Shown one piece after another: positions 1 to 64,000 of a stretch of 64,000 nt of DNA. The notes under the pieces are model-generated. The model saw nothing but the letters and a program-made list of their open reading frames with translations, made no database searches and was not told the origin of the DNA. Source of the stretch: an uncultured Candidatus Saccharibacteria bacterium (GTDB taxonomy: Bacteria; Patescibacteriota; Minisyncoccia; Phycocordibacterales; UBA2100); assembly GCA_964437185.1 (NCBI GenBank), contig CAYTFU010000001.1, forward strand, positions 26,304 through 90,303. The letters run 5' to 3'. A program made the translations under genes and the position numbers. How positions within the stretch are numbered: position 1 is the stretch's first letter; the number at the start of each line of letters is the position of its first letter.

Positions 1-72
1 GCAGGTGTCGGTCATGGCAGCCTTCACCACAACGCCATCGAGAATTTTTCCTTGCTTGTTTTCTTGTTCCAT
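1..72 (-). CDS. rpsQ: 30S ribosomal protein S17, N-terminal part (gene runs off window)
   Basis: Reverse-strand translation from the ATG at 72 gives MEQENKQGKILDGVVVKAAMTDTC, which has the GxVVs opening of S17. It sits immediately after rpmC in the canonical order. Confidence 0.6.
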   Translation of the reverse strand, partial: MEQENKQGKILDGVVVKAAMTDTC

Positions 73-90
73 ATCAAATGTTTGAGGATA

Positions 91-315
91 CTACGCGTTC
101 TTTGCCTTCGAAGCAACCTTTGAACTTTTTGCCGAAATCTCGCGCGCCCGGAGTTCGGTCAGAATCTGCGCAATCTCGCGGCGAAGATTGCGACCCTCAC
201 GCACGTTGCGCGTGCGCGAACCCGCGCCTCCAAAGCGAAACGCGCGAAGCGCCTCCCGCTTTTCGGCAATGAGTTTCTGCAACTCTGCAACGTCTTGTGT
301 AGATAAATCGGACAT
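91..315 (-). CDS. rpmC: 50S ribosomal protein L29
   Basis: 74-aa ORF; the LSTQDVAELQKLIAEKREALRAFRF region fits the L29 helical consensus. Located between rplP and rpsQ. Confidence 0.8.
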   Translation of the reverse strand: MSDLSTQDVAELQKLIAEKREALRAFRFGGAGSRTRNVREGRNLRREIAQILTELRAREISAKSSKVASKAKNA

Positions 316-329
316 ATCAATGTATATAC

Positions 330-752
330 TTACTCGCGAGCGATCACGCGGGCACTTACCGGCAGCTTGGTCCCCGCCTTGCGAAGGGCTTCGCGCGCAA
401 TAGCTTCCGGAGCACCATCAATTTCAAAAATGACGCGACCAGGCCGAACATCGCACACGTAGCCCGCAACATCGCCCTTTCCGCTACCCATGCCCACTTC
501 CGCCGCCTTGCGTGTAAACGGTCGGTCAGGAAAGATGCGAATCCAGATTTTGGCGCTCTTCCCACCTGCGCGAGAGAGCGCGCGACGCGCCGCTTCCAGC
601 TGATTGGAGGTAATGCGAGCCTGCGTCAAAGATTTGAGACCAAACGAACCAAACGCCACGGTGATGCCGCGCGTCTCGGGAGCATTCAGGCGGCGCTCAT
701 GGCGACGGCCCATTTGCCACTTTCGATATTTTGCTTTCTTTGGTGCCAACAT
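330..752 (-). CDS. rplP: 50S ribosomal protein L16
   Basis: 140-aa ORF starting MLAPKKAKYRKWQMGRRHERRL, typical of L16; sits in canonical order after rpsC. Confidence 0.9.
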   Translation of the reverse strand: MLAPKKAKYRKWQMGRRHERRLNAPETRGITVAFGSFGLKSLTQARITSNQLEAARRALSRAGGKSAKIWIRIFPDRPFTRKAAEVGMGSGKGDVAGYVCDVRPGRVIFEIDGAPEAIAREALRKAGTKLPVSARVIARE

Positions 753-775
753 AAATAAAAATGAATCTCGAAAAA

Positions 776-1447
776 TTATTTCTTCGCCTCCTTCTCGAAT
801 ATCTCTCCGCGGTAAATCCAGACCTTAATCCCAATCACGCCGTATGGAAGGTATGCCTGCTCGCGCGCGAAATCGATGTCTGCGCGAATCGTCTGGAGTG
901 GAACGCGGCCACGCTTGATTTCCTCGCTACGAGACATTTCCGCGCCGCCGAGACGACCAGCAATCGCAATGCGAACGCCTTGCACGTCGCGGTTGGCCAT
1001 CACCTTTTCGACCGTCTGCTTGAGCACACGACGGAAGGTTTGACGCTTCTCCAACCCTTCAGCGATCATGTACGCAACAACCGGCGATTGCGATTCAGGC
1101 GAGCGAACCTCCTCAATGTCGAGTCGAACGGCCTTCTTTTCTGCGCGCGGAACGGTGCCGATCACGCGCTCAATCTCTTTCGTGAGCTTCACCGAACCCT
1201 CTCCCCCGCGCCCAATGACGAGACCTGGGCGCGACGTCTTAATGATCACGCGCACCGCTTTCTCATTGCGCTCAATTTCTACGGATGTGACATAGCTTCC
1301 GCGCAATCGCTTCTTGAGAAAGCGGCGAATCGCTGCGTCGACGCAGACATTTTCGCGATATTTGGCGGGCGATTTCGAAAACCAGCGCGACTTCCAGTCG
1401 CGGATGACCCCGAGTCGATGTGCGTATGGATGTACGGTGTGTGTCAT
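776..1447 (-). CDS. rpsC: 30S ribosomal protein S3
   Basis: 223-aa ORF with KH-domain and S3 C-terminal motifs (GVIRDWKSRWF, RPGLVIGRGGE). The plus-strand ORF 761..1828 on the opposite strand is antisense. Confidence 0.9.
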   Translation of the reverse strand: MTHTVHPYAHRLGVIRDWKSRWFSKSPAKYRENVCVDAAIRRFLKKRLRGSYVTSVEIERNEKAVRVIIKTSRPGLVIGRGGEGSVKLTKEIERVIGTVPRAEKKAVRLDIEEVRSPESQSPVVAYMIAEGLEKRQTFRRVLKQTVEKVMANRDVQGVRIAIAGRLGGAEMSRSEEIKRGRVPLQTIRADIDFAREQAYLPYGVIGIKVWIYRGEIFEKEAKK

Positions 1448-1455
1448 ATATATGT

Positions 1456-1854
1456 TTATTCTGCTTTTGCCGCAACTTTCTTATCACGCGCCTTCGTTTC
1501 TTTCACCTTCTTGGCTCGCGGCGCCTTAGCTACCTCGCGCAAACCAAGCTCGATCGCAACGATGCTGAGCTCCTTGCGAATTGAGCCGGAGCGCCCTCGC
1601 GCAAACGGTCGAGCGCGACGCATGACAAGCCCCTTGTTTACGGTAATCGTTTTGACAAAAAGATTCTCTGCAGACACCTTTGGCCCTGCATTTGAAACTG
1701 CGGAATCGAGGAGCTTGCCAATTGCAGGAGAAGATTTCTTCGGAAGAAACATGAGTGCTCTGCGAGCTGCAGGCACGCTTTTACCACGCACAAGATCAGC
1801 GACAAGGCGTACCTTGCGTGGAGCCTGATGGTAATTGGTGAGAAGCGCTTTCAT
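1456..1854 (-). CDS. rplV: 50S ribosomal protein L22
   Basis: 132-aa ORF; the APRKVRLVADLVRGKSV and RARPFARGRSGSIRK regions match L22. Confidence 0.85.
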   Translation of the reverse strand: MKALLTNYHQAPRKVRLVADLVRGKSVPAARRALMFLPKKSSPAIGKLLDSAVSNAGPKVSAENLFVKTITVNKGLVMRRARPFARGRSGSIRKELSIVAIELGLREVAKAPRAKKVKETKARDKKVAAKAE

Positions 1855-1884
1855 AGTATTTATTATTTATTGTGAGCGTCCGAA

Positions 1885-2223
1885 CTACTTCTTCGCTGTT
1901 GCCGTAGCCTTCGCCGCCGTTGCTGCGGCGACTTCCGCAGCCTTTGCTGCCATTTCGTTTTCCTTCTGCATCTTACCGCCGTGCTTGATGAACTTGGTGG
2001 TCGGAGCAAATTCGCCCAATCGGTGGCCCACCATGTCTTCCGTCACAAACACCTCATCAAAATTCTTCCCCGTGTGTACTGAAAACGTGTAGCCCACAAA
2101 CTCCGGTGCGATCTGACTTGCGCGCGCCCACGTCTTGATAGCGCCCTGCCCGCTCTTGCGGGTAGAGACCTTCTTCATGAGTTTGACGTCCACGTACGGA
2201 CCTTTTTTGAGTGAGCGTGTCAT
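1885..2223 (-). CDS. rpsS: 30S ribosomal protein S19 with Ala/Lys-rich C-terminal extension
   Basis: Contains [12 protein letters not shown] and [10 protein letters not shown], both S19 signatures. It is 112 aa against about 92 typical, with a tail [18 protein letters not shown]. Confidence 0.85.
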
Positions 2224-2328
2224 GTGTTCAATTTAAAACCCGCATGCGCGGGAGTCCGCACAATGTATAGGAAAGAGGACCTGCTGTCAACAAAAATCCG
2301 GTTTGTGCCGGATTGTTTGTTTGATTTT

Positions 2329-3177
2329 CTATTTTCTCTTCCCCACTCTTCGTCGAGAGACGAGAAACACATTTGAATACTTCTTTGGTCGGCGCGTCTT
2401 TTGGCCCTTACCTGCAGGTTTGCCCCAGAGCGTCTTCTGACGACGAGAGCCGCGACCTTGCTTACCTTCACCACCACCGTGTGGGTGATCCACGGGGTTC
2501 ATAGCGGACCCACGGACGGTCGGACGAATACCGAGCCATCGATTTCTTCCAGCCTTACCGATCCGAACGAGACGGTGTTCTTCGTTGGAAACTTCGCCGA
2601 CAGAGGCCCATGCGGTCGAGATCACGCGACGCACTTCGGTCGAGGGCATCTTAATGTGTGTGTACCCGGCGTCTTGAGCCACTACTTCGCAGAAATTGCC
2701 CGCTGAACGCGCGAGGACTGCTCCACCGTTGGGCTTCAGCTCTATGTTGTACACAAACGTACCGACAGGCATGTTGCCGAGCGGCAAGCGATTTGCGCGC
2801 GTTACGGGAGCTGTCTCGGATACGATGAACGTATCGCCAACTTTCGCGAGCTTCGGAAGAAGGACGTAGCGCTTCTCGCCGTCGGCATACACCGCGACAC
2901 CGATGAATGCGCTGCGGAACGGGTCATACTCAACCGTCGTGATCTTCGCAGGGATATTTTTCTTATCAAACCGAAAATCAACCATGCGGTGACTCTTCTT
3001 ATGACCTCCACCTTGATGACGCACCGTGATGCGACCGAAGGAATTGCGGCCGGCGTAGCTCCTCCCGCCCTTCATGAGCGACTTTTCCGGCTTGTGACCA
3101 GAGAGCACCTCGCGGTAGTTGATCGAAATTCGTCCGCGCTGGGATGGTGACGTTGGTTTGTATTCTTTCATTGCCAT
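2329..3177 (-). CDS. rplB: 50S ribosomal protein L2
   Basis: 282-aa ORF with L2 motifs (GGGHKKSHRMVDF, GRNRWLGIRPTVRG). Confidence 0.9.
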   Translation of the reverse strand: MAMKEYKPTSPSQRGRISINYREVLSGHKPEKSLMKGGRSYAGRNSFGRITVRHQGGGHKKSHRMVDFRFDKKNIPAKITTVEYDPFRSAFIGVAVYADGEKRYVLLPKLAKVGDTFIVSETAPVTRANRLPLGNMPVGTFVYNIELKPNGGAVLARSAGNFCEVVAQDAGYTHIKMPSTEVRRVISTAWASVGEVSNEEHRLVRIGKAGRNRWLGIRPTVRGSAMNPVDHPHGGGEGKQGRGSRRQKTLWGKPAGKGQKTRRPKKYSNVFLVSRRRVGKRK

Positions 3178-3190
3178 ACGTTATAAAAAA

Positions 3191-3550
3191 TTATCCGATA
3201 GTGATCGTCTCGCCTTTCTTCAGATACACGTAGGCCTTTTTGCCTCCGTGCGTGATACCCACCTTGCCAGTGCGAGGATTGCGGCGCTTCTTCGTCGGGA
3301 TACTCACGACACGCACCTTGCGTGGCATGACTTTGTAGTGCGCCTGGACCGCTTGCATCACGTCGCGCTTCGTCGCATTGTCGGCAATATCGAATGTGTA
3401 AACCCCATCGGCAGAGTGCATGGTCGCCTTTTCGGTGATGCGCGCATGCTTCAAGATGTGCGATAGATCGCGCACAGAGCTCACCGAAGACGCCTCAGGG
3501 GCGACAGGCTTCGCCGCAGATTTCTTTTCTTTTTTGCTAAAGAGTGCCAT
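3191..3550 (-). CDS. rplW: 50S ribosomal protein L23 with Lys/Ala-rich N-terminal extension
   Basis: The core DLSHILKHARITEKATMHSADGVYTFDIADNATKRDV aligns with L23. About 25 extra N-terminal residues precede it. Confidence 0.8.
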   Translation of the reverse strand: MALFSKKEKKSAAKPVAPEASSVSSVRDLSHILKHARITEKATMHSADGVYTFDIADNATKRDVMQAVQAHYKVMPRKVRVVSIPTKKRRNPRTGKVGITHGGKKAYVYLKKGETITIG

Positions 3551-3568
3551 ATATAAGGGGTCGTGTTT

Positions 3569-4261
3569 TTAGTTTTTAGTTTTTTTCGAGCTGGTCTTCT
3601 TGGTGGCGCGGCTCTCGACAATCGCGACCGACGCCTCAGGATTCTCAATCACGAGGAACGAGCTCTTGAGTACAGAAACCGGGTTGAGATTGCGCGTTGC
3701 CACGCATTCGACATTACCGATATTGCGGAAACTCTTTTGCACTGCTTCGGTCGGCTCCGCGAACGCAATGAGCGCGGCATTCTTCTTTTTTGTCGAAAGC
3801 TTCTCGAATCCCGAAACCCCGGAGAGCATGACGAGCGCCCTGCGCGCGACTGCTGTCTTGGGCGCATCGATACCAAAGGAATCGACAAACATGATTTCGC
3901 CATCCTTGAACTTCCGTGAAAGTGCCATGAACAGCGCCTTCGCACGCATCTTTTTTGGAATTACTTTGCTGTAATTTTTCTCAGCGCGAGGGCCATGCGT
4001 CACTCCTCCCCCTCTCCAGATGGGAGATCGGCTCGAACCATGACGTGCGCGGCCCGTGCCCTTCTGTGCCCACGGCTTCTTTCCGCCTCCACGTACCTCA
4101 CCGCGCGTCTTTGTGTGCGCAACGCTCGTTCGCGCGTTTGATTGCATGCCGGTCACGACCTGGTGCATCAGACCGTCGTTCCATGCGACGTTGAAAACGC
4201 TCTCGGGCAACGTGACCGATCCTTTCTTCTTTCCCTGTGCGTTGTAAATAGTAGATTCCAT
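3569..4261 (-). CDS. rplD: 50S ribosomal protein L4
   Basis: L4 motifs are present (KKPWAQKGTGRARHGSSRSPIWRGGGV). The ORF track starts at 4318, which overlaps rplC by 47 nt; the internal start MESTIYNAQ (4261) matches the L4 N-terminus and removes the overlap. Confidence 0.85.
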   Translation of the reverse strand: MESTIYNAQGKKKGSVTLPESVFNVAWNDGLMHQVVTGMQSNARTSVAHTKTRGEVRGGGKKPWAQKGTGRARHGSSRSPIWRGGGVTHGPRAEKNYSKVIPKKMRAKALFMALSRKFKDGEIMFVDSFGIDAPKTAVARRALVMLSGVSGFEKLSTKKKNAALIAFAEPTEAVQKSFRNIGNVECVATRNLNPVSVLKSSFLVIENPEASVAIVESRATKKTSSKKTKN

Positions 4262-4271
4262 ATGTAAATGA

Positions 4272-4904
4272 TTAGCCTCGGATTTCAACGAGCGTACCGG
4301 GTTTCCCTGGAATTGCACCTGAGATCAGGAGCGTACTCGTCGTTGCGTCGACTTGGAGGACTTTCAAATTTTTGACCGTCACCCGGTCGCCGCCCATTCG
4401 GCCCGCCATGCGCATACCGGGGACGACTCTGCCGCCCGCGCGACCACCGCCGCCGATTGAGCCCGGACTGCGTTCTCTATTTTTCTGACCGTGCGATCGA
4501 GGACCGCCGCTAAAACCATGACGCTTCACAACGCCCTGAAAACCCTTTCCCTTTGAAATAGCTGAGACGGCGACTACATCGCCAGGCACAAACACCGACA
4601 CATCAATCACATCGCCCCGCTTCGCCTCACCTGAAAGCGGAAATTCCCTTAGGTGTCGAAACATTGAAAGATCTTTGAGGTGGCCCTTTTGTGCGGCATT
4701 CACATTTTTCTCCTTGCGCGACCCAAATCCAATCTGGGCGGCGTCGTACCCATCCTTTTCCTTCCCCTTCACTTGCGTGACTGTGATCGGACCTGCGGTA
4801 ATGATCGTCGCGGCAGAAACGACACCCTTCTCATCGAAGATTTGTGTCATCCGACCCTTTGTTCCGAGCATGAATTTCACCCCGTTAGAAGTTTTGTCTG
4901 TCAT
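4272..4904 (-). CDS. rplC: 50S ribosomal protein L3
   Basis: 210-aa ORF with the L3 N-terminus (MLGTKGRMTQIFDEKGVVSAATII) and a Gly-rich C-terminal loop. It is not preceded by rpsJ as in the canonical order. Confidence 0.9.
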   Translation of the reverse strand: MTDKTSNGVKFMLGTKGRMTQIFDEKGVVSAATIITAGPITVTQVKGKEKDGYDAAQIGFGSRKEKNVNAAQKGHLKDLSMFRHLREFPLSGEAKRGDVIDVSVFVPGDVVAVSAISKGKGFQGVVKRHGFSGGPRSHGQKNRERSPGSIGGGGRAGGRVVPGMRMAGRMGGDRVTVKNLKVLQVDATTSTLLISGAIPGKPGTLVEIRG

Positions 4905-5012
4905 AGTTGTTGTTCACGTGTTCTTCGTATCTTTCCGGCCTGCCCCATTACTTCTAACGGGGTTAATTCGGCATTGTCGTATTTGTTTCGCTGTGCTCAC
5001 AAATACTCTGTG

Positions 5013-5041
5013 CCTCATTAAAAATCCGCGCAACAGCGCGG
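5013..5041 (-). terminator. Rho-independent terminator (minus strand) separating the accessory island from rplC
   Basis: Minus-strand RNA folds a hairpin ccgcgc-uguu-gcgcgg and is followed immediately by AUUUUUAAU. It lies downstream of the gene at 5160..5621 and upstream of rplC. Confidence 0.6.
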
Positions 5042-5159
5042 CCTTAGCCTACACCATTGGTCCCGTATGGGGACGTAGCTTGTCCTTCCATAGTCCGCGC
5101 GAAGCGGACGGAGGAGGACGTGCAGAGCAGTATACGCAGGACAAGAGAAAATGCAATAC

Positions 5160-5621
5160 CTACCCCTGCGGAGCGACATTACTTCTACGAGAGCGGATAT
5201 GAAGCACTTCCGCGAGAATCCATACCATGCCAATCGAGGTCACGCCAAAAAGTATTGGCGCAGGACTATTTGGATCATCGAAACCAAAGGCGGTGTTGAA
5301 TGTGCAAAGTGGCGGCCACGAATCGCACACCTCTTCCTCCGCGACCTCCCCCAACGATGCCGAGGGCGAGGCCTCCCTCTCGGGGCGCCACGTAATCGCC
5401 TCCGCGGTTAGACCACTGCTGTTTGCCTCGGCCGCGAGCGCCTCGACCATAGAATCAATTTGTGCGGTAGAGAGTGTAGATGTGCGCGGGTCATTCAAAA
5501 TCGAGCTTCGGATCACCGCGCGAATGTCTGAGTCGCTCTCTGCGAGCGCAAGGACGGGCACCAAAAAAAGCGCTACGAGTACTACGAAAAATATTTTCGG
5601 AGCCAGAGTCGATTGATTCAT
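5160..5621 (-). CDS. hypothetical secreted protein (signal peptide plus C-terminal hydrophobic segment)
   Basis: Likely start MNQSTLAPKIFFVVLVALFLVPVLALAES, a signal peptide. Acidic mature region, then a C-terminal hydrophobic stretch ILFGVTSIGMVWILAEVL. No recognisable domain. Confidence 0.45.
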   Translation of the reverse strand: MNQSTLAPKIFFVVLVALFLVPVLALAESDSDIRAVIRSSILNDPRTSTLSTAQIDSMVEALAAEANSSGLTAEAITWRPEREASPSASLGEVAEEEVCDSWPPLCTFNTAFGFDDPNSPAPILFGVTSIGMVWILAEVLHIRSRRSNVAPQG

Positions 5622-5687
5622 TGTGTGCATTGTATCACCGTGTTGTGAGGCAGGGCGGCAGTACGCGTAATACATGTGGATCAAACG

Positions 5688-8540
5688 TTATATCGGCACA
5701 CACGTGCCATTCACCTTCACAAATCCTGCAGCACAGTTTTCTTCAAACGTTGGTAGCACATTGACCGTGGACGATCGCGAGACACTCGAAGGAGTCGAGC
5801 CTGGAAGGCCCTGACAGACGATGGTGAAGACTGTCTGAGACGCGATGGGCGAGCTCGTCTTTGCTCCCGTCGGAGTGCTCCACACACCCGTGGCATTGCT
5901 GCCCGTTCCATCGCCGTTGGTCGCCGTCACGCTGCATGACGAAACATTGCTTGCGGTCCAGAAAACATTTACGGACGTGCCGACGCGTACGAGGAGCGGG
6001 ATAACGCTCCACGAAGTGATGGCGGGAGCGGCGGTACCTATGCATCCACCGACAGAACAACCATTCGTACACATCTGAACGAGCGCACCCGTACAACTAT
6101 TGACGACATTGTTGCCCGAACATACGTTCGTGCATGATAGCGGCGGCACGCAGAGACTCGTACTCGGGTCGAGAGTCCATAGAGTGGGGCAACCGATGAA
6201 CGTGCACACGCCGGGTGATGTTTCAGTATATCCGGAGGGGCATCCCATAAACTGACATGAATTTCCGACAAATATGGATCCGATTGGGCAGTCGATTATC
6301 GGCACACAGACGCCGCCCACAAGGGTGTACCCAGGAAAACACGACGTCGGTACACACTGACCATTCACGTCGCGTGACTCACCTACTGGACATTGTGGAA
6401 CACACCCAGAAAGCGTGCTACCCGGGGTGCAGCCATTGGGAAGACATTCGCCATTGGTCATAAGTGTGGTTCCAGACGGGCATGATCCCTGACACTCTGG
6501 AAGTGTGCTGCCGGGAGAGCAGAATGTGATGCTAGAGGCCACAACGTCTATCCACGCGGAACAGTTATTGTCCTCGTTTGAACCCTCATTGATCGCCCCG
6601 AGGTCGGTCGCCGAACTTTTGTCAGCACATGCGCGCACAGAGTACGAGCCAGCCGTCAAAAAAGTGTGTGTCGCAGTAATCGGACTACTTGCGCCTGCTG
6701 CGAGCGCGGAGAAATGAATCGCTGGCGTAAGATCCACAATGGTACCGGTTCCTCCAGCGCCACCCGCAACCTGGAAGAAGTTGTTGAAGCCAACACCTAT
6801 GGATACAGGACCCCTATTCATTATAGTGGCAGACAAGGTAAACGGAGCATTGATAGTGGCACTGCCGGGACTTGTATTTACCGCGGTAAGATCGGGCAGA
6901 TTGTCGACACAAGAGCCACTCTGAAGCACTTGTCCTGCCGGACAAGCCGTGGGCACACACACACCGTCCAGCAAGACCTGACCGGTCGGACACGACACCA
7001 CAGGCACATTAACATTCACCCACTCACTGCAGTTGTTGTTTTCATACGCACCCTCGTTGATGGTACCGGCGTCTGTGGAGGAGCTCTTGTCGGCGCACGC
7101 TCGCGTGGAGTATGTGCCGCCTGCGGTAAAGGTGTGTGGAAGAGATATATCGTTGCTCGTGCCTCCTCTCAGGGATGAGAGAGAAACAGCGGGAGTGAGA
7201 TCGGTGATGGTACCTCCGCCGTTTGCTTCTGATGCGACCTGGAAGAAGTTGTAGAAGCTGATCCAACTCCCCGTTGAGCCAACGCCCGCGTTGGTAATGA
7301 TGGCGGAGAGCGTGGTCGCAACGTCGACCGTGGCGGACGTCGGGCTCGTGTTGAGTGCGGTGAGGTCGGGGCCGAGGGTGCCGCCAGTGTTGTAGAACGT
7401 GCAGGAGACGATGTTGTCTTGGTTCAACTTCACGCCGCCGATGATGCCGTCGACGATGGTGCCGGTGAGCGTTCCGTTGTCGGTTGCGCCCGTGCAGGAA
7501 GCGCCGAGGATGGTGTGGCCGCTCTGCTGGATTTCTTCAACAGACCATGGGCCGAAACCGCTGACTCTGAAAGGCTCCGTGTAGCCTAGGAAGTCGGTGG
7601 TTTTCGAGACGCCGGCGACCGTGAAATCCCACCCAGAGGCTGGAGCCTGATCGTTGGTTGTGCCCAAGTTGCCATCGACGTCGTAGATCTTCTTGACGGT
7701 GATGGTGCCTCCGCATTGCTCACGTGCGATGCTCGCCAAGTCAGTAGCGAGCGTGCTGAAGTTTGAGGAGAATACGCTGTTGGGACTTGCGATTGCCTGG
7801 AGGTTCGCCGCATCGAGACCGCTGCCGATGCCGATGGCGAGGATGCGTGTTCCCGATGACTTGATGGAGTTGGCGACCGTCACTGCTGCTGAGACTGCGG
7901 TGCTCTCGCTCACGCTCGTGTACCCACCGGTCCCATTATTAATCGTGTTTGGGTTGCCGTCGGAGGCGAATATGACGAGGTTGTTGGCTGAGGGACGGGG
8001 GTCGAAGGTGCTCTGCGAAGCGAGGAGTGCGCCCTGCCAGTTGGTGCTCCCTGATCCGTCGATGGCATCGATCTCGGAATTTACCCGCGAAAGATCATTT
8101 CCGTAGGGTAGGAACTGGAGACGGACTGTTGCTGTGTTATCGAACTTCACGAGCGAAAAGAGCGTGGGGGTTTCTGGGAGGAGTGCGCTTGTGAATCCCT
8201 TCAACGCAGACTTCATCTGAGAGAGTTCCGTGTTATCGATTGATCCCGAGACGTCCATCACGAGCGAGACGTCGAGACCGCAGGTGCCCTCGACAGGCAA
8301 GCTACACTGCCCCGCGTAGTCGGCATCGGATGGGCATGATGCGGGGACGATCTGGAGGCCGGAGTGCGAGGCGTCGGTGAATTGGACTTCGGAGGATGTA
8401 AAAGGCTTCGATGAAACTTGTGTAAAAGCTCCACTCAATATAAGTGCGGCCGCAAGCAAAGCGCCGACCACAAATACACCCTGCCATAGGTCTGCAGGAG
8501 CTACCGAGTCATCCTCACGTCGCCTCTTAGGAGCTACCAT
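5688..8540 (-). CDS. giant membrane-anchored surface protein: vWA domain, CnaB-like segment, two CARDB-like repeats and a Cys-rich C-terminal module
   Basis: 950 aa with an N-terminal transmembrane anchor. vWA MIDAS residues are present (DVSGS...T...ASDGNPN). TITVKKIYDVDGN...GWDFTV resembles a CnaB-type fold. Two tandem CARDB-like domains of about 120 aa (NTSP[TG]SAT...ACADKSS). Then a series of C.PG.TL..G.CVP repeats. Confidence 0.7.
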   Translation of the reverse strand: MVAPKRRREDDSVAPADLWQGVFVVGALLAAALILSGAFTQVSSKPFTSSEVQFTDASHSGLQIVPASCPSDADYAGQCSLPVEGTCGLDVSLVMDVSGSIDNTELSQMKSALKGFTSALLPETPTLFSLVKFDNTATVRLQFLPYGNDLSRVNSEIDAIDGSGSTNWQGALLASQSTFDPRPSANNLVIFASDGNPNTINNGTGGYTSVSESTAVSAAVTVANSIKSSGTRILAIGIGSGLDAANLQAIASPNSVFSSNFSTLATDLASIAREQCGGTITVKKIYDVDGNLGTTNDQAPASGWDFTVAGVSKTTDFLGYTEPFRVSGFGPWSVEEIQQSGHTILGASCTGATDNGTLTGTIVDGIIGGVKLNQDNIVSCTFYNTGGTLGPDLTALNTSPTSATVDVATTLSAIITNAGVGSTGSWISFYNFFQVASEANGGGTITDLTPAVSLSSLRGGTSNDISLPHTFTAGGTYSTRACADKSSSTDAGTINEGAYENNNCSEWVNVNVPVVSCPTGQVLLDGVCVPTACPAGQVLQSGSCVDNLPDLTAVNTSPGSATINAPFTLSATIMNRGPVSIGVGFNNFFQVAGGAGGTGTIVDLTPAIHFSALAAGASSPITATHTFLTAGSYSVRACADKSSATDLGAINEGSNEDNNCSAWIDVVASSITFCSPGSTLPECQGSCPSGTTLMTNGECLPNGCTPGSTLSGCVPQCPVGESRDVNGQCVPTSCFPGYTLVGGVCVPIIDCPIGSIFVGNSCQFMGCPSGYTETSPGVCTFIGCPTLWTLDPSTSLCVPPLSCTNVCSGNNVVNSCTGALVQMCTNGCSVGGCIGTAAPAITSWSVIPLLVRVGTSVNVFWTASNVSSCSVTATNGDGTGSNATGVWSTPTGAKTSSPIASQTVFTIVCQGLPGSTPSSVSRSSTVNVLPTFEENCAAGFVKVNGTCVPI
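6545..7367. repeat. intragenic tandem duplication (two CARDB-like domain copies) inside the 950-aa gene
   Basis: Protein segments aa ~392-513 and ~550-665 are about 60% identical. Off-frame ORFs at 6505..6717 and 7033..7254 share SVAELLSAHAR.EY, which shows the similarity holds at nucleotide level. Confidence 0.6.
7002..8396. repeat. copy A of a ~1.39 kb direct repeat (5' coding region of the vWA adhesin paralogues)
   Basis: aa 49-513 of the 950-aa protein are near-identical to aa 46-509 of the 1186-aa protein. Off-frame ORFs at 7693..8106 vs 27332..27757 and 7033..7254 vs 26621..27034 are almost identical, so nucleotide identity is high. Confidence 0.8.
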
Positions 8541-8647
8541 ATATATTTATATAATACCGCGCTTTAAGAGACTAATGCTCCGGGGGTGTGTATACCATGC
8601 TCAGGCAAACACCTCCTAGCGCAGGTCGTCAAAAAATCCACATACAA

Positions 8648-9502
8648 TCATAGCCTATCGGAATCTACTTTCATCTGAATAGTGTGCCGGTTGTCGCTCA
8701 CTGCGTTTTTAAACGCCATAACCCCTAGGCCCGCAACTTGAGGATCATTGCCGGGATATGCCACGAGCCATTGCTGCTGCGAAAGATCTGAAACCGCAGC
8801 GTGCGCTTTCTCTACCTGCGCCAACGCCTCCTCGTAGCGGCCGAGCTCAAACAATGCGGTTGCGCTCGAATTGAGCAGCCAAGGATTTGAGGGAAAATAG
8901 ATAAGCCCTTTTTGAGTGACTTGCTCTGCATATGCATATTGATTGCCCTTTAAGAGCACCCAAGCCAGATCATTGAGAGCTGCCCAGTTGCGAGGATCTG
9001 ATTCTAAATAGCGTTCGTAATCCTTCACTGAGTCGTCGTACCTACCCATATACCCCTCGATCAAACCCCGAATATAGTACGAGGATGCCGACACGGGACC
9101 ATTCGGAAGATTGATCTCCGCGTTTATTCGCACCATTGCTCTATTGAAATTACCCCTCAGAAACGACACGCGAGCGAGCTGGTGGTATACGCCGGGGAAG
9201 GTGGAGTCGAGTTTGAGCGCTTCTTCATACCAATACTCGGCACGTTTAATATCGTACTGGTCGACGTTGCTCGCATTAAAGTGCACGTTGCCATACTCGT
9301 ACGCGAGCTCGGCCGACGGATAAAACGCGAAGGTGATATTCTCTCTCGTCTGACTTTCGGAACCGCTTACGTGCAATACGACACCGACAAAAATGATAGT
9401 AGCTGCAAACAAAAGAAACACGAACTTTCTCACGGACATGCGGACAGCATGATGAATTAACCAACGCATACCGATTAGTATAGCGCGCGAGCCTTTAAGC
9501 AA
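8648..9502 (-). CDS. membrane-anchored TPR-repeat protein
   Basis: One hydrophobic helix (FVFLLFAATIIFVGVVL; possible internal start MSVRKF at 9439), followed by TPR-like helices (AEYWYEEALKLD, YERYLESDPRNWAALNDLAWVL, LGRYEEALAQVEKA). Confidence 0.55.
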   Translation of the reverse strand: MLKGSRAILIGMRWLIHHAVRMSVRKFVFLLFAATIIFVGVVLHVSGSESQTRENITFAFYPSAELAYEYGNVHFNASNVDQYDIKRAEYWYEEALKLDSTFPGVYHQLARVSFLRGNFNRAMVRINAEINLPNGPVSASSYYIRGLIEGYMGRYDDSVKDYERYLESDPRNWAALNDLAWVLLKGNQYAYAEQVTQKGLIYFPSNPWLLNSSATALFELGRYEEALAQVEKAHAAVSDLSQQQWLVAYPGNDPQVAGLGVMAFKNAVSDNRHTIQMKVDSDRL

Positions 9503-9532
9503 TCAATCCGATCATCGCTAACAATGATCGCG

Positions 9533-10630
9533 CTACGACCTCCACCCAATGTGTTTCAGATAATCCGAAAACTCTGGAGACATTTCGGCAAGCACAGAGA
9601 TTTGCCGCCTCATGAAATTCGTAGCGGGTCGCTCTTGCATATCGAGCACATCTTGACCAACACTCGGCAACCCAGATGCACTGTCGACAAAGTCCTGCAG
9701 TATTGATTTTATTCTCTCATCGCCTGCCGAACCTGCTCGAGCAGAACGGACCGCGGCGTAATGCAATAGAAACCTCAACCTCTGCTCTTGCGTGAAATTA
9801 CTCTCCGCATCAAGAGCCTCCATCAGCGCAATTGTGCGCTCATACGATTCGTCGATAATTCTGTGTTCCGTTTCTGGAAAATATAGTGAGATCGTCCCAA
9901 AGGCGATTGAGCGATTTCTATACAAATGCACCTCCCTTATTTTCGGCATTGTTGAAGTCCCGGTAGCGTCTAGCAAGCTATCGCCAGCAGCTACTAGTTC
10001 GCGTATAACTGCCGCAACCTTGAGTTGCTCTGAGCTCTCTACGTTCACGCCTTGCTCATGAAGCTTCTCAGCCAGAATGACTGCCGTTCTAAAGTTCGCG
10101 AAGGGCGTCGGGTTGAGCGCGTTTGAATCCTTAAGAAGGAGTAGTGTCGCTTCTCTTACATCCCCCCCGGCTTGGGTCAAGTACGCATTATAGGGAGGAG
10201 TATCAAACACGAGTTGCGTGAGATTTTCATTGTCCCCTGCAATACGATACAGACCACCGAATCCGTTATACACCCTCGCTTTAAGCTGATCATCGATGCG
10301 AGGACTTGCGGTTATGTCCTTCAAAATGGCAACACCATTCTGGGTATCATCTCCCTCAGATCGACTGAGCAGCGATCGAGCGAGAAAGCTGTTGGCAGCA
10401 CGCGATTCTCGGTCTGTCGAAGATACCGCCACGGCTTGAGAGCTGTACGCGACGGCCTCTGCGAAATCTCCCTTTCGATAAGACGCGTCTGCAGATCTCA
10501 TCAATGATAGAAACCTCTGCGCATGATACTGCGTGTACCCTACATACCCCCCTATACCAACGACTAGAAACACAGCCACCACAACGAGCGGAGAAATGGG
10601 CCTTTTAGCTTGTGGTGATAAATCGCTCAT
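9533..10630 (-). CDS. hypothetical membrane-anchored protein
   Basis: Long ORF 9533..10867; the likely true start is MSDLSPQAKRPISPLVVVAVFLVVGIGGY (single TM helix). The rest is a soluble domain with no recognised motif. Confidence 0.45.
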   Translation of the reverse strand: MSDLSPQAKRPISPLVVVAVFLVVGIGGYVGYTQYHAQRFLSLMRSADASYRKGDFAEAVAYSSQAVAVSSTDRESRAANSFLARSLLSRSEGDDTQNGVAILKDITASPRIDDQLKARVYNGFGGLYRIAGDNENLTQLVFDTPPYNAYLTQAGGDVREATLLLLKDSNALNPTPFANFRTAVILAEKLHEQGVNVESSEQLKVAAVIRELVAAGDSLLDATGTSTMPKIREVHLYRNRSIAFGTISLYFPETEHRIIDESYERTIALMEALDAESNFTQEQRLRFLLHYAAVRSARAGSAGDERIKSILQDFVDSASGLPSVGQDVLDMQERPATNFMRRQISVLAEMSPEFSDYLKHIGWRS

Positions 10631-10664
10631 TCGTCCTTTAATGCACGATTCCGTATTGCATATG

Positions 10665-10952
10665 TTACAGAGCGCCATCGCTGCCGGCGCCGTCGGTACC
10701 GTCGCCACCACCACCACCGGCGCCGTCGCCGGTGATAGCGCTATCCGCGGCAGCACTGTCGGCAGCACTGTCAGCCGGCGCATCTGCGTGGACCACGGAA
10801 AGACCGGCCTCTCCTCCACCATCCAGTGAAAGCTGCTTTTTCGACGGGAAGAGAACAAGTAACACAAGGAATCCTAGAAAAACCGCAGATGCGGCCACCG
10901 CACCTCTCGCCATGCGCCCCATCCGACCATACGTATTCTGTATTACGATCAT
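10665..10952 (-). CDS. small membrane protein with Gly/Asp/Ser/Ala-rich C-terminus, divergent from ycaO
   Basis: 95 aa with a TM helix AVAASAVFLGFLVLLVLF, then ADSAADSAAADSAITGDGAGGGGGDGTDGAGSDGAL. The gene contains a 12-nt tandem repeat. It overlaps the antisense ORF 10732..11037, so coding status is uncertain. Confidence 0.3.
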   Translation of the reverse strand: MIVIQNTYGRMGRMARGAVAASAVFLGFLVLLVLFPSKKQLSLDGGGEAGLSVVHADAPADSAADSAAADSAITGDGAGGGGGDGTDGAGSDGAL

Positions 10953-11039
10953 GCAGGATTATTCTCTCATAAAATTGACATCCGAGACGCAAATCCTGTG
11001 GACAAGTAACGAGAACCGGGTCCGTCTGCAGCCCTAGGG

Positions 11040-11045
11040 TATAAT
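11040..11045 (+). promoter_or_regulatory. candidate -10 hexamer (TATAAT) 6 nt upstream of the ycaO ATG, implying a leaderless transcript
   Basis: A perfect tataat at 11040-11045 with the ATG at 11052 and no Shine-Dalgarno in between. The -35 is poor (cgggtc). Confidence 0.35.
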
Positions 11046-11051
11046 GCCCTC

Positions 11052-12491
11052 ATGATTTTTGACGGCATCCCCTTTTCCCACCTCTACCAACACAAAAAAG
11101 ATGGGCTCCACCGACGGGTCGTCCCCTTCATTCGATTCCTTGAACAGCGGCTCAATGTCTCGGTATTGGCAGATCGAAAAGATTTTCCGTACGAGCGTCC
11201 TGACCTCGCAGAGCAATTCTCCCTCGCGCATATCCTGAAACAAAAGGGGATCATTAAGTCATTTAGACCTCAACAAGCGCTGTGCGACGAGCCTCCCATA
11301 AAATCTTGGATGTGCGAGTACACATCCCCCATTCGGTCTGTTACTGCTGGCGCATCCATAGACAGCGATGAGGACGCGCTAACTGCGGCTCTTGCTGAAG
11401 GGCTTGAGCGATACATCTGGATTACGCAGGATGACTATTTCAAGCGCCCGATCCGAGCATCGGTACAAAAAATCGCCTCTTATGGAAAATATATAGATCC
11501 GCGACAATTTGTGTCATTCTCAGAAGCACAACGAAAGGCTGATTCCAAACTGACGATAAAGGAAGACTCGACCTACATGTGGATTCGGGCACGTTCTCAT
11601 ACCGACAACAAAACTGTGTACGTTCCAGCGCAAACGATAAGCTCTGCATGGCGCCCATTACAACAAACCCCCGCAGAGCCCTTGATACGTCAACAATCAA
11701 CCATAGGACTGGCTACCTGGCCGACACACAAAGGGGCCATCCTCGCGGGTGCCCTCGAAGTGATCGAGCGCGAGGCATACGCCATTATGTGGTTTAATCA
11801 ACTCACCGTACCGCGAATATTGCTTCTCCCACTTCAGGAGGAAAATGCCCCCCTCAACGCGCTGGTAAAAAAATGCGAGCAATATCAGCTGCGCGTACAC
11901 GCCCTTCAAATGCCCACCGACGCGCCCGCTCACGCCATCGCAGCCATACTCGAGGATATCTCTGGGCACGCGCCTCGTTTTGCTATAGGCCTCAAGGCGC
12001 ACCGCTCATTGCCACAGGCTATAGAAGGAGCGATCTTGGAAGCACTGCGTGCTCGGCGCGGAGCGCGAAAATTCGTCGCCACTGGTCCATGGGACGGAAC
12101 CACGCCCATTGAAAAAATCGGCCATCGCGAACGTCTACACTATTGGGCAGATCCCAAAAACTCCGAGCGTCTCTCTTTCTTAATTGGGGGTGCTGAATTT
12201 GATTACACAAAAACACCCTGGGAAAATGATACTGAGACAGAGCACCTCAATCGAGTACTCGATTGGTGTAGGGCCAATGATTTCACCTGCGCCTCTGTGT
12301 CGCTCGGAGACTCAAAGGCCAACCCAACGCCTTGGTATATTGAAATGGTCGTGATACCAGAATTGCACCCAATACATTTGACTGAGCCCATGAGACACCT
12401 CGGTGGCATGAGGTTGAAAAACGTACCTAGACAATTGGGATTCACTCCTCGTGATACCCCCTTTATTGACGCTCCGCACCCCTATACATAA
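11052..12491 (+). CDS. ycaO: YcaO-domain protein (ATP-dependent cyclodehydratase / amide-activating enzyme)
   Basis: SPIRSVTAGASIDSDEDALTAALAEGLERY closely matches the E. coli YcaO ATP-binding region (KGATK..ALASALGEYFERL). The second motif IGLATWPTHKGAILAGALEVIEREAY matches SNGLA.GNT..EA...GL.EVIERD. The C-terminus is Pro-rich (DAPHPYT). Confidence 0.8.
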   Translation: MIFDGIPFSHLYQHKKDGLHRRVVPFIRFLEQRLNVSVLADRKDFPYERPDLAEQFSLAHILKQKGIIKSFRPQQALCDEPPIKSWMCEYTSPIRSVTAGASIDSDEDALTAALAEGLERYIWITQDDYFKRPIRASVQKIASYGKYIDPRQFVSFSEAQRKADSKLTIKEDSTYMWIRARSHTDNKTVYVPAQTISSAWRPLQQTPAEPLIRQQSTIGLATWPTHKGAILAGALEVIEREAYAIMWFNQLTVPRILLLPLQEENAPLNALVKKCEQYQLRVHALQMPTDAPAHAIAAILEDISGHAPRFAIGLKAHRSLPQAIEGAILEALRARRGARKFVATGPWDGTTPIEKIGHRERLHYWADPKNSERLSFLIGGAEFDYTKTPWENDTETEHLNRVLDWCRANDFTCASVSLGDSKANPTPWYIEMVVIPELHPIHLTEPMRHLGGMRLKNVPRQLGFTPRDTPFIDAPHPYT

Positions 12492-12496
12492 AAACC

Positions 12497-13213
12497 ATGA
12501 CTTTATTTATCTCACACATCCATTCCGAGATACGGCGAGCGCGCACTACGAAGCGGGGTGCTACGCATAGCGCGAGAGATGTTCCGAGGGGTACGCACAA
12601 GGAATACGCACGCATGCAGAAGGTTGCCCTTCCTCCACCGAACCCAATACTTGCTCCATTCGGCGAGGTGATACATACAAGGACTTCCTACCGCAATTGC
12701 ACGCACGGCCAGGACGCTGCCATACCCATCGAGACATTAAGTACACTTTTGGGATCAGCACTCAAAAAGCGAGCCGAAGCTTCGAATAGAAACTACCCTT
12801 CGGGAGGAGCACTATATCCGGTCGAGACCTATTTGATCACCGAGGCACTCGACGGATTCGGACCAACCGTATTTCACTACAATCCCACGCACCACGAGCT
12901 TGAAACATTGTGGCCGCTCTCCTCCCGTCTCACCCTCAAAGACCTGGCTCGAAAACCGGATGATCTTCATTTTTCATCGCTCATAGTTTTTACAAGCGTG
13001 TGGAAGCGCTCTTCGGCAAAGTATGGAGACCTTGCCTACACGCACGCACTTCTTGAAGCCGGACATATGTCTGAGAACATACTTCTCACGGCAACTGCCC
13101 TCAACCTTCTCACACGACCAATGGCTGGCTTTTCTGATGAAAAGATAATTGAGATTTTAGATCTGGACCCCGAGGAAGAGCAGCCGATACATACCATCGT
13201 ACTGTGCCGATGA
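12497..13213 (+). CDS. SagB-type (nitroreductase-fold, FMN) dehydrogenase
   Basis: Shows RTSYRNC...PIETLSTLLGSAL and the diagnostic PSGGALYPVETYL, as in the PSAGGLYP motif of TOMM dehydrogenases. The likely start is the internal MQKVALPP at 12614. It lies 6 nt downstream of ycaO and its end overlaps the next gene. Confidence 0.65.
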   Translation: MTLFISHIHSEIRRARTTKRGATHSARDVPRGTHKEYARMQKVALPPPNPILAPFGEVIHTRTSYRNCTHGQDAAIPIETLSTLLGSALKKRAEASNRNYPSGGALYPVETYLITEALDGFGPTVFHYNPTHHELETLWPLSSRLTLKDLARKPDDLHFSSLIVFTSVWKRSSAKYGDLAYTHALLEAGHMSENILLTATALNLLTRPMAGFSDEKIIEILDLDPEEEQPIHTIVLCR

Positions 13214-14862
13214 CTACCACTATGGACTTACGTGCAGAATTACGCGATGCCATAGCCGCCCAAGCATTCGTGCGCGCCTCCGCCCATACGCGCATAATTG
13301 GCGGGGACGAAAAATCCTTGGACTCTTGGATTTTTGACTTCCGAGCGCTCCTCTTGCAGCCCCGATGGCTCAATACCTACGCGGAGATCTTCTGGGATAC
13401 GCATAAAAACCTGTACCCATTCCAGGTCTGTGGAATGGAGAGTGCTGCAATATCTCTGGTCGCCGCCATCGTTATGAAAGGCACAGAACGCGGGACGCCC
13501 GTAAATGGTATCTACATACGCAAATCACGGAAGAGAACGGGCCTTTTACGACAAATTGAAGGTACCCCAAACGACAAGAAGGTTATTTTGGTCGACGACC
13601 TCATCAATTCGGGAAGCACCTTCAAAAAACAAATCGACATCCTATCGCGAAGCCATCTCTCCGTTGCGCATATTTTTGCCCTCCTCGCATTTCGTCCAAT
13701 AGAGGAGTACGGCGCTCTCACATCTCAAGGCATTTCCATCACACACCTATTCACCTTGCAGGATTTCAATCTGCCCCCCGTCAAAAACAAGAAAAACACG
13801 CCGATACAAAACACCTTCGAGACCTTGTGGCACTTCGAAGCTCCCAACCCAAGCTACAGCCTGGTGGTACAAAAGTCCGCACCCGCGATCGACGAGGATA
13901 CCGTCTATTTCGGAAGCGATGCTGGCATTTTCTATGCGCTGGACCAAAAAACCGGAGATATTCGCTGGTCGTTTCGCATCGGAAAATTCCCCGAAAACAA
14001 AGGCATACTTTCGTCCCCAGCACTCCATAATGACCGAGTGTTTTTTGGCGCATATGACGGCACTGTATACGCACTCAAATCCGACACGGGTGCCGTGGCG
14101 TGGAAATATAGCGATGCCGATTGGGTCGGCTCGTCGCCCTGCATTGCGTCAAATCTTAACCTTCTATTTGTCGGACTGGAATTTGGCCTCTGGAACAAGC
14201 GTGGCGGAATCGTGGCCCTCAACATTGAAACCGGCAGTGAGGTTTGGCGACAAAAAATGCCGACACTTACACACTGCTCTCCACTGTATATACCGGAAGA
14301 GAATATGGTGGTCGTGGGGAGCAATAATGCAACAATCTACGCGTACGAGGCTAACACCGGTACGCCGCTATGGCATTGTTATGTCGTCGGTGACGCGAAA
14401 GCTTCATTTGTGTACGATAAATCACGGCGGTGTATTTTATTTGGGACAGTGAACGGACAATTTTACGCAATCTCCGCTCAGAACGGCAACCCACTGTTTA
14501 GTAAAGAAATAACGGGGGGTATGTACTCGACCCCGACTATTGACGGCGACACGACTTACGTCGCGTCCCTCGATAAGTGCATATACGCCATCGACATGAA
14601 CACGTGGACCGATCGCTGGACGTTTGAGACAGGCGGGCGGATCTTTGCCTCGCCCATAGTACTAAATGGACATGTGTGGATCGGCTCAAACGACGGAAAA
14701 CTATATGAGATTAACGCGGCGAGCGGCAAGCTAAAAAGTTTTTTCCAAGCAACCGAGAGGATAGTTAACAGAATTGCCCATAATGAAAAGACGGGGGTAT
14801 ACTTCGTGCCAACGCAGGCAAATGAGATGTATTGCCTTCGCAAGATTCCTACGGTGGTATAA
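13204..14862 (+). CDS. fusion protein: type I phosphoribosyltransferase (OPRTase-like) domain plus PQQ-type beta-propeller
   Basis: The N-terminal ~200 aa carry KKVILVDDLINSGSTF, the PRPP-binding loop, and an OPRT-like F.F..L.. element. The C-terminal ~350 aa carry about 7 PQQ/BamB-like blades (TVYFGSDAGIFYALDQKTGDIRWSF, GTVYALKSDTGAVAWKY ...). Its start overlaps the SagB stop, suggesting translational coupling. Confidence 0.6.
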   Translation: MPMTTTMDLRAELRDAIAAQAFVRASAHTRIIGGDEKSLDSWIFDFRALLLQPRWLNTYAEIFWDTHKNLYPFQVCGMESAAISLVAAIVMKGTERGTPVNGIYIRKSRKRTGLLRQIEGTPNDKKVILVDDLINSGSTFKKQIDILSRSHLSVAHIFALLAFRPIEEYGALTSQGISITHLFTLQDFNLPPVKNKKNTPIQNTFETLWHFEAPNPSYSLVVQKSAPAIDEDTVYFGSDAGIFYALDQKTGDIRWSFRIGKFPENKGILSSPALHNDRVFFGAYDGTVYALKSDTGAVAWKYSDADWVGSSPCIASNLNLLFVGLEFGLWNKRGGIVALNIETGSEVWRQKMPTLTHCSPLYIPEENMVVVGSNNATIYAYEANTGTPLWHCYVVGDAKASFVYDKSRRCILFGTVNGQFYAISAQNGNPLFSKEITGGMYSTPTIDGDTTYVASLDKCIYAIDMNTWTDRWTFETGGRIFASPIVLNGHVWIGSNDGKLYEINAASGKLKSFFQATERIVNRIAHNEKTGVYFVPTQANEMYCLRKIPTVV

Positions 14863-14870
14863 TTTGTACG

Positions 14871-16280
14871 ATGCTGCTGCAGCTACAAAGTCTCCTGCGC
14901 AAGACACAAATTGCTTTAGCTCCTACACTCAAAGCATACAAGCGAATCTTCAGACTCCACGAGATCGAGGAGTCGCTCGTGCTTAAGTCATCGCTCGGAG
15001 CGATTCTCTTTTTCTTTTTCCTCACGTTCCAAATGTGGATGCGCTCTAGCTCCACGACATTAAGCACGGCAGCGGCAGGAAAAGCTGTGTGCTGGCCCTA
15101 TTTTCAAAATTGTTCAGATCTCTACTTCCTAGAAACATTCCCGAGCAGCTATTCTCAGTCTCTATGGTACATGGTTCTGTTTGGAATAATGCTCTCGGTC
15201 GCTTACGCCATGTGGCGGAAACACTGGACCGTCGCACACCTTCTACTGGTACCGCTCCTCCTGTGGAAGGTGTTTTCGATATTTGTGCTGAGTTATACGA
15301 TGAACGGCCCATACGATTACTACCACGTCGTCTTTACGGTCATTTTCCTATTTCTACCCTACAAAGAATATTTTTTGAAGCTCGCGGTAGTCATTCTCTA
15401 TTTCTTGTCGGCAACGATCAAACTTCATTCGACATGGGTTCTTGGTACGTATTTCTCGGCCCTACAAACCGGCCTCCCCCTCTTCCCCGATTCACTCATC
15501 CCTCTTGCTACTAATCTCGTTATATTTGAACAAATTGTCGGTGCATGGTTTCTACTTTCCAGAAATCTGCTCTGGCAGCGAATATCGCTTGCGTTCTTGA
15601 TATTCTTTCATCTCTATTCCGGAATTTTTGTCTACTATCACTATCCATCGGTTATTCTTCCGCTTCTTATCATCCTTTTTGGTCCTCTTTATACATACAC
15701 GTCGCCACCCACGGACCGGAAATCAATTCCGAGTTGGATATTTGTGCTGATGGTTATGCTCTTCCAGGTCCCTGGACTTATCATCCCCTCACCTGGTGAT
15801 CGACGGATGACACTCGAAGGCAACCGCTACGGAATGTTTATGTTCGAGGCAAATCATCAATGCATTGCAACTATTACGACCGTACGCAATGATCGCGCTG
15901 TCGCTGGGACCATCGATAAGCCGATTACCGAATCACCCTTCTCTTGCGGAAGATTTTATTGTGTCACCCGAAAAACTCAGTACCAAAACGGCGCAAATGC
16001 CGTCACGACGACACGGCATGAGGCGGCAAGTGCCTGGAATCGGTGCGACCCACACACATTTTGGTCCCAGTACCACACTCAGTGCGATAGGGACGCCGGG
16101 ATTGTTCGCATTGGAATGACCTTCGACCATTCGATCAATGGTGGTCCATTCTATCGAATCGTCGATACCTCGAACATATGCGATTTGTCATACTCCGCTG
16201 CTTCACACAATGAATGGATAGCCGTCCCACCCGCGGCGAAAATCGTGGGATACCCTGTTAAAAATTTCTATCAATTTTGA
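14871..16280 (+). CDS. polytopic membrane protein, paralogue 1 (possibly HTTM / vitamin-K-carboxylase-like fold) with Cys-containing C-terminal domain
   Basis: About 8-9 predicted TM helices. It is a paralogue of the gene at 19326..20732 (shared RLHEIE, LEGNxYGM/LFMFEANHQCI, RCDP, FDHSINGG). The track start 14832 overlaps the upstream gene; MLLQLQ at 14871 is the likely start. Confidence 0.4.
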   Translation: MLLQLQSLLRKTQIALAPTLKAYKRIFRLHEIEESLVLKSSLGAILFFFFLTFQMWMRSSSTTLSTAAAGKAVCWPYFQNCSDLYFLETFPSSYSQSLWYMVLFGIMLSVAYAMWRKHWTVAHLLLVPLLLWKVFSIFVLSYTMNGPYDYYHVVFTVIFLFLPYKEYFLKLAVVILYFLSATIKLHSTWVLGTYFSALQTGLPLFPDSLIPLATNLVIFEQIVGAWFLLSRNLLWQRISLAFLIFFHLYSGIFVYYHYPSVILPLLIILFGPLYTYTSPPTDRKSIPSWIFVLMVMLFQVPGLIIPSPGDRRMTLEGNRYGMFMFEANHQCIATITTVRNDRAVAGTIDKPITESPFSCGRFYCVTRKTQYQNGANAVTTTRHEAASAWNRCDPHTFWSQYHTQCDRDAGIVRIGMTFDHSINGGPFYRIVDTSNICDLSYSAASHNEWIAVPPAAKIVGYPVKNFYQF

Positions 16281-16558
16281 TATGGAACCAGCAACGACCA
16301 CAAACCTCATCGTGCTCAAACAGCTCGCAGGCAACGACCCTGTGACGCTCTACCCAATACAGATCATGATGGAACCGCATGTCGATCTAATCATCGCTGC
16401 CTGGACCGCCCTGTGGTTTACCACACTGACTATAGTGCTCTACAAACTCTTTCGAGAGTGGCGAAAGCGGCATTCGTAGGGCTCTCGCGCAGCTGCGATC
16501 CGCATCGTTTTCAGCACCCCCATCCATGGGTGCCAAAATGCCCAAAAGCGTTGATTAG

Positions 16559-17602
16559 TTAACAACGGGTTCGCGCTAAAGCGATTTTCATTCGTATATT
16601 TTGTAAAAATGTTGCGGGCAAAACTAAGAAACCGCCATCGGGACGCTCGACAGTCCTTGTAGGAAAGATTCGAGCTGACCTGACGACGTGTTTGCAGCAT
16701 TGCAGGACAGCTATCCCGCCACCCCCGATTTGGACGGCGTCGTAAAGCCGCGAACTCTTATGCACTATTGATGAGATTGCGGGATCGTACAAAAATGGCC
16801 CGAGACCGTGGAATACAAAAGCATTGTGTATCTTGCCAAAGGATTGCAATCTGTGAGGATGGTGCCCGAAGACTACATCGGCACCTGCGTCACGCGCTAC
16901 TGCCGCAAGCCGCTCTTGATGTGCGTCCGGCGTGAACTGAGCCGGAGCTAAAAAATTAGCCATTATGTGGAGAGATACGAATACTAAGTCTGCGCTTTTT
17001 CGTGCGTACTCAATCGCATTATGTATATTTTCTTCGGTAGCCCTTGAAACACACGGCGCACCGCTTGCTGAATAAAACCTTTCCGGCAACATGTCGGTAA
17101 ATGCCGCGAATGCTATCGTCGCGTTTTTTACGCGAACAAAACGTACCGCCGATTCTATATCGCCTACTCCCGCGTGTTGGATGTGATGTTCATCTAAGTA
17201 TTTAGTCGTTTCCTGTATTCCTTCGTGTCCGTAGTCGGCAATATGATTATTACTTAACGAAAGAACGAGATTAGGATGTAGATCCGAAAGAAAGGCAGCC
17301 TGTGTGCGGGTAAATCCTAAAGTAAAATGCTCGGTCAATCCCTTATCCCGCGGGCGAGAGCGCTCGTACACGCATCCCTCAAAGTTGGCAAACACCGCGT
17401 CAGCCTCCTGCAACCGAGTCAGAAACTTACCGAAATATCGCAGCGCGACACCTTTATTTGCCCCGAATCGAGACCGCATCAATCGGCTGCCCAACACAAG
17501 ATCCCCGATCAAAGCAATATCAAAGGTCTCGTTACACTGCGAGCAATCCCACCCCGTCATCGTCGGTCCCGAAAATAGCATGCGTAAAAGATGGTAGCAC
17601 AC
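16559..17602 (-). CDS. CapA/PgsA-family metallophosphoesterase (poly-gamma-glutamate capsule synthesis-like)
   Basis: Family motifs in order: IALIGDLVLGSR, FANFEG, SLSNNHIADYG, VVFGHHPHRLQ, FHGLGPF. Confidence 0.65.
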   Translation of the reverse strand: MCYHLLRMLFSGPTMTGWDCSQCNETFDIALIGDLVLGSRLMRSRFGANKGVALRYFGKFLTRLQEADAVFANFEGCVYERSRPRDKGLTEHFTLGFTRTQAAFLSDLHPNLVLSLSNNHIADYGHEGIQETTKYLDEHHIQHAGVGDIESAVRFVRVKNATIAFAAFTDMLPERFYSASGAPCVSRATEENIHNAIEYARKSADLVFVSLHIMANFLAPAQFTPDAHQERLAAVARDAGADVVFGHHPHRLQSFGKIHNAFVFHGLGPFLYDPAISSIVHKSSRLYDAVQIGGGGIAVLQCCKHVVRSARIFPTRTVERPDGGFLVLPATFLQNIRMKIALARTRC

Positions 17603-17651
17603 GTGACAGACTAACTTCCAATGCCATTAGCGATACGAGCACGCAGGGTCA

Positions 17652-18719
17652 CTAGTAAATCTGCAAATATTCCGGATCACAACGACGCTGTTGGTCGCTC
17701 TCGACGAGGGCGCAGATTTTTGCGGCTTCGGTACGTTTGCGAGCATATACAAACCGATTTGCCGCGAACTGAATGCATCGCTTCTGATAAAGCGGCACGT
17801 CGCTCGCGCTCTCACAAAGAGATACGACAGACTCAGGCCGGAGATTAGCATTTAGACCGACGCTCAGTCCTATCCCTCCATAGCAGGTCTCACGTAAATC
17901 TAGCTGTTTTAACGTGTCACACGTAGAACCAAGACTCGCGAGAACGGAGGGACGCGAAAAAGACTGAAACAGATCGCTATGAATTCGTAGGGGCGATATT
18001 AAAATGCAAACTTTCTTGTGCGCCGTATCTTGCATGGAATCGCATACATCAAATGGATTGTCGCGATTCACTGACCGTCGGTTGCTTCCCATGTCCCCTC
18101 CCAACAAGAACCGCTCATTATACTCCATCATCGCACCTCCGTGACAACTCAAAGTCCAGGGAATCGGCCGCTCTGGCGAGAACTTGTCGCACACTTTCAT
18201 AACCTCATTAATTTTTCCAAGCTCATAGCCAGTCTCGTACACAAGCCCATGGCCAAGCCCGTGGATACACTGTCCAACTCGCCTTTTGCCATTGAGTGAT
18301 CGGCACTGCTCTGCAGCTTGGTCTAGACTATCTGGACCCAACGCTTCTTGCATAAAGCCGACGACTTCGTGCAAACATCCCCAGTCGAAAGCATCGCCGC
18401 ACGATTCTATAGCAAGAGCCCCCTCACGTTCAAAAAGCAGTTTTCCCACAGCGTGACCGATTGCGTGATAGCGCGTGCGAGCTTCATAAACACCCTCCGC
18501 CTTAGCCCATTCCACGAGCGAATCTCCTCCGTGAACCGCGTAGTAACTTTCCAAAACTTTGGAGTTCACTTCGGTGTGCCCATTTACATTCGAACTGAGT
18601 GGATAGAAGAGGTAGGGCCGGTTGACCACAAGATACGCCAGGAAGAGGGCGCAGGTTATGCAAGCGATTAAGAGTATTTTCCAACCGTACCGAAGCAAGC
18701 GCATGAACGCATTATACAA
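17652..18719 (-). CDS. membrane-anchored Cys/His-rich extracytoplasmic protein (possible metal-binding)
   Basis: N-terminal TM helix (ILLIACITCALFLAYLVV). Repeated motifs HAIGHAVG, CIHGLGHGL, SCHGGAMM and about 14 Cys. No recognised family. Confidence 0.4.
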   Translation of the reverse strand: MYNAFMRLLRYGWKILLIACITCALFLAYLVVNRPYLFYPLSSNVNGHTEVNSKVLESYYAVHGGDSLVEWAKAEGVYEARTRYHAIGHAVGKLLFEREGALAIESCGDAFDWGCLHEVVGFMQEALGPDSLDQAAEQCRSLNGKRRVGQCIHGLGHGLVYETGYELGKINEVMKVCDKFSPERPIPWTLSCHGGAMMEYNERFLLGGDMGSNRRSVNRDNPFDVCDSMQDTAHKKVCILISPLRIHSDLFQSFSRPSVLASLGSTCDTLKQLDLRETCYGGIGLSVGLNANLRPESVVSLCESASDVPLYQKRCIQFAANRFVYARKRTEAAKICALVESDQQRRCDPEYLQIY

Positions 18720-18852
18720 ACTTCTCGCCTCAAATAAATCGTCGCGTCATTCGGCCGAGTACAGCGTAGGGGTGCGGAAACGCCAAACAACGGAGCTTTT
18801 TTTGGAAAAAAGCCGCGTGAATTCTGAATCCTGCGAAGCGGGATTACAGAAT

Positions 18853-19233
18853 TTACATCATCTTTACATCGATGGAGACGCCAGATGGGAGATCGATATT
18901 GGTGAGCGCTTCGATGACCTTGGGCTCGGGATTCATGATATCGATCATGCGCTTGTGGATGCGCATCTCAAACTGCTCTCGGGAGTCTTTGTCGATGAAA
19001 GCTGCACGGTTGACCGTGTATTTCTTGATATCGATGGGGAGCGGAACGGGACCAATAACCTCGGCATTGTGACGGGCGGCGACGTCGATGATTTGCTTCG
19101 TCGCTCCGTCGAGCACTCCGTGCTCATAGGCGCGCACGCGAATGCGCAAACGACTCGGCCCTGCCGATTTCTTTGCCCCACGAGAAGCTCGCGCCTTCGC
19201 AGGGGCCTTGGTAACCTTCGATTCCGCTGTCAT
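18853..19233 (-). CDS. rpsJ: 30S ribosomal protein S10, displaced from rplC, with N-terminal extension
   Basis: RLRIRVRAYEHGVLDGATKQIIDVAARHNAEVIGPVPLPIDIKKYTVNRAAFIDKDSREQFEMRIHKRMIDIMNPEPKVIEALTNIDLPSGVSIDVK aligns along the whole of E. coli S10. The ORF extends to 19290 with about 45 extra residues; the start at 19233 (MTAESK) is more likely. Confidence 0.85.
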   Translation of the reverse strand: MTAESKVTKAPAKARASRGAKKSAGPSRLRIRVRAYEHGVLDGATKQIIDVAARHNAEVIGPVPLPIDIKKYTVNRAAFIDKDSREQFEMRIHKRMIDIMNPEPKVIEALTNIDLPSGVSIDVKMM

Positions 19234-19325
19234 AGAACCCAAAGAGTATGCACCAGAGGAGGGGGAAAAGCAAATTTTTGTATCGGTCATTGGATAGCGC
19301 GAAACGGACGTGTAATACTGGGCGA

Positions 19326-20732
19326 ATGCAAAAGAGCTTATTAAGGGGGTACCACCGCCTCTTTGCTCTCCACGAGATCGAGACGAGCGAGATCCTACAG
19401 CTACTCTATTATGTAGTTAGTTTCTCATTCTTTGTCACCTTTTTTCTCTGGATTGAAAGAAGCGTCATTAGTATCTCAACATTCCAAAGTGGCGGGCACG
19501 TCTGCCCCCCATACCTTCCATCGTGCGGTGAATATTACTTCCTGCAAGCCCTCCCATACGGATACACGCAGAGCGCATTTTACGTATTTCTCTTTCTAGT
19601 CTTGGGGTATGGAGTGTACTCCGCATACCGTAAAAACTGGGTGGCCGCTCACGGCGCACTCTTAGTCTGCCTCGTATGGAAAGTGGTTTTGGGATTTTTT
19701 CTCACCTATGGCGTACTAGGAAATTTCGACTATTACGACATGATCCTCGCCAGCGTATGGCTCTTTATGCGAGAAAAAGAATACTTCGCAAAAATCACTT
19801 TTGTATTTCTGTACGTACTCGCATCTTCTATCAAAATCGACGGAGGGTGGATTTTTGCCAACTACTTCAACTCCCTTTTCACAGGAGCCCCAATCTTTGC
19901 GGCCCCGTATTTGCCTTTCTTTACAAACATTCTCATTGCGATGCAAATGATCGGAAGCTGGTTCTTGCTTTCGAGTAACAGCAAACTGCAGAAGGCAGCA
20001 TTCTTTTATTTTTTACTCTTCCACGCGTATTCAGGGATTATCGTCAACTACCGCTATATTGCTATCTCAATACCCGCGTTATTCGTCCTGTTCTCACAAC
20101 CCGGCCACTTTCAAATACAAAAGGTCTCCAAAACCACCCTTCTCGGGTACGGTTTTCTATTCTTACTCATCTGCGGACAACTTATCGGAATTCTCACGCC
20201 AGGTGATCAGAAAAAAACCCTCGAGGGCAATTACTATGGCCTGTATATGTTTGAAGCAAACCATCAGTGCATCTCGGAAACCACTACCTATCGCAAAGAC
20301 GCAGAGCCTGTCGTAACAAGCCGTGAAAATCATGTCGCCAACAATCGCTGCGATCCGTACCGCTACTGGTTCCCGCTTAAGACCCTCTGCACTCGCGATA
20401 GCATCATCGAGAGAATCGCATGGACGTTTGACCACTCAATCAACGGTGGCGCGTACGAACGCATCGTAGACGTGGAAGACGCGTGCGCGCTTACCTATCG
20501 GGCAATCGGCCACAATGACTGGATACAAATCGACAAGCCTGAGTTTTTGGGTACCCCTGTGTATAAAACGGGCTTCGGATACAACCTCAACTCTCAGATA
20601 AAAGTCCCTCCCGAGATAATTATTGACGATCCGTTGCTCGAAAAGATCAAGCTGGCCTATTGGATTCTCTGGTCGGCGTCCCTGGCTTTTGCGTGCGGCG
20701 CACTAATATACGTACACCTGAGAAAACGTTGA
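19326..20732 (+). CDS. polytopic membrane protein, paralogue 2 of 14871..16280
   Basis: Same architecture and motifs (ALHEIETSE, LEGNYYGLYMFEANHQCI, RCDPYRYW, FDHSINGG) plus an extra C-terminal TM helix. The ORF track starts at 19248; it is divergent from rpsJ. Confidence 0.4.
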   Translation: MQKSLLRGYHRLFALHEIETSEILQLLYYVVSFSFFVTFFLWIERSVISISTFQSGGHVCPPYLPSCGEYYFLQALPYGYTQSAFYVFLFLVLGYGVYSAYRKNWVAAHGALLVCLVWKVVLGFFLTYGVLGNFDYYDMILASVWLFMREKEYFAKITFVFLYVLASSIKIDGGWIFANYFNSLFTGAPIFAAPYLPFFTNILIAMQMIGSWFLLSSNSKLQKAAFFYFLLFHAYSGIIVNYRYIAISIPALFVLFSQPGHFQIQKVSKTTLLGYGFLFLLICGQLIGILTPGDQKKTLEGNYYGLYMFEANHQCISETTTYRKDAEPVVTSRENHVANNRCDPYRYWFPLKTLCTRDSIIERIAWTFDHSINGGAYERIVDVEDACALTYRAIGHNDWIQIDKPEFLGTPVYKTGFGYNLNSQIKVPPEIIIDDPLLEKIKLAYWILWSASLAFACGALIYVHLRKR

Positions 20733-20821
20733 CGAATGCGCGGTTGCGTCCCGTAAACGCAATCTTTTGGGGATGGCATAGCCATTTAGGACGTGTTTGA
20801 AACTAACGGCATACGGCGAAA

Positions 20822-21364
20822 CTAGTACCCCTTGTGCGTCTTGAGGAACTTTTTCTCTGCCGCCGTATTCTTTCTTCCCAATATCGCGTTGCGATGTGGG
20901 AATCGACCAAACCGATCGACTATTCTCTTATGATCAATCGCGTATTTCATCATGTCCTTCCCCCAAATCTGCTTGAAGAGGCGCACCGACTCACGCTGGA
21001 TGACCTTCGATTCGCTGTGCTCAAATGGGAGGTACATAAACATCCGTTCGTCCTTTGAGAGCGACTTTTCCGCGCCCTGCGCGATCGCTTCTTGCGCGAG
21101 GGCGAGAGCGAGGGCGTCGTACTGATACATTGCTGGCGTACCACGAAACATATTGCGAGAGAATTGATCGAGTACGATTATCTCAGCGAGTCGTCCACGA
21201 GGCGCTTTTCTCCAGTGCGCTGTTTCCCCTCTCACTACCTGCCAATATGTTGTAAGAAATTTGAGGCGGACCTGCGCATCAAACTTCTTGTCCTTTGTAA
21301 ACCACTGCTTCGGCGAGGAATCTTTGAACCAAAACTTGATTACGGTATCCCAGTGCATATGCAC
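20822..21364 (-). CDS. DUF924-family protein
   Basis: WF..W, LAEIIVLDQFSRNMFRG, MFMYLPFEHSES and RFGRFPHRNAILGR match the DUF924 consensus. Confidence 0.6.
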   Translation of the reverse strand: MHMHWDTVIKFWFKDSSPKQWFTKDKKFDAQVRLKFLTTYWQVVRGETAHWRKAPRGRLAEIIVLDQFSRNMFRGTPAMYQYDALALALAQEAIAQGAEKSLSKDERMFMYLPFEHSESKVIQRESVRLFKQIWGKDMMKYAIDHKRIVDRFGRFPHRNAILGRKNTAAEKKFLKTHKGY

Positions 21365-21403
21365 ACTGTATCACCTACTCCTCTCAATTGCTTCAACGAC
21401 ACT

Positions 21404-21811
21404 CTACGGCACATCAACCCAATATCGCGCCTTGTCGATACCAGTCTCCTGATTGTGTATGACACTCTCACGCACACCACCATTACTCTCGATCACTCGT
21501 CGCGATGGTTCGTTGGTGATATCGCACGTGAGGAGCACACGCGAAATACCCAATTCCTTTGCCTCTTGTAAGCCAAGTGCCAAGAGTTTCTTTCCATACC
21601 CTTGCCTTCGCCTACTCGGTCGGATGTTGTAACCAATATGGCCTCCTACTTTTTCCAAATTGTCGTTGAGTCGATGGCGGATTCTTACGCTCCCAATATA
21701 CTCTCCGTCGATGAGCCAATACACTGATTGCGGTACGTACCCTTCGGGCAGATTTTCACCCTTGGAATGACTGCGCTGTCGCTCTACAAACGAATCAAAA
21801 TCATTTTCCAA
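21404..21811 (-). CDS. GNAT-family N-acetyltransferase
   Basis: Acetyl-CoA binding motif RRQGYGKKLLALGLQEAKELGISRVLLTCDITNEPSRRVIESNGG. Confidence 0.65.
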   Translation of the reverse strand: MENDFDSFVERQRSHSKGENLPEGYVPQSVYWLIDGEYIGSVRIRHRLNDNLEKVGGHIGYNIRPSRRRQGYGKKLLALGLQEAKELGISRVLLTCDITNEPSRRVIESNGGVRESVIHNQETGIDKARYWVDVP

Positions 21812-21976
21812 CTCCGTGATCGAAATCGCCCTGTACGACGTACTCGTCGAGGGACTTTCCCCATCTGCCTGATACTCTTTACCGCCTCAATAAACGAGTC
21901 TTTGTACTCTGTAGAGGGCAACTCAAGCTGCATGGCTCCACAATATCACCAAACAGCGAAGCGAACGTATGACTCC

Positions 21977-22315
21977 TTACATCCCCGGCATCGACATAAT
22001 CTCCATCACGTCAGTCGTCGTACCTGGCATTGCGACATGCGGACTGCTTTTGAGAAGCTCCACGACTGCCTCCACTGACTCCGCTTGAACGATGGAGTAG
22101 CCTCCGATGTCGTTGGACACCGCAGAAGAAGCACTTCCGATAACTTGGGTATTCTTCCCGACTGGCGCGCCCATGTCAGCAAAACTGGCGGCGTTTTTCT
22201 TCAGCCACTCTCCCCACTTCCCCATACTCTCCTTCTGCTGCTCCGGTGTCATACTCGCCATCATTGTCTTCATTACTTCCATGTCCATCCTATACAAGAC
22301 TAAGAATTTTTTCAT
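21977..22315 (-). CDS. small cytoplasmic protein, YciI-like / dimeric alpha+beta-barrel family (tentative)
   Basis: 112 aa; the pattern MKKFLVLYRMD....GGYSIVQAESVEAVVELLKSSPHV fits the fold family loosely. Confidence 0.35.
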   Translation of the reverse strand: MKKFLVLYRMDMEVMKTMMASMTPEQQKESMGKWGEWLKKNAASFADMGAPVGKNTQVIGSASSAVSNDIGGYSIVQAESVEAVVELLKSSPHVAMPGTTTDVMEIMSMPGM

Positions 22316-22411
22316 GCAAAACTAAATTAGAAACTGTTAGTCTTGTCATGGTACCACATAAGAATCTGCGACTGTGATTGCACTGCAACACATACGTGTT
22401 ACAATAGTCCC

Positions 22412-22690
22412 ATGGCTAAGACGGGGTACGTAAATGTACGGATGGAGAAGAGGCTCAAGGCAGAAGCCGAGAAGGTTCTTCGAGAAGTCGGTGTGAATGC
22501 GTCGGACGCCCTCACTATGTTTTATAAGCAGGTCGTTATTCAGCAGGGTCTGCCCTTCGAAGTATGCACTCGATCGCACATACCCAACGCGACAACTCGT
22601 CGAGCACTTGCCGCGCTCGAACGCGGTGCGGGCCGCACCTACAAGGGAACCACCACAGATATTTTCGACGCGATACTCAAGGATAAGTAG
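22412..22690 (+). CDS. dinJ: DinJ/RelB-family antitoxin
   Basis: MAKTGYVNVRMEKRLKAEAEKVLREVGVNASDALTMFYKQVVIQQGLPFEV matches the DinJ N-terminal ribbon-helix-helix. The ORF track starts upstream at 22343. Confidence 0.7.
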   Translation: MAKTGYVNVRMEKRLKAEAEKVLREVGVNASDALTMFYKQVVIQQGLPFEVCTRSHIPNATTRRALAALERGAGRTYKGTTTDIFDAILKDK

Positions 22691-22705
22691 AATTATTTTT
22701 CCGTC

Positions 22706-22974
22706 ATGAAGGATCTCCGCTTTGACGGGTCATTTAAGCGAGATCTGAAAAGAATCGCAAGGCGAGGCTGGAGCATCGAAAAATTAGACAATATCGTTAC
22801 CCTCTTGCGCACAGCGAGCCCTCTCCCTTCAGCCGCTCGCACGCACAAACTCGGTGGCATGTACGCTGGAAAATGGAGTGCCACGTCGAGTCTGATTGGG
22901 TGCTTATCTACGATTTCACGGAGACGGTACTTCGGCTTGCTCGTACTGGCACGCACGCCGATCTATTTGAATAA
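22706..22974 (+). pseudogene. yafQ: YafQ/RelE-family toxin gene disrupted by a -1 frameshift near 22855
   Basis: Frame 1 gives MKDLRFDGSFKRDLKRI...THKLGGMYAGKW, the YafQ N-terminus. From about 22860 the alternative frame reads ECHVESDWVLIYDFTETVLRLARTGTHADLFE*, the canonical YafQ C-terminus, ending at the TAA at 22972-22974. The annotated ORF instead runs on to 23104 in the wrong frame. Confidence 0.65.
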
Positions 22975-23110
22975 AGTGTACCGTCTCAGCAACAAAGAAA
23001 ACCCGCATCCGTCTATAAGCGGAGCGGGTTTTCTTTGTTATTTCTTAGAGAAGAAATTACGCAACTACCTTGGTGACTACTCCTCAGGATGTTTTATGCG
23101 GTAATCCGCA

Positions 23111-23148
23111 GAAAACTTCGGATGCCGCATTCGCAAAGCGAATGCGGC
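23111..23148 (-). terminator. hairpin downstream of tuf (11-bp perfect stem gccgcattcgc/aaa/gcgaatgcggc) with a weak U-run
   Basis: Seen directly; the U-tract (guuuucu) is 8 nt beyond the stem, so a Rho-independent function is plausible but not canonical. Confidence 0.4.
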
Positions 23149-23158
23149 GAGCACCGAC

Positions 23159-24358
23159 CTATGCAACAACCTTTGTTACAACTCCTGCTCCGACCGTCTT
23201 ACCACCCTCGCGAATAGCAAAACGCATCTGGTCTTCGAGAGCAATCGGTGCCACGAGCTTCACCTTGAACGTAACGGTGTCGCCCGGCATCACCATCTCG
23301 ACTCCCTCTTTGAGAGTCACTTCGCCCGTCACGTCCGTGGTGCGGACGTAGAACTGTGGCTTGTACCCAGTGAAGAATGGCGTGTGACGGCCACCCTCCT
23401 CCTTGGTCAAGATGTAGACCTCAGACTCAAATTCGGTGTGAGGCTTCACGCTCGCTGGCTTGCAGAGCACTTGGCCGCGGTGCACGTCTTCTTTCTTCGT
23501 ACCTCGCAAAAGCACACCGGCGTTGTCGCCTGCCTGACCTTGGCTTAGGGATTTGTTGAACATTTCCACGCCGGTGACTGTCGTCTTCGCCGTATCCTTG
23601 ATACCGACGATTTCGATTTCTTCACCCACCTTTACAACACCGCGTTCGATGCGGCCCGTGACGACGGTGCCTCGACCTTCGATCGAGAACACGTCTTCAA
23701 TTGGCATGAGGAACGGCTTGTCGAGATCACGTACCGGCTGTGGGATGTACTCATCGAGCGCCTTTACGAGCTCCATGACCTTGTCGCTCCATTCATTTCC
23801 CGGAGCTGGATTCTCAAGTGCCTTCAAGCCCGAACCGCGAATGATCGGTGTGTTCTTGCCGTCGAAGCCCTGCTTCTCAAGCAATTCACGAACCTCTTCT
23901 TCGACGAGATCGATGAGATCCTTGTCGTCTACCTGGTCGACTTTGTTGAGAAAGACGATCAACTTCTTCACGCCCACCTGATTGGCAAGGAGTACGTGTT
24001 CACGTGTCTGAGGCATCACACCATCGGACGCTGCGACCACGAGGATAGCGCCGTCCATCTGCGCTGCGCCCGTGATCATGTTTTTGATGTAATCGGCGTG
24101 ACCAGGGGCGTCGACGTGTGCGTAGTGACGAGCTGGTGTCTCGTACTCAGAGTGCGAGAGTGAGATCGTAATACCGCGCGCCTTCTCTTCTGGTGCCTTG
24201 TCGATGTCATCGACTCCCTTCACTGTCGCGGTGTATCCATTGCCGGCCTTTGAGAGGACGGTGAGGATGGCCGCGGTGAGCGTGGTCTTGCCGTGATCAA
24301 CGTGACCAATGGTCCCGACGTTGACGTGCGGCTTGCTTCGATTAAATTCTTCTGCCAT
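23159..24358 (-). CDS. tuf: elongation factor Tu
   Basis: 399 aa with [21 protein letters not shown] and the full EF-Tu domain II/III sequence. Confidence 0.95.
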
Positions 24359-24609
24359 ACCATTTTTCTTTTACTCTTATGTCGCTAGGGACTAGCTAAC
24401 AACACTACTAATATGTGTGTAACGCCAACGCGAGGTGGAGCGAATGCTCCGGTGTCCAGCTGTGATTTTCTGCCTCACGTGCATCTACTTCCGTTCCCTG
24501 AGGAGACGGGCGGGTCGCTACGCCGCGATACAAAATGGAGCAAAAGAATACGCACTGGACGTGCGTTGCACCATAGTATCAAAGTCGTTCGGAGCGTCAA
24601 GTTTTTTGC

Positions 24610-27600
24610 CTATCGCGCTTCTTGGAAAGTCGGCACGATTGACACGGTTGCACTGCCTGTGAATGTTGAGCCGTCCAGTCCTACACATGAAAGATTGAAC
24701 ACCGTTCGCTGATTGATCGCGGGCGTCGCTTGGCCGCCCGCGACGTTTGTCGCTCCCACCCACGATCCAATATCTGGCGAGCTCGTGACGGAACACGATG
24801 AGACGTTTGCCATATTCCAATAGAGTTTTGTGGACACCCCCGGACGCACGATGGAGGGGAACACCTGCAAATTGCCGGTGAGTGTGCTCGATGGAGTGGG
24901 CGTCGGCGGCGGATACAGACACACTGACGATCCAGGAGAGCAAAATCCGGGAGAAACACACGTCGTTACGTTTGAAATGATACAGGACGCGTTCTTATAC
25001 TGAATCGTATTTCCACTACAACTGTAAACTGGCGCGCATGTGACATCGAGAGTCGCTGGGCTAAACGAGCCGATACCAGAGGGGCCGGTAATGCTACCCG
25101 TGTAGGTCGTTGAGTAAGAAGGCGTGACAACTACTGACCCATCGGCGCTGGAGCCTGTAAGAAATAGAGTGGGTCCTGTCGTTGCGGTGCTTGCGTAGAT
25201 TGTCCAGCTTGCGCCCCCAATATTTGTCCACGAAAGTGTGGCGCTGCCTCCTTGAGATATTGTGGACGGGGTAAGGGTGAATGTGCCTGATGGAGGGTTC
25301 ACGGTGAGTATCGCGGGGCAGCTCGTACTAAGAGGCAAAGATGGACTATAGGTAACTACGATAATACCTTGTGCACCTGTACCAGGACTTGTACCCGCGG
25401 CGCCTCCACCTCCCCCATATAAACCTCCGTCCCCAGTACCACCACCGCCGGAGCCACCTCCCGGACCGGCAGTCGCGCCGCCAGCGGTTTGGGTCCAAAT
25501 AGTACCAGCACCTCCATATCCCCCCGCAGCATAACTGCCACTATTGAAACCCCCGCCCCCACCACCACCCACAGTACCATTGGTCGCCACCGACGATCCG
25601 GTCGCTCCGGTACCAGCACCAGCGCCCGATCCGTTTGCACCACCATTCCCTCCATCGGTATCTCCCGCTGCACCTGCATTCCCAGGGCCAGCAAGTGTAG
25701 ATGCGCCACCCCCGCCGCCTTTCGCGTAATCGGTGGTCGCCGAACCATTTCCGCCTACACCACCCACACCACCGGGCCCGGCTGCGCCGCCGCCTCCAGC
25801 GCGCCGCTGCGTACCGCCACCATCCGCTCCACCTTTACCACCTGAATATTTCACCGAACCTATTCCTTGAGCCGACGCGCCTCCGGGGCCGCCACCCGTC
25901 GTGCCCGCTTCACCTCCCTTCGCTAACACACCGTTTGTCGTGCTCGTAGGGGGCGCGCTTACATCTTTGTTGATCCACGAATCGCCGCCTCCGATACCTG
26001 ACGCACCTCCTGACCCAACCTTCACATAAATAGTCTGACCGGGCGAGAGAGATAGATCTGAGTGGGTGATCTTCGAATACGCGCCTCCGCCTCCACCATC
26101 GCTTCCGAATTCACCTCCTCCTCCCCCGCCTATAACCTCAATCTTCCATGGAGGGAAAAAGTCGGCGGGTGCTATCCACGATGTAGCAGTTGTATCGGTG
26201 AGAAAAATAACTTTCTGAGCTCCGCTTGCGGCGGCCTCAACTGTACCAGTGTAGTCGGTGGTCGATACCGGTGACACTGCTACGGATCCTGGAGAGGCGA
26301 CCGATACGTTTCCATGATTCGCGATTGTAAAAGAGGAAGCCCCGGAAGATGTGTAATTAAGGTTGGTCGTCTGTGTTGGATTAATGGGATTCGAATCAAA
26401 AGATATCGAACACGAAAGCACATTGAGGGTCACTGTGCACGTACTATCTCCTCCCGGTCCGCTGACCGATCCAATATATGTCGTGCTCACGCCGGGAACA
26501 ACTGAAGTGGATCCCGAAAGGGACACCGCACCGACACCGCTAATACTCATTGCGGTCGCGTTGGTCGAGGACCACGTCAGCGTGCTCGATTGAGAGCCTA
26601 CTACGGAATCTGGGCTGAGATTGACAGAGCACGAGGGTGGAGGAAAAGGAACATTCACATTCACCCACTCACTACAATTGTTGCCCTCATTCGCGCCCTC
26701 GTTGATGATCCCGGCATCTGTGGAGGAACTCTTGTCGGCACACGCTCGAGTTGAGTATGTGCCCCCTGCGGTAAAGGTGTGTGGGAGCGATATGGTATTG
26801 CTCGTGCCTCCTCTCAGGGATGAGAGAGAAACAGCGGGAGTGAGATCAGTAATGGTACCTCCGCCGTTTGCTGCGGACGCGACTTGGAAGAAGTTGGGGA
26901 AGCTGATCCCCGTTGAGCCAACGCCCGCGTTGGTAATGATGGCGGTGAGCGTGGTCGCAACGTCGATCGTGGCGGACGTCGGGCTCGTATTGAGCGCGGT
27001 GAGGTCGGGGCCGAGGGTGCCGCCGGTGTTGTAGAACACGCAGGAGACGATGTTGTCTTGGTTCAACTGAATGCCACCGATAATGCCATTGACGATACTA
27101 CCGGAGAGCGTGCCGTTGTCGGTTGCGCCCGTACATGAGGCGCCGAGGATGGTGTGGCCGCTCTGCTGAATTTCTTCAACGGACCATGGGCCGAAGCCGC
27201 TCACCTTGAAAGGCTCGGTGTAGCCCAGGAAGTCGGTGGTTTGCGAGACGCCCGCGACCGTGAAGTCCCATCCAGAGGCTGGAGCTTGGTCGTTGGTTGT
27301 GCCTAGATTGCCATCGACGTCGTAGATCTTCTTGACGGTGATGGTGCCTCCACACTGCTCGCGTGCGATGCTCGCTAAGTCAGTAGCGAGCGTGCTGAAG
27401 TTCGACAAGAACACGCTGTTGGGACTCGCGATTGCTTGGAGGTTCGCCGCATCGAGACCGTTGCCGATGCCGATGGCGAGGATGCGTGTTCCCGATGACT
27501 TGATGGAGTTGGCGACCGTCACGGCTGCTGAGACTGCGGTGCTTTCGCTCACGCTCGTGTATCCACCGGTCGCATTATTAATCGTGTTTGGGTTGCCGTC

Positions 27601-28170
27601 GGAGGCGAATATCACGAGGTTGTTGGCAGCGGGGCGAGGGTCGAAGGTGCTCTGTGAAGCGAGGAGTGCGCCCTGCCAGTTGGTGCTCCCTGATCCGTCG
27701 ATGGATGAAATGGTCGAATTTACCGATGTGAGATTGTTTCCATTGGGAAAGAACTGAGAACGCACGACCGCGAGATTGTCAAAGCTAACGACCGAAAACA
27801 GCGTGGGGGTTTCTGGGAGGAGTGCGCTTACAAATGATTGCAGAGCAGTCTTCATCTGAGAGAGTTCCGTGTTATCGATTGATCCCGAGACGTCCATCAC
27901 GAGCGAGACGTCGAGACCACAGGTGCCATCGACAGGGAGGCTGCACTGTCCGGCGTAGTCTGGAGACGAAGGGCACGACGCGGGGATGATCTGGAGGCCG
28001 GAGTGCGAGGCGTCGGTAAATTTCACCTCCGAAGAAACAAATCCCTGTTGGCCTGAATAATTCGCCAGTACAGAAAGTATGCCGAGCACACAAACGAATA
28101 CGATAAGCGCGGCTCGAAATCCATCGAGGTCATACGAACGACAGAGGGCCATGAGGCGTTTTATATTCAT
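24610..28170 (-). CDS. giant surface protein paralogue (vWA, CnaB-like and CARDB-like domains), with a ~330-aa glycine-rich low-complexity region and Ig-like C-terminal domains
   Basis: 1186 aa. aa 46-509 are near-identical to the 950-aa protein. A unique middle region (aa ~690-1020) is about 50% Gly (GGGGGGEFGSDGGGGGAYSKI ... GIIVVTYSP) without G-X-Y periodicity. Its start lies 10 nt after the stop of the upstream gene 28181..28657. Confidence 0.7.
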   Translation of the reverse strand: MNIKRLMALCRSYDLDGFRAALIVFVCVLGILSVLANYSGQQGFVSSEVKFTDASHSGLQIIPASCPSSPDYAGQCSLPVDGTCGLDVSLVMDVSGSIDNTELSQMKTALQSFVSALLPETPTLFSVVSFDNLAVVRSQFFPNGNNLTSVNSTISSIDGSGSTNWQGALLASQSTFDPRPAANNLVIFASDGNPNTINNATGGYTSVSESTAVSAAVTVANSIKSSGTRILAIGIGNGLDAANLQAIASPNSVFLSNFSTLATDLASIAREQCGGTITVKKIYDVDGNLGTTNDQAPASGWDFTVAGVSQTTDFLGYTEPFKVSGFGPWSVEEIQQSGHTILGASCTGATDNGTLSGSIVNGIIGGIQLNQDNIVSCVFYNTGGTLGPDLTALNTSPTSATIDVATTLTAIITNAGVGSTGISFPNFFQVASAANGGGTITDLTPAVSLSSLRGGTSNTISLPHTFTAGGTYSTRACADKSSSTDAGIINEGANEGNNCSEWVNVNVPFPPPSCSVNLSPDSVVGSQSSTLTWSSTNATAMSISGVGAVSLSGSTSVVPGVSTTYIGSVSGPGGDSTCTVTLNVLSCSISFDSNPINPTQTTNLNYTSSGASSFTIANHGNVSVASPGSVAVSPVSTTDYTGTVEAAASGAQKVIFLTDTTATSWIAPADFFPPWKIEVIGGGGGGEFGSDGGGGGAYSKITHSDLSLSPGQTIYVKVGSGGASGIGGGDSWINKDVSAPPTSTTNGVLAKGGEAGTTGGGPGGASAQGIGSVKYSGGKGGADGGGTQRRAGGGGAAGPGGVGGVGGNGSATTDYAKGGGGGASTLAGPGNAGAAGDTDGGNGGANGSGAGAGTGATGSSVATNGTVGGGGGGGFNSGSYAAGGYGGAGTIWTQTAGGATAGPGGGSGGGGTGDGGLYGGGGGAAGTSPGTGAQGIIVVTYSPSLPLSTSCPAILTVNPPSGTFTLTPSTISQGGSATLSWTNIGGASWTIYASTATTGPTLFLTGSSADGSVVVTPSYSTTYTGSITGPSGIGSFSPATLDVTCAPVYSCSGNTIQYKNASCIISNVTTCVSPGFCSPGSSVCLYPPPTPTPSSTLTGNLQVFPSIVRPGVSTKLYWNMANVSSCSVTSSPDIGSWVGATNVAGGQATPAINQRTVFNLSCVGLDGSTFTGSATVSIVPTFQEAR
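26644..28035. repeat. copy B of the ~1.39 kb direct repeat (see 7002..8396)
   Basis: Same evidence as copy A. The copies are about 19.6 kb apart in direct orientation and bracket rpsJ, tuf and about 15 other genes. Confidence 0.8.
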
Positions 28171-28180
28171 GCGCGTCTCT

Positions 28181-28657
28181 TCAATTTTTAGTGACAGTCA
28201 CCGTACCTGATTTACCCGCATCAAGCTTGTTAGAAAATCCCCATGTACCGGGTAGATCAAAAGTGAATTCATAATACTCACCGGGAAACAAAGCCTCGCA
28301 GGAATCAAACGCACTTGATCCGCACCCCGTAATTGACCCTGGGTAGATGGGGCCTGCTGTGGGATCCGAGGCGACCCACAAATCGCCGGAAGACCCATTG
28401 TAAAATCGCACATTGTCACCCTTTTTTATCGTAAACGTGCGCGGATCAAACCCCCCATCCGAATACGAAATAAGCATTTGAAATCCTTTTGGATTTTGCG
28501 ATGCGGTCGCCTCTTCAGGAGTCATTGAACGCCGTACGGCTGGCTTATCTGCCGTGACCGACGTACGTGACATAGCAAAAAACGCTGCGACCGCCGAAAG
28601 CACGAAAAGTGCGGCGACCGCAAGGACGAGCCAGAGGATTGGTTTCCCAATATTCAC
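28181..28657 (-). CDS. small membrane-anchored exported protein, co-transcribed upstream of the 1186-aa adhesin gene
   Basis: N-terminal TM/signal (ILWLVLAVAALFVLSAVAAFFA). The beta-rich domain (TFTIKKGDNVRFYNGSSGDLWVASDP ... TVTVTK) is cupredoxin/Ig-like in pattern but lacks clear metal ligands. Confidence 0.4.
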   Translation of the reverse strand: MNIGKPILWLVLAVAALFVLSAVAAFFAMSRTSVTADKPAVRRSMTPEEATASQNPKGFQMLISYSDGGFDPRTFTIKKGDNVRFYNGSSGDLWVASDPTAGPIYPGSITGCGSSAFDSCEALFPGEYYEFTFDLPGTWGFSNKLDAGKSGTVTVTKN

Positions 28658-28741
28658 ACATTCAGTATACGCTGTATATATTCACACTCGTGCCCTATCC
28701 ACAGTCAGTTCTTCTACCAACCCATATGGTACTCTTTCGAC

Positions 28742-29272
28742 ATGAACGAAGGAGGCAAAAAAACAACGAACAATATCATTGACCTGAATGACGCGCGCCG
28801 AAACCGCGGACTCCCCCCCCTTCTCAAGGTGGCTGTGGCGAACGAAGCGCCACTACCACCTGATCCAATTGAACATCTCCTCAACGGAGATTTTGTTGCA
28901 GCACGCGAACAGATTGAGCGCGGGGCACAAGGTCACGAAAACTCATTATTCAACTATTACTTCGGCCTTTGGCACGATTATAAAAGATTCCAAGAAATGG
29001 ATATTGAGCTTCCGAGTATTGAGAGAGCAAACCCGCATGTCAAACTCTTTTTACAGTCAGTGCCTGGATCTCTCGAATTTTTCAATCAAATTTTTGCAAT
29101 AATGCGAGAATCGGGATACACGACTGAAGACCGCGTACGAATCGAGGCGTACTTCGGACGCATCTCGGCAGCCGAGAAAGCTCAGAATCCTTCATGGTAC
29201 GATCCTGTCTTTAACGAGCGCATGGGTAACATGCGCCTCGCGCTTCAAAATATCTTCCCTACGCAGCCTTAG
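28742..29272 (+). CDS. hypothetical protein
   Basis: 176-aa ORF with no recognisable motif; the composition looks like a real protein. Confidence 0.35.
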   Translation: MNEGGKKTTNNIIDLNDARRNRGLPPLLKVAVANEAPLPPDPIEHLLNGDFVAAREQIERGAQGHENSLFNYYFGLWHDYKRFQEMDIELPSIERANPHVKLFLQSVPGSLEFFNQIFAIMRESGYTTEDRVRIEAYFGRISAAEKAQNPSWYDPVFNERMGNMRLALQNIFPTQP

Positions 29273-29287
29273 AATCTGACCACGATT

Positions 29288-29812
29288 TCATTGCCGGTCC
29301 GCGAACGTCGTTGAAGGCTTCCGTCGCCTTTTTATATATTCAAGCGCCATATATTTTAGACTCATGTTGAGACTCTCTGCGTCGTTAGGATCGTAGCCAC
29401 GCAACTTTCGCAATATATCCATCGTACTCATTCTCGCATACGGATTTTCTTGGGGTTCAGCGACTCCACCAGCGATAGCTTTCGCAAGTGGATCGATCTG
29501 CTTTTCAAGGTACAACTCCGCGAGAGCGAGGAGTCGTGGCGCATCTTCTGGATTCGCAGAGGGAGCGACTTCCTTATTGGCCATGCCAGCAAGTGACTCA
29601 CGCACTTCGTCGGGCTGCTCCTGTAGCTTCAATCGCTCCGCCCGCACCGCCCGAAAACCTTCATCGGTATCGAGTAGGTGATGGTGCGTCGCAAGAAGGT
29701 TGCCGGCCAAATCATCCATCTGAAACTCAAGCCGCCCGACACCGCTACCTCCAACGTTTTCATGGCCGGCGAGCCGCACCGTTGGTCTCAAGTTCTCGGG
29801 ACCTTGTCTCAT
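29288..29812 (-). CDS. hypothetical protein
   Basis: 174-aa ORF with no recognisable motif. Confidence 0.3.
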   Translation of the reverse strand: MRQGPENLRPTVRLAGHENVGGSGVGRLEFQMDDLAGNLLATHHHLLDTDEGFRAVRAERLKLQEQPDEVRESLAGMANKEVAPSANPEDAPRLLALAELYLEKQIDPLAKAIAGGVAEPQENPYARMSTMDILRKLRGYDPNDAESLNMSLKYMALEYIKRRRKPSTTFADRQ

Positions 29813-29848
29813 ATCATTGACAACGACTTGTACTCAAATGGGGCGCTA

Positions 29849-30652
29849 TTAGCGTGTGAAAACAAACGTGGCGCTTGAAGCGGTAAGCGATGTGACAGCG
29901 ATGGTGAGTTGGCGCGAGTGGTCAGTGGTTACCTTGCTCCCCTTCTGAATCGTCACAACCTGCGATTGGAGGCCGCCGCTTACTTTGCCTGTAACGCGCA
30001 GCTTCGCGCCGCCCGAAACAGACATCAGCTCAATCCGATACGCACCGTTGGCGATCGTACTCTGCGCTTCGATGAGACCTTGGCGGATGTAGAGCGATTC
30101 GGTGACGGTGCTCGTCGCGAGCGAGAAGCCCTTGAGGGGATACTCCACTCCGTTGGCAATGAGCCCCTTCACACACGGACGCAACATTTGATCTTGCGTC
30201 GCGGTGTCGAGCACGCCTGTCTGCGCAAGCCCCATCTCGCGTTGATATCGTTTGAGGTTTGCTTCAGTGGTTGCATCAAACGTGCCTGTGATAGACGACG
30301 CGGGAAGGCTGTAGGTTCCCATAAAGAATTTTTGCAGTGTGGCGACACCGCCAACAAAACCCGATGCGGTATCACTATCTCCGAGTTTTGCGGTCGCGGT
30401 AAATTGCGGACAAAAGACACTGCTCGATGTGACAGGTCCTGCCGGCGCTTTCGGAGCAGCAGGCTTAGAGGATGATTTCGCGGGAGTTGGAGCAGGCGCG
30501 GGTTCGCCCGTGGCCGGTATGGTGGTGCTCGCATTTTCTCCCACATCAATGCCGACATCAGCAGGGAGTAAACGGCTAGAAGATGAAAAATACCACACTG
30601 TTAAGGCGATGCTCGCGGCAAGGGCGAGCCCGAGAATAGATTGCGTACTCAT
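29849..30652 (-). CDS. membrane-anchored protein with peptidoglycan-binding (PG_binding_1-like) domain
   Basis: N-terminal TM helix (ILGLALAASIALTVWYF), a Pro/Ala linker, then GFVGGVATLQKFFMGTYSLPASSITGTFDATTEANLKRYQREMGLAQTGVLDTATQDQM, which fits a PGBD fold. Confidence 0.5.
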   Translation of the reverse strand: MSTQSILGLALAASIALTVWYFSSSSRLLPADVGIDVGENASTTIPATGEPAPAPTPAKSSSKPAAPKAPAGPVTSSSVFCPQFTATAKLGDSDTASGFVGGVATLQKFFMGTYSLPASSITGTFDATTEANLKRYQREMGLAQTGVLDTATQDQMLRPCVKGLIANGVEYPLKGFSLATSTVTESLYIRQGLIEAQSTIANGAYRIELMSVSGGAKLRVTGKVSGGLQSQVVTIQKGSKVTTDHSRQLTIAVTSLTASSATFVFTR

Positions 30653-30666
30653 GCCGCAAGTGTAGC

Positions 30667-30726
30667 CTACTTTCGAGCGGCAATCACGGTGTCAGCCACT
30701 GCTTTGGGTACAATCGCCCCGTAGCA
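30667..30726 (-). other. diverged duplicate of the fusA 3' end (orphan fragment encoding ..YGAIVPKAVADTVIAARK*)
   Basis: The reverse-strand frame reads ICYGAIVPKAVADTVIAARK-stop. The real fusA ends FSHYAIVPKAVADTVIASRK-stop about 95 nt upstream on the same strand. Nucleotide identity is about 70% with near-identical protein. Confidence 0.7.
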
Positions 30727-30761
30727 GATGCTGCGCATCGCTACGGGGTAAACTCTGTGAC

Positions 30762-32903
30762 TTACTTACGAGAGGCGATTACAGTATCAGCCACGGCTTT
30801 TGGAACGATGGCGTAATGACTGAATTCGAGGTTGGGAACGCCCCGGCCTTCGGTGGCGGATCGGAGCTGGGTCGTAAAGCCGAAGAGTTCTGAAAGGGGC
30901 ACCTTGGCGGTAATGACGCGCGCCTGCCCGCGCTCCCCCATCGCTTCGATAGAACCACGCTTTGAATTGACCATACCTGTCACATCGCCCATGAATTTTT
31001 CTGGCACGACCACTTCGAGCTTCATGATCGGCTCAAGAATGACGGGCTTTGCTTTCGCCATTGCTTCTTGCATAGCATTGATCGCGGCGAGCTTGAAAGC
31101 GATTTCGGATGAGTCGACGTCGTGAGCAGAGCCATCGTAGAGCTCGACGGAAATGTCGACCACCGGAAATCCTGCCTGAATGCCGCGCTCCATTGCTTCG
31201 ATGAGACCCTTTTTGACCGGCTGGATGTACTCCTGCGGAATTACGCCTCCCTTGATGTTATTGATGAACTCGAAGTGATCTTCGCGTTCGACATTATTCT
31301 TGATTTTCTTCCCTTCTTCCACTGGCTCAAGTGGCTTCACGCGGATTTTTACGTGGCCGTATTGGCCGCGACCACCCGTCTGCTTGATGTGTTTGTACTC
31401 AACATCGGCAGTGCCCTGAATCGTCTCGCGATATGCGACTTGCGGCTTACCTGTCGTCGCCTGCACGCCAAATTCTCGCTTCATACGATCAACGATGATT
31501 TCGAGGTGGAGCTCGCCCATGCCGGATACGATGGTCTCCATCGTCTCGGGATCAGACTTGATGCGGAAGGTTGGGTCCTCGTCCGAGAGCTTGGAGAGTG
31601 CCATACCCATCTTCTCTTGGTCTGCCTTGGTGTTCGGCTCAATGCGCATCGAAACGACCGGCTCCGGAAAGACGATGGACTCGAGCGCGATCGGATGATC
31701 GGCGTCGCAGAGAGTGTGGCCGATTTTCACTTCTTTCATACCCACAGCAGCAGCAATCTCACCCGCGTACACTGTCTTCACGTCTTCGCGCTTGTCGGCC
31801 TGAAGGCGCACGATTCGGCCTACACGTTCTTTCTTGTTGTTGGCAGAATCGTACACAGTCTCACCCGCAGTAAAAGAACCCGAGTACACGCGGAAGAATG
31901 AGAGCTGCCCGACGAACGGATCCGTTTGGATTTTGAAAACGAGTGCCGAAAACGGCGCTTCGTCCGAAGCGGGGCGCGTATCTTCAGCCCCCGTGTCTGT
32001 GTTCGTCCCCTTGGCAGCTGGCATGTCGAGCGGCGATGGAAGATAATCGACAACAGCGTCGAGGACGAGTTGCACTCCCTTATTCTTGAGCGATGAGCCC
32101 GTAAGGACGGGGAAGATTTTGTTGGCAATAACGCCCTTGCGGAGGGTCTTCTGGAGCACCTCAACAGAAATCTCTTTACCATCGAGAAATTCGGCCATTA
32201 CTTCGTCATCGAGCTCAACAATTCGCTCTACGAGCTCTGTGTGATACTTTTTGGCTTCAGCCATCATGTTTTCGGGAATGTCGAACGAAGAGACATTTTT
32301 GCCCATCTCTCCTTCAAACTTGTATGCCTTCATGTGCAGGAGGTCGATGATTCCAGAGAATTGATCTTCGAGACCGATTGGTATCTGGAGACGCACGGCC
32401 TTCGTAGACAAACGATCGAGGATGGACGCGTAGGACTTTTCAAACGACGCACCGGTGCGATCGAGCTTGTTGATGTAGCAGATACGTGGCACGTTGGCCT
32501 CTTCAGCGTAGCGCCAGTTGGTCTCAGACTGTGGTTCGACGCCCGCAACGCCGTCAAAGACGACGACCGCGCCATCGAGCACACGCATGGAGCGCTTCAC
32601 TTCGGAGGTGAAGTCGATGTGTCCGGGGGTGTCGATAATATTGAAACGAATTTTCTGTGACGTATCAGCGCCCATGTAGGTAGGGTTCCAGAAACACGTG
32701 ATCGCCGCAGCGGTGATGGTGATGCCGCGTTCGCGCTCCTGTTCCATCCAGTCGGTCACCGTGTTGCCCTCGTGCACTTCGCCGATTTTGTGCGATTCGC
32801 CGGTGTAGTAGAGGATGCGCTCAGACGTGGTGGTCTTCCCCGCGTCGACGTGGGCCACAATCCCGAAATTGCGAACTTTCTCCAGAGGGTAATCTCGACT
32901 CAT
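30762..32903 (-). CDS. fusA: elongation factor G
   Basis: 713 aa; AHVDAGKTTTSERILYYTG, DTPGHIDF and the complete EF-G domain series. Confidence 0.95.
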   Translation of the reverse strand: MSRDYPLEKVRNFGIVAHVDAGKTTTSERILYYTGESHKIGEVHEGNTVTDWMEQERERGITITAAAITCFWNPTYMGADTSQKIRFNIIDTPGHIDFTSEVKRSMRVLDGAVVVFDGVAGVEPQSETNWRYAEEANVPRICYINKLDRTGASFEKSYASILDRLSTKAVRLQIPIGLEDQFSGIIDLLHMKAYKFEGEMGKNVSSFDIPENMMAEAKKYHTELVERIVELDDEVMAEFLDGKEISVEVLQKTLRKGVIANKIFPVLTGSSLKNKGVQLVLDAVVDYLPSPLDMPAAKGTNTDTGAEDTRPASDEAPFSALVFKIQTDPFVGQLSFFRVYSGSFTAGETVYDSANNKKERVGRIVRLQADKREDVKTVYAGEIAAAVGMKEVKIGHTLCDADHPIALESIVFPEPVVSMRIEPNTKADQEKMGMALSKLSDEDPTFRIKSDPETMETIVSGMGELHLEIIVDRMKREFGVQATTGKPQVAYRETIQGTADVEYKHIKQTGGRGQYGHVKIRVKPLEPVEEGKKIKNNVEREDHFEFINNIKGGVIPQEYIQPVKKGLIEAMERGIQAGFPVVDISVELYDGSAHDVDSSEIAFKLAAINAMQEAMAKAKPVILEPIMKLEVVVPEKFMGDVTGMVNSKRGSIEAMGERGQARVITAKVPLSELFGFTTQLRSATEGRGVPNLEFSHYAIVPKAVADTVIASRK

Positions 32904-32909
32904 AGGTGA

Positions 32910-32925
32910 CAGCTGTCAGCTTATA
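32910..32925. promoter_or_regulatory. perfect 12-nt palindrome TGACAGCTGTCA between divergent fusA and hicB starts (candidate operator)
   Basis: gtgacagctgtcagc lies 7 nt upstream of the fusA ATG and about 20 nt upstream of hicB. Its function is inferred only. Confidence 0.3.
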
Positions 32926-32943
32926 GCTTTTAGTTAATACAAA

Positions 32944-33276
32944 ATGAAAACGCCCGAAGGCGTGCTGGTAATGTACCTTGGATTTCCAGAAATGCCAAGC
33001 GGTTGCGCCAAGGAGTCAACCATATATACTGACACTATGAAGCGGCGGCAATATACAATCAAAACTCGATTCGGCGCTCACGTCTGTGTGTTTGAAAAGG
33101 ACACGAAAGGATACCTCGTGGTCGCCAAAGATATTAAGGGCGTCGTTACCTGGGGCAAGAACATCGCTCACGCGAAAGCAATGGCCAAAGAAGCACTCGA
33201 GCTGATGATCGAAACAACCGCCATCGAATCCCCGTTATCTGTTGCAGTGAAGAACAACAAATATCAGATGGCATGA
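32944..33276 (+). CDS. hicB: HicB-family antitoxin
   Basis: YTIKTRFGAHVCVFEKDTKGYLVVAKDIKGVVTWGKNIAHAKAMAKEALELMIE matches the HicB (UPF0150) fold pattern. A possible start is MKRRQY at 33036. It overlaps hicA by ATGA. Confidence 0.65.
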   Translation: MKTPEGVLVMYLGFPEMPSGCAKESTIYTDTMKRRQYTIKTRFGAHVCVFEKDTKGYLVVAKDIKGVVTWGKNIAHAKAMAKEALELMIETTAIESPLSVAVKNNKYQMA

Positions 33277-33503
33277 GTGTCATTCCGATAATCGGAGTTC
33301 GAGTAATGCTCCGTGTCCTCCAGAAATCTGGCTTTTATGTGGTGCGACAAACTGGGAGTCATTTGAGGCTCGTAAATCCGTCAATCAATAGATCCGTCAC
33401 CCTTCCCATGCACGCGGGCGACTTGTCGCGAAAGATGACTGCAGCCATCCTGAAGCAGGCCGGGATATCGACTCTTAACTTTCTTGAGTTACTCGGCAAG
33501 TAG
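33273..33503 (+). CDS. hicA: HicA-family mRNA interferase toxin
   Basis: VLQKSGFYVVRQTGSHLRLVNPSINRSVTLPMHAGDLSRKMTAAILKQAGI matches the HicA/YcfA consensus (K.GF...RQ.GSH....H...). Confidence 0.7.
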   Translation: MSVIPIIGVRVMLRVLQKSGFYVVRQTGSHLRLVNPSINRSVTLPMHAGDLSRKMTAAILKQAGISTLNFLELLGK

Positions 33504-33605
33504 GTAAAGCTAGTGTTCAGATTTTTAATGGACGCGTGGAAGACACGGCACGTATGCGCCTTTCATACCGTAACAAGAGGTACCAGCGATTAAGCAAGAC
33601 ATGAC

Positions 33606-33633
33606 CTCCCGAGGTTAAACCTCGGGAGGTACC
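33606..33633. terminator. strong hairpin (cctcccgaggtt/aa/acctcgggagg) between convergent hicA and gene 33652..34152
   Basis: A perfect 11-12 bp inverted repeat with no clear U-tract on either side; possibly a bidirectional terminator or structural element. Confidence 0.4.
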
Positions 33634-33651
33634 ACATGCGCCTTGTTGGTC

Positions 33652-34152
33652 TTACTGTAATTTTGTGATGCTCACGACTGTCTCCTCTACGCAACCGCCG
33701 GCCGGATAGCTCCCAGCTATATACTCATCGAGTACTATTCGCACTGTATCTCCATAAGAAACATCAGCATCTTTAACTTCCGAATTGCCGATACAAATTC
33801 CATTTACCACCCATTGAGGATCCGAATGCGGGAGCCGCGTGCTGCTTTTGGCTATTTCGAGCATAGGTCCACTTATTTCTCCACTAAGAAACTTTCCCTC
33901 AAGCGCCGCGTGACCCTTGAAGGTAATTTTGAAGTTTTCTTCACGCGGAAGATCTACCTTCGGTTCGAAAGGTTCGACTTTTACTACCTCAAATTCCCCC
34001 ACCAAATCCCCCACTTGAATTTTTTCGACATCGATATAAGAGAAGTATTGCGGTGAATGAGGTGGAGATTGGTTTATCCTGTTCTGAAAAACGAAGTATC
34101 CACCTACCGCAGCGAGAACAATCACGCCAGCAAAGATGATCCGCCTATTCAT
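33652..34152 (-). CDS. hypothetical membrane-anchored protein
   Basis: 166 aa with an N-terminal TM helix (IIFAGVIVLAAVGGYFVF) and a soluble domain with no known motif. It is inserted between rpsG and fusA together with hicBA. Confidence 0.4.
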   Translation of the reverse strand: MNRRIIFAGVIVLAAVGGYFVFQNRINQSPPHSPQYFSYIDVEKIQVGDLVGEFEVVKVEPFEPKVDLPREENFKITFKGHAALEGKFLSGEISGPMLEIAKSSTRLPHSDPQWVVNGICIGNSEVKDADVSYGDTVRIVLDEYIAGSYPAGGCVEETVVSITKLQ

Positions 34153-34233
34153 ACAAAAATATTACCACGCGAAGTGGGCGAAGGCTTTGTTGGCTCCCCC
34201 CTTGCTAAAGCTTCGGAGGGCAAGTCGGCCTAG

Positions 34234-34695
34234 CTACCAGGCGAAGTGCGCAAACGCTTTATTCGCTTCCGCCATTCTGTGAGTGGTTTCTTTCTTGGTC
34301 GCAGCAGCACCTTCGCCCTTGTGAGCAGCTCGGAGTTCTGCAAGAAGACTCTCATGCATTGGCTTGCCCTTCGTACCCTCAGCAGCCTCTACGATCCAGC
34401 GCATGCCGAGCGAGAGCTTGCGATTTGGATTGACCTCGCGGGGAACCTGGTAGTTGGCTCCACCGACGCGGCGAGAACGGACCTCCACAGATGGAGACGC
34501 CTTCTCAAGCGCTTCTTCGAGGAACATGACGGGGTCGCCATCTTTCTTGAGCTCTTCCATCACCTTGTACACGATCTTGCGTGCAGTGTCTTTCTTACCA
34601 CGCTCCATCACGTAGTTGATGAGCTTTGCAACCTTAAAAGATCCGTACACTTCGTCCGGCTGAGGCTGCATTCTGTTTTTTACTGGGCGGCGCAT
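34234..34695 (-). CDS. rpsG: 30S ribosomal protein S7
   Basis: 153 aa; PDEVYGSFKVAKLINYVMERGKK ... VEVRSRRVGGANYQVP, classic S7. Confidence 0.9.
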   Translation of the reverse strand: MRRPVKNRMQPQPDEVYGSFKVAKLINYVMERGKKDTARKIVYKVMEELKKDGDPVMFLEEALEKASPSVEVRSRRVGGANYQVPREVNPNRKLSLGMRWIVEAAEGTKGKPMHESLLAELRAAHKGEGAAATKKETTHRMAEANKAFAHFAW

Positions 34696-34812
34696 AGCTA
34701 AAGAAATTAGATAGTAGAGGTTAGAGATGAGAAGCGCAAGTCAAAACTACCGAAATATTCAATATTCTTATTTGTCATTCTAATTTTTGATTTCTCAATT
34801 CTCATATCGAAG

Positions 34813-35229
34813 TTACTTCGCCGCTTTTGGCTTCTTCGCACCGTAAAGTGATCGGCCGCGGCGACGCTTCTCGATTCCCGAAGTATCGAGCTTGCCACGC
34901 ACAATCGTATAGCGCACGCCGATGTCCTTCACGCGACCTCCGCGGATAAGTACTACTGAGTGCTCCTGGAGGTTGTGACCCTCTCCTGGGATGTAGGCAG
35001 TCACTTCCATGCCGTTGGTCAAGCGTACACGAGCGATTTTACGGATAGCGGAGTTTGGCTTACGAGGAGTCTTCGTGGTCACACGAGTGCACACGCCGCG
35101 CTTGAAGGGGGCAGCGTAGAAAGATGGACGATTTTTGAGCGTATTAAAACCGCGCGAAAGAGCGATGGTCTTGGTGCGCCAGGTCTTCTTGACCCGCGCT
35201 TTGCGCGTAAGCTGATTTATTGTTGACAT
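34813..35229 (-). CDS. rpsL: 30S ribosomal protein S12
   Basis: [15 protein letters not shown] ... [53 protein letters not shown]. The ORF track starts 14 codons upstream at 35271; the MSTINQ start matches the S12 consensus. Confidence 0.9.
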
Positions 35230-35397
35230 TGAATAGAAACTCTTACGAGCGAAGCGAGTTAGAGGCTTCATTCATCCCGTGCATAGACACGGGAGGCTCA
35301 ATTAAAAATCCCCGAAGGGAGTGCGAGGAGTATAGCCGCTAATTCGCCTATGCGCAAGACTACCTTGTAGCTAGAAATAAAAGGTACCGAAATCCCT

Positions 35398-36650
35398 CGG
35401 GTAGATAGTAATTAAGGGTACCGTAATCGCCATATGAATATGGCGCACAAACAGGGGGTGTTTGAGGAGAAGTTGGAAGCGTACCTGAAGGGACCAAAGA
35501 AGCGCAGAAGCGAGATCCTAGACGCGGTGGTGGAGGTCTCGGGACTCACCAGAAAAGGAGCGATCAGGCGGTTCCGCGCGATGCAGATGCGTGATCCACG
35601 TGCCGCAGAGAGGCGGGGACGGCCTCGGACGTACACGTTCGATGTCATTGCTGCACTGAAAGAGGTCTGGGAGATCGGGAGTGAGTCCTGCGGAGAGAAT
35701 CTTCATCCACAAATCGCTGAATACGTCGATATCCAGATACAGGAGAATCAGTGGAAACATGGTGAGGTGGCCACGCACAAACTGCGGAAGATGAGTGTTG
35801 GGTCAGTGAAGACATATGTCGGCCAGTTCGCCCGCACGCGCCGGAACTTCGGCGGCAAGAGCACGACACAGAAAAGCAGCGTCATTTCGATGGTGCCGAT
35901 CCGTATGGACGGGTGGGACAAGGCGGAGACTGGTGTGACACAAGTCGACACAGTCGCGCACTGTGGAGCTGCGAACGCCGGAGACTTCGACTTCACCACG
36001 AACGGCACTGATGTAGCCACACTGTGGGGATCCCGCCGCGCACAGTGGGACAAGGGGCAAGAGACGACAAAGATCAGTCTTGAGGCCATGCGGAGGGACT
36101 CCCCGTTTCCATGGACAGAGATGCACCCCGATTCCGGAACCGAGTTCATCAACCACCATGTACTCGCGTACGCGAAGGATACGAAGCTGCGCGTGACCCG
36201 CTCGCGTCCATACCACAAGAACGACAACTGTTTCGTGGAGGAGCGTAACGGTCACGTGGTCCGCGCGTACGTGGGATATGAACGATTCGACGTACGGGCA
36301 ACAGTCGACGCACTCAACGATCTATATGACGTACTAACTCCATACCTGAACCACTTCATTGCGTCGAGACGCATTGTTTCCAAGGAACGCATTGGTGCGC
36401 GATGGAAAGTGAAGCGCGAGAAGGTCGCGAAAACTCCGTACCAACGAGTGCTTAACCGCAGTGACGTGACCGACGAAGTGAAAAACAAGCTCCGCGGTGA
36501 ACATTCAAAGTTGAATCCGGCGACGATGAAAAAGGAAATTGACCGTTTGACGAAACGCGTCCATGATATCCAGCGGCGATACGGGAACCCGCAGAAATTA
36601 TCAAAAGCTGCCTGAAATTCTTGGTACCCTTTTATTACTATCTACTACGG
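35398..36650 (+). mobile_element. IS element (~1.25 kb) with ~25-bp imperfect terminal inverted repeats, inserted between rpsL and a Tat-secreted protein gene
   Basis: Left end gggtagatagtaattaagggtacc (35398-35422). Right end ggtacccttttattactatctactacgg (36623-36650), whose reverse complement is ccgtagtagatagtaataaaagggtacc. The ends bracket a single transposase ORF. Confidence 0.6.
35434..36615 (+). CDS. DDE transposase (integrase-core/rve-like)
   Basis: 393 aa. The N-terminal region is HTH-like with RRGRPRTY. The catalytic core reads HPDSGTEFINHHV ... RSRPYHKNDNCFVEERNGHV (D..D....E spacing). Confidence 0.65.
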   Translation: MNMAHKQGVFEEKLEAYLKGPKKRRSEILDAVVEVSGLTRKGAIRRFRAMQMRDPRAAERRGRPRTYTFDVIAALKEVWEIGSESCGENLHPQIAEYVDIQIQENQWKHGEVATHKLRKMSVGSVKTYVGQFARTRRNFGGKSTTQKSSVISMVPIRMDGWDKAETGVTQVDTVAHCGAANAGDFDFTTNGTDVATLWGSRRAQWDKGQETTKISLEAMRRDSPFPWTEMHPDSGTEFINHHVLAYAKDTKLRVTRSRPYHKNDNCFVEERNGHVVRAYVGYERFDVRATVDALNDLYDVLTPYLNHFIASRRIVSKERIGARWKVKREKVAKTPYQRVLNRSDVTDEVKNKLRGEHSKLNPATMKKEIDRLTKRVHDIQRRYGNPQKLSKAA

Positions 36651-36654
36651 ACTA

Positions 36655-37122
36655 TCACTTACGCTCTCCCCGCCGCGGAGGAGCCACGTAATGAAACTGC
36701 TCAACGCGCACCCGGCCGTTTCTTTCCACACGTATAACCGCAATATCATTTGCCCCGCTCTTCTTCAATGTGCGGATCATGATCTTCTGGTCGTGCGTTA
36801 GTGAAATCGTTATATATGAATCCAACTTCTCATCAAATTCATTTGCATACGCGAAACCCTGAATCACCCGATCATAGGCTCGCACCCAGCCGGCCTTTAG
36901 GTCGTACTGGTACGTTCCTCCGAGACCGGCGATGTGCGCTGCCGCACGCTTATCGATACTCATAATGTCACTCGCACCTTCAACGACTCCGCCAACAATG
37001 TCCTGATCAGATGCCGTGCGCGCAGCATCGGCACCATGGGCTCCCATCGCCCCGAGCGCAGCGGTACCCGCAAGAAAGCGTCTTCGATTTATTTCACTCC
37101 CTTTTTCTCTTCCTTCGCGCAT
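36655..37122 (-). CDS. Tat-signal secreted protein (hypothetical)
   Basis: The real start MREGREKGSEINRRRFLAGTAALGAMGAHGA is a twin-arginine signal. The track ORF 36655..37551 extends upstream through the M50 gene in another frame. The stop lies 4 nt from the IS right end. Confidence 0.5.
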   Translation of the reverse strand: MREGREKGSEINRRRFLAGTAALGAMGAHGADAARTASDQDIVGGVVEGASDIMSIDKRAAAHIAGLGGTYQYDLKAGWVRAYDRVIQGFAYANEFDEKLDSYITISLTHDQKIMIRTLKKSGANDIAVIRVERNGRVRVEQFHYVAPPRRGERK

Positions 37123-37142
37123 ACGAAGAATGTCACGAACAA

Positions 37143-37769
37143 TTACACCCCCGCAACAGCATTGGCGATGCCGTAGATGAAGCGGCCGAAGGTGTTGCCC
37201 ATGAGGAGAATTACGATCACGATGAGACCCATCCCAAGAAAAGGATTTTGCTCCATACGCGTCCTCCATTCCTCGTACCCCCTTCCAAGGGGCCCGGGCA
37301 AAAATGGCTGTAGCACCTTCGAGCCGTCGAGCGGCGGGATAGGGATGAGGTTGAAGAAGAAAAGCATTACATTGACTATCACGATGATGAGGAGAATGTC
37401 GTTGATTTGTGCGAGAGCACCAGAGCGGATGAGGAGCGCCGAGATGAGTGCGATCACCGCATTTGAAAGCGGTCCTGCAAACGCGACCATCGCCTCGGAG
37501 AAGCGCCCTGCGCGTAGATTGAAGGGGTTGTACGGGACAGGCTTTGCCCAAGCGAAGAAAAGCGGCGAGTGCGAAAGCGCGAGCATGGCGGGTAAAAGGA
37601 TCGAGCCAAACAAATCAATATGCGGAAATGGGTTGAGGGTTAGACGGCCTGCGTATCGCGCCGTCGGATCACCGAGCTTATCCGCAGCAACACCGTGCAT
37701 CACTTCGTGAATGATCGCCGAGAATACAATGACGGCGATAAGGAAGAGGGTGTCGGCAAGTTGCATAAC
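37143..37769 (-). CDS. site-2 protease family (peptidase M50) membrane metalloprotease
   Basis: HEVMHG (HExxH) in the first TM helix. There are 4-5 TM helices and a second motif region NLIPIPPLDGSKV (LDG). Confidence 0.65.
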   Translation of the reverse strand, partial: VMQLADTLFLIAVIVFSAIIHEVMHGVAADKLGDPTARYAGRLTLNPFPHIDLFGSILLPAMLALSHSPLFFAWAKPVPYNPFNLRAGRFSEAMVAFAGPLSNAVIALISALLIRSGALAQINDILLIIVIVNVMLFFFNLIPIPPLDGSKVLQPFLPGPLGRGYEEWRTRMEQNPFLGMGLIVIVILLMGNTFGRFIYGIANAVAGV

Positions 37770-37824
37770 AAGAAATGAGAAATTGAGTAAGTAGAAGTGA
37801 GAATGACAGATAATAATGAAGAAA

Positions 37825-38232
37825 TCAACGCTTGCCTTTGAGTGTAAGGACGCTCGCGCCGAGAACGTTGTTAATCTCAACCGCCTCCTTCAATAATACA
37901 TCAACGTCGCCCGCATACTTTGCGTCATAGGTCTTGGCAAGTAAAAGCCAATATCGAGTCTCGTTCGACGATTTGAGTGCAATCTCAAAGAATTTTATAT
38001 AGTCCCTCTTCGAGCTCGCAGACTGAGCCTCAACGACGTTGGCTCCGACCGAACTTGAGCAACGAACTAACTGGTCCGACAACGCCCAAAGAGTTCTGTT
38101 CTCGCGAAAATGGTCGCAAAGCCGAAAAATAGAGACAGAAAACTTGATGAGGCGACTCACAAAATCTTTCTTCCATTTTGCTTTGTCATTCTCCATTCTA
38201 CCTTCGACTTTTTGATTTCCCATGCTAGGCAT
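37825..38232 (-). CDS. four-helix-bundle protein of the 23S-rRNA-intervening-sequence family
   Basis: FVSRLIKFSVSIFRLCDHF...ALSDQLVRCSSSVGANVVEAQSASSKRDYIKFFEIALKSSNETRYWLLLA matches the TIGR02436-type consensus (GDQL.RS..SIGANI.EA......DF..K...A..E..ET.YWL.L). Confidence 0.6.
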   Translation of the reverse strand: MPSMGNQKVEGRMENDKAKWKKDFVSRLIKFSVSIFRLCDHFRENRTLWALSDQLVRCSSSVGANVVEAQSASSKRDYIKFFEIALKSSNETRYWLLLAKTYDAKYAGDVDVLLKEAVEINNVLGASVLTLKGKR

Positions 38233-38248
38233 GCTAGCATGTGGACCT

Positions 38249-38273
38249 TATGGCAAAAATTTGTGAAATAACC
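38249..38273 (+). repeat. duplicated copy of the rpmB start (24/25 nt identical to 38337..38361), giving a truncated 11-codon pseudo-start
   Basis: ttatggcaaaaatttgtgaaataac occurs twice, 88 nt apart. The first copy reads MAKICEITPLV-stop. Confidence 0.7.
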
Positions 38274-38338
38274 CCGCTCGTATAAACCTCCGGTTTATCG
38301 AGGGGGCAAGCAGGTAAAGGAAAGACGGTACAAAAAAT

Positions 38339-38581
38339 ATGGCAAAAATTTGTGAAATAACAGGTAAAAAGAGTCAGGTGGGTGGAGGATACTCCAACCG
38401 CGTTCGCGCTACCAAGTTCAACCCTACGGGCAAGCGTCGCCGCTTCGTCAACCTCCAGAAGAAAACCCTTTTCATTCCTGAACTCGGCAAGAAGGTCACG
38501 ATTACGGTATCGGCCAAAGGCCTCAAGACAATGAAGAAGCGCGGGGCATTTCTCACCCTCAAGAAGGCCGGAATGATCTAG
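38339..38581 (+). CDS. rpmB: 50S ribosomal protein L28
   Basis: MAKICEITGKKSQVGGGYSNRVRATKFNPTGKRRRFVNLQKKTLFIPELGKKVTITVSAKGLKT matches L28 (MAKVCE.CGKK...G...SH...KT.RRF.PNLQ). Confidence 0.85.
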   Translation: MAKICEITGKKSQVGGGYSNRVRATKFNPTGKRRRFVNLQKKTLFIPELGKKVTITVSAKGLKTMKKRGAFLTLKKAGMI

Positions 38582-39432
38582 CGTTTTGAGACATTCACTC
38601 CATCGGACACAAAAGTAACGGTCCCCTCTGCGCACGTGTCGCTCAGGGGGATTTTTAGTTGAGCAAACGTGTCGAGCGTCTGCTGATGCGGATGCCCATA
38701 CGAGTTGTCGCACCCGCGCGAGATCACTGCGTACTCGGAGCCAACGAAACCGACAAACACGAGTGCGGATGAGGTCTTTGATCCATGGTGCCCTGCTTTT
38801 AAAACATTGGCCTTAAGTGAGGCGGGATCAAGAGCCACGAGGTACTTTTCAATCGCCTGCGGCGAATCGCACGAAAGCATAAAAGCAGTCTCGCCATACA
38901 CGAGCCGAGCGACGGTGCATCCCGTGTTGGTCTCTATGTGGGGCACGGGGCGATCAGGAAAGAGGATCTCGAGATACGCACCATCTCCCAAATCAACAAC
39001 GTGCCCGCGCTCAGCGATGACCGAAGGGGCTTCTTCCTGCTCTATGCGATCGAGGAGTACGCGCCACATCTGCGTATCTCCTTCGACACTTGATCGCACA
39101 ATCATGCTCACTTCGTAACGATCGAGCACGTCGATAAGGCCTCCGATATGATCGGCATCGGGGTGTGTAGCGACCACCACATCAATTGAGCGATCGTACC
39201 AGGGCATTACTTCGGCTAACTTTCTGAGCACCGAGCTCCCCTTCCCACCGTCGATGAGCATCTGTCGTCCGGAAGGCGCGCGAATAAAGATCGCATCACC
39301 TTGGCCCACATCGAGGAAGGAGACGGTGAGTCGCTCCCCGCGCGCACTGCTGAGAAGCACGTACCAGATCGAGGCACATACAACAACGAGGACGGCGATG
39401 GCAACCCCCTTGACCGCGCTGCTGCGACGCAT
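38578..39432 (-). CDS. membrane-anchored metallo-beta-lactamase-fold protein (ComEC C-terminal-domain-like)
   Basis: TM helix, then DVGQGDAIFI, ATHPDADHIGGL and AGHHGSK, the MBL/ComEC nuclease-domain motifs. Confidence 0.65.
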   Translation of the reverse strand: MRRSSAVKGVAIAVLVVVCASIWYVLLSSARGERLTVSFLDVGQGDAIFIRAPSGRQMLIDGGKGSSVLRKLAEVMPWYDRSIDVVVATHPDADHIGGLIDVLDRYEVSMIVRSSVEGDTQMWRVLLDRIEQEEAPSVIAERGHVVDLGDGAYLEILFPDRPVPHIETNTGCTVARLVYGETAFMLSCDSPQAIEKYLVALDPASLKANVLKAGHHGSKTSSALVFVGFVGSEYAVISRGCDNSYGHPHQQTLDTFAQLKIPLSDTCAEGTVTFVSDGVNVSKR

Positions 39433-39439
39433 AGCGCGA

Positions 39440-40054
39440 ATGATATACTCCTTTTATATGCACACATATACACCAAAGACATTTACTATTCCTACGCTCG
39501 ACGGCATCTCGGCGAAATCTATCGAAGAACACCTTGGGCTTTATCAAGGGTATGTGAAGAATTTCAATGACATTTCCGTGCAAATTGCGGATCTCGCTAC
39601 CACCGATTCAGGAAAGTACGCGCACGCGATTTCGGAGCTCGTACGCCGCCGCTCATTTGAATTCGATGGGATGCGCCTCCACGAGCTTTACTTCGCGCAA
39701 TTCGAAGGTGGTTCAACTCCCATTACAGCAGGCAGCCCGCTTGAAAAAGCGCTCACGGCTGCATACGCCCCATTTACTCTCGAAAAGGTCATGAAGATGA
39801 TCGGTAGCATGCGCGGCCCCGGCTGGGCGATGTTGTATTTCGATCCAGAGGCAAAAGAACTCCTCACCGGATTCTCAGGCGAACAACACCAGGGCCATTT
39901 CGCTACCCTCCCCATCATCCTCGCGCTTGATGTGTGGGAACACGCCTACCTGCTCGACTACGGCGCACTCGGCAAAGGTAAATACCTCGACGCATTCTTC
40001 AAAAACTTGAATTGGAGTGTCATTGAGAAGAGGTTTGCGACGGTACAGAGCTAG
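39440..40054 (+). CDS. Fe/Mn-family superoxide dismutase
   Basis: C-terminal signature DVWEHAYLLDY, plus FDGMRLHELYF and GGS...W. The ORF track extends upstream to 39254 where it overlaps the MBL gene; the start was chosen at MIYSF/MHTYT. Confidence 0.65.
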   Translation: MIYSFYMHTYTPKTFTIPTLDGISAKSIEEHLGLYQGYVKNFNDISVQIADLATTDSGKYAHAISELVRRRSFEFDGMRLHELYFAQFEGGSTPITAGSPLEKALTAAYAPFTLEKVMKMIGSMRGPGWAMLYFDPEAKELLTGFSGEQHQGHFATLPIILALDVWEHAYLLDYGALGKGKYLDAFFKNLNWSVIEKRFATVQS

Positions 40055-40165
40055 CGCGAAGCTTGCACCAGCCTCTTGCCCGCTGTAACCTCTCCCCACG
40101 CTCCACCCACGGAGCAACCCTCGTGCGCGTGCCGAGGGCAAATCTGAACATTGAGGTAAGAGAAA

Positions 40166-40609
40166 ATGCTGATCCGCGACATACCAATGACGGATTCTCA
40201 ACGGCCGATTACCATTCGCAAGAATGAGACGGTGCGGGAGGCGGCATGGAAGATGATTGATTTTAACGTCGGGGTCCTTGTGATCGTGGACGATGAGGGC
40301 CATTATGCTGGGACGGTGACAGACCGCGCAATGGCACGGAAAGTCACGAATCCGAAATTTTCGATCGAGCTCGATGTATGGGCAATTCGGACACCTGCCC
40401 TCAGCGGCTCACCCGATCAGACGGTCGCTGATTTGCGAACACGCGTGGAAATCGAGGGTACCCACTTCTTCACCCTCATCTGCGATGCGGACAACAAACC
40501 CACCCGCATCATCTCGTACGCGGACGCGTTGAAAGCAGAAAACGCCTTCCTATCGTCGGGATCATACGACCGGCACACGGGCCAGCGTCTGCCGGAGAAG
40601 GCAAGGTGA
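40166..40609 (+). CDS. CBS-domain pair protein
   Basis: Two CBS-like motifs (VREAAWKMIDFNVGVLVIVDDEGHYAGTVTDRAM and a second at 100-140). Confidence 0.55.
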   Translation: MLIRDIPMTDSQRPITIRKNETVREAAWKMIDFNVGVLVIVDDEGHYAGTVTDRAMARKVTNPKFSIELDVWAIRTPALSGSPDQTVADLRTRVEIEGTHFFTLICDADNKPTRIISYADALKAENAFLSSGSYDRHTGQRLPEKAR

Positions 40610-40672
40610 TGATTGCATTCTGTCATCAAGCACGCGGGCCGCCTTTCGTAGATTGGCGGCCCGTTTCGTTTT

Positions 40673-41257
40673 GTGGCTCAAGTGAGCCATATAAATATCC
40701 ACACATTTGACGATTTGCATAACATGTTTCATTCGGTTAGTATCTTCACTTCCACGATAGTGGAGAAGTCCTCGCCACAGAGGCGAGGCAAACCCCTGAA
40801 CAATTCTGTTAGGAGACAAAGGTTGAATATCGCCGATATACGTACGCTGGAGTGGTTCAAACCGCTCCCTACCACGCCTGGACGCACGCCGATCCAGCAA
40901 GCTGCACGCCTGATACACAAACATAAGCTGACTGGCGTCGCCCTCACAAGCGACGTGGGAAAGATTGTTGCCGTTCTGCCTGCATGCGGACTGGTGAACG
41001 AGCTCGGTAACAACTGGCCGAATTCGTGGATCGCCATCGCTGGACAACCGCGGGAAAACTATGAATGCTCCGGCAACACCAACCTGATTGACGCCTGGCG
41101 ACACATGTGGACGCATCAGTGTCAGCACGTGATCGTCCGCTACGGCGACGAGGACTTCGTGGCGACTATGGGCGATATCGCCAAGGCGATCATCGAACTC
41201 CAAGCAGCTGCATTGGCGCACCTCGGCGAATATGCGCAGAGGCAACGCGCCGCCTAA
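40673..41257 (+). CDS. CBS-domain-containing protein
   Basis: IQQAARLIHKHKLTGVALTSDVGKIVAVL and VIVRYGDEDFVATMGDIAKA fit CBS motifs. The antisense ORF 40562..41359 is judged spurious. Confidence 0.45.
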   Translation: MAQVSHINIHTFDDLHNMFHSVSIFTSTIVEKSSPQRRGKPLNNSVRRQRLNIADIRTLEWFKPLPTTPGRTPIQQAARLIHKHKLTGVALTSDVGKIVAVLPACGLVNELGNNWPNSWIAIAGQPRENYECSGNTNLIDAWRHMWTHQCQHVIVRYGDEDFVATMGDIAKAIIELQAAALAHLGEYAQRQRAA

Positions 41258-41433
41258 CAGCAGACCCGCAGGACGTGGATGCCTGTGGAAATTCAGGGAA
41301 AGGCCGCCGACATGAAATAGTCGGCGGCCTTTTCTCTTGATCCACGTTTCCACAGCCACCGCGGCTCACGGGCACCACGCCTTAAATATGTGATACGCTA
41401 TATCCGTTACACCTTATTTATAATTATTATCCT

Positions 41434-41877
41434 ATGAACCTCGAACGCTCATTTCTCGTCGTTTTCCTTGGCAATTATTTGATCAACACTATCGTAGCGG
41501 CGATCGTCGCGCTTGCGCCTCGATCCCCTGATGGCGGCATTGTGACCCTTCAGTATGTACTCTTTGTCTCCCTTTCGGCGCTCGTCGTCGCAGGGCTCGC
41601 CAAGTGGTATATGAATGACGCGCCTCGGACGATCAAGGGCGGCGTACTCTTCGGCGTTATGGGCGTCGTCGTCGCCGTCGTGACCGCATTTGTGACGGGT
41701 GTGGCTGGCGTCTTGGCTCAGACGGGCACTTTCTCGGCAGTTGTCGGAGTTCTTCCCAACTTCTGGCCGTTTATCTACAACTGGTCTACTCTCCTTCTCA
41801 TAGGATACTGGATTATCCCCGCAGCACTTATCGGATGGTACTTGCAGCCAAAGGAGGTGGCGCAGCCAGCGATGTAA
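41434..41877 (+). CDS. small integral membrane protein (4 TM)
   Basis: Hydrophobic profile only. Confidence 0.4.
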   Translation: MNLERSFLVVFLGNYLINTIVAAIVALAPRSPDGGIVTLQYVLFVSLSALVVAGLAKWYMNDAPRTIKGGVLFGVMGVVVAVVTAFVTGVAGVLAQTGTFSAVVGVLPNFWPFIYNWSTLLLIGYWIIPAALIGWYLQPKEVAQPAM

Positions 41878-41893
41878 AGTTTAGTACGACGTT

Positions 41894-43417
41894 TCAAACG
41901 GCCCCGCTTCGCGGGGCCGTTTTCGTTTGTCCCACCCTCCACCCCACGATGCCGAGCGCCGCGTACGCGGCGGCGAGCCACCACGCGCTAAACGCGGGAA
42001 TCGAGACATCAGAAAACGGGAGCGATGCGAAGAATTGCGCGATCGCAATGATGTACCACAAAAGCGCGTAGGCAGGTGCGGCGAGCGGGAGCGCAAACGA
42101 GCCGAGCGTCATGCCACCGAGCGCGGCAATGCCCGAAGCAGCCATGGCGTACGGGACGACAATCAGCGCAAAAAGGTTGGCCGGAATGGAGACGAGTGAG
42201 AGGAGTCCACCTTGGTAGAGGAGAAACGGCAAGACGGTGATTTGCGTCGCGATTGTAGAAGCGAAAATTTCACGAAGTCCGAAACGCTCCGTCATCCACC
42301 CGCATCGCGCCGCTATTGGCTCAGTAAAAACAATCAGTCCGAGCGTGGCGAGAATCGATAGCTGGAATCCCGGATCAAACGCGAGGTAGAGCGGATTCCA
42401 CACGACCATGCCGAGCGCAACCACGCCCAAGATGCGCAGTGCAATGAATACGCGCGCTGTGGCGCGCGCGTAGACGGCAATGAGCGACATCGCACCCGCG
42501 CGCACGGCGCTCGGCGCAGCGCCTGTCATGAGGACGACGAGCAAAACGGAAAATGCGATTCCTAAGTATTGAACTATTCTCGGAAAGAAAACGAGGCCGC
42601 GACGCAAGGCGTTGATCACGATTGTAATGTTGTAGCCCGAGAGCACGACGATGTGGATGAGCGAAACGGTCTTAAAGACTTCGGTGAGCTCGGCGCCAAT
42701 TGAGCGTTTGTCGCCAACCATGATTCCGCCTGCAAGTCCCGCCTCGGGCTCCGGCAATACCGCCTGCAGGCCGGCGAGAAATTGTTGTTTCACCCCTATC
42801 GCCGCCGCTTGCAACACGTTGCCGCTATTCTCTCCCTGCGATTCGACGCTCGCTTGAGCAAGGATATGCGTGATGCCGTCTTTTGCGAGATACATCGGGT
42901 AATCGAATTGACGCGTGTATGCGGGATCGTCGACGGAGCTGCTCGTGTCAAAACGCTGCGGGAGTTTGAGTGTGCCCTCCACCCGCACGCGATCTCCGTA
43001 TGCAACTTCTGTGTGCAAAGGAGCGACGGCAAGTATTCGCAGCTTCGTATTCTCAGGCACCTCGCCTGCGAGGCGGTCAACATTGATCGAAATCCGAACG
43101 CTCGCTTCGCGAACGTCCGGCTCAGATGTGACCACGCCCTCCAACTGGACAGTGGTGTCGAGGAGCGACTCGAGTGATGAATCAGTGATGGGCACTGCAA
43201 TACCGACACGCAATGATCCCAAGACAAACGCGATACTAGCGATGAGAAAAAACACCGGAGCGCGAATTCGCACTCCCTCGAGCCATTGCACTGCGAAAAC
43301 TGCGCACGCGATAACAAGGACAAAGCCTATTGTCTGCAGGTCGATGCGGACAAACGACGCAACAAACACTCCCGCGAGGAAACCGACGATCACGGCCCAC
43401 AGAATGCCCGCCTTCAT
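41894..43417 (-). CDS. comEC: ComEC/Rec2 DNA-uptake channel (DUF4131 plus competence transmembrane domain, lacking the MBL domain)
   Basis: 507-aa polytopic membrane protein. The architecture is an N-terminal OB-like segment (ISINVDRLAGE ... VRVEGTLKLP), followed by about 10 TM helices with GDKRSIGAELTEVFKTVSLIHIVVLSGYNIT, which is the ComEC competence domain. Confidence 0.7.
   Translation of the reverse strand: MKAGILWAVIVGFLAGVFVASFVRIDLQTIGFVLVIACAVFAVQWLEGVRIRAPVFFLIASIAFVLGSLRVGIAVPITDSSLESLLDTTVQLEGVVTSEPDVREASVRISINVDRLAGEVPENTKLRILAVAPLHTEVAYGDRVRVEGTLKLPQRFDTSSSVDDPAYTRQFDYPMYLAKDGITHILAQASVESQGENSGNVLQAAAIGVKQQFLAGLQAVLPEPEAGLAGGIMVGDKRSIGAELTEVFKTVSLIHIVVLSGYNITIVINALRRGLVFFPRIVQYLGIAFSVLLVVLMTGAAPSAVRAGAMSLIAVYARATARVFIALRILGVVALGMVVWNPLYLAFDPGFQLSILATLGLIVFTEPIAARCGWMTERFGLREIFASTIATQITVLPFLLYQGGLLSLVSIPANLFALIVVPYAMAASGIAALGGMTLGSFALPLAAPAYALLWYIIAIAQFFASLPFSDVSIPAFSAWWLAAAYAALGIVGWRVGQTKTAPRSGAV
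41899..41930 (+). terminator. Rho-independent terminator (cggccccgc-ttc-gcggggccg followed by ttttcgtttgt)
   Basis: A 9-bp GC stem with a T-run directly after it. It overlaps the last codons of convergent comEC. Confidence 0.75.
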
Positions 43418-43491
43418 GCAGACAGCGTAGCAAGGAAGCGCGTAGCGTGCTCGCGCCGCTCACAAACAACTAAGGAAAAACTACGGAACAA

Positions 43492-43809
43492 CTACAACTT
43501 CTTGATATCGAGTTTCTCAAGCTTCAGCGCTTTGAAGAGCGCATACACAATCGCGGCAATGATGAGGAAATCTATCGTGGCGGTGAGAAACGCGCCGAAC
43601 TTTACCGTGCCCATTGCCCAATTCGCGAGCGAATCGGTGGAGCCGACGAGGATGCCGATGATGGGATTGAGCACGTCTTGCACAAACGACGTCACAACCT
43701 TCGTGACAGCCGTACCGAGAATGAAGCCGATGGCGAGACCCATCACGCCCTGCTCGCGCACGAAGTTGAGAAAACCCTGAAATGATCCGACGACAGCATC
43801 TTGCATAGA
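43492..43809 (-). CDS. mscL: large-conductance mechanosensitive channel
   Basis: GFLNFVREQGVMGLAIGFILGTAVTKVVTSFVQDVLNPIIG ... FLIIAAIVYALFK aligns with MscL. Start MQDAVVG at 43809. Confidence 0.8.
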   Translation of the reverse strand, partial: SMQDAVVGSFQGFLNFVREQGVMGLAIGFILGTAVTKVVTSFVQDVLNPIIGILVGSTDSLANWAMGTVKFGAFLTATIDFLIIAAIVYALFKALKLEKLDIKKL

Positions 43810-43896
43810 ATCTATTTGTACTACGATCCGAGCGCTTCGTCTATCTGCGAGCGAAATCGATGTGCCCCAAACGCAATGGCGAGTGGGGCACATTTG

Positions 43897-44367
43897 TCAG
43901 CGGATCGGTGACGCATTACAAAGCACCAGAAGAGCTTCTTGGTACCACGGCGTGATACTGTCGAGCGCCGTAGGGTAACGACGCCATCCCCACACGCGAA
44001 GACCCACGTTCATGGCGACAACGCCGCTGTGCTCGACGAGAATGAGATTGGCGTACGCATCGGTCCGCAGTCCGAGATCGCTGCCACCATCCTGTCGGCG
44101 ATAGAACTTGTCCTGCATCTCGATCATGCGATCCAGTTGCGAAATTGAGAGAAGGTGCCGCCTCTCCTTGAGGAGCGTGGCAACTTCTCCGATCGTCAGT
44201 TCCGTCGGAAGGCGCAGTGACGCGCCTAGCATCGCTCGGGCAGTCAGCCTTTTGTTGAATGCGAAAACGGTAAGCGAGACGTCCTCGAACGTCACCTCCT
44301 TGTAGGCGACGTGGGGTGGCTTTTGCGGTATCACGATAACCTCCGTTGTGTTTGTGGCAGTTTTCAA
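43897..44367 (-). CDS. hypothetical protein
   Basis: 156-aa ORF with no motif recognised. Confidence 0.3.
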   Translation of the reverse strand: MKTATNTTEVIVIPQKPPHVAYKEVTFEDVSLTVFAFNKRLTARAMLGASLRLPTELTIGEVATLLKERRHLLSISQLDRMIEMQDKFYRRQDGGSDLGLRTDAYANLILVEHSGVVAMNVGLRVWGWRRYPTALDSITPWYQEALLVLCNASPIR

Positions 44368-44386
44368 TGAGCCGAGCTTTTGTATA

Positions 44387-44803
44387 CTACAATTTTGTTG
44401 CGAAGTCGATAGCCTCGTTCACAAGTCGATCGGCGATTTTGTTTTGCTCGCGCGGGACGTATACGAAACGGATACGCGGAAAATCAGCCGCAATCAACGC
44501 GCGCACCTTTGCACACTGCACTTTGAGCGCCGGCTCTTTGATTTTCCAGTTGCCCGAAATTTGCTCAACGATGAGTTTGCTGTCAGAGCGGACCTCAATT
44601 TCTCGATTCCCCAGCCCGAGCCGTTTCGCCTCCGTAAGTGCGAGTACTACGGCTTCATACTCGGCCCAATTGTTGGTCTGCTCGCCGAGATACTCTTTGA
44701 TCTCTGCGAGCGTTTTCGCTCCGTCGAGAATCACGGCACCGGCACCCGCAGGGCCGGGATTGTTTCTCGCCCCACCATCCGTGTAAATAATTATCTTTGA
44801 CAC
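44387..44803 (-). CDS. rnhA: ribonuclease HI
   Basis: YTDGGARNNPGPAGAG, NNWAEYEAVVLAL and the D..E..D..D spacing. Confidence 0.85.
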   Translation of the reverse strand: MSKIIIYTDGGARNNPGPAGAGAVILDGAKTLAEIKEYLGEQTNNWAEYEAVVLALTEAKRLGLGNREIEVRSDSKLIVEQISGNWKIKEPALKVQCAKVRALIAADFPRIRFVYVPREQNKIADRLVNEAIDFATKL

Positions 44804-44806
44804 ACG

Positions 44807-45559
44807 CTATACAGTCGGAGCTTCGGCGGGCGGAGGTGGCATAGAAACTGCCGGAGAGGGCGCCGCCACAACGGCTCCACTCAGCGTGCGATATAGATGC
44901 GCCATCGCGAGCATTGAAACGGGCACCGACACGAGTAAGCCCACGAGAAGCACGAGCGCTCCCGCGAGATTAATCAGTCCGAGAACCAGCAAGAGAAGAA
45001 TGATCTTCCACACTGCCCACTGCGTCGACTGAAAGCTCGTCTTGATCGCTTCGAGCGGGCCCTTACCCCCATCGAGCACTAGGTATTCGACGAGCGCGAG
45101 TCGAGCGCTCGCATACAGCATCCATGATGCAGCGAGGCAGATAAGTACGACGAGTGCCACGAAAAAATTCAGAGACATGTCGGTCCATTGATCGGCCGAA
45201 AACATCGTGCCAGAAATTACCAATGCTGCCACGCCCGCTACGATCGGCCCGGCAATGATAAATCCTTTGAGGAGAGTGGCTCCGAAATAGCGCCAAAATC
45301 CGACGGGGTTCCACAGGGCGGAGACGGTCACATCTGACGCCGAATCATGCCCGCGCAAAAAGAATCGGATCATACCCATACCGACAAACAGTCCGATCAC
45401 TGTAGAAGGTATGACACCAAGAAGTGGGATCGCGCCAATTGCCTGCGAAATAATCTGTGCGATACCTATTACTGCCGCCGCTCCCACGAACACCCCCTTG
45501 TTCTTGTTAAACGTCTCCCAGCCAAACCGCACCATCGCTTCGATTGAAAATGTGTTCAT
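44807..45559 (-). CDS. integral membrane protein (6 TM), hypothetical
   Basis: Hydrophobic profile; Pro-rich C-terminal tail. Confidence 0.4.
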   Translation of the reverse strand: MNTFSIEAMVRFGWETFNKNKGVFVGAAAVIGIAQIISQAIGAIPLLGVIPSTVIGLFVGMGMIRFFLRGHDSASDVTVSALWNPVGFWRYFGATLLKGFIIAGPIVAGVAALVISGTMFSADQWTDMSLNFFVALVVLICLAASWMLYASARLALVEYLVLDGGKGPLEAIKTSFQSTQWAVWKIILLLLVLGLINLAGALVLLVGLLVSVPVSMLAMAHLYRTLSGAVVAAPSPAVSMPPPPAEAPTV

Positions 45560-45625
45560 ATCGATAAGGCTAGCATGTGCACTAAAAAACTCTAGGAGGG
45601 GCTGTGCCCTTTCTCGCTATTGCCC

Positions 45626-47299
45626 CTATGCCGAGATTACATCGACGATGCGGAGCGCGAGGCCGCCGCGGAAGGTGTCGCGCTCGATGGTGGCAAGGAC
45701 GCCGGCGGCGACACCGGGCGCCGGAACGACAGAGAAGTTCTCCGGTGATTTAAAAAAATCGAACGCGCGCATTCCCCGCCCCGTCGTCCGACATTCGAGC
45801 AGCACCTCCACGTGATTCGCTTCTTTTCCAAAACGCTTCACGCCGATCACGCGCGATCCGCTCATGAGAAACACGGGTTTTGGATTTCCGATTCCAAAAG
45901 GCGCGAGCTGCGAAACGTCTTTTAGGAGCACGCTCGATACCTCCGACAGAGTAAGGATAAAATCGTGAGTGAGCACAGGGACTTTCGCATCGCCCTTCGA
46001 CGATCTCGCAGCCGCGGCACAAAGCGCTTCGGGAAGCGAATGCACCTTCTCATGTGAAACAGAAAATCCTCCCGATGCACTGTGTCCGCCGAATTCTATA
46101 AACGCGTCGCCCGCGTTTTCGAAAAGCTCGACGACCGAAACTTCGCCATCCGATCTACACGATCCTTTGAGATTACCGAGTGCATCTCTCCCCCACAAAC
46201 ACACGACCCCGCCGCGCTCATTCATGATGGAATTTGCCGCAAGCCCCAAGAGCGCCGGCTTCCACTCCGGATTGCCGACGACCACAACGCGATCTTCTTT
46301 TTGATAACGAGCCTCGACGCTCTTGCGCGCCTGCTTCACTACGCTCGCGACGATACTTTTTCTTTTTGTATTTAATTTTTCCAATTGCGCCGCGATTTCA
46401 CTCGCGCGATCTCGACTTGCCGTGATGAGGAGTTCGAGCGCGAGCGCGGGCTCATCCATGCGCGAGGCCGCATTGATGCGCGGAGCTATCGAGAAGCCGA
46501 TGTCATTCTCCGTAAGCTCTCGCTGGCGAAGACGCAACTTTTCGCACAGCGCGATGATTCCCGGTCGCGGAGATTTTCGCAACACTTCGAGACCCCAGTA
46601 CGCGAGCGCGCGATTTTCTCCGAGTAGCGGCACCATGTCGGCGATGGTCGCAATCGCGACCATGTCGAGCAGCCATTTCTCCCAGCCTTCTGGAATATTC
46701 GTGTAACGAGCGTCGTCACGCTTGCGGCCATCAAGAAGCAGCGCCTGCACGAGCTTGAAGGCGACCGCCGCTCCGCACAAATCGGGATATGGATATGGTT
46801 CCAGCTTTGGATTAAGAATCGCAAACGCACTCGGCAACTCGTCCGAAACTTCATGGTGGTCGGTAACGATCACATCAATCCCCTTTTCTTTTGCATGCGC
46901 GACCGCGCTCGTCGCTTTCGTACCGACGTCGATCGTGATGATGAGCGCGACATCGCGCGCGGCAAGCGCGTCTATGGCCGCAATGTGAAACCCATACCCT
47001 TCTCGATCGCGATGCGGGAGATACACTTCAAAATTTTCATATCCTACTTTGCGAAAAAAATCTCCGAGCAACGCCGCCCCCGGTATCCCATCGCAATCAA
47101 AATCCGCGTAGATCGCGATTCGCTCGTTATCTCGCATGGCCGAGTTGATACGCACCACCGCCCGATCCATACCGTTCATGAGAAACGGATCGTGCGTATC
47201 GCGCACATAATCCGGCGCAAGAAACGCGGCCATATCGTCTCCGTGTGTGAGTCCGCGGCGAGCGAGCAGCGTGCGAAGTAATTCGGAGTAATCTGCCAT
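45626..47299 (-). CDS. recJ: single-stranded-DNA-specific exonuclease RecJ
   Basis: DHH motifs (IAIYADFDCDGIPGAALL, ITIDVG, VIVTDHH) and a DHHA1 region (GGHSASGGFS). Confidence 0.85.
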   Translation of the reverse strand: MADYSELLRTLLARRGLTHGDDMAAFLAPDYVRDTHDPFLMNGMDRAVVRINSAMRDNERIAIYADFDCDGIPGAALLGDFFRKVGYENFEVYLPHRDREGYGFHIAAIDALAARDVALIITIDVGTKATSAVAHAKEKGIDVIVTDHHEVSDELPSAFAILNPKLEPYPYPDLCGAAVAFKLVQALLLDGRKRDDARYTNIPEGWEKWLLDMVAIATIADMVPLLGENRALAYWGLEVLRKSPRPGIIALCEKLRLRQRELTENDIGFSIAPRINAASRMDEPALALELLITASRDRASEIAAQLEKLNTKRKSIVASVVKQARKSVEARYQKEDRVVVVGNPEWKPALLGLAANSIMNERGGVVCLWGRDALGNLKGSCRSDGEVSVVELFENAGDAFIEFGGHSASGGFSVSHEKVHSLPEALCAAAARSSKGDAKVPVLTHDFILTLSEVSSVLLKDVSQLAPFGIGNPKPVFLMSGSRVIGVKRFGKEANHVEVLLECRTTGRGMRAFDFFKSPENFSVVPAPGVAAGVLATIERDTFRGGLALRIVDVISA

Positions 47300-47363
47300 G
47301 CGCGTGATTGTACATGAAACAATGTACCGTTGCGCGACAAAAGAGAACCCTTATACTGCCGAC

Positions 47364-47777
47364 ATGGAGACATGCATATTTTGCAAAATCGTGCGCGGAG
47401 AGTTGCCTTCCTACAAGGTGTACGAAGATGATCACGTGCTCGCCTTTCTCGACATTCATCCCGTAAATCCCGGCCACACACTCGTGGTACCAAAAGTGCA
47501 CGCGCAAAATATTTTTGAGATTGAGCCAGAGTCTTGGGCTCACGTAACAGAAGCGGTACGCGCACTTTCGGGAATCATCGAACGCGCAGTTGATGCGAAA
47601 GGAATCAATATCTCAATGAACAACCGCGAGCACGCGGGCCAAGTCGTGGATCATGCACACGTGCACATCATCCCGCGATTCACGGGCGACGCACACCGAC
47701 AGTGGTCACACGCGACATACAAAGACGGCGAGGCAGACGCGATAGTGGAAAAAATCTCTAACGGCGTAATGAAATAA
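47364..47777 (+). CDS. HIT-family (histidine triad) hydrolase
   Basis: CIFCKIV ... HAHVHIIPR histidine-triad motif. The ORF track starts at 47298. Confidence 0.75.
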   Translation: METCIFCKIVRGELPSYKVYEDDHVLAFLDIHPVNPGHTLVVPKVHAQNIFEIEPESWAHVTEAVRALSGIIERAVDAKGINISMNNREHAGQVVDHAHVHIIPRFTGDAHRQWSHATYKDGEADAIVEKISNGVMK

Positions 47778-47796
47778 TCTTTGCGGTTGGCGAGCA

Positions 47797-48105
47797 TTAG
47801 TACGCCCCGGCGAACGCATCCCCTCCCCCTTCATCAACCTCTCTTCCCTCAGCTTCAGATTTTCGCTGTCGTCTCTTCATGAGCCACACGCGAATGGTCC
47901 AGGTAGGAATCATGCTTAAACCGGGAACAAACTCAATGAGGAGGGTAACTAAAGTTCCCAGAATGTAATTTTGAGAAAAAATATTGTACTTAGTATCCGC
48001 TCCCGCCATCCAAAGCGCCGCAGCGGTGATTGGGTTTGTCACTATGTTGAGAAGCGGGATGAAACTAAAAAGATCGCCTATGATCGCTATCAGATACATG
48101 CGCAC
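47797..48105 (-). CDS. small membrane protein, hypothetical
   Basis: Three hydrophobic helices; acidic tail. Confidence 0.3.
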   Translation of the reverse strand: MRMYLIAIIGDLFSFIPLLNIVTNPITAAALWMAGADTKYNIFSQNYILGTLVTLLIEFVPGLSMIPTWTIRVWLMKRRQRKSEAEGREVDEGGGDAFAGAY

Positions 48106-48212
48106 ATTGTGCCATGAATTCCGAGATCGGTAACGAGCGCACTCAATTTCACAATATTCCTCAATGAAAAAGCGGGCGGCAGCGAAGCTGCCGCCCGCTT
48201 TTCATTCAACGA

Positions 48213-49832
48213 TTAATTGACTGGCGTGGGCAAGGCCCCCACCTGCACCGTCGCCGAAGTTGTAGCCGTCTTGCCGGCAGAATCACGCACGACGATCCTC
48301 ACCGTATACGTGCCCGCGCTCGCATACGAGTGCGTGAAGGTGGTCGTCTGAACGACCGCAGAGCCCGGATAAATTCCTTCAAGCAAACTGCTGCGCGCAT
48401 ACCACTCGTCTCCCCATTGAATCGAATATGTGAGCGTCCCATTTTCCGGATCAGATGCATTGATGCTCCACGTCCCCGAAGAGTTCACGGCGAGCGCCGT
48501 AGGGCCGGAGAATGAGGAGATGGTCGGTGGGAGATTGCCTTCGTTCTCGCTAAAGTACGCGGTGCAGTATGCGCGTACACCCGTGTCATTGAGGCAGGCG
48601 CGGAGCGTACACATTGCGGAGCTACTCGCAGATGCGCGGCTGCATGTATTGCATCCGTCGTACCACGCTTTGCAACGCGGATCGGACGAAGGGTCATTGG
48701 TCGTCGGACGGCACTCGCCCGCGTAGAGGAAGGTCGCGCCATCAGCCTCCATGCCGCAACGATTACTGTATGTCTGCTGCACAGGATTGCACGGAGTCGT
48801 TATGCATTGCACCTGCTTCGAACCGCACACTGGATTGTAATCCATCGTACAAATTTGAGGACCAACACGGATTTGCGCGCTGCCGACTACGCGCGATCCA
48901 GAATCACCCGGCGGAGCGAAGTAACCGTAATGGACGAGTGAAGCGGTGTACGCTCCATTCGCCGTGTACGTGTGCGAAATCACGTGAGGGCCAGCACATT
49001 GCGGCGCGGCGCCCGTGCACGAGAGTACCTGCTCAGCTCCGTCCCCGAAAGTAACCTTGTAGCTGCCCGCATCCGCAACCATTTGCGGATTCATGATGGA
49101 CACATTTGCCCTGAATGAAACTACGAGCGGGGCAGCGCCAGACATCGGAATCGCATTGAGTACAGCCGGCGGCGGCACGACGCCACCACACAATCTCACG
49201 AGACGCTCGCGAGAGACGGGGCCAAAGATTCCTGCGGGGGTAACGCCTTGCTCCGTCTGCCATCTACGTACCGCTTCAGAAGTAACCATGCCGAAGTAAC
49301 CGGTCGGATCTGTCGGAAGCATTCCTCGGTCGCGCAAGAACTCTTGCAACGCGCGTACGTCATCGCCCTGCGCGCCGACTGAGAGACTGCGAGCGAGGAG
49401 GCTGCAGACGCGGTGTGTCAACGTGGCTTGCGGAAGTGGCGTGGGTCGTGATGATGTTGCTGTTGGAGGAACTGGCGGCACAACGCCACCACACAATCTC
49501 ACGAGACGCTCGCGAGAGACGGGGCCAAAGATTCCTGCTGGCGTAACGCCTTGCTCCGTCTGCCATCTGCGTACGGCCTCAGAAGTAACCGCGCCGAAGT
49601 AGCCTGTTGGATCTGTCGGAAGCATTCCTCGGTCGCGCAGGAATTCCTGAAGTGCGCGTACGTCATCACCCTGCGCGCCGACTGAGAGACTGCGGGCGAG
49701 GAGGCCGCAAACGCGAGGTATAGAAATGGGAGGACTTGAGGTGCTGGACGATTGTGCTGACGCGAGCGATGGGAATACTCCTCCTACGACGAGCACGGCG
49801 ACCACGATGCCAGTAAATGTATATTTTTTCAT
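48213..49832 (-). CDS. secreted protein with two tandem near-identical peptidoglycan-binding domains, a Kazal-like Cys module and C-terminal Ig-like domain
   Basis: Signal peptide. Two ~80-aa repeats (RVC.LLARSLSVGAQGDDVRALQEFLRDRGML...VRLCGGVVPP) differ at 2 residues. The Kazal-like pattern is CTMDYNPVCGSKQV...TYSNRCGMEADGATFLYAGEC. Confidence 0.6.
   Translation of the reverse strand: MKKYTFTGIVVAVLVVGGVFPSLASAQSSSTSSPPISIPRVCGLLARSLSVGAQGDDVRALQEFLRDRGMLPTDPTGYFGAVTSEAVRRWQTEQGVTPAGIFGPVSRERLVRLCGGVVPPVPPTATSSRPTPLPQATLTHRVCSLLARSLSVGAQGDDVRALQEFLRDRGMLPTDPTGYFGMVTSEAVRRWQTEQGVTPAGIFGPVSRERLVRLCGGVVPPPAVLNAIPMSGAAPLVVSFRANVSIMNPQMVADAGSYKVTFGDGAEQVLSCTGAAPQCAGPHVISHTYTANGAYTASLVHYGYFAPPGDSGSRVVGSAQIRVGPQICTMDYNPVCGSKQVQCITTPCNPVQQTYSNRCGMEADGATFLYAGECRPTTNDPSSDPRCKAWYDGCNTCSRASASSSAMCTLRACLNDTGVRAYCTAYFSENEGNLPPTISSFSGPTALAVNSSGTWSINASDPENGTLTYSIQWGDEWYARSSLLEGIYPGSAVVQTTTFTHSYASAGTYTVRIVVRDSAGKTATTSATVQVGALPTPVN
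49167..49715. repeat. tandem direct repeat, 2 x ~243 bp at 306-bp period (PGBD units) inside gene 48213..49832
   Basis: 49195-49260 is nearly identical to 49497-49562 at nucleotide level. Off-frame ORFs at 49033..49263 and 49360..49566 share MADGARRY..RNLWPRLSRASREIVWWR. Confidence 0.7.
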
Positions 49833-50037
49833 GAAAAATAATAAGAGCTTCTAATTGCTTTCATCTTACCACTCCATGAGACGGCGCCATGGGCAAAGCC
49901 TTACCGTGTGGGTATTGAAAATAAGGAGAATTATTGCCTTTTCGCTCTTTCGAGCTCATCAGTATAGATACACATCTATAAAAGGCAGGGGTTTTAGTGT
50001 GGGTACCCCTGAACCATTAGTCATTGTCGACCCAGCG

Positions 50038-50709
50038 TCACCCCTCAAAGCGGGTGCGAATATCCGCGAGTCGCGCAGCGGCTGCTGCGATACTTTCCAT
50101 CCCCTCAGGAATGTCGCCGTCGCCGGAGAATGCGTCGACCCACCCCGGACCCTTCCTCCCGGTATACGCGCAGTCGGCGATGCGCAAGACATCATCCCCG
50201 GTCAGATTCGGCCGACAACCCCTCTCCTCAAGTCCCAGAATCTGAAGGATGCCAATCGTGACGGCTCCCGAGGCAGAATCGACCTTAACGAAGGGATATT
50301 CGACGCGCCGAGCGGGGATGCCAATCGCCGCAACCAGCTTGCGAGCCGCCTCCATGTTGTTCGTCCACCGCTCCTTGGTTTCGGTGGGCCGATCGAACCG
50401 CGGTACGAGCCTGACGATCCTTCGTGGCCGAAGCGTAGTATGTTCTGGCTGCGGAACGACACCATGAAACGACGCGCGCGACCACGGATTCTGCTCGGTA
50501 CCCCCCGTAAGAAGGTGCGTGCCCGCCGGTGCCCGAAGATCGAAGTAATATCCGAGGTCATTGGCCGTTACAGCTGCCTTGGAACTCTTGACAGTGTGAA
50601 CCAACGAGAGATCTTCCCGACGAAACTCGAACTCGACGAATGCGACTGGCTTTTCGCCACCCGCAGTGTTGATGGGGTACAGAGGGAGTGGCACGAAAGT
50701 GTTCGGCAT
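50038..50709 (-). CDS. hypothetical protein (coding strand uncertain; GC-rich segment with long ORFs on both strands)
   Basis: The 223-aa minus-strand ORF has a more protein-like composition than the overlapping plus ORF 49855..50841, which is Arg/Pro/Ser-rich. Confidence 0.25.
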   Translation of the reverse strand: MPNTFVPLPLYPINTAGGEKPVAFVEFEFRREDLSLVHTVKSSKAAVTANDLGYYFDLRAPAGTHLLTGGTEQNPWSRASFHGVVPQPEHTTLRPRRIVRLVPRFDRPTETKERWTNNMEAARKLVAAIGIPARRVEYPFVKVDSASGAVTIGILQILGLEERGCRPNLTGDDVLRIADCAYTGRKGPGWVDAFSGDGDIPEGMESIAAAAARLADIRTRFEG

Positions 50710-50967
50710 GTTTTGCTCCTGCCTCGGGCGCTATGCCCCAAGGCCAATGGTGTGCCCGCCGCCTCGGACTCATGTAGGAATATTGGGTGGCGAACTCCCA
50801 ATACTAGGAACTACGCGGCTCCCCGTTTCGGCACTATCTGAGTACTGCCGACACGGGAAACAACATAGCTCCTCTGTGAGGAGCCTGTATCAAAGATCGA
50901 TCCAACGTGTATGAGAGCACGAGGCAGGAGGTGCGTCAAATATCGGTGCGCCGAGCGTTGCACATTA

Positions 50968-52098
50968 CTACCCCAATACCTCAACCGCAGGGAGCGTGCC
51001 TTTCAATAAATATTCGAGCATCGCGCCGCCGCCAGTCGAGAGGAATCCGAGACGACCTTGCGACATCCCCGTTTTTTCTATCGCCGCGATCGTGTCGCCG
51101 CCGCCGATGAGTTTGTGACCATCATTTTGCGATACCATTTCGCCAATTTGCTGCATATAGTGTATGTATCCATTTTCATACATACCCGTCGTCCCATTCC
51201 AAAGAATAAATTTTGCACCTGCGATGTGCGGGGCGAGCATAGCTACAGAATCCGGCCCGGTGTCGACGATTTTGTCTCCTTCAGCCACGTCCTCGGGCTT
51301 TTTCACCTTCACATGACCATCGGCATCCTCCACCGTCACATCAAGCGGTGCGAGAAAGTGCGGATGATTCAAGAGCGAAACATCGGGCAATTCTTTCGAT
51401 ATGAGAGAGCGGCCGACTTCATATCCCTTGGCTTTCAAAACGTCGTTTGCGAGTGCGCCCGTCACGAAAACGTGATCGTATTTTTCGAGGAGGAGCTTAA
51501 TGAGCGGCGCTTTCGTTTCAAACTTCGAGCCGCCGAGAATCGCGACGGAGGGGTGCGCAGGCGCGCCCGCTTCTTTCAGATTTTTCACCTCATCGCGCAT
51601 GAGAAACCCCGCATACGACGGGAGGAGTTGCGCAATCCCGACATTTGAAGCGTACGGGCGATGCGCATCGGGAAGCGAATCACTCACAAACATCTCTGCC
51701 GTACTCGCAAGGAGCTGAGCAAACACAGGATCGTTTGCCTCTTCGCGCGGATCGCGACGCGTATTTTCAAGCACCAAGCACTCACCTTCTTTGAGCGCAG
51801 CCGCCTCCGCAGGCGCGTGTTCAAACGACGTACCAAAAAATCGAATCGGGACCTGTGGCGCTAAGTGTTGCAAGGCTTCTGCCACCGGCCGCATTGATTC
51901 TCCTTTTCTGCCAAAAAATCCTGCAATCACCACCTTCGCACCCGCTTTTACGAGATACTCGAGGGTCGGGAGCCCGCGTTCGAGGCGGAAGATGTCGGTC
52001 ACTTTGCCATCGGCATCCGTCGGAAGGTTGAGAATGGTGCGGAGAAAGACGCGCTTTCCCTTTAGTTCACTCGCGGGCAATTCGTCAATGCATTTCAT
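50968..52098 (-). CDS. pgk: phosphoglycerate kinase
   Basis: 376 aa; RVFLRTILNLP, ILGGSKFETKAPLI, GGGD and the hinge motifs. Confidence 0.9.
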   Translation of the reverse strand: MKCIDELPASELKGKRVFLRTILNLPTDADGKVTDIFRLERGLPTLEYLVKAGAKVVIAGFFGRKGESMRPVAEALQHLAPQVPIRFFGTSFEHAPAEAAALKEGECLVLENTRRDPREEANDPVFAQLLASTAEMFVSDSLPDAHRPYASNVGIAQLLPSYAGFLMRDEVKNLKEAGAPAHPSVAILGGSKFETKAPLIKLLLEKYDHVFVTGALANDVLKAKGYEVGRSLISKELPDVSLLNHPHFLAPLDVTVEDADGHVKVKKPEDVAEGDKIVDTGPDSVAMLAPHIAGAKFILWNGTTGMYENGYIHYMQQIGEMVSQNDGHKLIGGGDTIAAIEKTGMSQGRLGFLSTGGGAMLEYLLKGTLPAVEVLG

Positions 52099-52104
52099 AC
52101 ATTT

Positions 52105-52851
52105 CTATACCAATGACTTCATAAGCGCTCCGAGCTTCGCGGAATCCACGCTCGCGCGCCCCACTAGAAGCCCGTGCACATCGCCCTCGCGCAGCATCGT
52201 CGCGGCGTTCGTCTCGTCTACAGAACCGCCGTAGAGGATTTTTGCATTCATGCCACCTTCGCCGCGCAACCCGACAATCGTTTTGCGAATAAAAATCGCC
52301 ATCTCGTGCATGTCGCGCGGACTCATGGCGCGTTCGGCTCCTATCGCCCAGACAGGCTCATAGGCGATGATCACGCGTCCGAGTTTGGCCGGTGCGACAT
52401 CTGCGAGCCCCACACGAAGCTGCTCTTTCACGACTCCAAAGTATGCACCGTCCGAAGCGCGCTTTGCTTCTCCGACACAGAGTATCGGCACAACATCAGA
52501 GGCAAGCGCGGCTGCGACCTTCTTCCTCGTATCTTCGTTGGTCTCGCCCATCGCGCGACGCTCGGCGTGTCCGACGAGCACATAAGAAACTTTCGCATCT
52601 TTCGCCTCTGCACACGAGATTTCGCCCGTGAACGCGCCGCTCGGTTCAAAATGCACATTTTGCAGTGCAAAGCTAATTCGCTTACCTTTATATGTTGCGC
52701 GCAGTTCGCGAACGTAGAGCGAAGGCGGAGCGACGATGAGCGTTATCTGAGGGGCCTTGTCGAGCGCTTTTTTCACGCCGTCAAAGAGCGCCTTCCCCTC
52801 GCGCCACGAGGGCGGATTCATCTTCCAATTCGCAACGACAATTGGTTTCAT
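52105..52851 (-). CDS. tpiA: triosephosphate isomerase
   Basis: VANWKMN, VGHAERR, AYEPVWAIG and GGSV motifs. The ORF track starts 7 codons upstream at 52872. Confidence 0.9.
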   Translation of the reverse strand: MKPIVVANWKMNPPSWREGKALFDGVKKALDKAPQITLIVAPPSLYVRELRATYKGKRISFALQNVHFEPSGAFTGEISCAEAKDAKVSYVLVGHAERRAMGETNEDTRKKVAAALASDVVPILCVGEAKRASDGAYFGVVKEQLRVGLADVAPAKLGRVIIAYEPVWAIGAERAMSPRDMHEMAIFIRKTIVGLRGEGGMNAKILYGGSVDETNAATMLREGDVHGLLVGRASVDSAKLGALMKSLV

Positions 52852-52920
52852 TGCGGCGATTGTACCATGCACCGCTGGGCACCGAAATTTCCTGCATTCT
52901 ACTTGCTATACTTGGTGAAC

Positions 52921-53400
52921 ATGAGCTCTCTGAAGCGGTCGCTCGCCGCCGGTATTACGCTTGTAGAACTTTTGATCGTAATCGCCATTTTTTTGGTGCT
53001 TCTCGTCCTCACCACGCGCACCTTTAGCAGCGCAAATGCAAACAAAGCGCTCGATACGGAGACCCAGCACGTCGTGGCAGAACTCAATCGCGCGCGTTCA
53101 CTCACCCTCGCTTCGAAAAACAAGCGCGCCTACGGCGTGCACTTCGCCACAACGAGCCTCACCACCTACGTGGGACCGACGTACGAAGTCGGGAGTTCAA
53201 CCAATGACGTCATATTATTGAATGGTTCGGTGCAAATCGCCTCCACGAGCTTCGCGGGAGGTGGATCGAAAGTGCTCTTTGAGCGACTCACCGGAGAAAC
53301 GGCCAATGTCGGCACCATCATCATTTCACTTGTATCAAACGCATCGAGCACGAGAACTGTTACCATATACGGGACGGGACTCGTCGAGACACCACAATAA
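52921..53400 (+). CDS. type IV pilin/pseudopilin (class III signal peptide)
   Basis: MSSLKRSLAAG|ITLVELLIVIAIF shows G-1 and E+5 of the prepilin cleavage/methylation motif. The upstream part of track ORF 52174..53400 is antisense to tpiA. Confidence 0.7.
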   Translation: MSSLKRSLAAGITLVELLIVIAIFLVLLVLTTRTFSSANANKALDTETQHVVAELNRARSLTLASKNKRAYGVHFATTSLTTYVGPTYEVGSSTNDVILLNGSVQIASTSFAGGGSKVLFERLTGETANVGTIIISLVSNASSTRTVTIYGTGLVETPQ

Positions 53401-53402
53401 TT

Positions 53403-53897
53403 ATGCACAGACGCAAACGCAGACAAAAAAATTCTCTCGAGCGCGGCACGATGCTCATCGAAGCGGTGATCGGAATCGGCATCGCGCTCCTCACACTCGT
53501 CGGAAGTCTGAGCGCGTTTTCGTACCTCTATCGAGCGGCAACGGCAAACACCGCGCATATTCAAGCAGCGTTTCTTGCAGAAGAAGGATTGGAGGCGGCG
53601 CGCATCATCCGCGACAACGGATGGAGCACGATCGCCGCACAAACATCGGGCGCGACCACATACCTGTATTTCAACGGCACGACCTGGATCTCTACGAGTA
53701 CCGACTACTACATCGGCGCATTTGAGCGCAGCGTCGTTTTCACCAATGTGTATCGCGACGGGAGCCTAAACATCGCGCAGGCCGGCACGCTCGATTCAAA
53801 TACCAAAAAGGTGGAGGTGTTCGTCTCGTGGTCAAACCGAGGCGTCACGACCACCCGATCGATCGCCACGTACCTAGCGAATGTCTTTGACGAATAA
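53403..53897 (+). CDS. pseudopilin
   Basis: MHRRKRRQKNSLERG|TMLIEAVIGIGIALL, a prepilin motif with E+5. Confidence 0.65.
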   Translation: MHRRKRRQKNSLERGTMLIEAVIGIGIALLTLVGSLSAFSYLYRAATANTAHIQAAFLAEEGLEAARIIRDNGWSTIAAQTSGATTYLYFNGTTWISTSTDYYIGAFERSVVFTNVYRDGSLNIAQAGTLDSNTKKVEVFVSWSNRGVTTTRSIATYLANVFDE

Positions 53898-53899
53898 AT

Positions 53900-54430
53900 A
53901 TGAACACCAGCCGAACCACACATACGCGCGGAGCAACCATGATCGAATTGTTGGTATATACGTTTATTCTCGTGCTCCTCCTCTCGGCGATTATGTACGC
54001 ACTCATTGCGATCAGCGGCCTGTATCGCTCTATCAAATCGGCAACCGTTATCAAGGCGGCCGCGCAGGTAACGCTTGAGCGGATGGTACGCGACATCCGC
54101 GCCGCATCGAGCGTCGATATTCCAAACAGCGTCTTCAATGCGTCTCCGGGCCAACTTACACTCAACGCGTTTGACGACGCAGACGCGACCACGACCACAC
54201 GATTCAATCTCGTCGGTGATATTCCACATGTCGCCGAGGATGGCGTCGATCAGGGGCCTCTGGCTTCAGACGCGGTGCGCGTGACGAGCCTGATATTTCG
54301 CCCCATCGCAAGCGCGAAGTCGTCGGGTATTAAAATTGAGATGCAAATCGAGAGCGGGAGCGGAAAGGATTACCGAGCAGAAACATTCTATTCGACAGCC
54401 GTACTACGCGGCTCCTACCCCGTACAATAG
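53900..54430 (+). CDS. pseudopilin
   Basis: MNTSRTTHTRG|ATMIELLVYTFILVLLL, a prepilin motif with E+5. Confidence 0.65.
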   Translation: MNTSRTTHTRGATMIELLVYTFILVLLLSAIMYALIAISGLYRSIKSATVIKAAAQVTLERMVRDIRAASSVDIPNSVFNASPGQLTLNAFDDADATTTTRFNLVGDIPHVAEDGVDQGPLASDAVRVTSLIFRPIASAKSSGIKIEMQIESGSGKDYRAETFYSTAVLRGSYPVQ

Positions 54431-54432
54431 AT

Positions 54433-55785
54433 ATGATGCCTCCTTCCCCTTCAGTGCGTCCACGCAATGCGCGACAGCGCGGCCAAGTGCTCGTCGTCGC
54501 GCTCGTCTTTTTTACACTCATTGTCGTCACAACGATCACCGGCGTGACCGCTCCCATCGTTCGAGAAATTCGCGCGGGCAAAGATCTCCATCTTTCGAAG
54601 CAAAGCTACTTTACGGCCGAGGCGGGAAGTGAGGATGCCTACTACCGCGTTCATACAAATCAGAGCATCTCATTCCCCACAACGCTCGTACTCAACAACG
54701 CGACCGCGACGACCGAACGCACTTTGCTTGATCCGCTGAATCAAGAAATTGTTACCGAGGGCAACGCACACGATATGATCCGCACAGTCGTGAAAAATGT
54801 GACGGTCACCAACGGCTTCGGTTTTGTCTTTGCCCTCCTCACCGGGATCGGCGGCATTTCTCTTAGCAACAACGCGTCGGTCCGCGGCGACGTGTACTCA
54901 AACGGCCCGATCATCGGCACCAACGCAAGCGCAAATTCCTACAACATTATCAAGGGAAGTGTCGTCTCAGCCGGGCCTTCGGGATTTGTCGAAAGAGTGC
55001 GGTCAACGAGTACCGCGTACTCGCACGTGATGAAAAACATCACGGTCGACAAAGATGCATACTATCAGCACTTTGCTGGCGCCACTTCGAGCGTCACCGT
55101 TACGGGCACCAAGTATCCCAACAGCGTTGATCTGCCGGTACTTCCGCTCCCCATTACCGACCCATTGATCGAGGAATGGGAAGCAGACGCTTCGACAGGC
55201 GGAACGGCAACGTGTGTGAATGGCGCGTACGCAATCACCGCGAGCGTGACGATCGGCCCGCGCAAAATTCCCTGCGACCTTTCGATCACCGGCAACGGCA
55301 CGGTCGTCACGCTCGCGGGCACACTGTGGGTGACGGGAAATATCACGATTGACGGATCCGGCGGAAGCGGCGTGCAGATCCGTGTCGCCGATTCTGTGGG
55401 CAACAAGAGCGTTCCCATTCTTGCGGATAACCCAGGGAGCAATGTCACGAGTGCGAAAATCACGATCAACGGAAATTCCAACTTTTACGGCTCGACGGGA
55501 AATGCCGGCTCCTACGTCATACTCGTCTCGCAAAACAGCAGCGCCGAAACGGGCGGGGCGGAACTTGCAATCGACGTCATCAATGGCGCGACGGGCAACG
55601 TACTCACCTACGCCGCGCACGGCAACATCAGGCTTCAAAACAACGTCTACCTCCGCCAGGTAACAGCACACAAAATCACGCTCATCAACAACGCTATCGT
55701 CGACTACTCAGTCGCGCTCTCGCAGACCATCCTCACGTACGGCGCCGGCGGCGCGTGGAAAGTGCAGAAGTGGAAAGAACGCTAG
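54433..55785 (+). CDS. large pilus-associated protein (PilX-like N-terminus, no E+5)
   Basis: MMPPSPSVRPRNARQRG|QVLVVALVFFTLIV, then a 420-aa Thr/Asn/Gly-rich beta-type domain. The four genes are tightly spaced (3-nt gaps). Confidence 0.5.
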   Translation: MMPPSPSVRPRNARQRGQVLVVALVFFTLIVVTTITGVTAPIVREIRAGKDLHLSKQSYFTAEAGSEDAYYRVHTNQSISFPTTLVLNNATATTERTLLDPLNQEIVTEGNAHDMIRTVVKNVTVTNGFGFVFALLTGIGGISLSNNASVRGDVYSNGPIIGTNASANSYNIIKGSVVSAGPSGFVERVRSTSTAYSHVMKNITVDKDAYYQHFAGATSSVTVTGTKYPNSVDLPVLPLPITDPLIEEWEADASTGGTATCVNGAYAITASVTIGPRKIPCDLSITGNGTVVTLAGTLWVTGNITIDGSGGSGVQIRVADSVGNKSVPILADNPGSNVTSAKITINGNSNFYGSTGNAGSYVILVSQNSSAETGGAELAIDVINGATGNVLTYAAHGNIRLQNNVYLRQVTAHKITLINNAIVDYSVALSQTILTYGAGGAWKVQKWKER

Positions 55786-55848
55786 CTCCTAGGCCCCGTT
55801 CATAAGTGGCTGCCACAAATAACGTACTCGTTATTTGTAGACGAGCCT

Positions 55849-57066
55849 TTAGATGTTTTCTGAGAGGCCATAGATCGGCGCGATCATGGCAACGGCGAAG
55901 AAACCTACGCCGCCGCCAATGAAGAGCATGAGGAAGGGTTCGATGATGGTTGACATGTCTTTTGTGCTTCGATCCACTTCGTCTTCATAAAAGGTCGCGA
56001 TGCGTTTCATCATTTCGCCCACATCTCCCGTCTCCTCGCCGACCGCCATCATCTCGCCTACAAATGGCGGGTACAAATCAGAGCGACGGATAAATGACGA
56101 CGAGAGCGGTTGTCCCGAAGCGACGGCGCGCGACGCGTCTTCGATAACTTCTCGAAAATAAGAATTTTGGACGACGTCCTTCACGATGTCGAGCGCGCTC
56201 ACCACATCGACCCCCGAGGAGAGGAGCGAGGAGAGCGTGCGTGCGGTGCGTGCAGCATTCACTTCTCGCACCATGTTGCCAATAACGGGAATATGCAAAA
56301 AGGCGAAATCGAGACCGCGCTTGCCCCACTTCGTATGCACCGCAGAATAGATGATCGCGAGAGAGCCGAATATGCTACCAAATGCGAGAATCGTATGCTG
56401 CGTGAGGAAATTGCTCACGCCGATAATAAATTGCGTTGTCGCCGGCAACTCTCCGCCCATCTCTGCAAACGTCGCGGCCAAGGTCGGCACCACCTGTGTC
56501 ATCATGAGGTATCCGATGCCCACCATCGCGACCATAATCACCGCTGGGTACACGAGCGCTCCGCGAATCTTTTTCTTCAACACGTAGATGCGCTCGGTCT
56601 GATCGGCAATGAGAAGGAGCGATTGCGAAAGTCCGCCGCTCTCTTCTCCGGCACGCACCATAGCGGTAAAGAGACGCGTAAACACGCGGGGATTTTTCGA
56701 AAGCGCGCTGAAGAGCGTGTCCCCTCTGCGCACGTCGCTCGCGACCTGCGAGAGCGTGATTGCCATCCGCGCATTTTTGGATTGCTTCTCCATGAGCGCA
56801 AGCGCTCGGGAAAGTGAGAGCCCTGCAGAGAGCATCGCGCCGAGATTGCGAGCAAAGAGAATCTTTTCGTACTCACTAATGTGCGAGAGAAGCGCGTTCC
56901 AATACGCGATGCTCCAGAAACTTCTATTTCCTACTTCGTGGAGAAACAGGAGATGTGCGCCTTCGCGCCGGATGACGTTGTACACCTCGAAACGATCCGA
57001 CGCTTCCGCTACGCCTTTATAGATTTCACCGTCGGCTTTTTCTGCCGTGTACGTATACCGCGTCAT
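55849..57066 (-). CDS. pilC: type IV pilus/T2SS platform protein PilC/GspF
   Basis: 405 aa with two GspF repeats (LSRALALME, LSSLLSSGVDVVSALDIV) and 3 TM segments. Confidence 0.8.
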   Translation of the reverse strand: MTRYTYTAEKADGEIYKGVAEASDRFEVYNVIRREGAHLLFLHEVGNRSFWSIAYWNALLSHISEYEKILFARNLGAMLSAGLSLSRALALMEKQSKNARMAITLSQVASDVRRGDTLFSALSKNPRVFTRLFTAMVRAGEESGGLSQSLLLIADQTERIYVLKKKIRGALVYPAVIMVAMVGIGYLMMTQVVPTLAATFAEMGGELPATTQFIIGVSNFLTQHTILAFGSIFGSLAIIYSAVHTKWGKRGLDFAFLHIPVIGNMVREVNAARTARTLSSLLSSGVDVVSALDIVKDVVQNSYFREVIEDASRAVASGQPLSSSFIRRSDLYPPFVGEMMAVGEETGDVGEMMKRIATFYEDEVDRSTKDMSTIIEPFLMLFIGGGVGFFAVAMIAPIYGLSENI

Positions 57067-57230
57067 TTATAAGAAGTATACCCCGTGCGATTCACCCAAT
57101 GTGGTTGTTATTCACTTTCTGCGACACACTCCTGCTCCTTTTATAACCTTCTCAGGCAGAACTTACCTCAGCAATCGTCGCATCGCCTGCCTTGCATCAA
57201 GTCGCTCTTTAGGACAATGTACAGTCTGAC

Positions 57231-57989
57231 TTGGTCTTAATGCTTCACATATCGGAGGGGGAACCCATGGGTAACGGGACACAATCGCAAGTACTGGCAA
57301 TCGGCTTGTTGCCAGACACGCTCATGGACTTGCGAGACAAAAACTGGGAATTTCGGTCAGAGACCCTGACTGCTCCGGACGAATTAAGTGCGTTTGTGGA
57401 ACACCATGAGTATCACTGCGTGGTCGTCGACACGGGCCGCTGCGGCTTCGATCTCCAGTACGCACTTCAAATATGCGGGCAGGCGGCCCTGCTCGCAACG
57501 CCAGTGCTCGCAATCCAGAGCCACTCATCCAAAAACGCAAGCAAATGCCACGTAGATTTCCTCAATGCCGGCGGCACCTACATGTTCAACGATCCGATTG
57601 ACGTTGACCTCGTGAGAGCCGCAATTGGGGCTATGATCAGAATGACGCGAAGGGCTCTTCCATCCGTTATCGAACACAGACGCGAGGGGTTCTCGCTGAA
57701 AATGGAGTTGGAATGTTGGAAATGCGTCATAAACGGTGAGGTCGTTTCGTTCACCAACACGGAATATCGACTTTTTGCACTCCTCGCGGCTAGCCCCGAG
57801 AAGACATTGTCGAGGGAGTTTCTCATGGAGCACCTATACTTCGGGAGGATTCAGCCGGGACCCAAAACTCTTGACGTCTTCAAGTACTATATTCGCAAAA
57901 AGCTGGAGCAGGCACCGGGGAACCGCTGCTCAATCGATGGGCGGCGTGGTCATGGATATACGTTCAAGCTACCCACGGCATCAGGATAA
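57231..57989 (+). CDS. OmpR/PhoB-type winged-helix transcriptional regulator with degenerate receiver-like N-domain
   Basis: The C-terminal FTNTEYRLFALLAASPEKTLSREFLMEHLY...LDVFKYYIRKKLE...RGHGYTF is a Trans_reg_C domain. The N-terminal 120 aa are receiver-sized but lack an obvious phospho-Asp pocket. Confidence 0.55.
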   Translation: MVLMLHISEGEPMGNGTQSQVLAIGLLPDTLMDLRDKNWEFRSETLTAPDELSAFVEHHEYHCVVVDTGRCGFDLQYALQICGQAALLATPVLAIQSHSSKNASKCHVDFLNAGGTYMFNDPIDVDLVRAAIGAMIRMTRRALPSVIEHRREGFSLKMELECWKCVINGEVVSFTNTEYRLFALLAASPEKTLSREFLMEHLYFGRIQPGPKTLDVFKYYIRKKLEQAPGNRCSIDGRRGHGYTFKLPTASG

Positions 57990-58083
57990 ACGCCGATGAT
58001 CGCTGCCACCGCCCAAAAGAGCCGGACCCACTGCTGTGGGCCGGCTCTTCGTCTTTTATCAAAAATGGCTGTACGGGGTTGCG

Positions 58084-59835
58084 CTACTCTGTAATCACAC
58101 GCAGCACTTCTTCTATTGTCGTCATACCCTGTGCGGCTTTAAACATTCCGTCTTCACTCATACTGAGCATCCCCTCTTTGCGCGCTTGCGCATCAATATC
58201 ATCTCCCGTTGCCCCTTTCATTACGAGCTCCTTGATTGTCGAGGCCATCGGAAGCACTTCGTAAATTCCCACACGACCGGAAAAACCACTCGCCGAAACC
58301 CCATTCTCCGTCGGTTTGTAAAACGGCACGTCTTTCCAGAGAGCATCCTGCGCAACGACTTTTTCTTCTTTCAGCGCCTTCAGTAGTACGGCCGGATTGA
58401 TCACGTGTTCGAGCGTTTCACGTTCTTCGCGCGAGAGTTCATATTTTTCTTTATCGCCATTGAGGCGACGCACGAGTCGTTGACCGATCACCACGCGCAA
58501 CGTCGAAACGAGAAGAAATGGTTCGACACCCATGTCGAGAAGGCGCGCGACCGCGCCCGCAGCGGAATTGGTGTGCAGTGTCGAGAGCACGAGGTGTCCG
58601 GTGAGCGCCGCGTTGATCGCGAGCGAAGCAGTTTCTTTGTCGCGAATCTCACCGACCATGATGATGTCCGGATCTTGACGCACGAGACTGCGAAGACCAT
58701 TGGCAAAGGTGAAACCAATATCGGGTCGCACCTGCGTCTGATTCACGCGCGACATCTGATACTCGATCGGATCTTCAATAGTAGAAATATTTACATCCGG
58801 CGTGTTTACGATGTCGAGGAGCGTATAGAGCGTGGTCGACTTTCCCGCGCCCGTCGGCCCCGTCGTGAGAATCATGCCCGTCGTCTGCCGCATCGCATCG
58901 TGCATGCGCTCAAGCCCCGTACCATGAAACCCGATAGATTCGAGCGTGAAGCCCGAGATGTTGTCGCGCAAGAGTCGCATCACGATCTTCTCTCCGTAAT
59001 AAATTGGCAAAATCGAAACACGGAATGAAATCTTTTCTCCCGAACTTTCGGCCGTGAAGCGGCCATCTTGCGGCAGCCGGTGCTCGTCGAGTTTCATGCT
59101 GGCCAAAACCTTGATGCGCGCCGTGATCGCGGCGGCGGCGTGTTTGGGAATCTCCATCGCATCGTGGAGAAGGCCATCGATGCGATAGCGGATAAGGAGT
59201 GTACTCTCCAGAGGTTCGATATGAATATCGGATGCGCCCTGTGCATTCGCGTGGCGGATGAGCGTATCTACGAGACGAACGGCCGACACGCCCTCAGCCA
59301 TCTGCTTCAAGTCCTCGTCCTTCACCTCCGCAGCAGAGGTCTTTTCGAGAGCGACAGTCTCGCGCCGAATCACGTCGCCCAAATTATCTTTGAGCTCTTT
59401 TTGGTACAGCTTCAGCGCCACCTTAATCGACGCGACATCGGTGAGGCGCGGCAAAATTTTCAGTTGTGTCTTTTTCTTGATGAAGTCGATCGCTGCCAAA
59501 TCGTCGGTATCGAGCATCGCCACTTCGAGATCCTGTCCGCGATGATTGTACGCGATAATGTTGTTGCGACGCGCGACTGGCTCCGGAATCATCGAGAGCG
59601 TCTCATACTTGATCACCGTATTTATGAGCGAGACGAAAGGGATGCCGAGGATGTACGCATAGGTACGGCGCAATTCGTCCTCGCCGATGACACTCTTCGC
59701 TTTCAATATATCGCCGACAGTCTTCCCTGCCTCGCGCGCTTCCGCTTCCGCAACATCAAAATCTTTTTGCGAAACAAGCCCCGCGTCGGCGAGAAATGAT
59801 TTGAGATGTGAATCACTTATATACATGCAGTACAA
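58084..59835 (-). CDS. pilB: type IV pilus assembly ATPase PilB/GspE
   Basis: Walker A GPTGAGKSTTLY, the Asp box, Walker B (IMVGEIRD), His box and an N-terminal GSPII-like domain. Confidence 0.9.
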   Translation of the reverse strand: MYCMYISDSHLKSFLADAGLVSQKDFDVAEAEAREAGKTVGDILKAKSVIGEDELRRTYAYILGIPFVSLINTVIKYETLSMIPEPVARRNNIIAYNHRGQDLEVAMLDTDDLAAIDFIKKKTQLKILPRLTDVASIKVALKLYQKELKDNLGDVIRRETVALEKTSAAEVKDEDLKQMAEGVSAVRLVDTLIRHANAQGASDIHIEPLESTLLIRYRIDGLLHDAMEIPKHAAAAITARIKVLASMKLDEHRLPQDGRFTAESSGEKISFRVSILPIYYGEKIVMRLLRDNISGFTLESIGFHGTGLERMHDAMRQTTGMILTTGPTGAGKSTTLYTLLDIVNTPDVNISTIEDPIEYQMSRVNQTQVRPDIGFTFANGLRSLVRQDPDIIMVGEIRDKETASLAINAALTGHLVLSTLHTNSAAGAVARLLDMGVEPFLLVSTLRVVIGQRLVRRLNGDKEKYELSREERETLEHVINPAVLLKALKEEKVVAQDALWKDVPFYKPTENGVSASGFSGRVGIYEVLPMASTIKELVMKGATGDDIDAQARKEGMLSMSEDGMFKAAQGMTTIEEVLRVITE

Positions 59836-59903
59836 ATTATATCACCGCTGTACTTCAAAATTTTCGTATGTTACAAAGGGTGCGGAAAACAGCGGAGGAA
59901 TCC

Positions 59904-60341
59904 ATGCGAGAGATAACATCCGCGGAGGTCACGCATCTCATGCGGTACGCCTATGTACTGATAAAACCGCCCGAGCGATGGGCACAGGGGTTTCTTGCGT
60001 ACGACCGGTTTGGACGGCACGTGCTGCCAAACTCGCCCGTCGCGTTAAAATTTAGCGTGCGTGGCTCCATCAACTACGCGCTCTCGAGATGCGGATGGAG
60101 AGGTATGCCTGGAGACCCCGAAGAAGGGATGGTCGTGCGGCACCTGCTCACGGCGGGCAATCCCGATATGCCACGATCTTTTCTCGACATTGTGTGGGGT
60201 GGCAGTTCAGCCCAGCTGTGCGCACTGTTTGATACGTACAACGACAAACACACGCACCCCGTCATCTGCGCGTGGATGAAGGCCGCGGTCGAGAGGCGAC
60301 GAAGCTTCGAACAACCTCTCCCCATGCGAGGCGCCCGGTAA
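59904..60341 (+). CDS. hypothetical protein
   Basis: ORF track 59808..60341; start MREITSAE chosen. No motif recognised. Confidence 0.3.
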   Translation: MREITSAEVTHLMRYAYVLIKPPERWAQGFLAYDRFGRHVLPNSPVALKFSVRGSINYALSRCGWRGMPGDPEEGMVVRHLLTAGNPDMPRSFLDIVWGGSSAQLCALFDTYNDKHTHPVICAWMKAAVERRRSFEQPLPMRGAR

Positions 60342-60426
60342 CTCCCGGGCGCCATTTTTTTATCGATACGTAGTTTCGCCCTGCTTCCCTTCATCAGCTG
60401 ACACATAATGCACATATGCAAGTTAA

Positions 60427-63336
60427 TCACATTCCCGGACTATAGGTCGTGACCACGTTGGCCAAAAACGATCCGTATGCCTCCGGAGTAATAGCGTCCA
60501 CTTTCAATTTCGCCTCTTCAAGCGCCGCAAAAGCCGCTTCCTTATCGTCCGCAGCAGTATAGTTGTATCCAGCCCCCACGTACGCCACTACCGCATCAAG
60601 CATAACTTTATTCCGACCAAAATTTTCCTGAAATAATTTCGTCCGGTCGCTCGTAAATGTATCGTCGAGTAGTTCACGCATGCCCGGAACCGTGAGCGTT
60701 GCAAACTTCTGTTTCTTCTCTGGATCAAGGTCAGCAAAATTAACCCCTTCAGGACTCTCCTGTCGCCACATTTCCTCCTGTATTAGAGGGCGTAGGCGAA
60801 CGAGTTTTTTCCACTCTTCCTCGAGCCAATCTGCATCATCTCCCATGCCGTGAGCACGTAACATTCCAAATATGTCGTCCGCTATCGTGCCATATATCTT
60901 CATGTGCCGTAGGAGCTCCTTTGCATCAATCTGTTGATTACCCATCACGTCGTTCAACGTACCTGCCTGTGCCGCCGATTCAAGCATGCTTCCCTTTCCG
61001 ACTAGATACAGTGGAAAAAGGAAGTTGCTTGTTGAATTTGCCGAAATTGCCCGCACGTTCACGTAGGGCTTACGCAAATCTGCAAATAATTTTTCCAGCG
61101 CCGGCGTCTCACGAGCATTCGCACGATCGCGCAGCTGCGGCGCGCCCATATGACCCGCAAAGAATTCGAGAAGCCCGCCAAACTTCGTTTTCGTATTGCC
61201 CTCCCCTTTCTTTCCAAACATCGTCTGATAAAAAGCTTGCTCGTTCTGAGCCGCCGCTTTGAGGGCCTCCGGCACAAGTGGTAATCCTCCCTCTTTCAGA
61301 GCTTGCACATTTCTATCGTGCTGCTCCACAGCCTCTTGCCGCATTCGCCGAAGACGCTCGGTATTAATACCGACAAGGGTTAGTTCCTTTGAACGACTCT
61401 GATTAGTGAAAGAATTTACCCATTTCAGTACGCGCAGTAAGCGGTTGAATCCTCGCGGATTTCGTAGCAACTTCTTCTGCCAGTCATCGCCAACTGCTTC
61501 CTGCAAGAATGCTCTAGCTTCCTCCACCGCTTTATTTTCCGCTTCGCGCTGCGCCTCCCAGTCCTTGCCCCACAACGCTTCCGCTTCCACGTCGCTGAGA
61601 GGTCGGTGATCAAGGACTCTCCCTCTGATCATCGGCAAATAGCCTTCAGGATCCCAGAGACCACCCTGCCGAAATGCTGCCTCGCCGGTACCCCACTTCA
61701 CCCGCACGTTGGTCGTATATTTTTTATTAAATTCATGCACCGCGATGGCGGTTTCCCATGTTCGCACGAGCGCTGATGTCTGCCCCACCTCTCTCGAAAG
61801 GTCCGATCCCGCTATGAATACTTCGTTGATATGTTTTTCAAACTCTTTTTGGCCGTCCCCGCCCTTGTACTTAGAAAAATAATCCCACATTTTCTCCAGG
61901 TACCCCGTGATTTTATCTGGATCCACCGTTTCCTCCGACTCAAAGAGAGGAACAAAAGAGATCTCCGCAGCGTAGTTGAACTGTTCCTCGACAGCGGTCG
62001 ATTCCGATTTCTCGCGCCGCAAGTCATCAAGTTCTGCTATGAGTGTACTGACGTCTTTTGGACCGTCCGCCATCGCAATCATGACCTGGGGTATGACCAC
62101 TTCGGTAGGACCGACGACAGTCTTGTCATTATCCAACCCCCGATTTTCTTGCGCAAGTTGATTGATTTCCAGGACCTGATTGAGAATATTTTTTAGCAAA
62201 GAGTACTGCGCCTCGTCGAAGGCTTTCAATTTATCGTGAGGTTGTTTTTGTTTATTGAACCGAGCAGCTATAGCAGCTTCGATGGTCTTGTGGTCAAGGC
62301 GCGGGATAAACTTCACCCTATCCGACAGATACTTCACATGCTCCCTACCCTTCGCGCTGTTTTTTGATTTGATCTCGTTCTTCCAACGTACGAGCTGGCT
62401 GAGTTGCCCGTATCTCTCTTTTTTCAGTAGGTGGAGTGTCCTCTCGAGCTCAATTACCACCTCGGGTGGTAAGCCCGTTGGATCTTGCAGTCGTGAAGAA
62501 ACCGTATGGTTTAGTGAGGCATTACGCCGGAATTTAGAATATAAATCACCAACTCCGTTGAACTGGTCGATCGTCAACCCAGCAGCATCAGCACTAAACT
62601 TGATGTCTTCATAAACGAGCGCCGCATACTTGGAGTATGTGTGACCGGCGGCCCTCTTCGCCCCGTCGAAATCTATCCACACATAATGTTCTTCGGCTAC
62701 ACCTCCAAGGAGGATAGTCTTTGCCTCCAGCACCGTCTCATCGCTCTCATCAAACTCTCCTGTCGGTTCGGGGAGACCGATCGCATACTTATCGATAATA
62801 TCCTCGATGTCCTTGTCCGATACCTCCTGTGCGTCGCCCACTAACTTCCCCTTTGCGACTAACAATGCGGTGATATCACCCACAATGTCTACCTGAAGTT
62901 TTTCAATGTCTAATTGCTTGAGATTCGCATTTGACGAGATTGCAGCGTCCGAGAGATCTGCCATAAGATGGCCCGTCCTGTTGATGAGGCGTTGAGTTCT
63001 TTCCTTCGCTAGCGCATCAATCCGTGCTGGATCCGTCGGTAAATTTCCCACAGCACGCATCTTTAAGAGATCCCCGACCTCTCTCATGAGCTCTCTATAA
63101 TAGAGTGGAGGTAGGTTTTGAGAGGGGTGATATGTCGATTCCGTTATTCGATCCCAAAAATTGTTCCGGTCTTGCGGTGAATCTTGCGCACTACTCTGGT
63201 CAGAAGTCTCAGTAGAATCGGTTAGTTGTGTTATGTAACGAAACAGAGTTCTGTGTATTTCACGGAAAATCACCGGATCAACGCGAGTCATTGGCTCGAT
63301 TCGTTCACTCCTCCTCCGATCAAGGGCCTCACTCAT
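60427..63336 (-). CDS. large (969 aa) cytoplasmic protein of unknown function; weak motif-level resemblance to phosphoenolpyruvate carboxylase
   Basis: No TM or signal peptide. Some segments are reminiscent of PEPC: TYHPSQ (TAHPTE), AGSDLSREVG (GYSDSGKDAG), VRAISANSTSNFLFPLYLVGKG ([24 protein letters not shown]). However the C-terminal spacing is wrong and the GRGG loop is not conserved. Confidence 0.3.
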   Translation of the reverse strand: MSEALDRRRSERIEPMTRVDPVIFREIHRTLFRYITQLTDSTETSDQSSAQDSPQDRNNFWDRITESTYHPSQNLPPLYYRELMREVGDLLKMRAVGNLPTDPARIDALAKERTQRLINRTGHLMADLSDAAISSNANLKQLDIEKLQVDIVGDITALLVAKGKLVGDAQEVSDKDIEDIIDKYAIGLPEPTGEFDESDETVLEAKTILLGGVAEEHYVWIDFDGAKRAAGHTYSKYAALVYEDIKFSADAAGLTIDQFNGVGDLYSKFRRNASLNHTVSSRLQDPTGLPPEVVIELERTLHLLKKERYGQLSQLVRWKNEIKSKNSAKGREHVKYLSDRVKFIPRLDHKTIEAAIAARFNKQKQPHDKLKAFDEAQYSLLKNILNQVLEINQLAQENRGLDNDKTVVGPTEVVIPQVMIAMADGPKDVSTLIAELDDLRREKSESTAVEEQFNYAAEISFVPLFESEETVDPDKITGYLEKMWDYFSKYKGGDGQKEFEKHINEVFIAGSDLSREVGQTSALVRTWETAIAVHEFNKKYTTNVRVKWGTGEAAFRQGGLWDPEGYLPMIRGRVLDHRPLSDVEAEALWGKDWEAQREAENKAVEEARAFLQEAVGDDWQKKLLRNPRGFNRLLRVLKWVNSFTNQSRSKELTLVGINTERLRRMRQEAVEQHDRNVQALKEGGLPLVPEALKAAAQNEQAFYQTMFGKKGEGNTKTKFGGLLEFFAGHMGAPQLRDRANARETPALEKLFADLRKPYVNVRAISANSTSNFLFPLYLVGKGSMLESAAQAGTLNDVMGNQQIDAKELLRHMKIYGTIADDIFGMLRAHGMGDDADWLEEEWKKLVRLRPLIQEEMWRQESPEGVNFADLDPEKKQKFATLTVPGMRELLDDTFTSDRTKLFQENFGRNKVMLDAVVAYVGAGYNYTAADDKEAAFAALEEAKLKVDAITPEAYGSFLANVVTTYSPGM

Positions 63337-63410
63337 CCTAGGAGTTTACAACAAACCGAGATGCAGTGCTTGCGAGTCGTTATGTATATACTGTGCGGCA
63401 GCCACTTTTC

Positions 63411-63438
63411 TTGACACCGTCATTCATTCATATATACT
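63411..63438 (+). promoter_or_regulatory. sigma70-like promoter upstream of nusA (TTGACA, 16-nt spacer, TATACT)
   Basis: ttgaca at 63411-63416 and tatact at 63433-63438, about 150 nt upstream of the nusA ATG. Confidence 0.5.
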
Positions 63439-63591
63439 GCGTCTATTCGTTCCGCCTCTGGCGGGACTTTTGTTAAAAAATGCTTATGAGCGAAGCGAAT
63501 TAGCAGCTTTTTAACCCCCCGATTGGCCCAAAGGGCCTTTCGAAGGGGGTCAAGGCACGCCAAATCGCGACAAAATTAACCAAACTATCGT

Positions 63592-64000
63592 ATGGCTCTA
63601 TTCGACCTCAAATCACTCAATTCCGCTCTCGACGAGCTCCAGCAGGAGCGCGGTATTTCGCGCGAAAGCGTCACAGAAGCGCTTTCGACTGCGCTTGCTG
63701 CCGCATACCGCCGTGAGTACGGAAAGCGCGGGCAGATCATTCGCGCGACGTTTAATCCAGCTACAGGCGACATGGAATTCCGCCAGGCGAAAATCGTGGT
63801 GGATAAATCTTTGGTACGAACAGCCGACGAGGCCGATGACCTGCCCTCCGAAGCCTCGGCGAAGGAGGGTGACCATCGATCACGCTTCAATCCCGAACAG
63901 CACATCATGATTGAAGATGCGCGCCGCATTAAGCGCGACGCAGCACTCGATGAAGAAATCTCCTTCCCTCTTGAACCACAAGACGATTTCGGCCGTATCG
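63592..64000 (+). CDS. nusA: transcription termination/antitermination factor NusA, N-terminal part (runs off window)
   Basis: Translating from the ATG at 63592 gives MALFDLKSLNSALDELQQERGISRESVTEALSTALAAAYRREYGKRGQIIRATFNPATGDMEFRQAKIVV, which matches the NusA N-terminal domain (LP.E.I.EALE.AL..AY.K). It is absent from the ORF track because there is no stop codon in the window. Confidence 0.75.
   Translation, partial: MALFDLKSLNSALDELQQERGISRESVTEALSTALAAAYRREYGKRGQIIRATFNPATGDMEFRQAKIVVDKSLVRTADEADDLPSEASAKEGDHRSRFNPEQHIMIEDARRIKRDAALDEEISFPLEPQDDFGRI

Follow-up and report, generated by a model that had tools for sequence, protein, structure and literature searches.

The protein studied here joins a phosphoribosyltransferase (PRTase) domain to a β-propeller, and we tentatively propose that it is a substrate-docking hub with a PRPP-dependent step in a Patescibacteria-specific peptide-maturation island, and not a compulsory cyclodehydratase subunit (probability roughly 0.45). 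As such it could represent a factor of a new kind for the tailoring or docking of peptides. The gene lies in a 64,000-nucleotide stretch of DNA that was analysed as a whole and is referred to as the window.

Organization of the Island

The island is located between the ribosomal genes rpsJ and rplC, and in many genomes it sits inside the S10 ribosomal operon. The following features were assigned in the window:

4272..4904, minus strand: rplC (L3), one island boundary
5688..8540, minus strand: VWA + CARDB (+TPR-like) protein, 950 aa, in the same minus-strand operon as the next three genes
8648..9502, minus strand: TPR protein, 284 aa, seen as a neighbour in 52 loci, more than any other family
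9533..10630, minus strand: F3 family, membrane-anchored TPR-like protein, 365 aa, always after the small peptide gene
10665..10952, minus strand: candidate precursor/substrate, 95 aa; its N-terminus is basic, and it carries a TM helix, a VVHADAP box and an acidic tail of Gly/Ser/Asp/Thr without Cys
11052..12491, plus strand: stand-alone YcaO of the azoline type, 479 aa, C-terminus PHPYT (PHPF[PSA] in the family consensus)
12497..13213, plus strand: SagB-type FMN dehydrogenase (TIGR03605, 108 bits against a cut-off of 78), stop overlapping the fusion start (ATGA)
13210..14862, plus strand: PRTase-propeller fusion gene encoding 550 aa (mechanical ORF from GTG 13204)
13210..13767, plus strand: OPRTase-derived type I PRTase domain, aa 1–186, with an FDFR motif, an RKSRKR...IEG flexible loop, the PRPP loop VILVDDLINSGST and AFR162
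13816..14844, plus strand: 8-bladed BamB/YxaL-like β-propeller, aa 203–545, from Pfam, the AF2 model and fold matches
14871..16280, plus strand: MEMB, a protein that spans the membrane several times and has Cys in its C-terminal domain (>600 clusters, every one of them annotated as hypothetical)
16282..16479, plus strand: S65, a conserved 65-aa single-TM protein after MEMB
18853..19290, minus strand: rpsJ (S10), the other island boundary

The operon upstream of YcaO is divergent and starts with the small-protein gene, followed by the genes for the TPR proteins. A 444-aa mechanical ORF (9533..10867) was replaced by the 95-aa and 365-aa gene models. For MEMB, no relatives were found in Pfam, NCBIfam or PDB sequences, and a resemblance to HTTM/vitamin-K carboxylase motifs found no support. 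Promoter and terminator scans gave nothing above chance. The context around the fusion gene is larger than the initial annotation had noted, as it also takes in candidate substrate peptides, membrane components and a location in a ribosomal operon.

Gene Model and Domain Architecture

An ORF is present at 13204..14862 (+). The likely start is the ATG at 13210 rather than position 13204, since the database protein P0001, which is 100% identical, is 550 aa long and independent gene calls concur. This ATG (13210–13212) shares bases with the SagB stop codon TGA (13211–13213), and the overlap between the two genes that had been described earlier is thus an ATGA at 13210–13213. The AlphaFold2 model of the fusion protein alone is confident (pLDDT 90.8, pTM 0.79) and has two domains, an α/β domain of residues 1–186 and eight blades between residues 203 and 545. 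Pfam matches in the C-terminal half are Beta-prop_ACSF4 (1.4e-50) and PQQ_2 (1.8e-42). The two-domain fusion that had been read from the ORF is therefore real, with its start revised. That two separate genes were joined by a frameshift or mis-assembly has a negligible probability and is refuted by the continuous architecture in >1000 clusters and 165 species genomes together with the confident two-domain model. Neither a signal peptide nor a lipobox was found in the fusion protein, and without a signal peptide it is presumably cytoplasmic.

The Phosphoribosyltransferase Domain

Residues 1–186 alternate between β-strands and α-helices in the AF2 model (pLDDT 90.8), as in the Rossmann-like core of type I PRTases. 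The PRPP loop KKVILVDDLINSGSTF is present with an invariant D129, and the signature of the type I phosphoribosyltransferase superfamily, in which a hydrophobic strand and a pair of acidic residues lead into a turn rich in Gly/Thr, is seen in VILVDDLINSGST, where D130, N133, and G135 are at least 90% conserved. The domain scores below the cut-offs of both Pribosyltran (PF00156, 23.5 vs. 26.3 bits) and the NCBIfam pyrE model TIGR00336 (46.3 vs. 106.8 bits). A search of the family profile against the PDB matched solved OPRTases significantly, among them the OPRT domain of human UMPS (2WNS, E = 4.8e-12). In this alignment R104-K-S-R-K108...E117-G118 corresponds to RRKETKDYG...VEG of 2WNS, and this catalytic loop is kept throughout the family.

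Both the 54 YcaO-linked and the 27 YcaO-less members conserve D43, R45, Q72, E77, R104-K-S-R-K108, E117-G118, D129-D130, N133, and G135, and so do all multi-domain variants of the fusion. The initial annotation had left it to be checked whether the catalytic residues of the PRTase are intact; those of the PRPP loop and the catalytic loop are, and they are invariant family-wide. This invariance favours a real PRPP-dependent function for the fusion family, judging from conservation.

The acceptor side is different. R162, which aligns with the orotate-contacting Arg of the OPRTase DR motif, is kept in the close clade (47/54 YcaO-linked and 25/27 YcaO-less members) and replaced by D, G, E, or Q in distant variants, and Y167 is likewise not conserved family-wide. 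When aligned with PDB OPRTases, the family also does not conserve the hood motif SG-K-x-S, whose Lys presumably contacts the acceptor. The non-conserved acceptor residues and the TIGR00336 cut-off speak against a true PyrE. No pyr genes are found among the annotated window genes (mainly 1–24 kb).

The β-Propeller Domain

The nearest folds of the propeller are those of BamB and YxaL (TM up to 0.85, normalised on the target), which are non-catalytic scaffolds. The description of the last 350 aa as PQQ/BamB-type blades was right about the repeats, which form an 8-bladed propeller, but the domain is better read as a BamB/YxaL-like scaffold than as a "PQQ propeller." A quinoprotein is ruled out by the score for PQQ-dependent dehydrogenases (TIGR03075, 78.7 against a cut-off of 480), the absent signal peptide and fold neighbors that are not dehydrogenases. 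Membership of BamB itself is also ruled out, both by the cut-off (TIGR03300, 123.7 against 285 bits) and by the absence of a signal or lipobox, so that the likeness is one of fold only. To our knowledge, Patescibacteria have no outer membrane.

Distribution of the Fusion Family

In a protein cluster search 1192 clusters matched the fusion at E<1e-5. Nearly all of the best 120 of these 1192 clusters cover 95–99% of the query and are 535–570 aa long, a few being shorter and partial. Another 165 matches were obtained in species-representative genomes, almost all from Patescibacteria. A search with the PRTase domain gave 210 clusters (50% identity, E≤1e-30), mostly of 520–580 aa, and it is rare for this PRTase subfamily to occur without a fused propeller. 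The family is annotated in databases only as "PQQ-binding-like beta-propeller repeat protein," and literature searches for PRTase-propeller fusions, or for a PRTase or propeller partner of YcaO, found nothing. The fusion had been called unprecedented-looking. This holds in the sense that no characterised protein has the architecture, but the family itself is very common and vertically conserved in Patescibacteria. Many characterised homologs would have spoken against the earlier proposal, and none of the >1,000 clusters is characterised.

YcaO, SagB, and the Candidate Precursor Peptides

The window YcaO scores 180 with TIGR03604, which is below the cut-off of 219. Its fold is closest to LynD, with an almost end-to-end alignment. 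The C-terminus PHPF[PSA] is near-invariant in the YcaO clade, and the PHPYT of the window YcaO agrees with the C-terminal PxPxP-like motif of azoline-type YcaO proteins as defined in PMC12338566. An RRE-like domain in the extra 104 N-terminal residues was considered and found no support, as there is no Pfam match, the order of secondary structure elements in the model is not RRE-like and the LynD alignment runs almost end to end. Profile searches gave no E1-like, ThiF or PqqD/RRE match for any protein of the cluster. SagB is adjacent to YcaO in 32/33 and 7/7 loci.

A total of 88 unique small peptides from 77 sources have one motif and one tail type in common. They constitute a new family with a TM helix, a G-x-G-V-A-H-A-D-A-P box and an acidic Gly/Ser/Cys/Asp-rich tail. 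Cys is present in 79/88 peptides and at least one of Cys, Ser, and Thr in all 88, while the window copy contains Ser and Thr and no Cys. The Cys content of the tails is 10.4% with YcaO vs. 4.4% without it. Judged by sequence, a Cys/Ser/Thr-rich precursor thus appears to lie near YcaO and SagB as a candidate substrate. The topology is predicted to be N-in/C-out, which puts the tail outside the cell, so any modification in the cytoplasm would have to precede export. Only three peptides came from securely fusion-less loci for a correlation of fusion presence with peptide features.

Neighborhood of the Fusion Gene

YcaO is found near the fusion gene in 51/78 loci, or in 25/33 if only long loci are counted. 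SagB is likewise nearby in 51/78 loci, and the TPR protein and F3 accompany the fusion in 52 and 46 loci, respectively. The junction from SagB to the fusion is ≤30 nt in 30/34 cases, ATGA-type overlaps recur, and the proximity of the genes is kept through at least ten different arrangements. YcaO is near the fusion in 15/17 loci in the S10-L3 context vs. 8/16 outside it, and part of the proximity could therefore be synteny inherited within one class. A "fusion-like" gene in locus L147 turned out to encode a B12-radical SAM enzyme.

Seen from the other side, clade YcaOs with enough flanking DNA (n = 33) have SagB next to them in 32 cases and the fusion within 10 kb in 22. The fusion also adjoins the peptide operon where there is no YcaO at all, and in such YcaO-less loci it adjoins MEMB-S65. 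A single contig may hold several YcaO/SagB/peptide sets but one fusion gene. With the fusion near about two-thirds of the YcaOs only, and occurring without YcaO as well, we regard it as an accessory factor and not as an obligate replacement for the missing E1-like partner, a role that the initial annotation had suggested. Its domains are a PRTase and a propeller and not an E1/ThiF-like fold with an N-terminal RRE. As roughly one in three of the YcaO-SagB pairs of this clade lacks a fusion gene in the surrounding 10 kb, azole formation does not seem to need the fusion in cis.

Fusions to Tailoring Enzymes

Rare variants join the PRTase-propeller unit to six tailoring enzymes: a formyltransferase, an Stf0 sulfotransferase, an Asp/Asn β-hydroxylase, a radical SAM protein, an HlyC acyltransferase and AMMECR1. 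The AMMECR1 modules of the fusion variant in L025 and of a YcaO fusion in L126 share 32% identity over 537 aa (E = 7e-81). No relation was found between the AMMECR1-linked region and family F6, with which it had been tentatively equated. While the obligate E1 role falls away, the broader idea of a substrate-recognition or scaffold partner gains support from the six fusions and from the AMMECR1 module held in common with a YcaO fusion. The added sulfotransferase, formyltransferase and LpxO-type hydroxylase domains would also fit a sugar or small-molecule substrate, which speaks against a docking hub.

Proposed Function and Alternative Explanations

The core of the island is the gene for a small membrane-anchored protein, divergent from the stand-alone azoline-type YcaO and SagB. 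These two enzymes could convert Cys, Ser, and Thr in the tail of the peptide to azoles before it is exported or inserted into the membrane. The fusion protein, usually co-translated with SagB, would act on the same peptide: its BamB-like propeller might dock either the peptide or the enzymes that process it, and the domain derived from an OPRTase may perform a PRPP-dependent step, most likely one in which the docked substrate, and not orotate, receives the phosphoribosyl group. A bolder version, which we find rather unlikely, makes the fusion the first PRPP-dependent peptide/protein phosphoribosyltransferase, in which the propeller captures a membrane-destined Gly/Cys/Asp-rich precursor and the OPRTase-derived domain attaches ribose-5-phosphate to it or to a heterocycle that YcaO/SagB have formed. 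We know of no type I PRTase that acts on a peptide, and our literature searches found none either.

It is doubtful that the fusion is a purely non-catalytic partner, that is, a subunit of the YcaO-SagB synthetase that recognises the substrate, acts as a scaffold or serves as an anti-export "holdase" in place of the E1-like/RRE protein, with the PRTase as a structural or PRPP/nucleotide-sensing module. Such a role would suit a cluster that has no E1-like/RRE protein and whose YcaO N-terminus is not RRE-like, and it would agree with the tight coupling of SagB to the fusion, the BamB-like scaffold fold and the joining to many different enzymes, which resembles the behavior of RREs. A β-propeller protein is also found after SagB in a distant YcaO clade (n = 1–2), and RiPP precursors with Sec signals have been proposed to need a signal-masking partner (PMC12452194). 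Against this stand the clade YcaO-SagB pairs that have no fusion nearby, the fusions that occur without YcaO, and the catalytic-loop Lys and acidic PRPP pair, which are invariant even in distant variants, as would be unusual for a purely structural domain. Moreover, stand-alone YcaOs without partners exist.

The complete PRPP machinery, the conservation of R162 in the close clade and the small acceptors used by all type I PRTases known to us could instead indicate an enzyme for a nucleobase- or cofactor-like molecule, active in nucleotide salvage or making a ribosylated metabolite or donor for the island (e.g., for MEMB), with the propeller serving oligomerisation or docking to a membrane complex and peptides not being the direct substrate. 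The sulfotransferase, formyltransferase and LpxO-type hydroxylase fusions would go with sugars or lipids as well, and the fusion adjoins MEMB-S65 in YcaO-less loci. We nevertheless hold this to be unlikely: the domain falls below the pyrE equivalog cut-off (46 vs. 107 bits), R162 and Y167 vary across the family, and the PRTase is fused to a protein-interaction fold and translationally coupled to a peptide dehydrogenase, while the fusions to HlyC, a type of protein Lys acyltransferase, and to the YcaO-linked AMMECR1 point to a protein or peptide substrate. Far less probable is a housekeeping protein that adjoins YcaO/SagB only because gene order between rpsJ and rplC is conserved within a single bacterial class. 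Most of the family does come from one lineage, and the YcaO association is stronger inside the S10 operon, yet the proximity survives at least ten gene orders and is seen at loci away from ribosomal genes, overlaps of the ATGA type between SagB and the fusion are seen repeatedly, one genome has the AMMECR1 module on the fusion protein and another has it on YcaO, and the other fusion partners are tailoring enzymes.

Patescibacteria have tiny genomes in which few biosynthetic pathways can be recognised, but the island is kept in hundreds of species. This retention, often inside the S10 operon, suggests that its role is a core one at the cell surface or in host interaction and that it does not make an optional antibiotic. 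Among the components of the island, only the fusion protein combines a PRPP active site with a fold for protein docking. Were it to modify or chaperone the peptides, it would represent either a chemistry that is new, namely peptide phosphoribosylation, or a new class of recognition module for RiPPs beside the RRE, and would explain how a YcaO can work without an E1-like partner on precursors with a membrane or signal sequence. Should the peptide phosphoribosyltransferase reading be true, it would mean a post-translational modification of a new kind and, with it, a new RiPP-like class present almost throughout one major lineage of ultra-small bacteria. With the peptide family delineated here, experiments have a concrete candidate substrate.

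Comparison With Known Systems

The PRTase domain has the homologous type I fold of OPRTases (PyrE; human UMPS 2WNS, M. tuberculosis 5HKF), including the N-terminal xDxR motif, the flexible catalytic loop (RK-x-x-K...EG) and the acidic pair of the PRPP loop; the (D)R-motif Arg is common to OPRTases and the close clade of the fusion only. Unlike OPRTases, the fusion lies below the pyrE and Pfam cut-offs, does not conserve the SG-K-x-S hood, varies at R162 in the wider family, carries a propeller and occurs in a peptide-maturation context and not in a pyr operon. The propeller resembles BamB and YxaL, its best structural matches, in being an eight-bladed scaffold-type propeller that is not a quinoprotein, but it has no lipoprotein or signal sequence, is predicted to be cytoplasmic and is joined to an enzyme domain.

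With RRE (PqqD-like) domains the fusion unit has one thing in common, namely that it is either free-standing beside maturases or joined to many unrelated tailoring enzymes. It differs in consisting of a PRTase and a propeller instead of a small winged helix and in retaining an enzyme active site, and its peptide binding is a prediction only. The bufferins/oxazolins also have Cys-rich precursors with signal-type N-termini and need cytoplasmic modification before export, and a partner protein has been proposed to hold the signal peptide before modification of such Sec-signal RiPP precursors (PMC12452194). Their enzymes are an MNIO and a DUF2063 protein, in contrast to YcaO and SagB in the island, and they bind metal, which for the island peptides is conjecture only.

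There are also parallels with the TOMM/LAP azole synthetases (McbBCD, BalhCD, SagBCD; LynD/TruD), and LAP clusters have been reported in CPR by genome mining (PMC7298704). The island has a LynD-like YcaO with a PxPxP-like C-terminus and a SagB immediately downstream, and its candidate substrates are Gly/Ser/Cys-rich like microcin B17. Unlike these systems, it has no E1-like or Ocin-ThiF partner and no RRE, the N-terminus of its candidate precursor is TM/signal-like and carries an AxA-type box where those systems have a soluble leader, and the island adds the PRTase-propeller, MEMB, S65, and TPR proteins to the putative azole-forming enzymes, all within a ribosomal operon.

The Fusion Gene and Its Distribution

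The open reading frame that the initial annotation placed at 13204..14862 (+) is present in the window and encodes a product in two parts, a phosphoribosyltransferase (PRTase) and a β-propeller. Translation likely starts at ATG 13210, as an identical database protein is 550 aa long and independent gene calls concur, and this ATG overlaps the SagB stop codon (ATGA). The N-terminal 190 residues match Pribosyltran weakly (23.5 bits against a Pfam cut-off of 26.3) and score 46 bits with NCBIfam pyrE (cut-off 107), while the last 350 residues form the PQQ-like propeller that had been claimed (Beta-prop_ACSF4, 1.4e-50; PQQ_2, 1.8e-42). No signal peptide or hydrophobic N-terminus was found in the fusion sequence, and the protein is therefore cytoplasmic.

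The fusion had been described as unprecedented-looking, yet the same architecture occurs in many Patescibacteria relatives and is not unique. A word-indexed protein search with the fusion returned 1192 clusters at E<1e-5, with which its reading as a frameshift or mis-assembly artefact fails. Nearly all of the best 120 of these clusters are 535–570 aa long with 95–99% query coverage, and a few are shorter and partial. The named sources are Kaiserbacteria, Paceibacterota and Parcubacteria, and the database labels are ‘PQQ-binding-like beta-propeller repeat protein’ or, at JGI, ‘BamB/orotate phosphoribosyltransferase’. An exhaustive HMM search with a PRTase-domain profile gave 210 representative clusters (50% identity) at E<=1e-30. 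The top 150 of these are mostly 520–580 aa, and this PRTase subfamily is therefore nearly always propeller-fused.

Scanning a single genome for each species gave 165 relatives, nearly all in Patescibacteria (CPR), and 78 of their loci were retrieved; counts given out of 78 refer to these. The exceptions were one Bryobacterales contig and one contig binned as Methanosarcinales. The former (L077, Acidobacteria, 4.7 Mb) encodes a 37%-identical homolog at 9797..11596 without any island gene, and could reflect horizontal transfer or a different role. The latter (L033), 7 kb long and binned as an archaeon, carries the full island and is probably mis-binned CPR DNA.

Fold and Active-Site Residues of the Two Domains

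A profile of 15 fusion-family members (A2), searched against solved structures, significantly matched OPRTases, with the human UMPS OPRT domain (2WNS, E=4.8e-12) followed by 2P1Z, 2YZK and M. tuberculosis 5HKF. The alignments span the N-terminal xDxR motif (FDFR in the fusion), the flexible catalytic loop (RKSRKRxG...IEG in the fusion, aligned to RRKETKDYG...VEG), the PRPP loop that had been claimed before (VILVDDLINSGST) and, in AFR162, the (D)R-motif Arg. With 38 homologs as input, AlphaFold2 gave a confident model (pLDDT 90.8, pTM 0.79), in which an alpha/beta domain (1–186) is joined by a short linker to eight blades of four strands each (203–545).

Conserved in the 81 locus-derived members, to an equal degree in the 54 with YcaO nearby and the 27 without, are D43, R45, Q72, E77, R104, K105, S106, R107, K108, E117, G118, D129, D130, N133, G135, R162, and Y167. 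Nine distant multi-domain variants keep all of these except R162 and Y167, with E in place of S106, matching true OPRTases. Judged by these residues, the PRPP machinery of the PRTase half is fully kept; PRPP or a very similar ligand would be bound and is probably used by the domain, the acceptor site of which does not appear to be a conserved orotate site.

The nearest folds to the propeller in Foldseek are idealized designed 8-blade proteins, BamB and YxaL, with PQQ dehydrogenases ranking lower. Identity as BamB or as a quinoprotein was rejected, the family cut-offs being missed by wide margins. Going by the predicted structure, the propeller is best regarded as an interaction scaffold resembling BamB.

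Island Genes and Their Location

The fusion gene lies in an island with the following genes and neighbors (window coordinates).

4272..4904, rplC (L3), one island boundary, followed by rplD, rplW and rplB
5688..8540 (-), VWA and CARDB protein, 950 aa, in the operon of the peptide gene
10665..10952 (-), candidate peptide, 95 aa
11052..12491 (+), YcaO
12497..13213 (+), SagB
13210..14862 (+), PRTase-propeller fusion
14871..16280 (+), MEMB, multi-pass membrane protein with invariant Cys pairs
16282..16479 (+), S65, conserved 65-aa single-TM protein, always after MEMB
16559..17602 (-), PGA_cap gene (CapA-like, poly-gamma-glutamate capsule), directly past the island
18853..19290, rpsJ (S10), the other island boundary
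19248..20732 (+), MEMB paralog, 38% identical to MEMB, beyond rpsJ

The genes rpsJ and rplC are ordinarily adjacent. Here they are ≈14 kb apart (4272..19290) with the island in the gap, a placement that recurs in many related loci and genomes. Among long loci, YcaO is nearby in 15/17 with S10 or L3 vs. 8/16 without. The PGA_cap gene was found in none of the 78 related loci. The 950-aa VWA and CARDB protein clusters with the TPR family and shows some resemblance to Bat-type VWA/TPR membrane proteins.

Within 10 kb of the fusion, tblastn found YcaO in 50/78 loci, SagB in 51/78 and MEMB in 26/78; by family clustering, YcaO is present in 51/78 loci and in 25 of the 33 flanked by 8 kb or more on each side. 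An unbiased neighbor census found, on the opposite strand, a TPR protein (52 loci, 97 copies) and F3, a membrane-anchored TPR-like family of ≈380 aa (46 loci). Variable neighbors are PaaK/F390-like adenylating enzymes, two kinds of PP-loop ATPase, a DsbA-like protein and the family F6. MEMB contains a CWPYFQxC loop and a C-terminal domain with NHQC and other Cys residues; all of its more than 600 clusters are annotated as hypothetical, and no relatives beyond its own family were detectable. Several peptide/YcaO/SagB sets with one or two fusion genes were seen per contig in L008, L013, L031, L049, and L062 (L014 and L062 share one contig), and some contigs have two fusion paralogs ≈18 kb apart.

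SagB scores above its NCBIfam cut-off (108 vs. 78), whereas the window YcaO is under the SagD-family cut-off (180 vs. 219). Among solved enzymes, the heterocyclases LynD and TruD come closest to this YcaO in both sequence and fold (model pLDDT 93; ≈467/479 columns aligned to LynD). An E1-like domain is missing from the model, and its first 104 residues do not follow the element order of an RRE. The C-terminus of the family is a near-invariant PHPF[PSA], PHPYT in the window copy; a PxPxP motif goes with azoline-forming YcaOs (PMC12338566).

Candidate Substrate Peptides

A small ORF of common design stands ahead of nearly all F3 genes (statistics from 88 unique peptides, 77 sources). Its product combines a basic N-terminus with a hydrophobic (TM) helix and, at a median of 18 residues past the helix, the box G-x-G-[VIT]-A-H-A-[DE]-[AV]-P. 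In its A-x-A|D form the box looks like a putative signal-peptidase site, one that would be unusually far from the helix. The tail of ≈40 residues is rich in G (32%), S (16%), D (16%), and C (10%), has hardly any K/R and a net charge of ≈-7. Cys is most often preceded by Gly, and many tails (CGGDCGGDCGG...) are like microcin-B17-type cores. Examples are L005:5844-6191 and L009:7500-7751; the window peptide (MIVIQ...VVHADAPADSAADSAAADSAITGDGAGGGGGDGTDGAGSDGAL) has Ser and Thr and no Cys.

The window peptide gene overlaps, in another frame, the 5' part of a mechanically called 444-aa ORF (9533..10867, -). This ORF was rejected as an over-call, since public gene calls split the region into genes of 95 and 365 aa. 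The likely start of F3 is ATG 10630, which gives a membrane-anchored, TPR-like protein of 365 aa.

Tails contain 10.4% Cys in YcaO-containing loci vs. 4.4% without YcaO, and three or more Cys in 29/44 vs. 3/11; those without YcaO are more Asp-rich. The peptides are probable substrates of YcaO-SagB. In three loci without YcaO near the fusion (L035:8041-8268, L053:8048-8383, L058:8160-8564) the tails are extremely Asp/Gly-rich with few Cys, and have long poly-Asp runs or YSQASYY motifs. Such tails hint that the role of the fusion is tied to the acidic tail and not to azoles. No curated Pfam or NCBIfam family was found to cover the peptides, F3, MEMB, S65 or F6.

The Fusion as a Partner of YcaO

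Starting reversely from YcaOs related to that of the window, 80 metagenome loci were collected. Of 33 close YcaOs (at least 36% identical to that of the window, at least 3 kb of downstream DNA), 32 are followed by SagB and 22 have the fusion nearby; of 7 more distant ones, all 7 have SagB and none has the fusion. Long loci without the fusion retain the divergent peptide-F3-TPR operon, often with PaaK-like and PP-loop genes instead. Conversely, in L041, L042, L044, L052, L056, and L058 the fusion adjoins the peptide operon with no YcaO within 10 kb, and in YcaO-less loci it often reaches this operon via MEMB-S65. The suggestion that the fusion replaces a missing E1-like partner thus fails as an obligate role. 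Because YcaO-SagB occurs without the fusion and the fusion without YcaO, the fusion is a frequent, clade-specific accessory and not an obligate cyclodehydratase subunit. At one distant YcaO-SagB locus (L147:801-7317) a B12-binding radical SAM enzyme lies upstream, and a different, 780-aa YNCE/NHL-type β-propeller protein directly follows SagB (a weak observation, n=1-2).

Rare, atypically long fusion members carry extra domains before or after the PRTase-propeller unit.

Multi-domain variants and related AMMECR1 proteins
Formyltransferase + unit: database protein P0138
Stf0 sulfotransferase + unit: P0188
Asp/Asn beta-hydroxylase + unit: P0216
Radical SAM domain + unit: P0266; L065:6067-8637, an uninterrupted genomic ORF
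HlyC-type acyltransferase + unit: P0242, P0259
AMMECR1-containing module + unit: L025:10007-13252, 1082-aa ORF
AMMECR1-YcaO protein, 1073 aa: L126:6541-9762 (-)
Free-standing AMMECR1 module: L055:5479-7389 (-), ≈1 kb from the fusion gene

Over 537 aa, the AMMECR1 module of L025 (≈530 aa) shares 32% identity with the N-terminal portion of the L126 protein (E=7e-81). In one more variant of the unit, P0228, ≈690 additional residues had no Pfam match. Because the unit is attached to many tailoring enzymes that are unrelated to one another, and because it has a fusion partner in common with YcaO, we infer that it behaves as a shared element for substrate docking within a single modification pathway.

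Proposed Role and Comparison with Known Systems

We rate the island as an azole-peptide-type pathway in which an accessory protein is uncharacterized and the precursors are of an unusual kind. YcaO-SagB (azoles) and accessory enzymes would modify the peptides in the cytoplasm, before export or insertion; the propeller would dock the peptide or the enzyme complex, and the PRTase domain may perform a PRPP-dependent step on the docked substrate. The odds of genuinely new chemistry in the island are roughly one in five.

Alternatively, the fusion could be an unrelated neighbor, against which it counts that the SagB-to-fusion junction is at most 30 nt in 30 of the 34 co-directional cases (median overlap ≈8 nt) and that the island genes remain close across at least 10 different orders and orientations. 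The fusion could also be a purely structural or holdase partner, or a small-molecule PRTase that would feed the island.

The YcaO-SagB pair is already known in CPR at the genome-mining level. A study that used antiSMASH mining found LAP clusters (YcaO and nitroreductase) in CPR genomes, 51 Parcubacteria among them, and mentions neither the fusion protein nor the peptide family (PMC7298704). The searchable literature gave no description of either the fusion or the peptide family, of MEMB/S65, or of the placement in a ribosomal operon. Modification of the candidate peptides before export has a precedent in the bufferins, signal-bearing, Cys-rich RiPPs that are kept from export until modified (PMC12452194).

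Follow-up and report, generated by a model that had tools for sequence, protein, structure and literature searches.

The fusA locus in the 64-kb stretch of DNA analysed here (the window) raises the question of why an apparently complete EF-G gene should be followed at once by a second copy of its own last codons. Three public contigs encode a protein identical to the window EF-G. Past the stop codon, on the same strand, a segment of 16 codons and a stop reads almost as the end of fusA does (Table 1). On balance we take this remnant for a non-functional scar, the fusA end that was in use before the latest recombination at the locus.

The working tail runs GCC ATC GTT ... CGT AAG TAA, and the remnant GCG ATT GTA ... 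CGA AAG TAG. The two differ at 12 of 51 nt. The resulting identity of 76% is above the approximately 70% given in the initial annotation, but the synonymous bias described there holds: third codon positions carry 11 of the 12 differences, i.e. ten synonymous sense-codon changes and the TAA/TAG difference. The same residue or stop is found in 16 of the 17 codons, and the sole non-synonymous difference is S/A. With random placement over codon positions, the probability of finding at least 10 of the 11 sense-codon differences at position 3 is ~1.3e-4. The annotated distance of 95 nt is correct from start to start, and the remnant stop is likewise 95 nt past the fusA stop, but the remnant itself begins only 44 nt past that stop. 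The interval consists of a 13-nt spacer and a 32-nt perfect hairpin, the final G of which is the first base of the remnant. The remnant lies in the −1 frame relative to fusA.

Table 1. Features of the window around fusA and rpsG (related loci are designated by L numbers)
Feature	Position	Strand	Basis or remark
fusA (EF-G), 713 aa, intact	30762..32903	−	five of five EF-G Pfam domains
fusA working end (copy 1), last 16 codons + TAA	30762..30812	−	reads AIVPKAVADTVIASRK-TAA; presumed distal part of imported patch
13-nt spacer GTCACAGAGTTTA, fusA stop to hairpin	30749..30761	−	sequence
32-nt perfect hairpin CCCCGTAGC GATGC-GCA-GCATC t GCTACGGGG	30717..30748	−	fold and covariance model
fusA remnant (copy 2), 16 codons + TAG	30667..30717	−	reads AIVPKAVADTVIAARK-TAG; putative displaced older fusA end
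14-nt flank GCTACACTTGCGGC, remnant stop to next ATG	30653..30666	−	resembles start of L087 fusA-tuf spacer (GCCTTAGGCTTGACGGCG)
Accessory block between fusA and tuf	24610..30652	−	Pfam; absent from L087–L089
PG_binding_1 protein of block	29849-30652	−	
Two block ORFs without domains	29288-29812, 28181-28657	−	
1186-aa VWA protein of block	24610-28170	−	
Region upstream of tuf (CTTGACG ... TTTGATACTAT ...)	24359..24609	−	homologous to L087 fusA-tuf spacer
rpsG working tail ANKAFAHFAW-TAG, end of imported patch of ~110 nt	34234..34266	−	window-specific differences
39-nt spacer after rpsG with weak hairpin (CCCTCC ... GGGGGG), G-run against rpsG remnant	34195..34233	−	
rpsG remnant ANKAFAHFAW-TAA	34162..34194	−	9 nt before ATG of a 166-aa ORF
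HicB-like / HicA toxin-antitoxin pair between rpsG and fusA	32944..33503	+	Pfam

Alignment of the two copies, the check proposed in the initial annotation, gives 39 of 51 nt identical, a similarity beyond chance. As a control, 3255 ORF tails from the window and 80 related loci were scanned, a copy being defined as at least 9 of 12 residues matched within 5 kb downstream. Only 12 tails show a copy and eight of these are fusA, thus a chance duplicate of the fusA end is excluded. Two strain variants of the fusA end joined in series by the assembler would also give two copies, and the source is a metagenome assembly. However an independent ENA assembly (L001) has the identical arrangement, and the same architecture recurs in unrelated projects and lineages with the specific hairpin at the joint each time, so that an assembly artefact is scarcely credible. 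The second copy of the fusA end, as first annotated, is confirmed as real.

The fusA end might also have been duplicated locally in tandem, slippage at the hairpin being one way, and the copies have diverged where they stand. This would fit the tandem orientation and the short 95-nt period, and the copies in L070, L003 and L128 do contain long, nearly identical stretches. However a dead copy is expected to gain changes at all codon positions together with indels and stops, whereas here all differences but one are at third positions and the frame is intact. In L031 two hairpins are 96% identical but the adjoining tails differ at 25–30% of sites. The codon-position bias makes a local tandem duplication very unlikely.

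The arms of the hairpin between the window copies are CCCCGTAGCGATGC-GCA-GCATCtGCTACGGGG. The RNA fold has a free energy of −24.6 kcal/mol (z = −5.35) and none of 200 shuffled sequences is as stable. It matches a covariance model of a hairpin family with 39.6 bits (E = 1.4e-6), and matches in the family reach E-values of 1e-6 to 1e-10. The family consensus is GCCCCGTAGC...GGTACYGGGG, with a conserved outer stem that carries a G-G mismatch and a pyrimidine bulge, and an inner stem that covaries with four pair types. The hairpin may resemble the end hairpin of IS608. It has no matching Rfam family. A weak covariance model match in L062 is inside an ORF and is probably false. The hairpin is single in the window and present once or twice per related locus; a dispersed repeat of window DNA was considered and rejected, the hairpin being present only at fusA. 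Nor does it form an intrinsic terminator, as there is no T-tract and CGATTGTACC follows; no terminator-like site is found in 30300-31100.

The position of the hairpin is constant. It is found at the outer edge of the replaced gene end, with the GCCCCGTAGC arm toward the working gene and the G-run against the remnant, and this polarity is the same at 3′ and 5′ gene ends. The junction of hairpin and remnant is G^T in 9 of 11 cases (^ marks the joint), and five junctions lie in the same Val codon of the fusA N-V-A motif. Besides G^T, joints at G^C and A^C are found, and one to three bases would be shared at the joints. The hairpin is also found by itself. L188 displays filled and empty sites of a 33-nt hairpin (two intergenic units), thus the hairpin itself is mobile. 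In L016 a simple hairpin insertion is found 14 nt past the rpsJ stop and is absent in the relatives L019 and L012; this gap resembles the 13-nt gap at the window fusA. L171 has a simple in-frame insertion of the hairpin in a dead remnant. Longer remnants in L003, L070, L128 and L172 have no hairpin at the joint, thus the hairpin is not needed for every such event. No Y1 transposase gene is found within the 64-kb window. Y1_Tnp genes (PF01797) are present in L003, L006, L023, L030 and L041, where they are flanked by GC-clamped hairpins of other sequence.

The second copy might instead be functional, as a small ORF or through frameshifting, readthrough or bypassing, with its amino acid sequence under selection. 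Upstream of the remnant its frame stays open as far as the fusA stop, with one ATG in frame (MRSICYGAIVPK...), and the rpsG remnant described below is in the rpsG frame behind a single TAG. However the offsets in frame from copy to copy follow no system (95, 95, 104, 70, 114, 219 and 3223 nt), most remnants are without a start codon, and remnant r3 of L171 has decayed to the point of carrying an internal stop. In the window the only in-frame ATG sits inside the stem-loop of −24.6 kcal/mol, and the remnant has no Shine-Dalgarno sequence. A function for the second copy is thus highly improbable.

Among 160 related Parcubacteria loci, picked by fusA similarity alone, 11 have duplicates of a fusA end. 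Duplicates of the 3′ end are found in L003, L010, L031 (two), L039, L041, L070, L096/L143, L127 and L128, and of the 5′ end in L039, L086 and L091. Other genes hit are rpsG (in the window), rpmB at its start (L090) and rplB at its start (L135); tuf and rpsL show no such duplicates in the same loci. Remnant length ranges from 10 to 74 codons. Two further sets of candidates were rejected: fusA proteins of 695 aa as 5′-truncated genes, which are mis-called GTG starts, and longer fusA proteins as in-frame 5′ remnants.

Pooling 16 copy pairs from different loci gives 131 codons with a synonymous and 12 with a non-synonymous difference. The working fusA tails of L010 and L016 are identical in 14 of 14 amino acids and differ synonymously in 13 of 14 codons, so that ordinary divergence of related species gives the same pattern. 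The divergence of the copy pairs equals the level between working tails of related species. The data support a history in which each fusA copy would have evolved as part of a working gene in a lineage of its own, the two being brought together later. This coding type of divergence, with the recurrence and polarity in relatives, also favours one origin that the initial annotation had offered, a fusA end brought from a different genome by recombination.

The polarity, i.e. which copy is resident, can be read in several loci. In L010 the GC3 of the remnant agrees with that of the gene body, and the remnant shares 30 of 33 nt with the L008 tail; the working tail of L010 is AT3-rich, and the foreign sequence reaches ~8 codons beyond the duplicated part. 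The 5′ remnants of L086 and L090 retain the native upstream flank or promoter of relatives. Remnant r1 of L172 has diverged in its right part only; its left part does not differ from the resident gene. In every case with readable polarity the remnant proves to be the resident and the working end the import.

Two features of the window lie beyond the initial annotation, the 32-nt hairpin abutting the fusA remnant and a duplicate of the rpsG tail. The rpsG copies have no non-synonymous and seven synonymous or stop differences. The rpsG remnant shares 31–32 of 33 nt with the working rpsG tails of L083 and L086, thus it is the resident copy. The working end carries changes private to the window; window-specific differences are concentrated in the last ~110 nt of rpsG, e.g. 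AGA vs CGC and TAG vs TAA. The hairpin in the rpsG spacer is no more stable than shuffles (z = 0.59). L083 and L087 have a gap of 9 nt between rpsG and fusA, where the window holds the HicB-like/HicA pair (PF07927, 1.4e-15; PF15919, 3.7e-5 and 24.3 bits, which is below the curated cutoff of 27 bits).

Sequence on the gene side of the duplicate is foreign in the window rpsG, L010 and L172. For the window fusA this comparison is limited by the relatives, the nearest of which are ~80% identical in nucleotides (91–93% in amino acids), and the left crossover is not mappable. The age order of the window fusA copies therefore rests on analogy and a short flank. The analogues are the window rpsG, L010, L086 and L090; the flank is the 14 nt after the remnant stop, whose likeness to the start of the L087 spacer is short and so weak evidence. 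By these we infer that the window fusA remnant would be the resident, older end and the working end the import. A degenerate-codon scan of JGI metagenomes gave no match for a donor or empty allele of the fusA tail.

Beyond the remnant lies the block of genes that separates fusA from tuf. L087–L089 (93% aa identity) have fusA, a 327-nt spacer and tuf, with no block. By alignment the window block is inserted inside the stretch equivalent to the L087 spacer, and the conserved region before tuf begins right after the VWA stop codon. Homologues of block genes are found downstream of fusA in L002 and L003. By comparison, then, the block is accessory. The initial annotation had taken the remnant as direct evidence that the block was acquired. 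This goes further than the sequence shows, the piece inserted beside the remnant being a 96-nt patch on the fusA side, made up of the working tail with its stop codon, the spacer and the hairpin. Even so the remnant may have arrived with the block, as do the tail-plus-cargo units in L171–L177.

A site-specific integrating island, with an integrase and attL/attR sites, aimed at the fusA 3′ end would make the remnant an att site of the 6.4-kb block. The accessory nature of the block suits such an element. So do relatives in which units of Fic, Phd-ParE and PG_binding genes are each bounded by a fusA 3′ remnant, in the manner of tRNA-gene island arrays. However the only Pfam domains in the ORFs of the block and of the rpsG-fusA insert are PG_binding_1, VWA and HicA/HicB; no integrase, transposase or other recombinase domain is present in these or in the listed genes of the L171–L177 arrays. 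The remnants, being 10 to 74 codons in length, have no core common to all copies, and the window copies enclose only 44 nt rather than the block. A repeat of the fusA end near tuf, the partner expected on that side, was not found. The att-like site proposed in the initial annotation, with an integrase and cognate repeat at the far end of the block, is thus not supported and is given a low probability. A third fusA tail at the C-terminus of the VWA gene was tried and rejected (nt alignment p>0.07, outside the top 12 of 311 ORF ends). The two block ends share only a short TAGGC..CTTG(A)CG similarity. A VR/TR pair of a diversity-generating retroelement was likewise rejected, as A is found at only 3 of 12 differing sites in each copy and neighbouring ORFs have no RT domain.

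The mechanism that we consider the more probable combines one homologous crossover in the gene with a non-homologous joint at the hairpin end. DNA of a related Parcubacteria lineage would replace the 3′ end of the resident fusA, bringing the last part of the donor gene through to its stop codon, with 13 nt of 3′ flank and the stable hairpin behind it. On the gene side an ordinary homologous crossover would take place within conserved coding sequence. Downstream of fusA the clade is hypervariable, so that homology would be lacking at the other end. Here the incoming strand, whose 3′ end lies at the G-run of the hairpin, would be joined non-homologously 16 codons before the resident stop. A joint of this kind inside the resident gene would leave its last 16 codons stranded just outside the new end. 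The hairpin would set the limit of the imported segment, either by shielding the 3′ end from trimming or because a hairpin-specific transposase of the Y1/HUH type joins its end. A passive role as an exonuclease block leaves the conservation of one hairpin family across distant lineages and genes unexplained, which points to a specific enzyme instead. The route of DNA entry, the enzyme making the joint and the imported status of the window fusA tail are what we infer here. Competence together with frequent transfer of translation genes is reported for Patescibacteria (PMC12455944), and comEC is present in the same gene neighbourhoods.

A discrete mobile unit, made up of the hairpin, spacer and short replacement end and moved one-ended or guided by a Y1/HUH transposase near the ends of conserved translation genes, would act differently. 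Its insertion would be harmless because a copy of the gene end comes with the unit. The conserved hairpin, its fixed polarity, the recurrent G^T target with five junctions in one fusA codon, and the mobility of the hairpin alone all fit such a unit, as do the Y1_Tnp genes of related loci with GC-clamped hairpins beside them. However where the foreign stretch is readable it reaches further upstream than the duplicate, with ~110 vs 30 nt in the window rpsG and ~8 extra codons in L010, as expected of a homologous crossover rather than of a fixed left end. The imported ends are similar to the tail type of the host concerned rather than to any one element lineage. There is no second hairpin and no left-end motif, and no transposase gene is present in the window. 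A discrete unit is therefore judged unlikely.

A broader reading, built on crossover and hairpin-end joint, is put forward tentatively; it may be true but we would not call it probable. An undescribed, integrase-free remodelling of the ends of core translation genes would operate in Parcubacteria, in which a hairpin of 33–45 nt with the above consensus settles just outside a conserved gene, a few bases off, and spreads from lineage to lineage by dragging the gene end with it, an orphaned gene end being left by each event. Spread would consist of the homologous crossover on the gene side and the joint of the hairpin end on the other. Orphaned fusA ends would accumulate as portable homology and become landing pads, on which arrays of toxin-antitoxin, Fic and cell-wall-binding cassettes are formed before tuf. 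In Kaiserbacteria longer fusA remnants are found between arrayed Fic, Phd-ParE and peptidoglycan-binding cargo genes.

If this is true, foreign ends are patched time and again onto core translation genes of the ultra-small Patescibacteria, genes that usually serve as markers of stable vertical descent. From the scars the date and direction of single transfer events could be read, a rare chance with housekeeping genes. The fusA-tuf spacer would be a hotspot of gene accretion without an integrase, and the small hairpin a candidate boundary-setting or self-propagating element. Mosaic ends may affect trees of fusA, rpsG, rplB and rpmB as well as marker-gene binning in the phylum. Public annotations contain dozens of short ORFs, named 'EF-G' or 'hypothetical', that are orphaned gene ends.

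Several known systems share parts of this arrangement. As with integron cassettes, promoter-poor cargo that includes toxin-antitoxin genes stands in line by a fixed site in Kaiserbacteria, with a repeated boundary element between. Unlike in integrons, the boundary is a piece of fusA coding sequence and not attC, there is no IntI, and the hairpin is without the R''/R' core arrangement.

Integrative islands and ICEs target the 3′ ends of tRNA, tmRNA or protein genes (rplL, guaA) and supply a replacement end. The likeness is that the target gene stays intact through the carried copy of its end, the old end remains as a direct repeat, and tandem cargo arrays are possible. However the duplicates here have no integrase and no fixed core, with remnants of widely varying length (10 to 74 codons), and where islands have an identical att core the copies here have diverged at synonymous sites. 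The literature searched gave nothing relevant on islands that integrate at fusA.

The mobile ORF elements of fungal mitochondria, as in Allomyces atp6, insert near the 3′ end of a gene with a foreign C-terminus and leave the native end downstream; they carry a homing endonuclease gene. There too a working gene with a foreign end is followed by an orphaned native end with mostly synonymous divergence. The insert in the present case can be as small as 96 nt, with a hairpin only.

REP/RAYT and IS200/IS605-type palindrome-associated elements (PMC3333891, PMC3479197, PMC5027513) resemble the hairpin in being short imperfect palindromes with a conserved mismatch and bulge, mobile as a unit and suited to single-strand DNA. 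Y1 transposase genes occur in the clade as well, none of them linked to the hairpin. Unlike REP/RAYT, the hairpin is present as a single copy per 64 kb and not in high copy, and it is located at the joints of gene-end replacements.

Homology-facilitated illegitimate recombination (HFIR) is an established result when naturally transformable bacteria take up partly heterologous DNA (de Vries & Wackernagel 2002; Prudhomme 2002; Meier & Wackernagel 2003, summarised in PMC6382021). In that account homology anchors the foreign DNA at one end, a microhomology of a few bases serves for joining at the other, and foreign sequence is added beside the anchor, all of which resembles the events proposed here. 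What sets the present case apart from HFIR as outlined in that source is that many lineages have it at the same genes and even in the same codon, that the non-homologous end is a conserved mobile hairpin, and that the resident part of the gene is kept as a duplicate.

The 3′ end of fusA is present twice in the window, the encoded ends being AIVPKAVADTVIASRK and AIVPKAVADTVIAARK. The two copies differ at 12 of 51 nucleotides, 11 of these at third codon positions. They are separated by a short spacer and a hairpin, the last G of which overlaps the start of the remnant, i.e. the orphaned second copy. The ATG of the PG_binding_1 gene lies 14 nt beyond the remnant and opens a 6-kb block that reaches tuf. 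The hairpin has a folding energy of −24.6 kcal/mol, and none of 200 shuffled sequences is equally stable. No T-tract follows it, no terminator was scored there, and no Rfam family matched. The same sequence is present in an independent ENA assembly. The duplicate is real and far beyond chance, and apart from small numerical corrections the second fusA end is as the initial annotation described it.

Features of the duplicated gene ends and transposase genes of related loci (window positions unless a locus is named)
Feature	Positions	Strand	Remarks
fusA (EF-G)	30762–32903	minus	intact, 713 aa, all domains present
Last 16 codons of fusA + TAA	30762–30812	minus	working copy
13-nt spacer after fusA stop	30749–30761	minus	
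32-nt perfect hairpin	30717–30748	minus	CCCCGTAGCGATGC-GCA-GCATCtGCTACGGGG
fusA remnant	30667–30717	minus	second copy of last 16 codons + TAG
rpsG remnant	34162–34194	minus	ANKAFAHFAW-TAA; ATG of accessory ORF 9 nt further on
HicB-like/HicA toxin-antitoxin pair	32944–33503	plus	between rpsG and fusA, inside str operon
166-aa ORF	33652–34152	minus	no domains; between rpsG and fusA
Y1 transposase gene (PF01797), L003	21290–21574		
Y1 transposase gene (PF01797), L006	1764–2162		
Y1 transposase gene (PF01797), L023	3832–4227		
Y1 transposase gene (PF01797), L030	14766–15179		
Y1 transposase gene (PF01797), L041	17308–17709		

Among related species, identical 14-residue fusA tails commonly differ synonymously in 9–13 codons, e.g. 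L010 vs. L016, L026 vs. L038 and L024 vs. L029 (L numbers denote related genome or metagenome loci, mostly Parcubacteria). When 16 copy pairs from different loci are pooled, 131 codons differ synonymously and 12 non-synonymously. Identical residues combined with synonymous codon differences show that the two ends evolved separately as working gene ends in related lineages and came together recently. Drift of a copy in place would give changes at all codon positions and is contradicted by the synonymous bias. Recoding, or translation of both copies, was suspected first but is not needed to explain the codon divergence. Translation of the remnants is unlikely because the frame offset from copy to copy follows no system, most remnants lack a start codon, the sole ATG of the window remnant sits within the hairpin, and older remnants are decayed.

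The rpsG gene of the window also shows a duplicated end (34162–34266, minus strand): between the working tail, ANKAFAHFAW-TAG, and the remnant, ANKAFAHFAW-TAA, lie 39 nt with a G-run at their end. The remnant is in frame with rpsG, with a single TAG between, and is identical at 31–32 of 33 nt to the working rpsG tails of L083 and L086. The working rpsG carries window-private changes in its last ~110 nt, e.g. AGA for CGC and TAG for TAA. The rpsG–fusA gap in close relatives is only 9 nt.

Eighty genome loci, chosen solely by fusA similarity, and 80 metagenome loci were scanned for similar events. Duplicates of the fusA 3′ end are found in L003, L010, L031 (two extra copies), L039, L041 and L070 of the genome set; L096/L143, L127 and L128 are further cases from the metagenome set. 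The fusA start is duplicated in L039 and L086 and, among the metagenome loci, in L091. When peptides of these loci were compared all against all without bias, tuf, rpsL and the other genes showed nothing comparable. In L031 (4940–6320) the tail of a 103-aa ORF (…AILMFLRTLE*) is repeated ~1 kb downstream, the copies bracketing a metallo-beta-lactamase-fold-like gene; this is a gene-end duplicate outside translation genes. Within the window the peptide scan also shows repeats 303 nt apart at ~49171–49650 (plus strand, ~92% nucleotide identity) and repeats 468 nt apart at ~6600–7230 in a 950-aa ORF (5688–8540), both probably internal domain repeats.

Wherever sequence comparison allows a decision, as for rpsG of the window, the remnant is the resident copy and the working end, together with the sequence up to the joint (the border with the remnant), is the newcomer. 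In L010 the gene body has a GC3 of 0.73, as does the remnant, which shares 30 of 33 nt with the working tail of L008; the working tail of L010 is AT3-rich. The 5′ remnants of L086 and L090 retain the upstream flank/promoter that relatives carry before intact genes. The left 95 nt of the L172 remnant match the resident gene exactly, divergence being confined to the right part. For fusA of the window the nearest relatives are too diverged for crossover placement; we infer a resident remnant here by analogy and from the similarity of its flank to the L087 fusA–tuf spacer. The alternative given in the initial annotation, import by recombination of a fusA end belonging to another genome, is supported.

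In short-range cases the joint always coincides with the base of a long, GC-clamped hairpin. Seven of these hairpins, from the window, L031 (two), L039 (both fusA ends, in mirror orientation), L175–L177 and L090, form one family: (C-Y-Y-G)CCCCGTAGC, an inner stem that is variable and closed by a GNA or UNCG loop, and GGTACYGGGG. In the inner stem the pairs covary in four types; the outer stem is conserved and has a pyrimidine bulge as well as a G-G mismatch. With a covariance model of the seven, more members were identified; one of them, in L135, was seen on inspection to adjoin a duplicate of nine codons from the start of rplB. Orientation is fixed: the GCCCCGTAGC arm is toward the working gene and the G-run against the remnant, at 3′ and 5′ gene ends alike, so the imported strand has the hairpin at its 3′ end in every case. 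Of the 11 joints, nine read G|T, and five joints lie within one and the same fusA codon, that of Val in the N-V-A motif. A plain hairpin insertion is found in L016, 14 nt past the rpsJ stop, where relatives have none, and L171 has a 33-nt in-frame hairpin insertion inside a dead fusA remnant. In IMG/VR contigs an intergenic palindrome is repeated, and a 33-nt hairpin unit that occupies an arm of one copy is missing from the equivalent arm of its sister. The hairpin is thus a specific, mobile element.

The IMG/VR contigs L178–L193, which are classed as viral, carry the hairpin family with conserved flanks (ctctgCCTGCCCCGTAGC...GGGGtgagag) and filled and empty sites, e.g. L188 3489–3523 and 8836–8872. 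The gene content of L188 includes methyltransferases and a glycosyltransferase, and the contig may not be truly viral. In several Parcubacteria IS200-like Y1 transposase genes lie within 10 kb of fusA (Table), and those of L006 and L023 are bracketed by GC-clamped hairpins, as in REP/RAYT systems. No Y1 transposase is present in the window, and none of the relatives' genes could be linked to the hairpin family of the joints. A 13-nt inverted repeat, CCCCGTTAGAAGT ... ACTTCTAACGGGG, surrounds ~58 nt at ~4878–4964 of the window, immediately before the likely start of rplC, and is also found at L039 7496–7612 and L054 15475–15579. Its CCCCGTTAGAA motif also makes up the hairpins at the L010 and L171 fusA joints. 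The repeat could be a conserved S10 operon leader structure or a related palindromic element.

A search with the last 70 EF-G residues showed many short annotated ORFs on long Kaiserbacteria contigs to be fusA 3′ fragments, several of which are named "elongation factor G" or hypothetical proteins in public records. L171 (GCA_016217965, 3900–10250) reads fusA, Fic, remnant, PG_binding, remnant, PG_binding, remnant, Phd-ParE, remnant and onward; L172–L174 read fusA, Phd-ParE, remnant, Fic, remnant, and L175–L177 are similar. The cargo 3′ of fusA consists of Fic-domain genes, Phd/YefM-ParE pairs and PG_binding_1 genes, with fusA 3′ fragments of 14–74 codons delimiting each unit. A fusA tail with a homologous promoter precedes the Phd-ParE unit in three different genomes; cargo thus travels behind its own tail copy. 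The unit closest to fusA is the newest.

The window belongs to a Kaiserbacteria-like genome of the Parcubacteria, obtained from a metagenome. Within this clade the fusA–tuf distance varies from ~0.1 to 7 kb, and the rpsG–fusA distance is variable too. L087–L089 (93% EF-G identity) display the canonical order rpsL-rpsG-fusA-(327 nt)-tuf; another relative, L086, has >10 kb of PG_binding and PKD genes 3′ of fusA. The counterpart of the L087 fusA–tuf spacer (CTTGACG ... TTTGATACTAT ...) starts directly after the VWA stop, from 24609 downwards, and the 14 nt past the remnant stop are similar to the opening bases of that spacer. Thus, on comparative grounds, the 6.4-kb block is accessory and inserted inside the region corresponding to the L087 spacer. 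The initial annotation had taken the remnant as proof that the block was acquired, which is not shown. The remnant is the former working end, and it and the block may have come in together or separately. The suggestion of an integrating element with an att-like site is unsupported, as no gene of the block encodes a recombinase and no integrase is seen among the listed genes of the L171–L177 arrays. A short motif, TAG-GC-(4–6 nt)-CTTG(A)CG, is found at both block ends (24595–24612 and 30653–30669), the tuf-side copy running on into the conserved tuf upstream region; it may be a trace of the route of insertion.

The simplest account of all cases, in part inferred, is a homologous crossover on the gene side and a non-homologous joint on the far side. 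DNA of a related lineage would pair with the resident gene, the crossover would resolve the event on the gene side, and the far side, without homology since the downstream region is hypervariable, would be joined into the end region of the resident gene. A joint downstream of the crossover would leave a remnant that is short and diverged throughout, as seen in the window; a joint upstream would give an identical duplication of part of the resident gene (L003, L070, L128, L172). The hairpin could either shield the imported 3′ end against trimming or be joined by a hairpin-specific enzyme. A fully self-contained element that replaces gene ends is less likely, as the foreign sequence, where readable, reaches beyond the duplicated part. 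The crossover account fits with comEC being adjacent to these loci and with reports that such organisms are competent and exchange translation genes (PMC12455944).

The literature searched gave no description of a conserved mobile hairpin marking replaced fusA, rpsG, rpmB or rplB ends, of fusA-tail remnants between integrase-free cargo arrays, or of a fixed orientation rule for the hairpin. The components are already known: homology-facilitated illegitimate recombination, integrating elements that duplicate a gene end, and REP-like hairpins. The proposed account follows the same logic as homology-facilitated illegitimate recombination (PMC6382021), to which the conserved mobile hairpin at the 3′ end of the imported strand is an addition.

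Follow-up and report, generated by a model that had tools for sequence, protein, structure and literature searches.

The 64-kb stretch of DNA analysed here (the window) carries, directly upstream of the rpsL promoter, an insertion sequence (IS) of 1,287 bp that is intact and probably active. We consider it very probable that this IS and its relatives insert in a fixed orientation at sigma-70-type promoters, 5 to 6 bp upstream of the -35 hexamer; whatever occupies the -35 region probably positions the transposase. The IS is a member of a clade of integrase-fold DDE elements with a single ORF; this clade is very large, has not been named, and is found mainly in Patescibacteria (CPR).

An initial annotation of this region had recognized an IS that encodes a DDE transposase and is bounded by terminal inverted repeats. 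This reading is borne out: there are thousands of relatives whose termini are conserved, and many sites are occupied by identical copies. The motif that it had noted in inverted form at both ends (GTAGATAGTAAT..AAGGGTACC) is real as well, with three occurrences in the 64-kb window at no more than three mismatches (35367–88, plus strand; 35401–22, plus strand; 36624–45, minus strand), compared with none expected from shuffled sequences. The left end, however, had been assigned to 35398/35401, which corresponds to the inner of two tandem motif copies spaced 34 nt apart. The real terminus is at 35363, and what was described as a 1.25-kb element spanning 35398–36660 extends instead from 35363 to 36649.

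The two termini (CCTTGTAG... on the left and ...CTACTACG on the right) were placed by using the alignment of relatives together with contig edges and target duplications. Three contigs (L047, L050, and L080) correspond exactly to the element, and three more (L030, L031, and L042) break at its terminal bases. The terminal repeats, which are 26 to 27 nt long and approximately 80% identical, are kept across relatives, and the termini read CC...CG. The end motif is present in one copy on the right and in two copies on the left, and this two-copy left end is conserved among relatives as well as in a sister clade.

Once the ends are corrected, the sequence GACTA is found on both sides of the IS, where no clean target-site duplication had previously been seen. 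Likewise, the right end is not 4 nt from the stop codon of the gene for a Tat-signal protein, as was first thought, but is separated from it by exactly the five duplicated nucleotides. Among 75 loci for which two flanks are available, nine carry an exact 5-bp duplication (0.07 expected by chance), and more cases match across chimeric contigs. The number observed in cis is this small because most loci are represented by short metagenome contigs, which are often chimeric across IS copies. A few loci point to a 4- or 6-bp duplication, or to an ambiguity of 1 nt at the right end. The IS generates a 5-bp target duplication.

Table 1. Features of the IS and of the rpsL locus in the window.
Feature	Positions	Strand	Basis or remarks
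Complete insertion sequence	35363–36649	+	1,287 bp, ends 5'-CCTTGTAG...CTACTACG-3'; conservation among relatives begins and stops here
Left terminal inverted repeat, outer transposase-site motif CCTTGTAGCTAGAAATAAAAGGTACC	35363–35388	+	kept in all relatives
Inner, second end-motif copy, left end	35401–35428	+	82% identical to outer copy, 34 nt from it
Right terminal inverted repeat, one clear copy only	36623–36649	-	repeat search and end profiles
Target-site duplication GACTA, left copy	35358–35362	.	identical to 36650–54
Target-site duplication GACTA, right copy	36650–36654	.	abuts stop codon of Tat-signal gene
Transposase gene, 393 aa, integrase-fold DDE, catalytic D172, D233, E269	35434–36615	+	ORF intact
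Candidate -10 (TACCGT) for a near-leaderless transposase mRNA, inside inner repeat	35419–35424	+	read from sequence
rpsL (ribosomal protein S12), gene of targeted promoter	34813–35229	-	Pfam Ribosom_S12_S23, E = 6e-34; L127 gene table
rpsG	34234–34695		after rpsL
rpsL promoter, predicted -35 hexamer TTGCGC, directly past the duplicated 5 nt	35352–35357	-	offset 5 from IS end, the commonest offset among the 70 flanks
rpsL promoter, predicted -10 hexamer TATACT, 17-nt spacer	35329–35334	-	offset 28; predicted transcription start ~35322
Upstream gene with twin-arginine signal	36655–37122	-	Pfam TAT_signal, 23.0 bits vs 22.7 cut-off, residues 10–28; stop codon 36655–57

The transposase is encoded by a single uninterrupted ORF that carries the YHKNDN...E region, as expected from the 393-aa DDE protein with an HKNDN...E motif that had initially been noted, and its three catalytic residues are invariant. 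No curated Pfam or NCBIfam threshold is passed by this protein. Its match to Pfam rve (15.9 bits) falls below the cut-off of 32.6 bits, whereas relatives score above it. The structural model of the transposase, which is confident (pLDDT 82.6), has integrase, IstA, and TnsB as neighbors. Two helical HTH-like domains form the N terminus, where the HTH is of a generic homeodomain-like type; a sigma-like domain was not detected in the protein, and a search for a phage origin produced no phage matches. The TAnnnT-N7-9-ATG arrangement that includes the candidate -10 of the transposase gene is conserved among relatives and in the sister clade, and the same TACCGT is found at the -10 position of the target promoter at locus L056.

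The transposase has more than 3,185 close homologues, of which many lie on contigs of 1,284 to 1,289 bp, and clustering of the wider family at 50% identity gives 5,770 clusters. Two sets of identical proteins (P0037 and P0047) are each encoded at five or more different sites. The family is multicopy and mobile in metagenomes, and thus the transposase is not a single-copy domesticated gene whose termini are missing from other copies, which is the finding that would have spoken against an IS. Within the 64-kb window, tblastn and end profiles located no further copy.

Target placement was read in the clade of the window IS and in its sister clade; ISLbi1, a 1.8-kb Bradyrhizobium element, and a 1.7-kb Burkholderiales element, whose ends are not sharply fixed, were left out. 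The targeting counts derive from 70 distinct (dereplicated) left flanks, mostly from short metagenome contigs. Forty of these flanks have a TTG at offset 5 or 6 (counted from the IS end), whereas other offsets have approximately 1.5 each (binomial P = 1e-36), and 51 have TAnnnT at offset 28 or 29 (P = 3e-48). Wherever both motifs occur (40/40 flanks), they are separated by 16 to 18 nt, which agrees with the 17 ± 1 nt that typically separate the -35 and -10 elements recognized by sigma-70, and the logo anchored on TTG reads TTG[A/C]C[A/T]-17-TAnnnT. Thirty flanks lack the TTG, yet 21 of the 30 still carry TAnnnT at the right distance, many in the form of an extended -10 (TGnTAnnnT), and approximately 7 to 10 of the 70 flanks carry neither motif. 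No signal is seen in right flanks, where no position exceeds 0.15 bit. Downstream of the target promoters lie genes or RNAs, and we infer from their sequences that the flanking TTGNNN-17-TAnnnT motifs are sigma-70-type promoters.

As judged from these flanks, the left end of the IS lies 5 to 6 bp upstream of the predicted -35 hexamer and the duplicated bases correspond to approximately -40 to -36, which leaves the core promoter intact. The distance from the IS to the -35 is independent of spacer length (r = 0.04), and the distance to the -10 tracks it (r = 0.71). Insertion occurs in one orientation, wherein the left end is promoter-proximal and the transposase gene is divergent from the host gene. 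Of 17 loci with a called left neighbor gene, 16 have it in divergent orientation. The orientation rests on called genes because a permissive ORF finder did not discriminate between the flanks, finding outward ORFs on both (35/40 versus 29/45). The targeted promoters include those of 16S rRNA, of tRNA-Phe, tRNA-Asp, and tRNA-Thr, and of genes for S15, L13, L31, and a cold-shock protein, and the S12 promoter is targeted in at least three lineages (the window, L031, and L116). The targets often appear to be very strong promoters.

The fact that the motif adjoins almost every copy could mean that the promoter-like stretch is carried by the element itself, making it a longer IS with an outward promoter of its own. 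Beyond the hexamers, however, the 40 nt are wholly different between sites, and different host genes follow the motif in different loci. Moreover, the conserved IS sequence is separated from the motif by both the target duplications and the contig breakpoints, and a longer IS can hardly be entertained. Another way to account for promoter adjacency is that insertion is essentially random, and that only copies just upstream of promoters survive in compact genomes. These genomes are gene-dense, and in the window only 5 nt lie between the stop codon and the -35 box. But selection is unable to give single-nucleotide precision (offsets 5–6 and 28–29) together with a fixed orientation, and copies would also be expected in other neutral places, for instance past terminators or where genes converge. 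The featureless right flanks also argue against survivorship, which we judge to be very improbable. The same arrangement of IS and promoter is found at approximately 70 independent sites and therefore reflects the target choice of the element.

At the window locus, a complete sigma-70-type promoter (TTGCGC-17-TATACT, 35357–35329, minus strand) is predicted between the IS and rpsL. The left end of the IS is located 133 nt from the rpsL ATG at 35229, rather than approximately 170 nt upstream as initially estimated. Insertion took place within the five nucleotides that separate the -35 box of rpsL-rpsG from the Tat-signal gene's stop codon, and therefore rpsL retains its own promoter. This bears on the idea, raised in the initial annotation, that the IS might supply or disrupt the promoter of the str operon. 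Because the promoter is intact and outside the IS, with its -35/-10 pair at 17-nt spacing, the IS neither supplies nor disrupts the rpsL core promoter. The promoter is also homologous to that of rpsL in another genome (TTGCAC-17-TACACT in L031), and a consensus scan identified no outward promoter in the left end of the IS; the same scanner overlooked the rpsL promoter because TTGCGC matches just three of six consensus positions. It is true that the IS is the nearest upstream DNA, and that native sequence above approximately -41 has been replaced by its A/T-rich end (TTTTATTTCTAG, approximately -60 to -49). UP-element-like effects or displaced regulator sites may therefore modulate the rpsL promoter, but supply or disruption of that promoter by the IS is very improbable. 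The window insertion is probably close to neutral. Exact look-ups of the S12 and Tat-signal proteins in search of an IS-free allele returned only contigs in which the IS is already at this site. The IS-free junction can be reconstructed as ...CGCCTATGCGCAAGACTATCACTTACGCTC....

We propose that an occupant of the -35 region positions the transposase, and that the asymmetric ends of the IS fix its orientation. The outcome would be a safe site that spares genes in very compact genomes. The likeliest positioner may be the promoter-bound RNA polymerase holoenzyme, acting through sigma region 4, through the alpha C-terminal domain, or by bending the DNA at the -35. Recruitment by the holoenzyme, with integration at the upstream edge of its -35 contact, is put forward tentatively.

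The same placement could also be achieved if the transposase itself read promoter DNA, chiefly a TTGAC-like -35, with no involvement of RNA polymerase or sigma. The reference point of insertion is the -35 rather than the -10, TTG is the strongest single signal, and the two N-terminal HTH-like domains seen in the structural model could bind DNA. However, the 21 sites at which a -10 is correctly spaced despite the missing TTG are difficult to reconcile with direct reading of the -35, and the spread of -35 quality resembles that of natural promoters rather than that of a recognition site. The sister clade provides a further argument, since its transposases are only 39% identical and its IS ends are unrelated in sequence and unlike the target, yet its placement is the same. 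Geometry that is common to both clades is more easily explained by a conserved host factor than by direct read-out, which we regard as possible but doubtful.

The nearest named relative of the window IS is ISLbi1 from Leptospira biflexa (ISNCY, the "not classified yet" collection of ISfinder), with 32% identity over 380 aligned positions (residues 9–386 versus 16–390, E = 1e-57). The two elements have a single ORF each and carry repeated end motifs close to their termini, and their transposases align over their full length. In contrast, ISLbi1 encodes a transposase of 442 aa, has approximately 1.49 kb between its repeats, and carries two motif copies at both ends, which differ in sequence and polarity. 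Members of the ISLbi1 group (ISfinder) generate 5-bp duplications and are approximately 1.4 to 1.5 kb in size; the window IS has a 5-bp duplication and, at 1,287 bp, is shorter. On sequence grounds it would be, at best, a distant new subgroup. Promoter targeting by ISLbi1 is not described in the literature that we searched.

The IS481 and IS3 families also have an integrase core with DD(35)E spacing, and IS481 elements are similar in size (1.0–1.3 kb) and in having a single ORF. Relatives of the window IS match the corresponding models (NF033577 and NF033516) weakly. Membership in IS481 was rejected since the window protein does not match NF033577 even at E ≤ 10, and relatives reach 25 to 50 bits versus a cut-off of 224. 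Membership in IS3 was rejected as well, given a match to NF033516 of 27 bits over 77 residues (cut-off 160) and the lack of a two-ORF frameshift. Unlike those of IS481 and IS3, the termini are not TG...CA.

In its behavior, the window IS appears to find its closest analogue in the ISAjo2/IS1202 "dif-site hunters," which are single-protein DDE elements that generate a 5-bp duplication and insert in one orientation, at 5 bp from the site that XerC binds (PMC10132070). They have an additional internal transposase site near their ends, and a contact between the transposase and a bound host protein has been proposed (PMC10132070). The window family displays the same geometry, with fixed orientation, approximately 5 bp of distance, and a 5-bp duplication, but relative to the -35 rather than to a XerC site. 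ISAjo2/IS1202 elements differ in that they target dif/pdif, encode a TnsB-like transposase of 441 to 457 aa with a beta-barrel, and have TGT...ACA termini (PMC10132070). With its 393-aa transposase, CC...CG termini, and an inner site that is clear only at the left end, the window IS is not a member of this group, and no sequence relationship between the two is detectable. Tn7, when directed by TnsD to attTn7, likewise inserts precisely and in a specific orientation and generates a 5-bp duplication. Its ends are asymmetric and multi-site, and its transposase has an rve fold; TnsB is a structural neighbor of the window transposase. Tn7 needs TnsA, TnsC, and TnsD to reach one locus, whereas the window IS uses one protein for a whole class of sites.

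Among eukaryotic retrotransposons, the Ty3 integrase targets Pol III promoters bound by TFIIIB, and Tf1 and Ty1 integrate promoter-proximally. Their tethering factors are known, whereas for the window IS, a bacterial DNA transposon, a tether is inferred. If recruitment by RNA polymerase is correct, then the family would be a bacterial counterpart of Ty3/TFIIIB targeting, every IS copy would mark an active promoter in unculturable organisms, and the excess of rRNA, tRNA, and ribosomal-protein promoters among the targets would reflect polymerase occupancy.

Should the placement rule hold experimentally, a single-protein bacterial transposon would be able to find promoters, at a defined nucleotide and in a defined orientation, without damaging them. 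This would account for the ability of an IS to multiply even though the genomes of CPR bacteria are extremely compact. It would also yield a sequence-only promoter map for uncultivated phyla, many leaderless genes included, in which a -35 box would be indicated by every IS left end. Such elements would make it possible to test directly whether target selection by a bacterial transposase can rely on the transcription machinery, and they would point to a compact tool for inserting DNA close to promoters. Our literature searches found no description of the family or of an IS that targets the -35 region; their coverage is incomplete, and prior work is possible.

Finally, a hairpin at 33606 had been suspected to be a related remnant, which finds no support here. 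An nhmmer search with both end profiles (--max, E ≤ 100) recovered only the three known motif copies, and Rfam and tRNA scans of the window yielded no matches. The GGTACC shared with the 33606 region is a mere 6-mer, and the sequence there is a perfect palindrome located between convergent genes.

What emerges as new from the insertion sequence (IS) beside rpsL is an abundant, unnamed clade of elements with promoter-directed, orientation-specific insertion. That an IS lies beside rpsL, as the initial annotation reported, stands and is ordinary, whereas the coordinates and implications attached to it hold only in part. The end motif is real: a search for GTAGATAGTAATWAARGGTACC with up to three mismatches returns three copies in the whole 64-kb window, where shuffles predict none. 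However, the presumed left terminus is the inner of two tandem motif copies. Flanking sequences of full-length relatives, taken from species-representative genomes and metagenomes, were aligned. Conservation begins on the left at C[CG][TA]TGTAG, 4 nt beyond the outer motif, and ends on the right at CTACT[ATG]CG. Independent assemblies break at exactly these boundary bases: three contigs are the element alone (L047, 1,287 bp; L050 and L080, 1,285 bp each), two stop at its last G (L030 and L031), and one begins at its first C (L042). Because conservation limits and assembly breaks coincide, we place the IS as listed in the table. At 91 loci the element measures 1,267-1,289 bp, most often 1,285 or 1,287. 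The ends of the window IS are asymmetric: the left end has two motif sites, the right end one. The linker between the left repeats (35387-35400, minus strand) carries a short hairpin (CCGAGGGATTTCGG) followed by TACCTTTTAT, scored by a scanner as terminator-like for transcripts exiting the IS leftwards; its conservation in relatives is weak.

Features of the IS, its transposase, and the adjoining rpsL promoter (window coordinates unless residues are stated)
Feature	Position	Strand	Remarks
Complete IS	35363-36649		1,287 bp; conserved limits and assembly breakpoints
Outer left end-motif copy	35367-88		In tandem with inner copy, 34 nt apart
Inner left end-motif copy	35401-22		In tandem with outer copy
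Right end-motif copy	36624-45		Inverted
Direct repeat GACTA	35358-62 and 36650-54		Perfect, 5 bp; abuts IS limits on both sides
rpsL promoter -35, TTGCGC	35357-35352	minus	
rpsL promoter -10, TATACT	35334-35329	minus	17-nt spacer
rpsL transcription start	near 35322	minus	Predicted
rpsL ATG	35229	minus	
Transposase ORF	35434-36615	+	Intact, 393 aa
Three-helix HTH, N-terminal	residues 4-51		AlphaFold model
Second helical domain	residues 69-129		AlphaFold model
RNase H-like core	residues 168-308		AlphaFold model
Beta-hairpin, then C-terminal helices	after core		AlphaFold model

No clean target-site duplication had been noted, but the corrected ends place GACTA on both sides. An exact 5-bp duplication is present in cis at 9 of 75 two-flank loci against 0.07 expected by chance, and these include AGGGT, CGGGG, CTCGC, GAATA, GGAAT, CGGTC, TACTC, and CACTT. 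Most loci lack one in cis, which is explained by chimeras among the short contigs: left and right flanks of identical-transposase copies on separate contigs match through GTGCC, CCCGG, GATGG, and TAGCG (5 bp), and thus many short contigs must join different copies. The duplication is not always exactly 5 bp. Two further loci (L004 and L086) have 6 bp, and at three others (L008, L147, and L149) 5 bp is reached only if the terminal G of the IS is assigned to the target, so the right end is ambiguous by 1 nt. At locus L126, the pentamers on the two flanks, AACTA and TAGTT, are mutually reverse-complementary.

Before insertion, only the 5 nt GACTA lay between the rpsL -35 box and the end of the Tat-signal gene (stop codon at 36655-57 on the minus strand; TAT_signal 23.0 bits, cut-off 22.7), and the IS inserted there. 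It had been suggested that the IS might supply or disrupt the str-operon promoter; the core promoter, TTGCGC-17-TATACT, is intact and lies entirely outside the IS, which therefore neither supplies nor interrupts it. Upstream of about -41, the A/T-rich IS end now takes the place of the original sequence, and an effect on promoter strength is possible. Every database contig encoding an identical S12 or Tat-signal protein has the IS at the same site. The rpsL promoter at L031, beside another IS lineage, is homologous (TTGCAC-17-TACACT), and both leaders contain the same small hairpin and T-run. This element, CTCCC-TTCG-GGGA plus TTTTT in the window (about 35300-35318, minus strand, just past the predicted start) and CTCCC-TTT-GGGAG plus TTTTT at L031, may be an attenuator.

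Read outward from the IS, nearly all left flanks have the form of a 5-nt duplication, TTGNNN, about 17 nt, and TAnnnT. Of the 70 left flanks that remain after dereplication, 40 have a TTG beginning at offset 5 or 6 (binomial P=1e-36), compared with 0-4 for each other offset; a T occupies position 7 in 59, and 51 have a TAnnnT beginning at offset 28 or 29 (P=3e-48). By contrast, 70 right flanks read in both orientations give no signal (≤0.15 bit per position). The TTG-anchored logo reads TTG[A/C]C[A/T], a 17-nt spacer, then T (27/40), A (29/40), nnn, and T (28/40), with G enriched at the TGn position; by its sequence, this is the canonical sigma-70 architecture. In 21 of the 70 left flanks an ATG falls at offsets 40-45, which independently points to genuine -10 hexamers. 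The left neighbor gene, where called, is divergent from the transposase at 16 of 17 loci. Orientation is fixed, the proximal joint falls at the -36/-35 boundary, and joining is staggered by 5 bp. From these flanks, it is very probable that insertion upstream of a promoter -35, in fixed orientation, is the placement rule. Survivorship alone cannot explain the promoter adjacency, since it provides no nucleotide precision together with fixed orientation.

The main alternative is that one of the N-terminal helical domains of the transposase reads TTGAC-like DNA directly. In flanks with both hexamers, the distance from IS to -35 is uncorrelated with spacer length (r=0.04), whereas the distance to -10 tracks it (r=0.71), and thus the -35 position is the reference point. 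Yet among the 30 flanks that lack TTG at offsets 5-6, 21 keep the -10 hexamer at 28 or 29, often as TGnTAnnnT, so placement is independent of a consensus -35 sequence. Direct reading seems rather unlikely to us. We favor a model, still tentative, in which RNA polymerase serves as the tether: the transposase-end complex would be positioned by the occupant of the -35 region, either promoter-bound holoenzyme or a bend that it induces. This preference rests on the survival of placement after loss of the -35 consensus, on a geometry common to two clades with unrelated end sequences, and on targets that resemble the natural promoter population weighted to strong promoters.

The second of these clades, a sister clade with a 39%-identical transposase, has quite different ends (CCTAATAGCTCA...TGAGCTATTAAG), again with a doubled motif on the left and a single one on the right, and the same placement, for example at TTGCAC-17-TATAAT, TTGACA-17-TATACT, TTGACT-17-TAGAAT, and TGGTCT-17-TATACT. 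One copy has the duplication CCCAC and offset 7. When loci with IS end CTACAACG were compared with those with CTACAAGG, the clade at about 54% identity usually had 6 nt between its end and TTG (12 flanks versus 3), whereas in the window's own clade 5 nt is the commoner spacing (15 versus 8), so that target geometry is shifted by 1 nt between clades. At locus L148, 9 nt of the IS terminus (CCTTGTAGC) recur in the host flank about 30 nt beyond the left end, in the spacer of the targeted promoter; this may be the scar of an earlier insertion or chance.

The promoters targeted include those of a 16S rRNA gene (L151, by Rfam), tRNA-Phe, tRNA-Asp, tRNA-Thr, S15, L13, L31, a cold-shock protein, PyrG, a tRNA synthetase, SecD, PilM, and a pilin. 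S12 promoters were hit by three or more separate IS lineages (window, GACTA; L031, TAGCA; and L116) with differing duplications. The prominence of very strong promoters agrees, anecdotally, with an occupancy-driven model. Many targeted genes are leaderless, with ATG 6-9 nt past the -10 hexamer (L064, L072, L074, L093, L101, L107, L111, rpsO in L147, and others), an indication that leaderless translation is widespread among these CPR genomes.

The transposase matches no Pfam or NCBIfam model at curated threshold: it scores 15.9 bits against rve (cut-off 32.6) and 27 against IS3 (cut-off 160), and the IS481 model gives no match. Nevertheless, it is shown to be an rve-fold DDE enzyme. D172, D233, and E269 (D-60-D-35-E) are invariant among 102 aligned sequences of 35-90% identity, as is the Y-H-K-N-D-N stretch flagged previously, and the AlphaFold model is confident (pLDDT 82.6, pTM 0.76). 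A -10-like TACCGT within the inner repeat (35419-24) lies 9 nt ahead of the ATG, and the sister clade has the equivalent TAGTGT-N7-ATG. This layout makes it likely that the transposase mRNA starts leaderless from this element, which would permit autoregulation through end binding.

A word-indexed search found more than 3,185 homologues, all unnamed or "hypothetical protein" and many on contigs of 1,284-1,289 bp; an exhaustive search gave 5,770 clusters (50% identity) at E≤1e-3 and 500 at E≤1e-30. Close relatives occur in Patescibacteria (Saccharibacteria, Nomurabacteria, Paceibacterota, Kaiserbacteria, and Minisyncoccales) and more distant ones in Spirochaetes. No phage matches were found. Two transposase sequences, P0037 and P0047, each occupy at least five different genomic sites, and thus the IS has been recently mobile and is not a single-copy domesticated gene, in keeping with the initial annotation. 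The nearest annotated relative, a Leptospira biflexa protein labeled "ISNCY-like element ISLbi1 family transposase", is distant by sequence (E=1e-57, 32% identity over the full length), and unnamed "ISNCY family" or "DDE-type integrase" genes of rhizobial and Burkholderia-group plasmids are comparably distant. Among bacterial precedents, the ISAjo2/IS1202 family behaves most similarly, and Ty3 integrase at TFIIIB-bound promoters and Tn7 at attTn7 are conceptual parallels. A literature search, incomplete in coverage and yielding only absence of evidence, found no account of this family or of any -35-targeting IS.

The 64-kb window holds no second IS copy or solo end, and the hairpin near 33606, proposed as a remnant, is unrelated to the IS. 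It is a perfect palindrome (33605-33632, ACCTCCCGAGGTT-AA-ACCTCGGGAGGT) between convergent genes, one hicA-like (33273-33503, plus strand) and one hypothetical (33652-34152, minus strand), and looks like a bidirectional terminator. Here (33273-34152) and at L127 the str operon is split: rpsL-rpsG are followed by a 166-aa hypothetical gene, hicA/hicB-like toxin and antitoxin genes encoded by the other strand, and then fusA. Near the IS lies a gene of PF05635, the four-helix-bundle "23S rRNA intervening-sequence protein" (37825-38232, minus strand). This family is also the left neighbor of a sister-clade IS at L144 (see also L128), and its nearness to the IS is probably coincidence.
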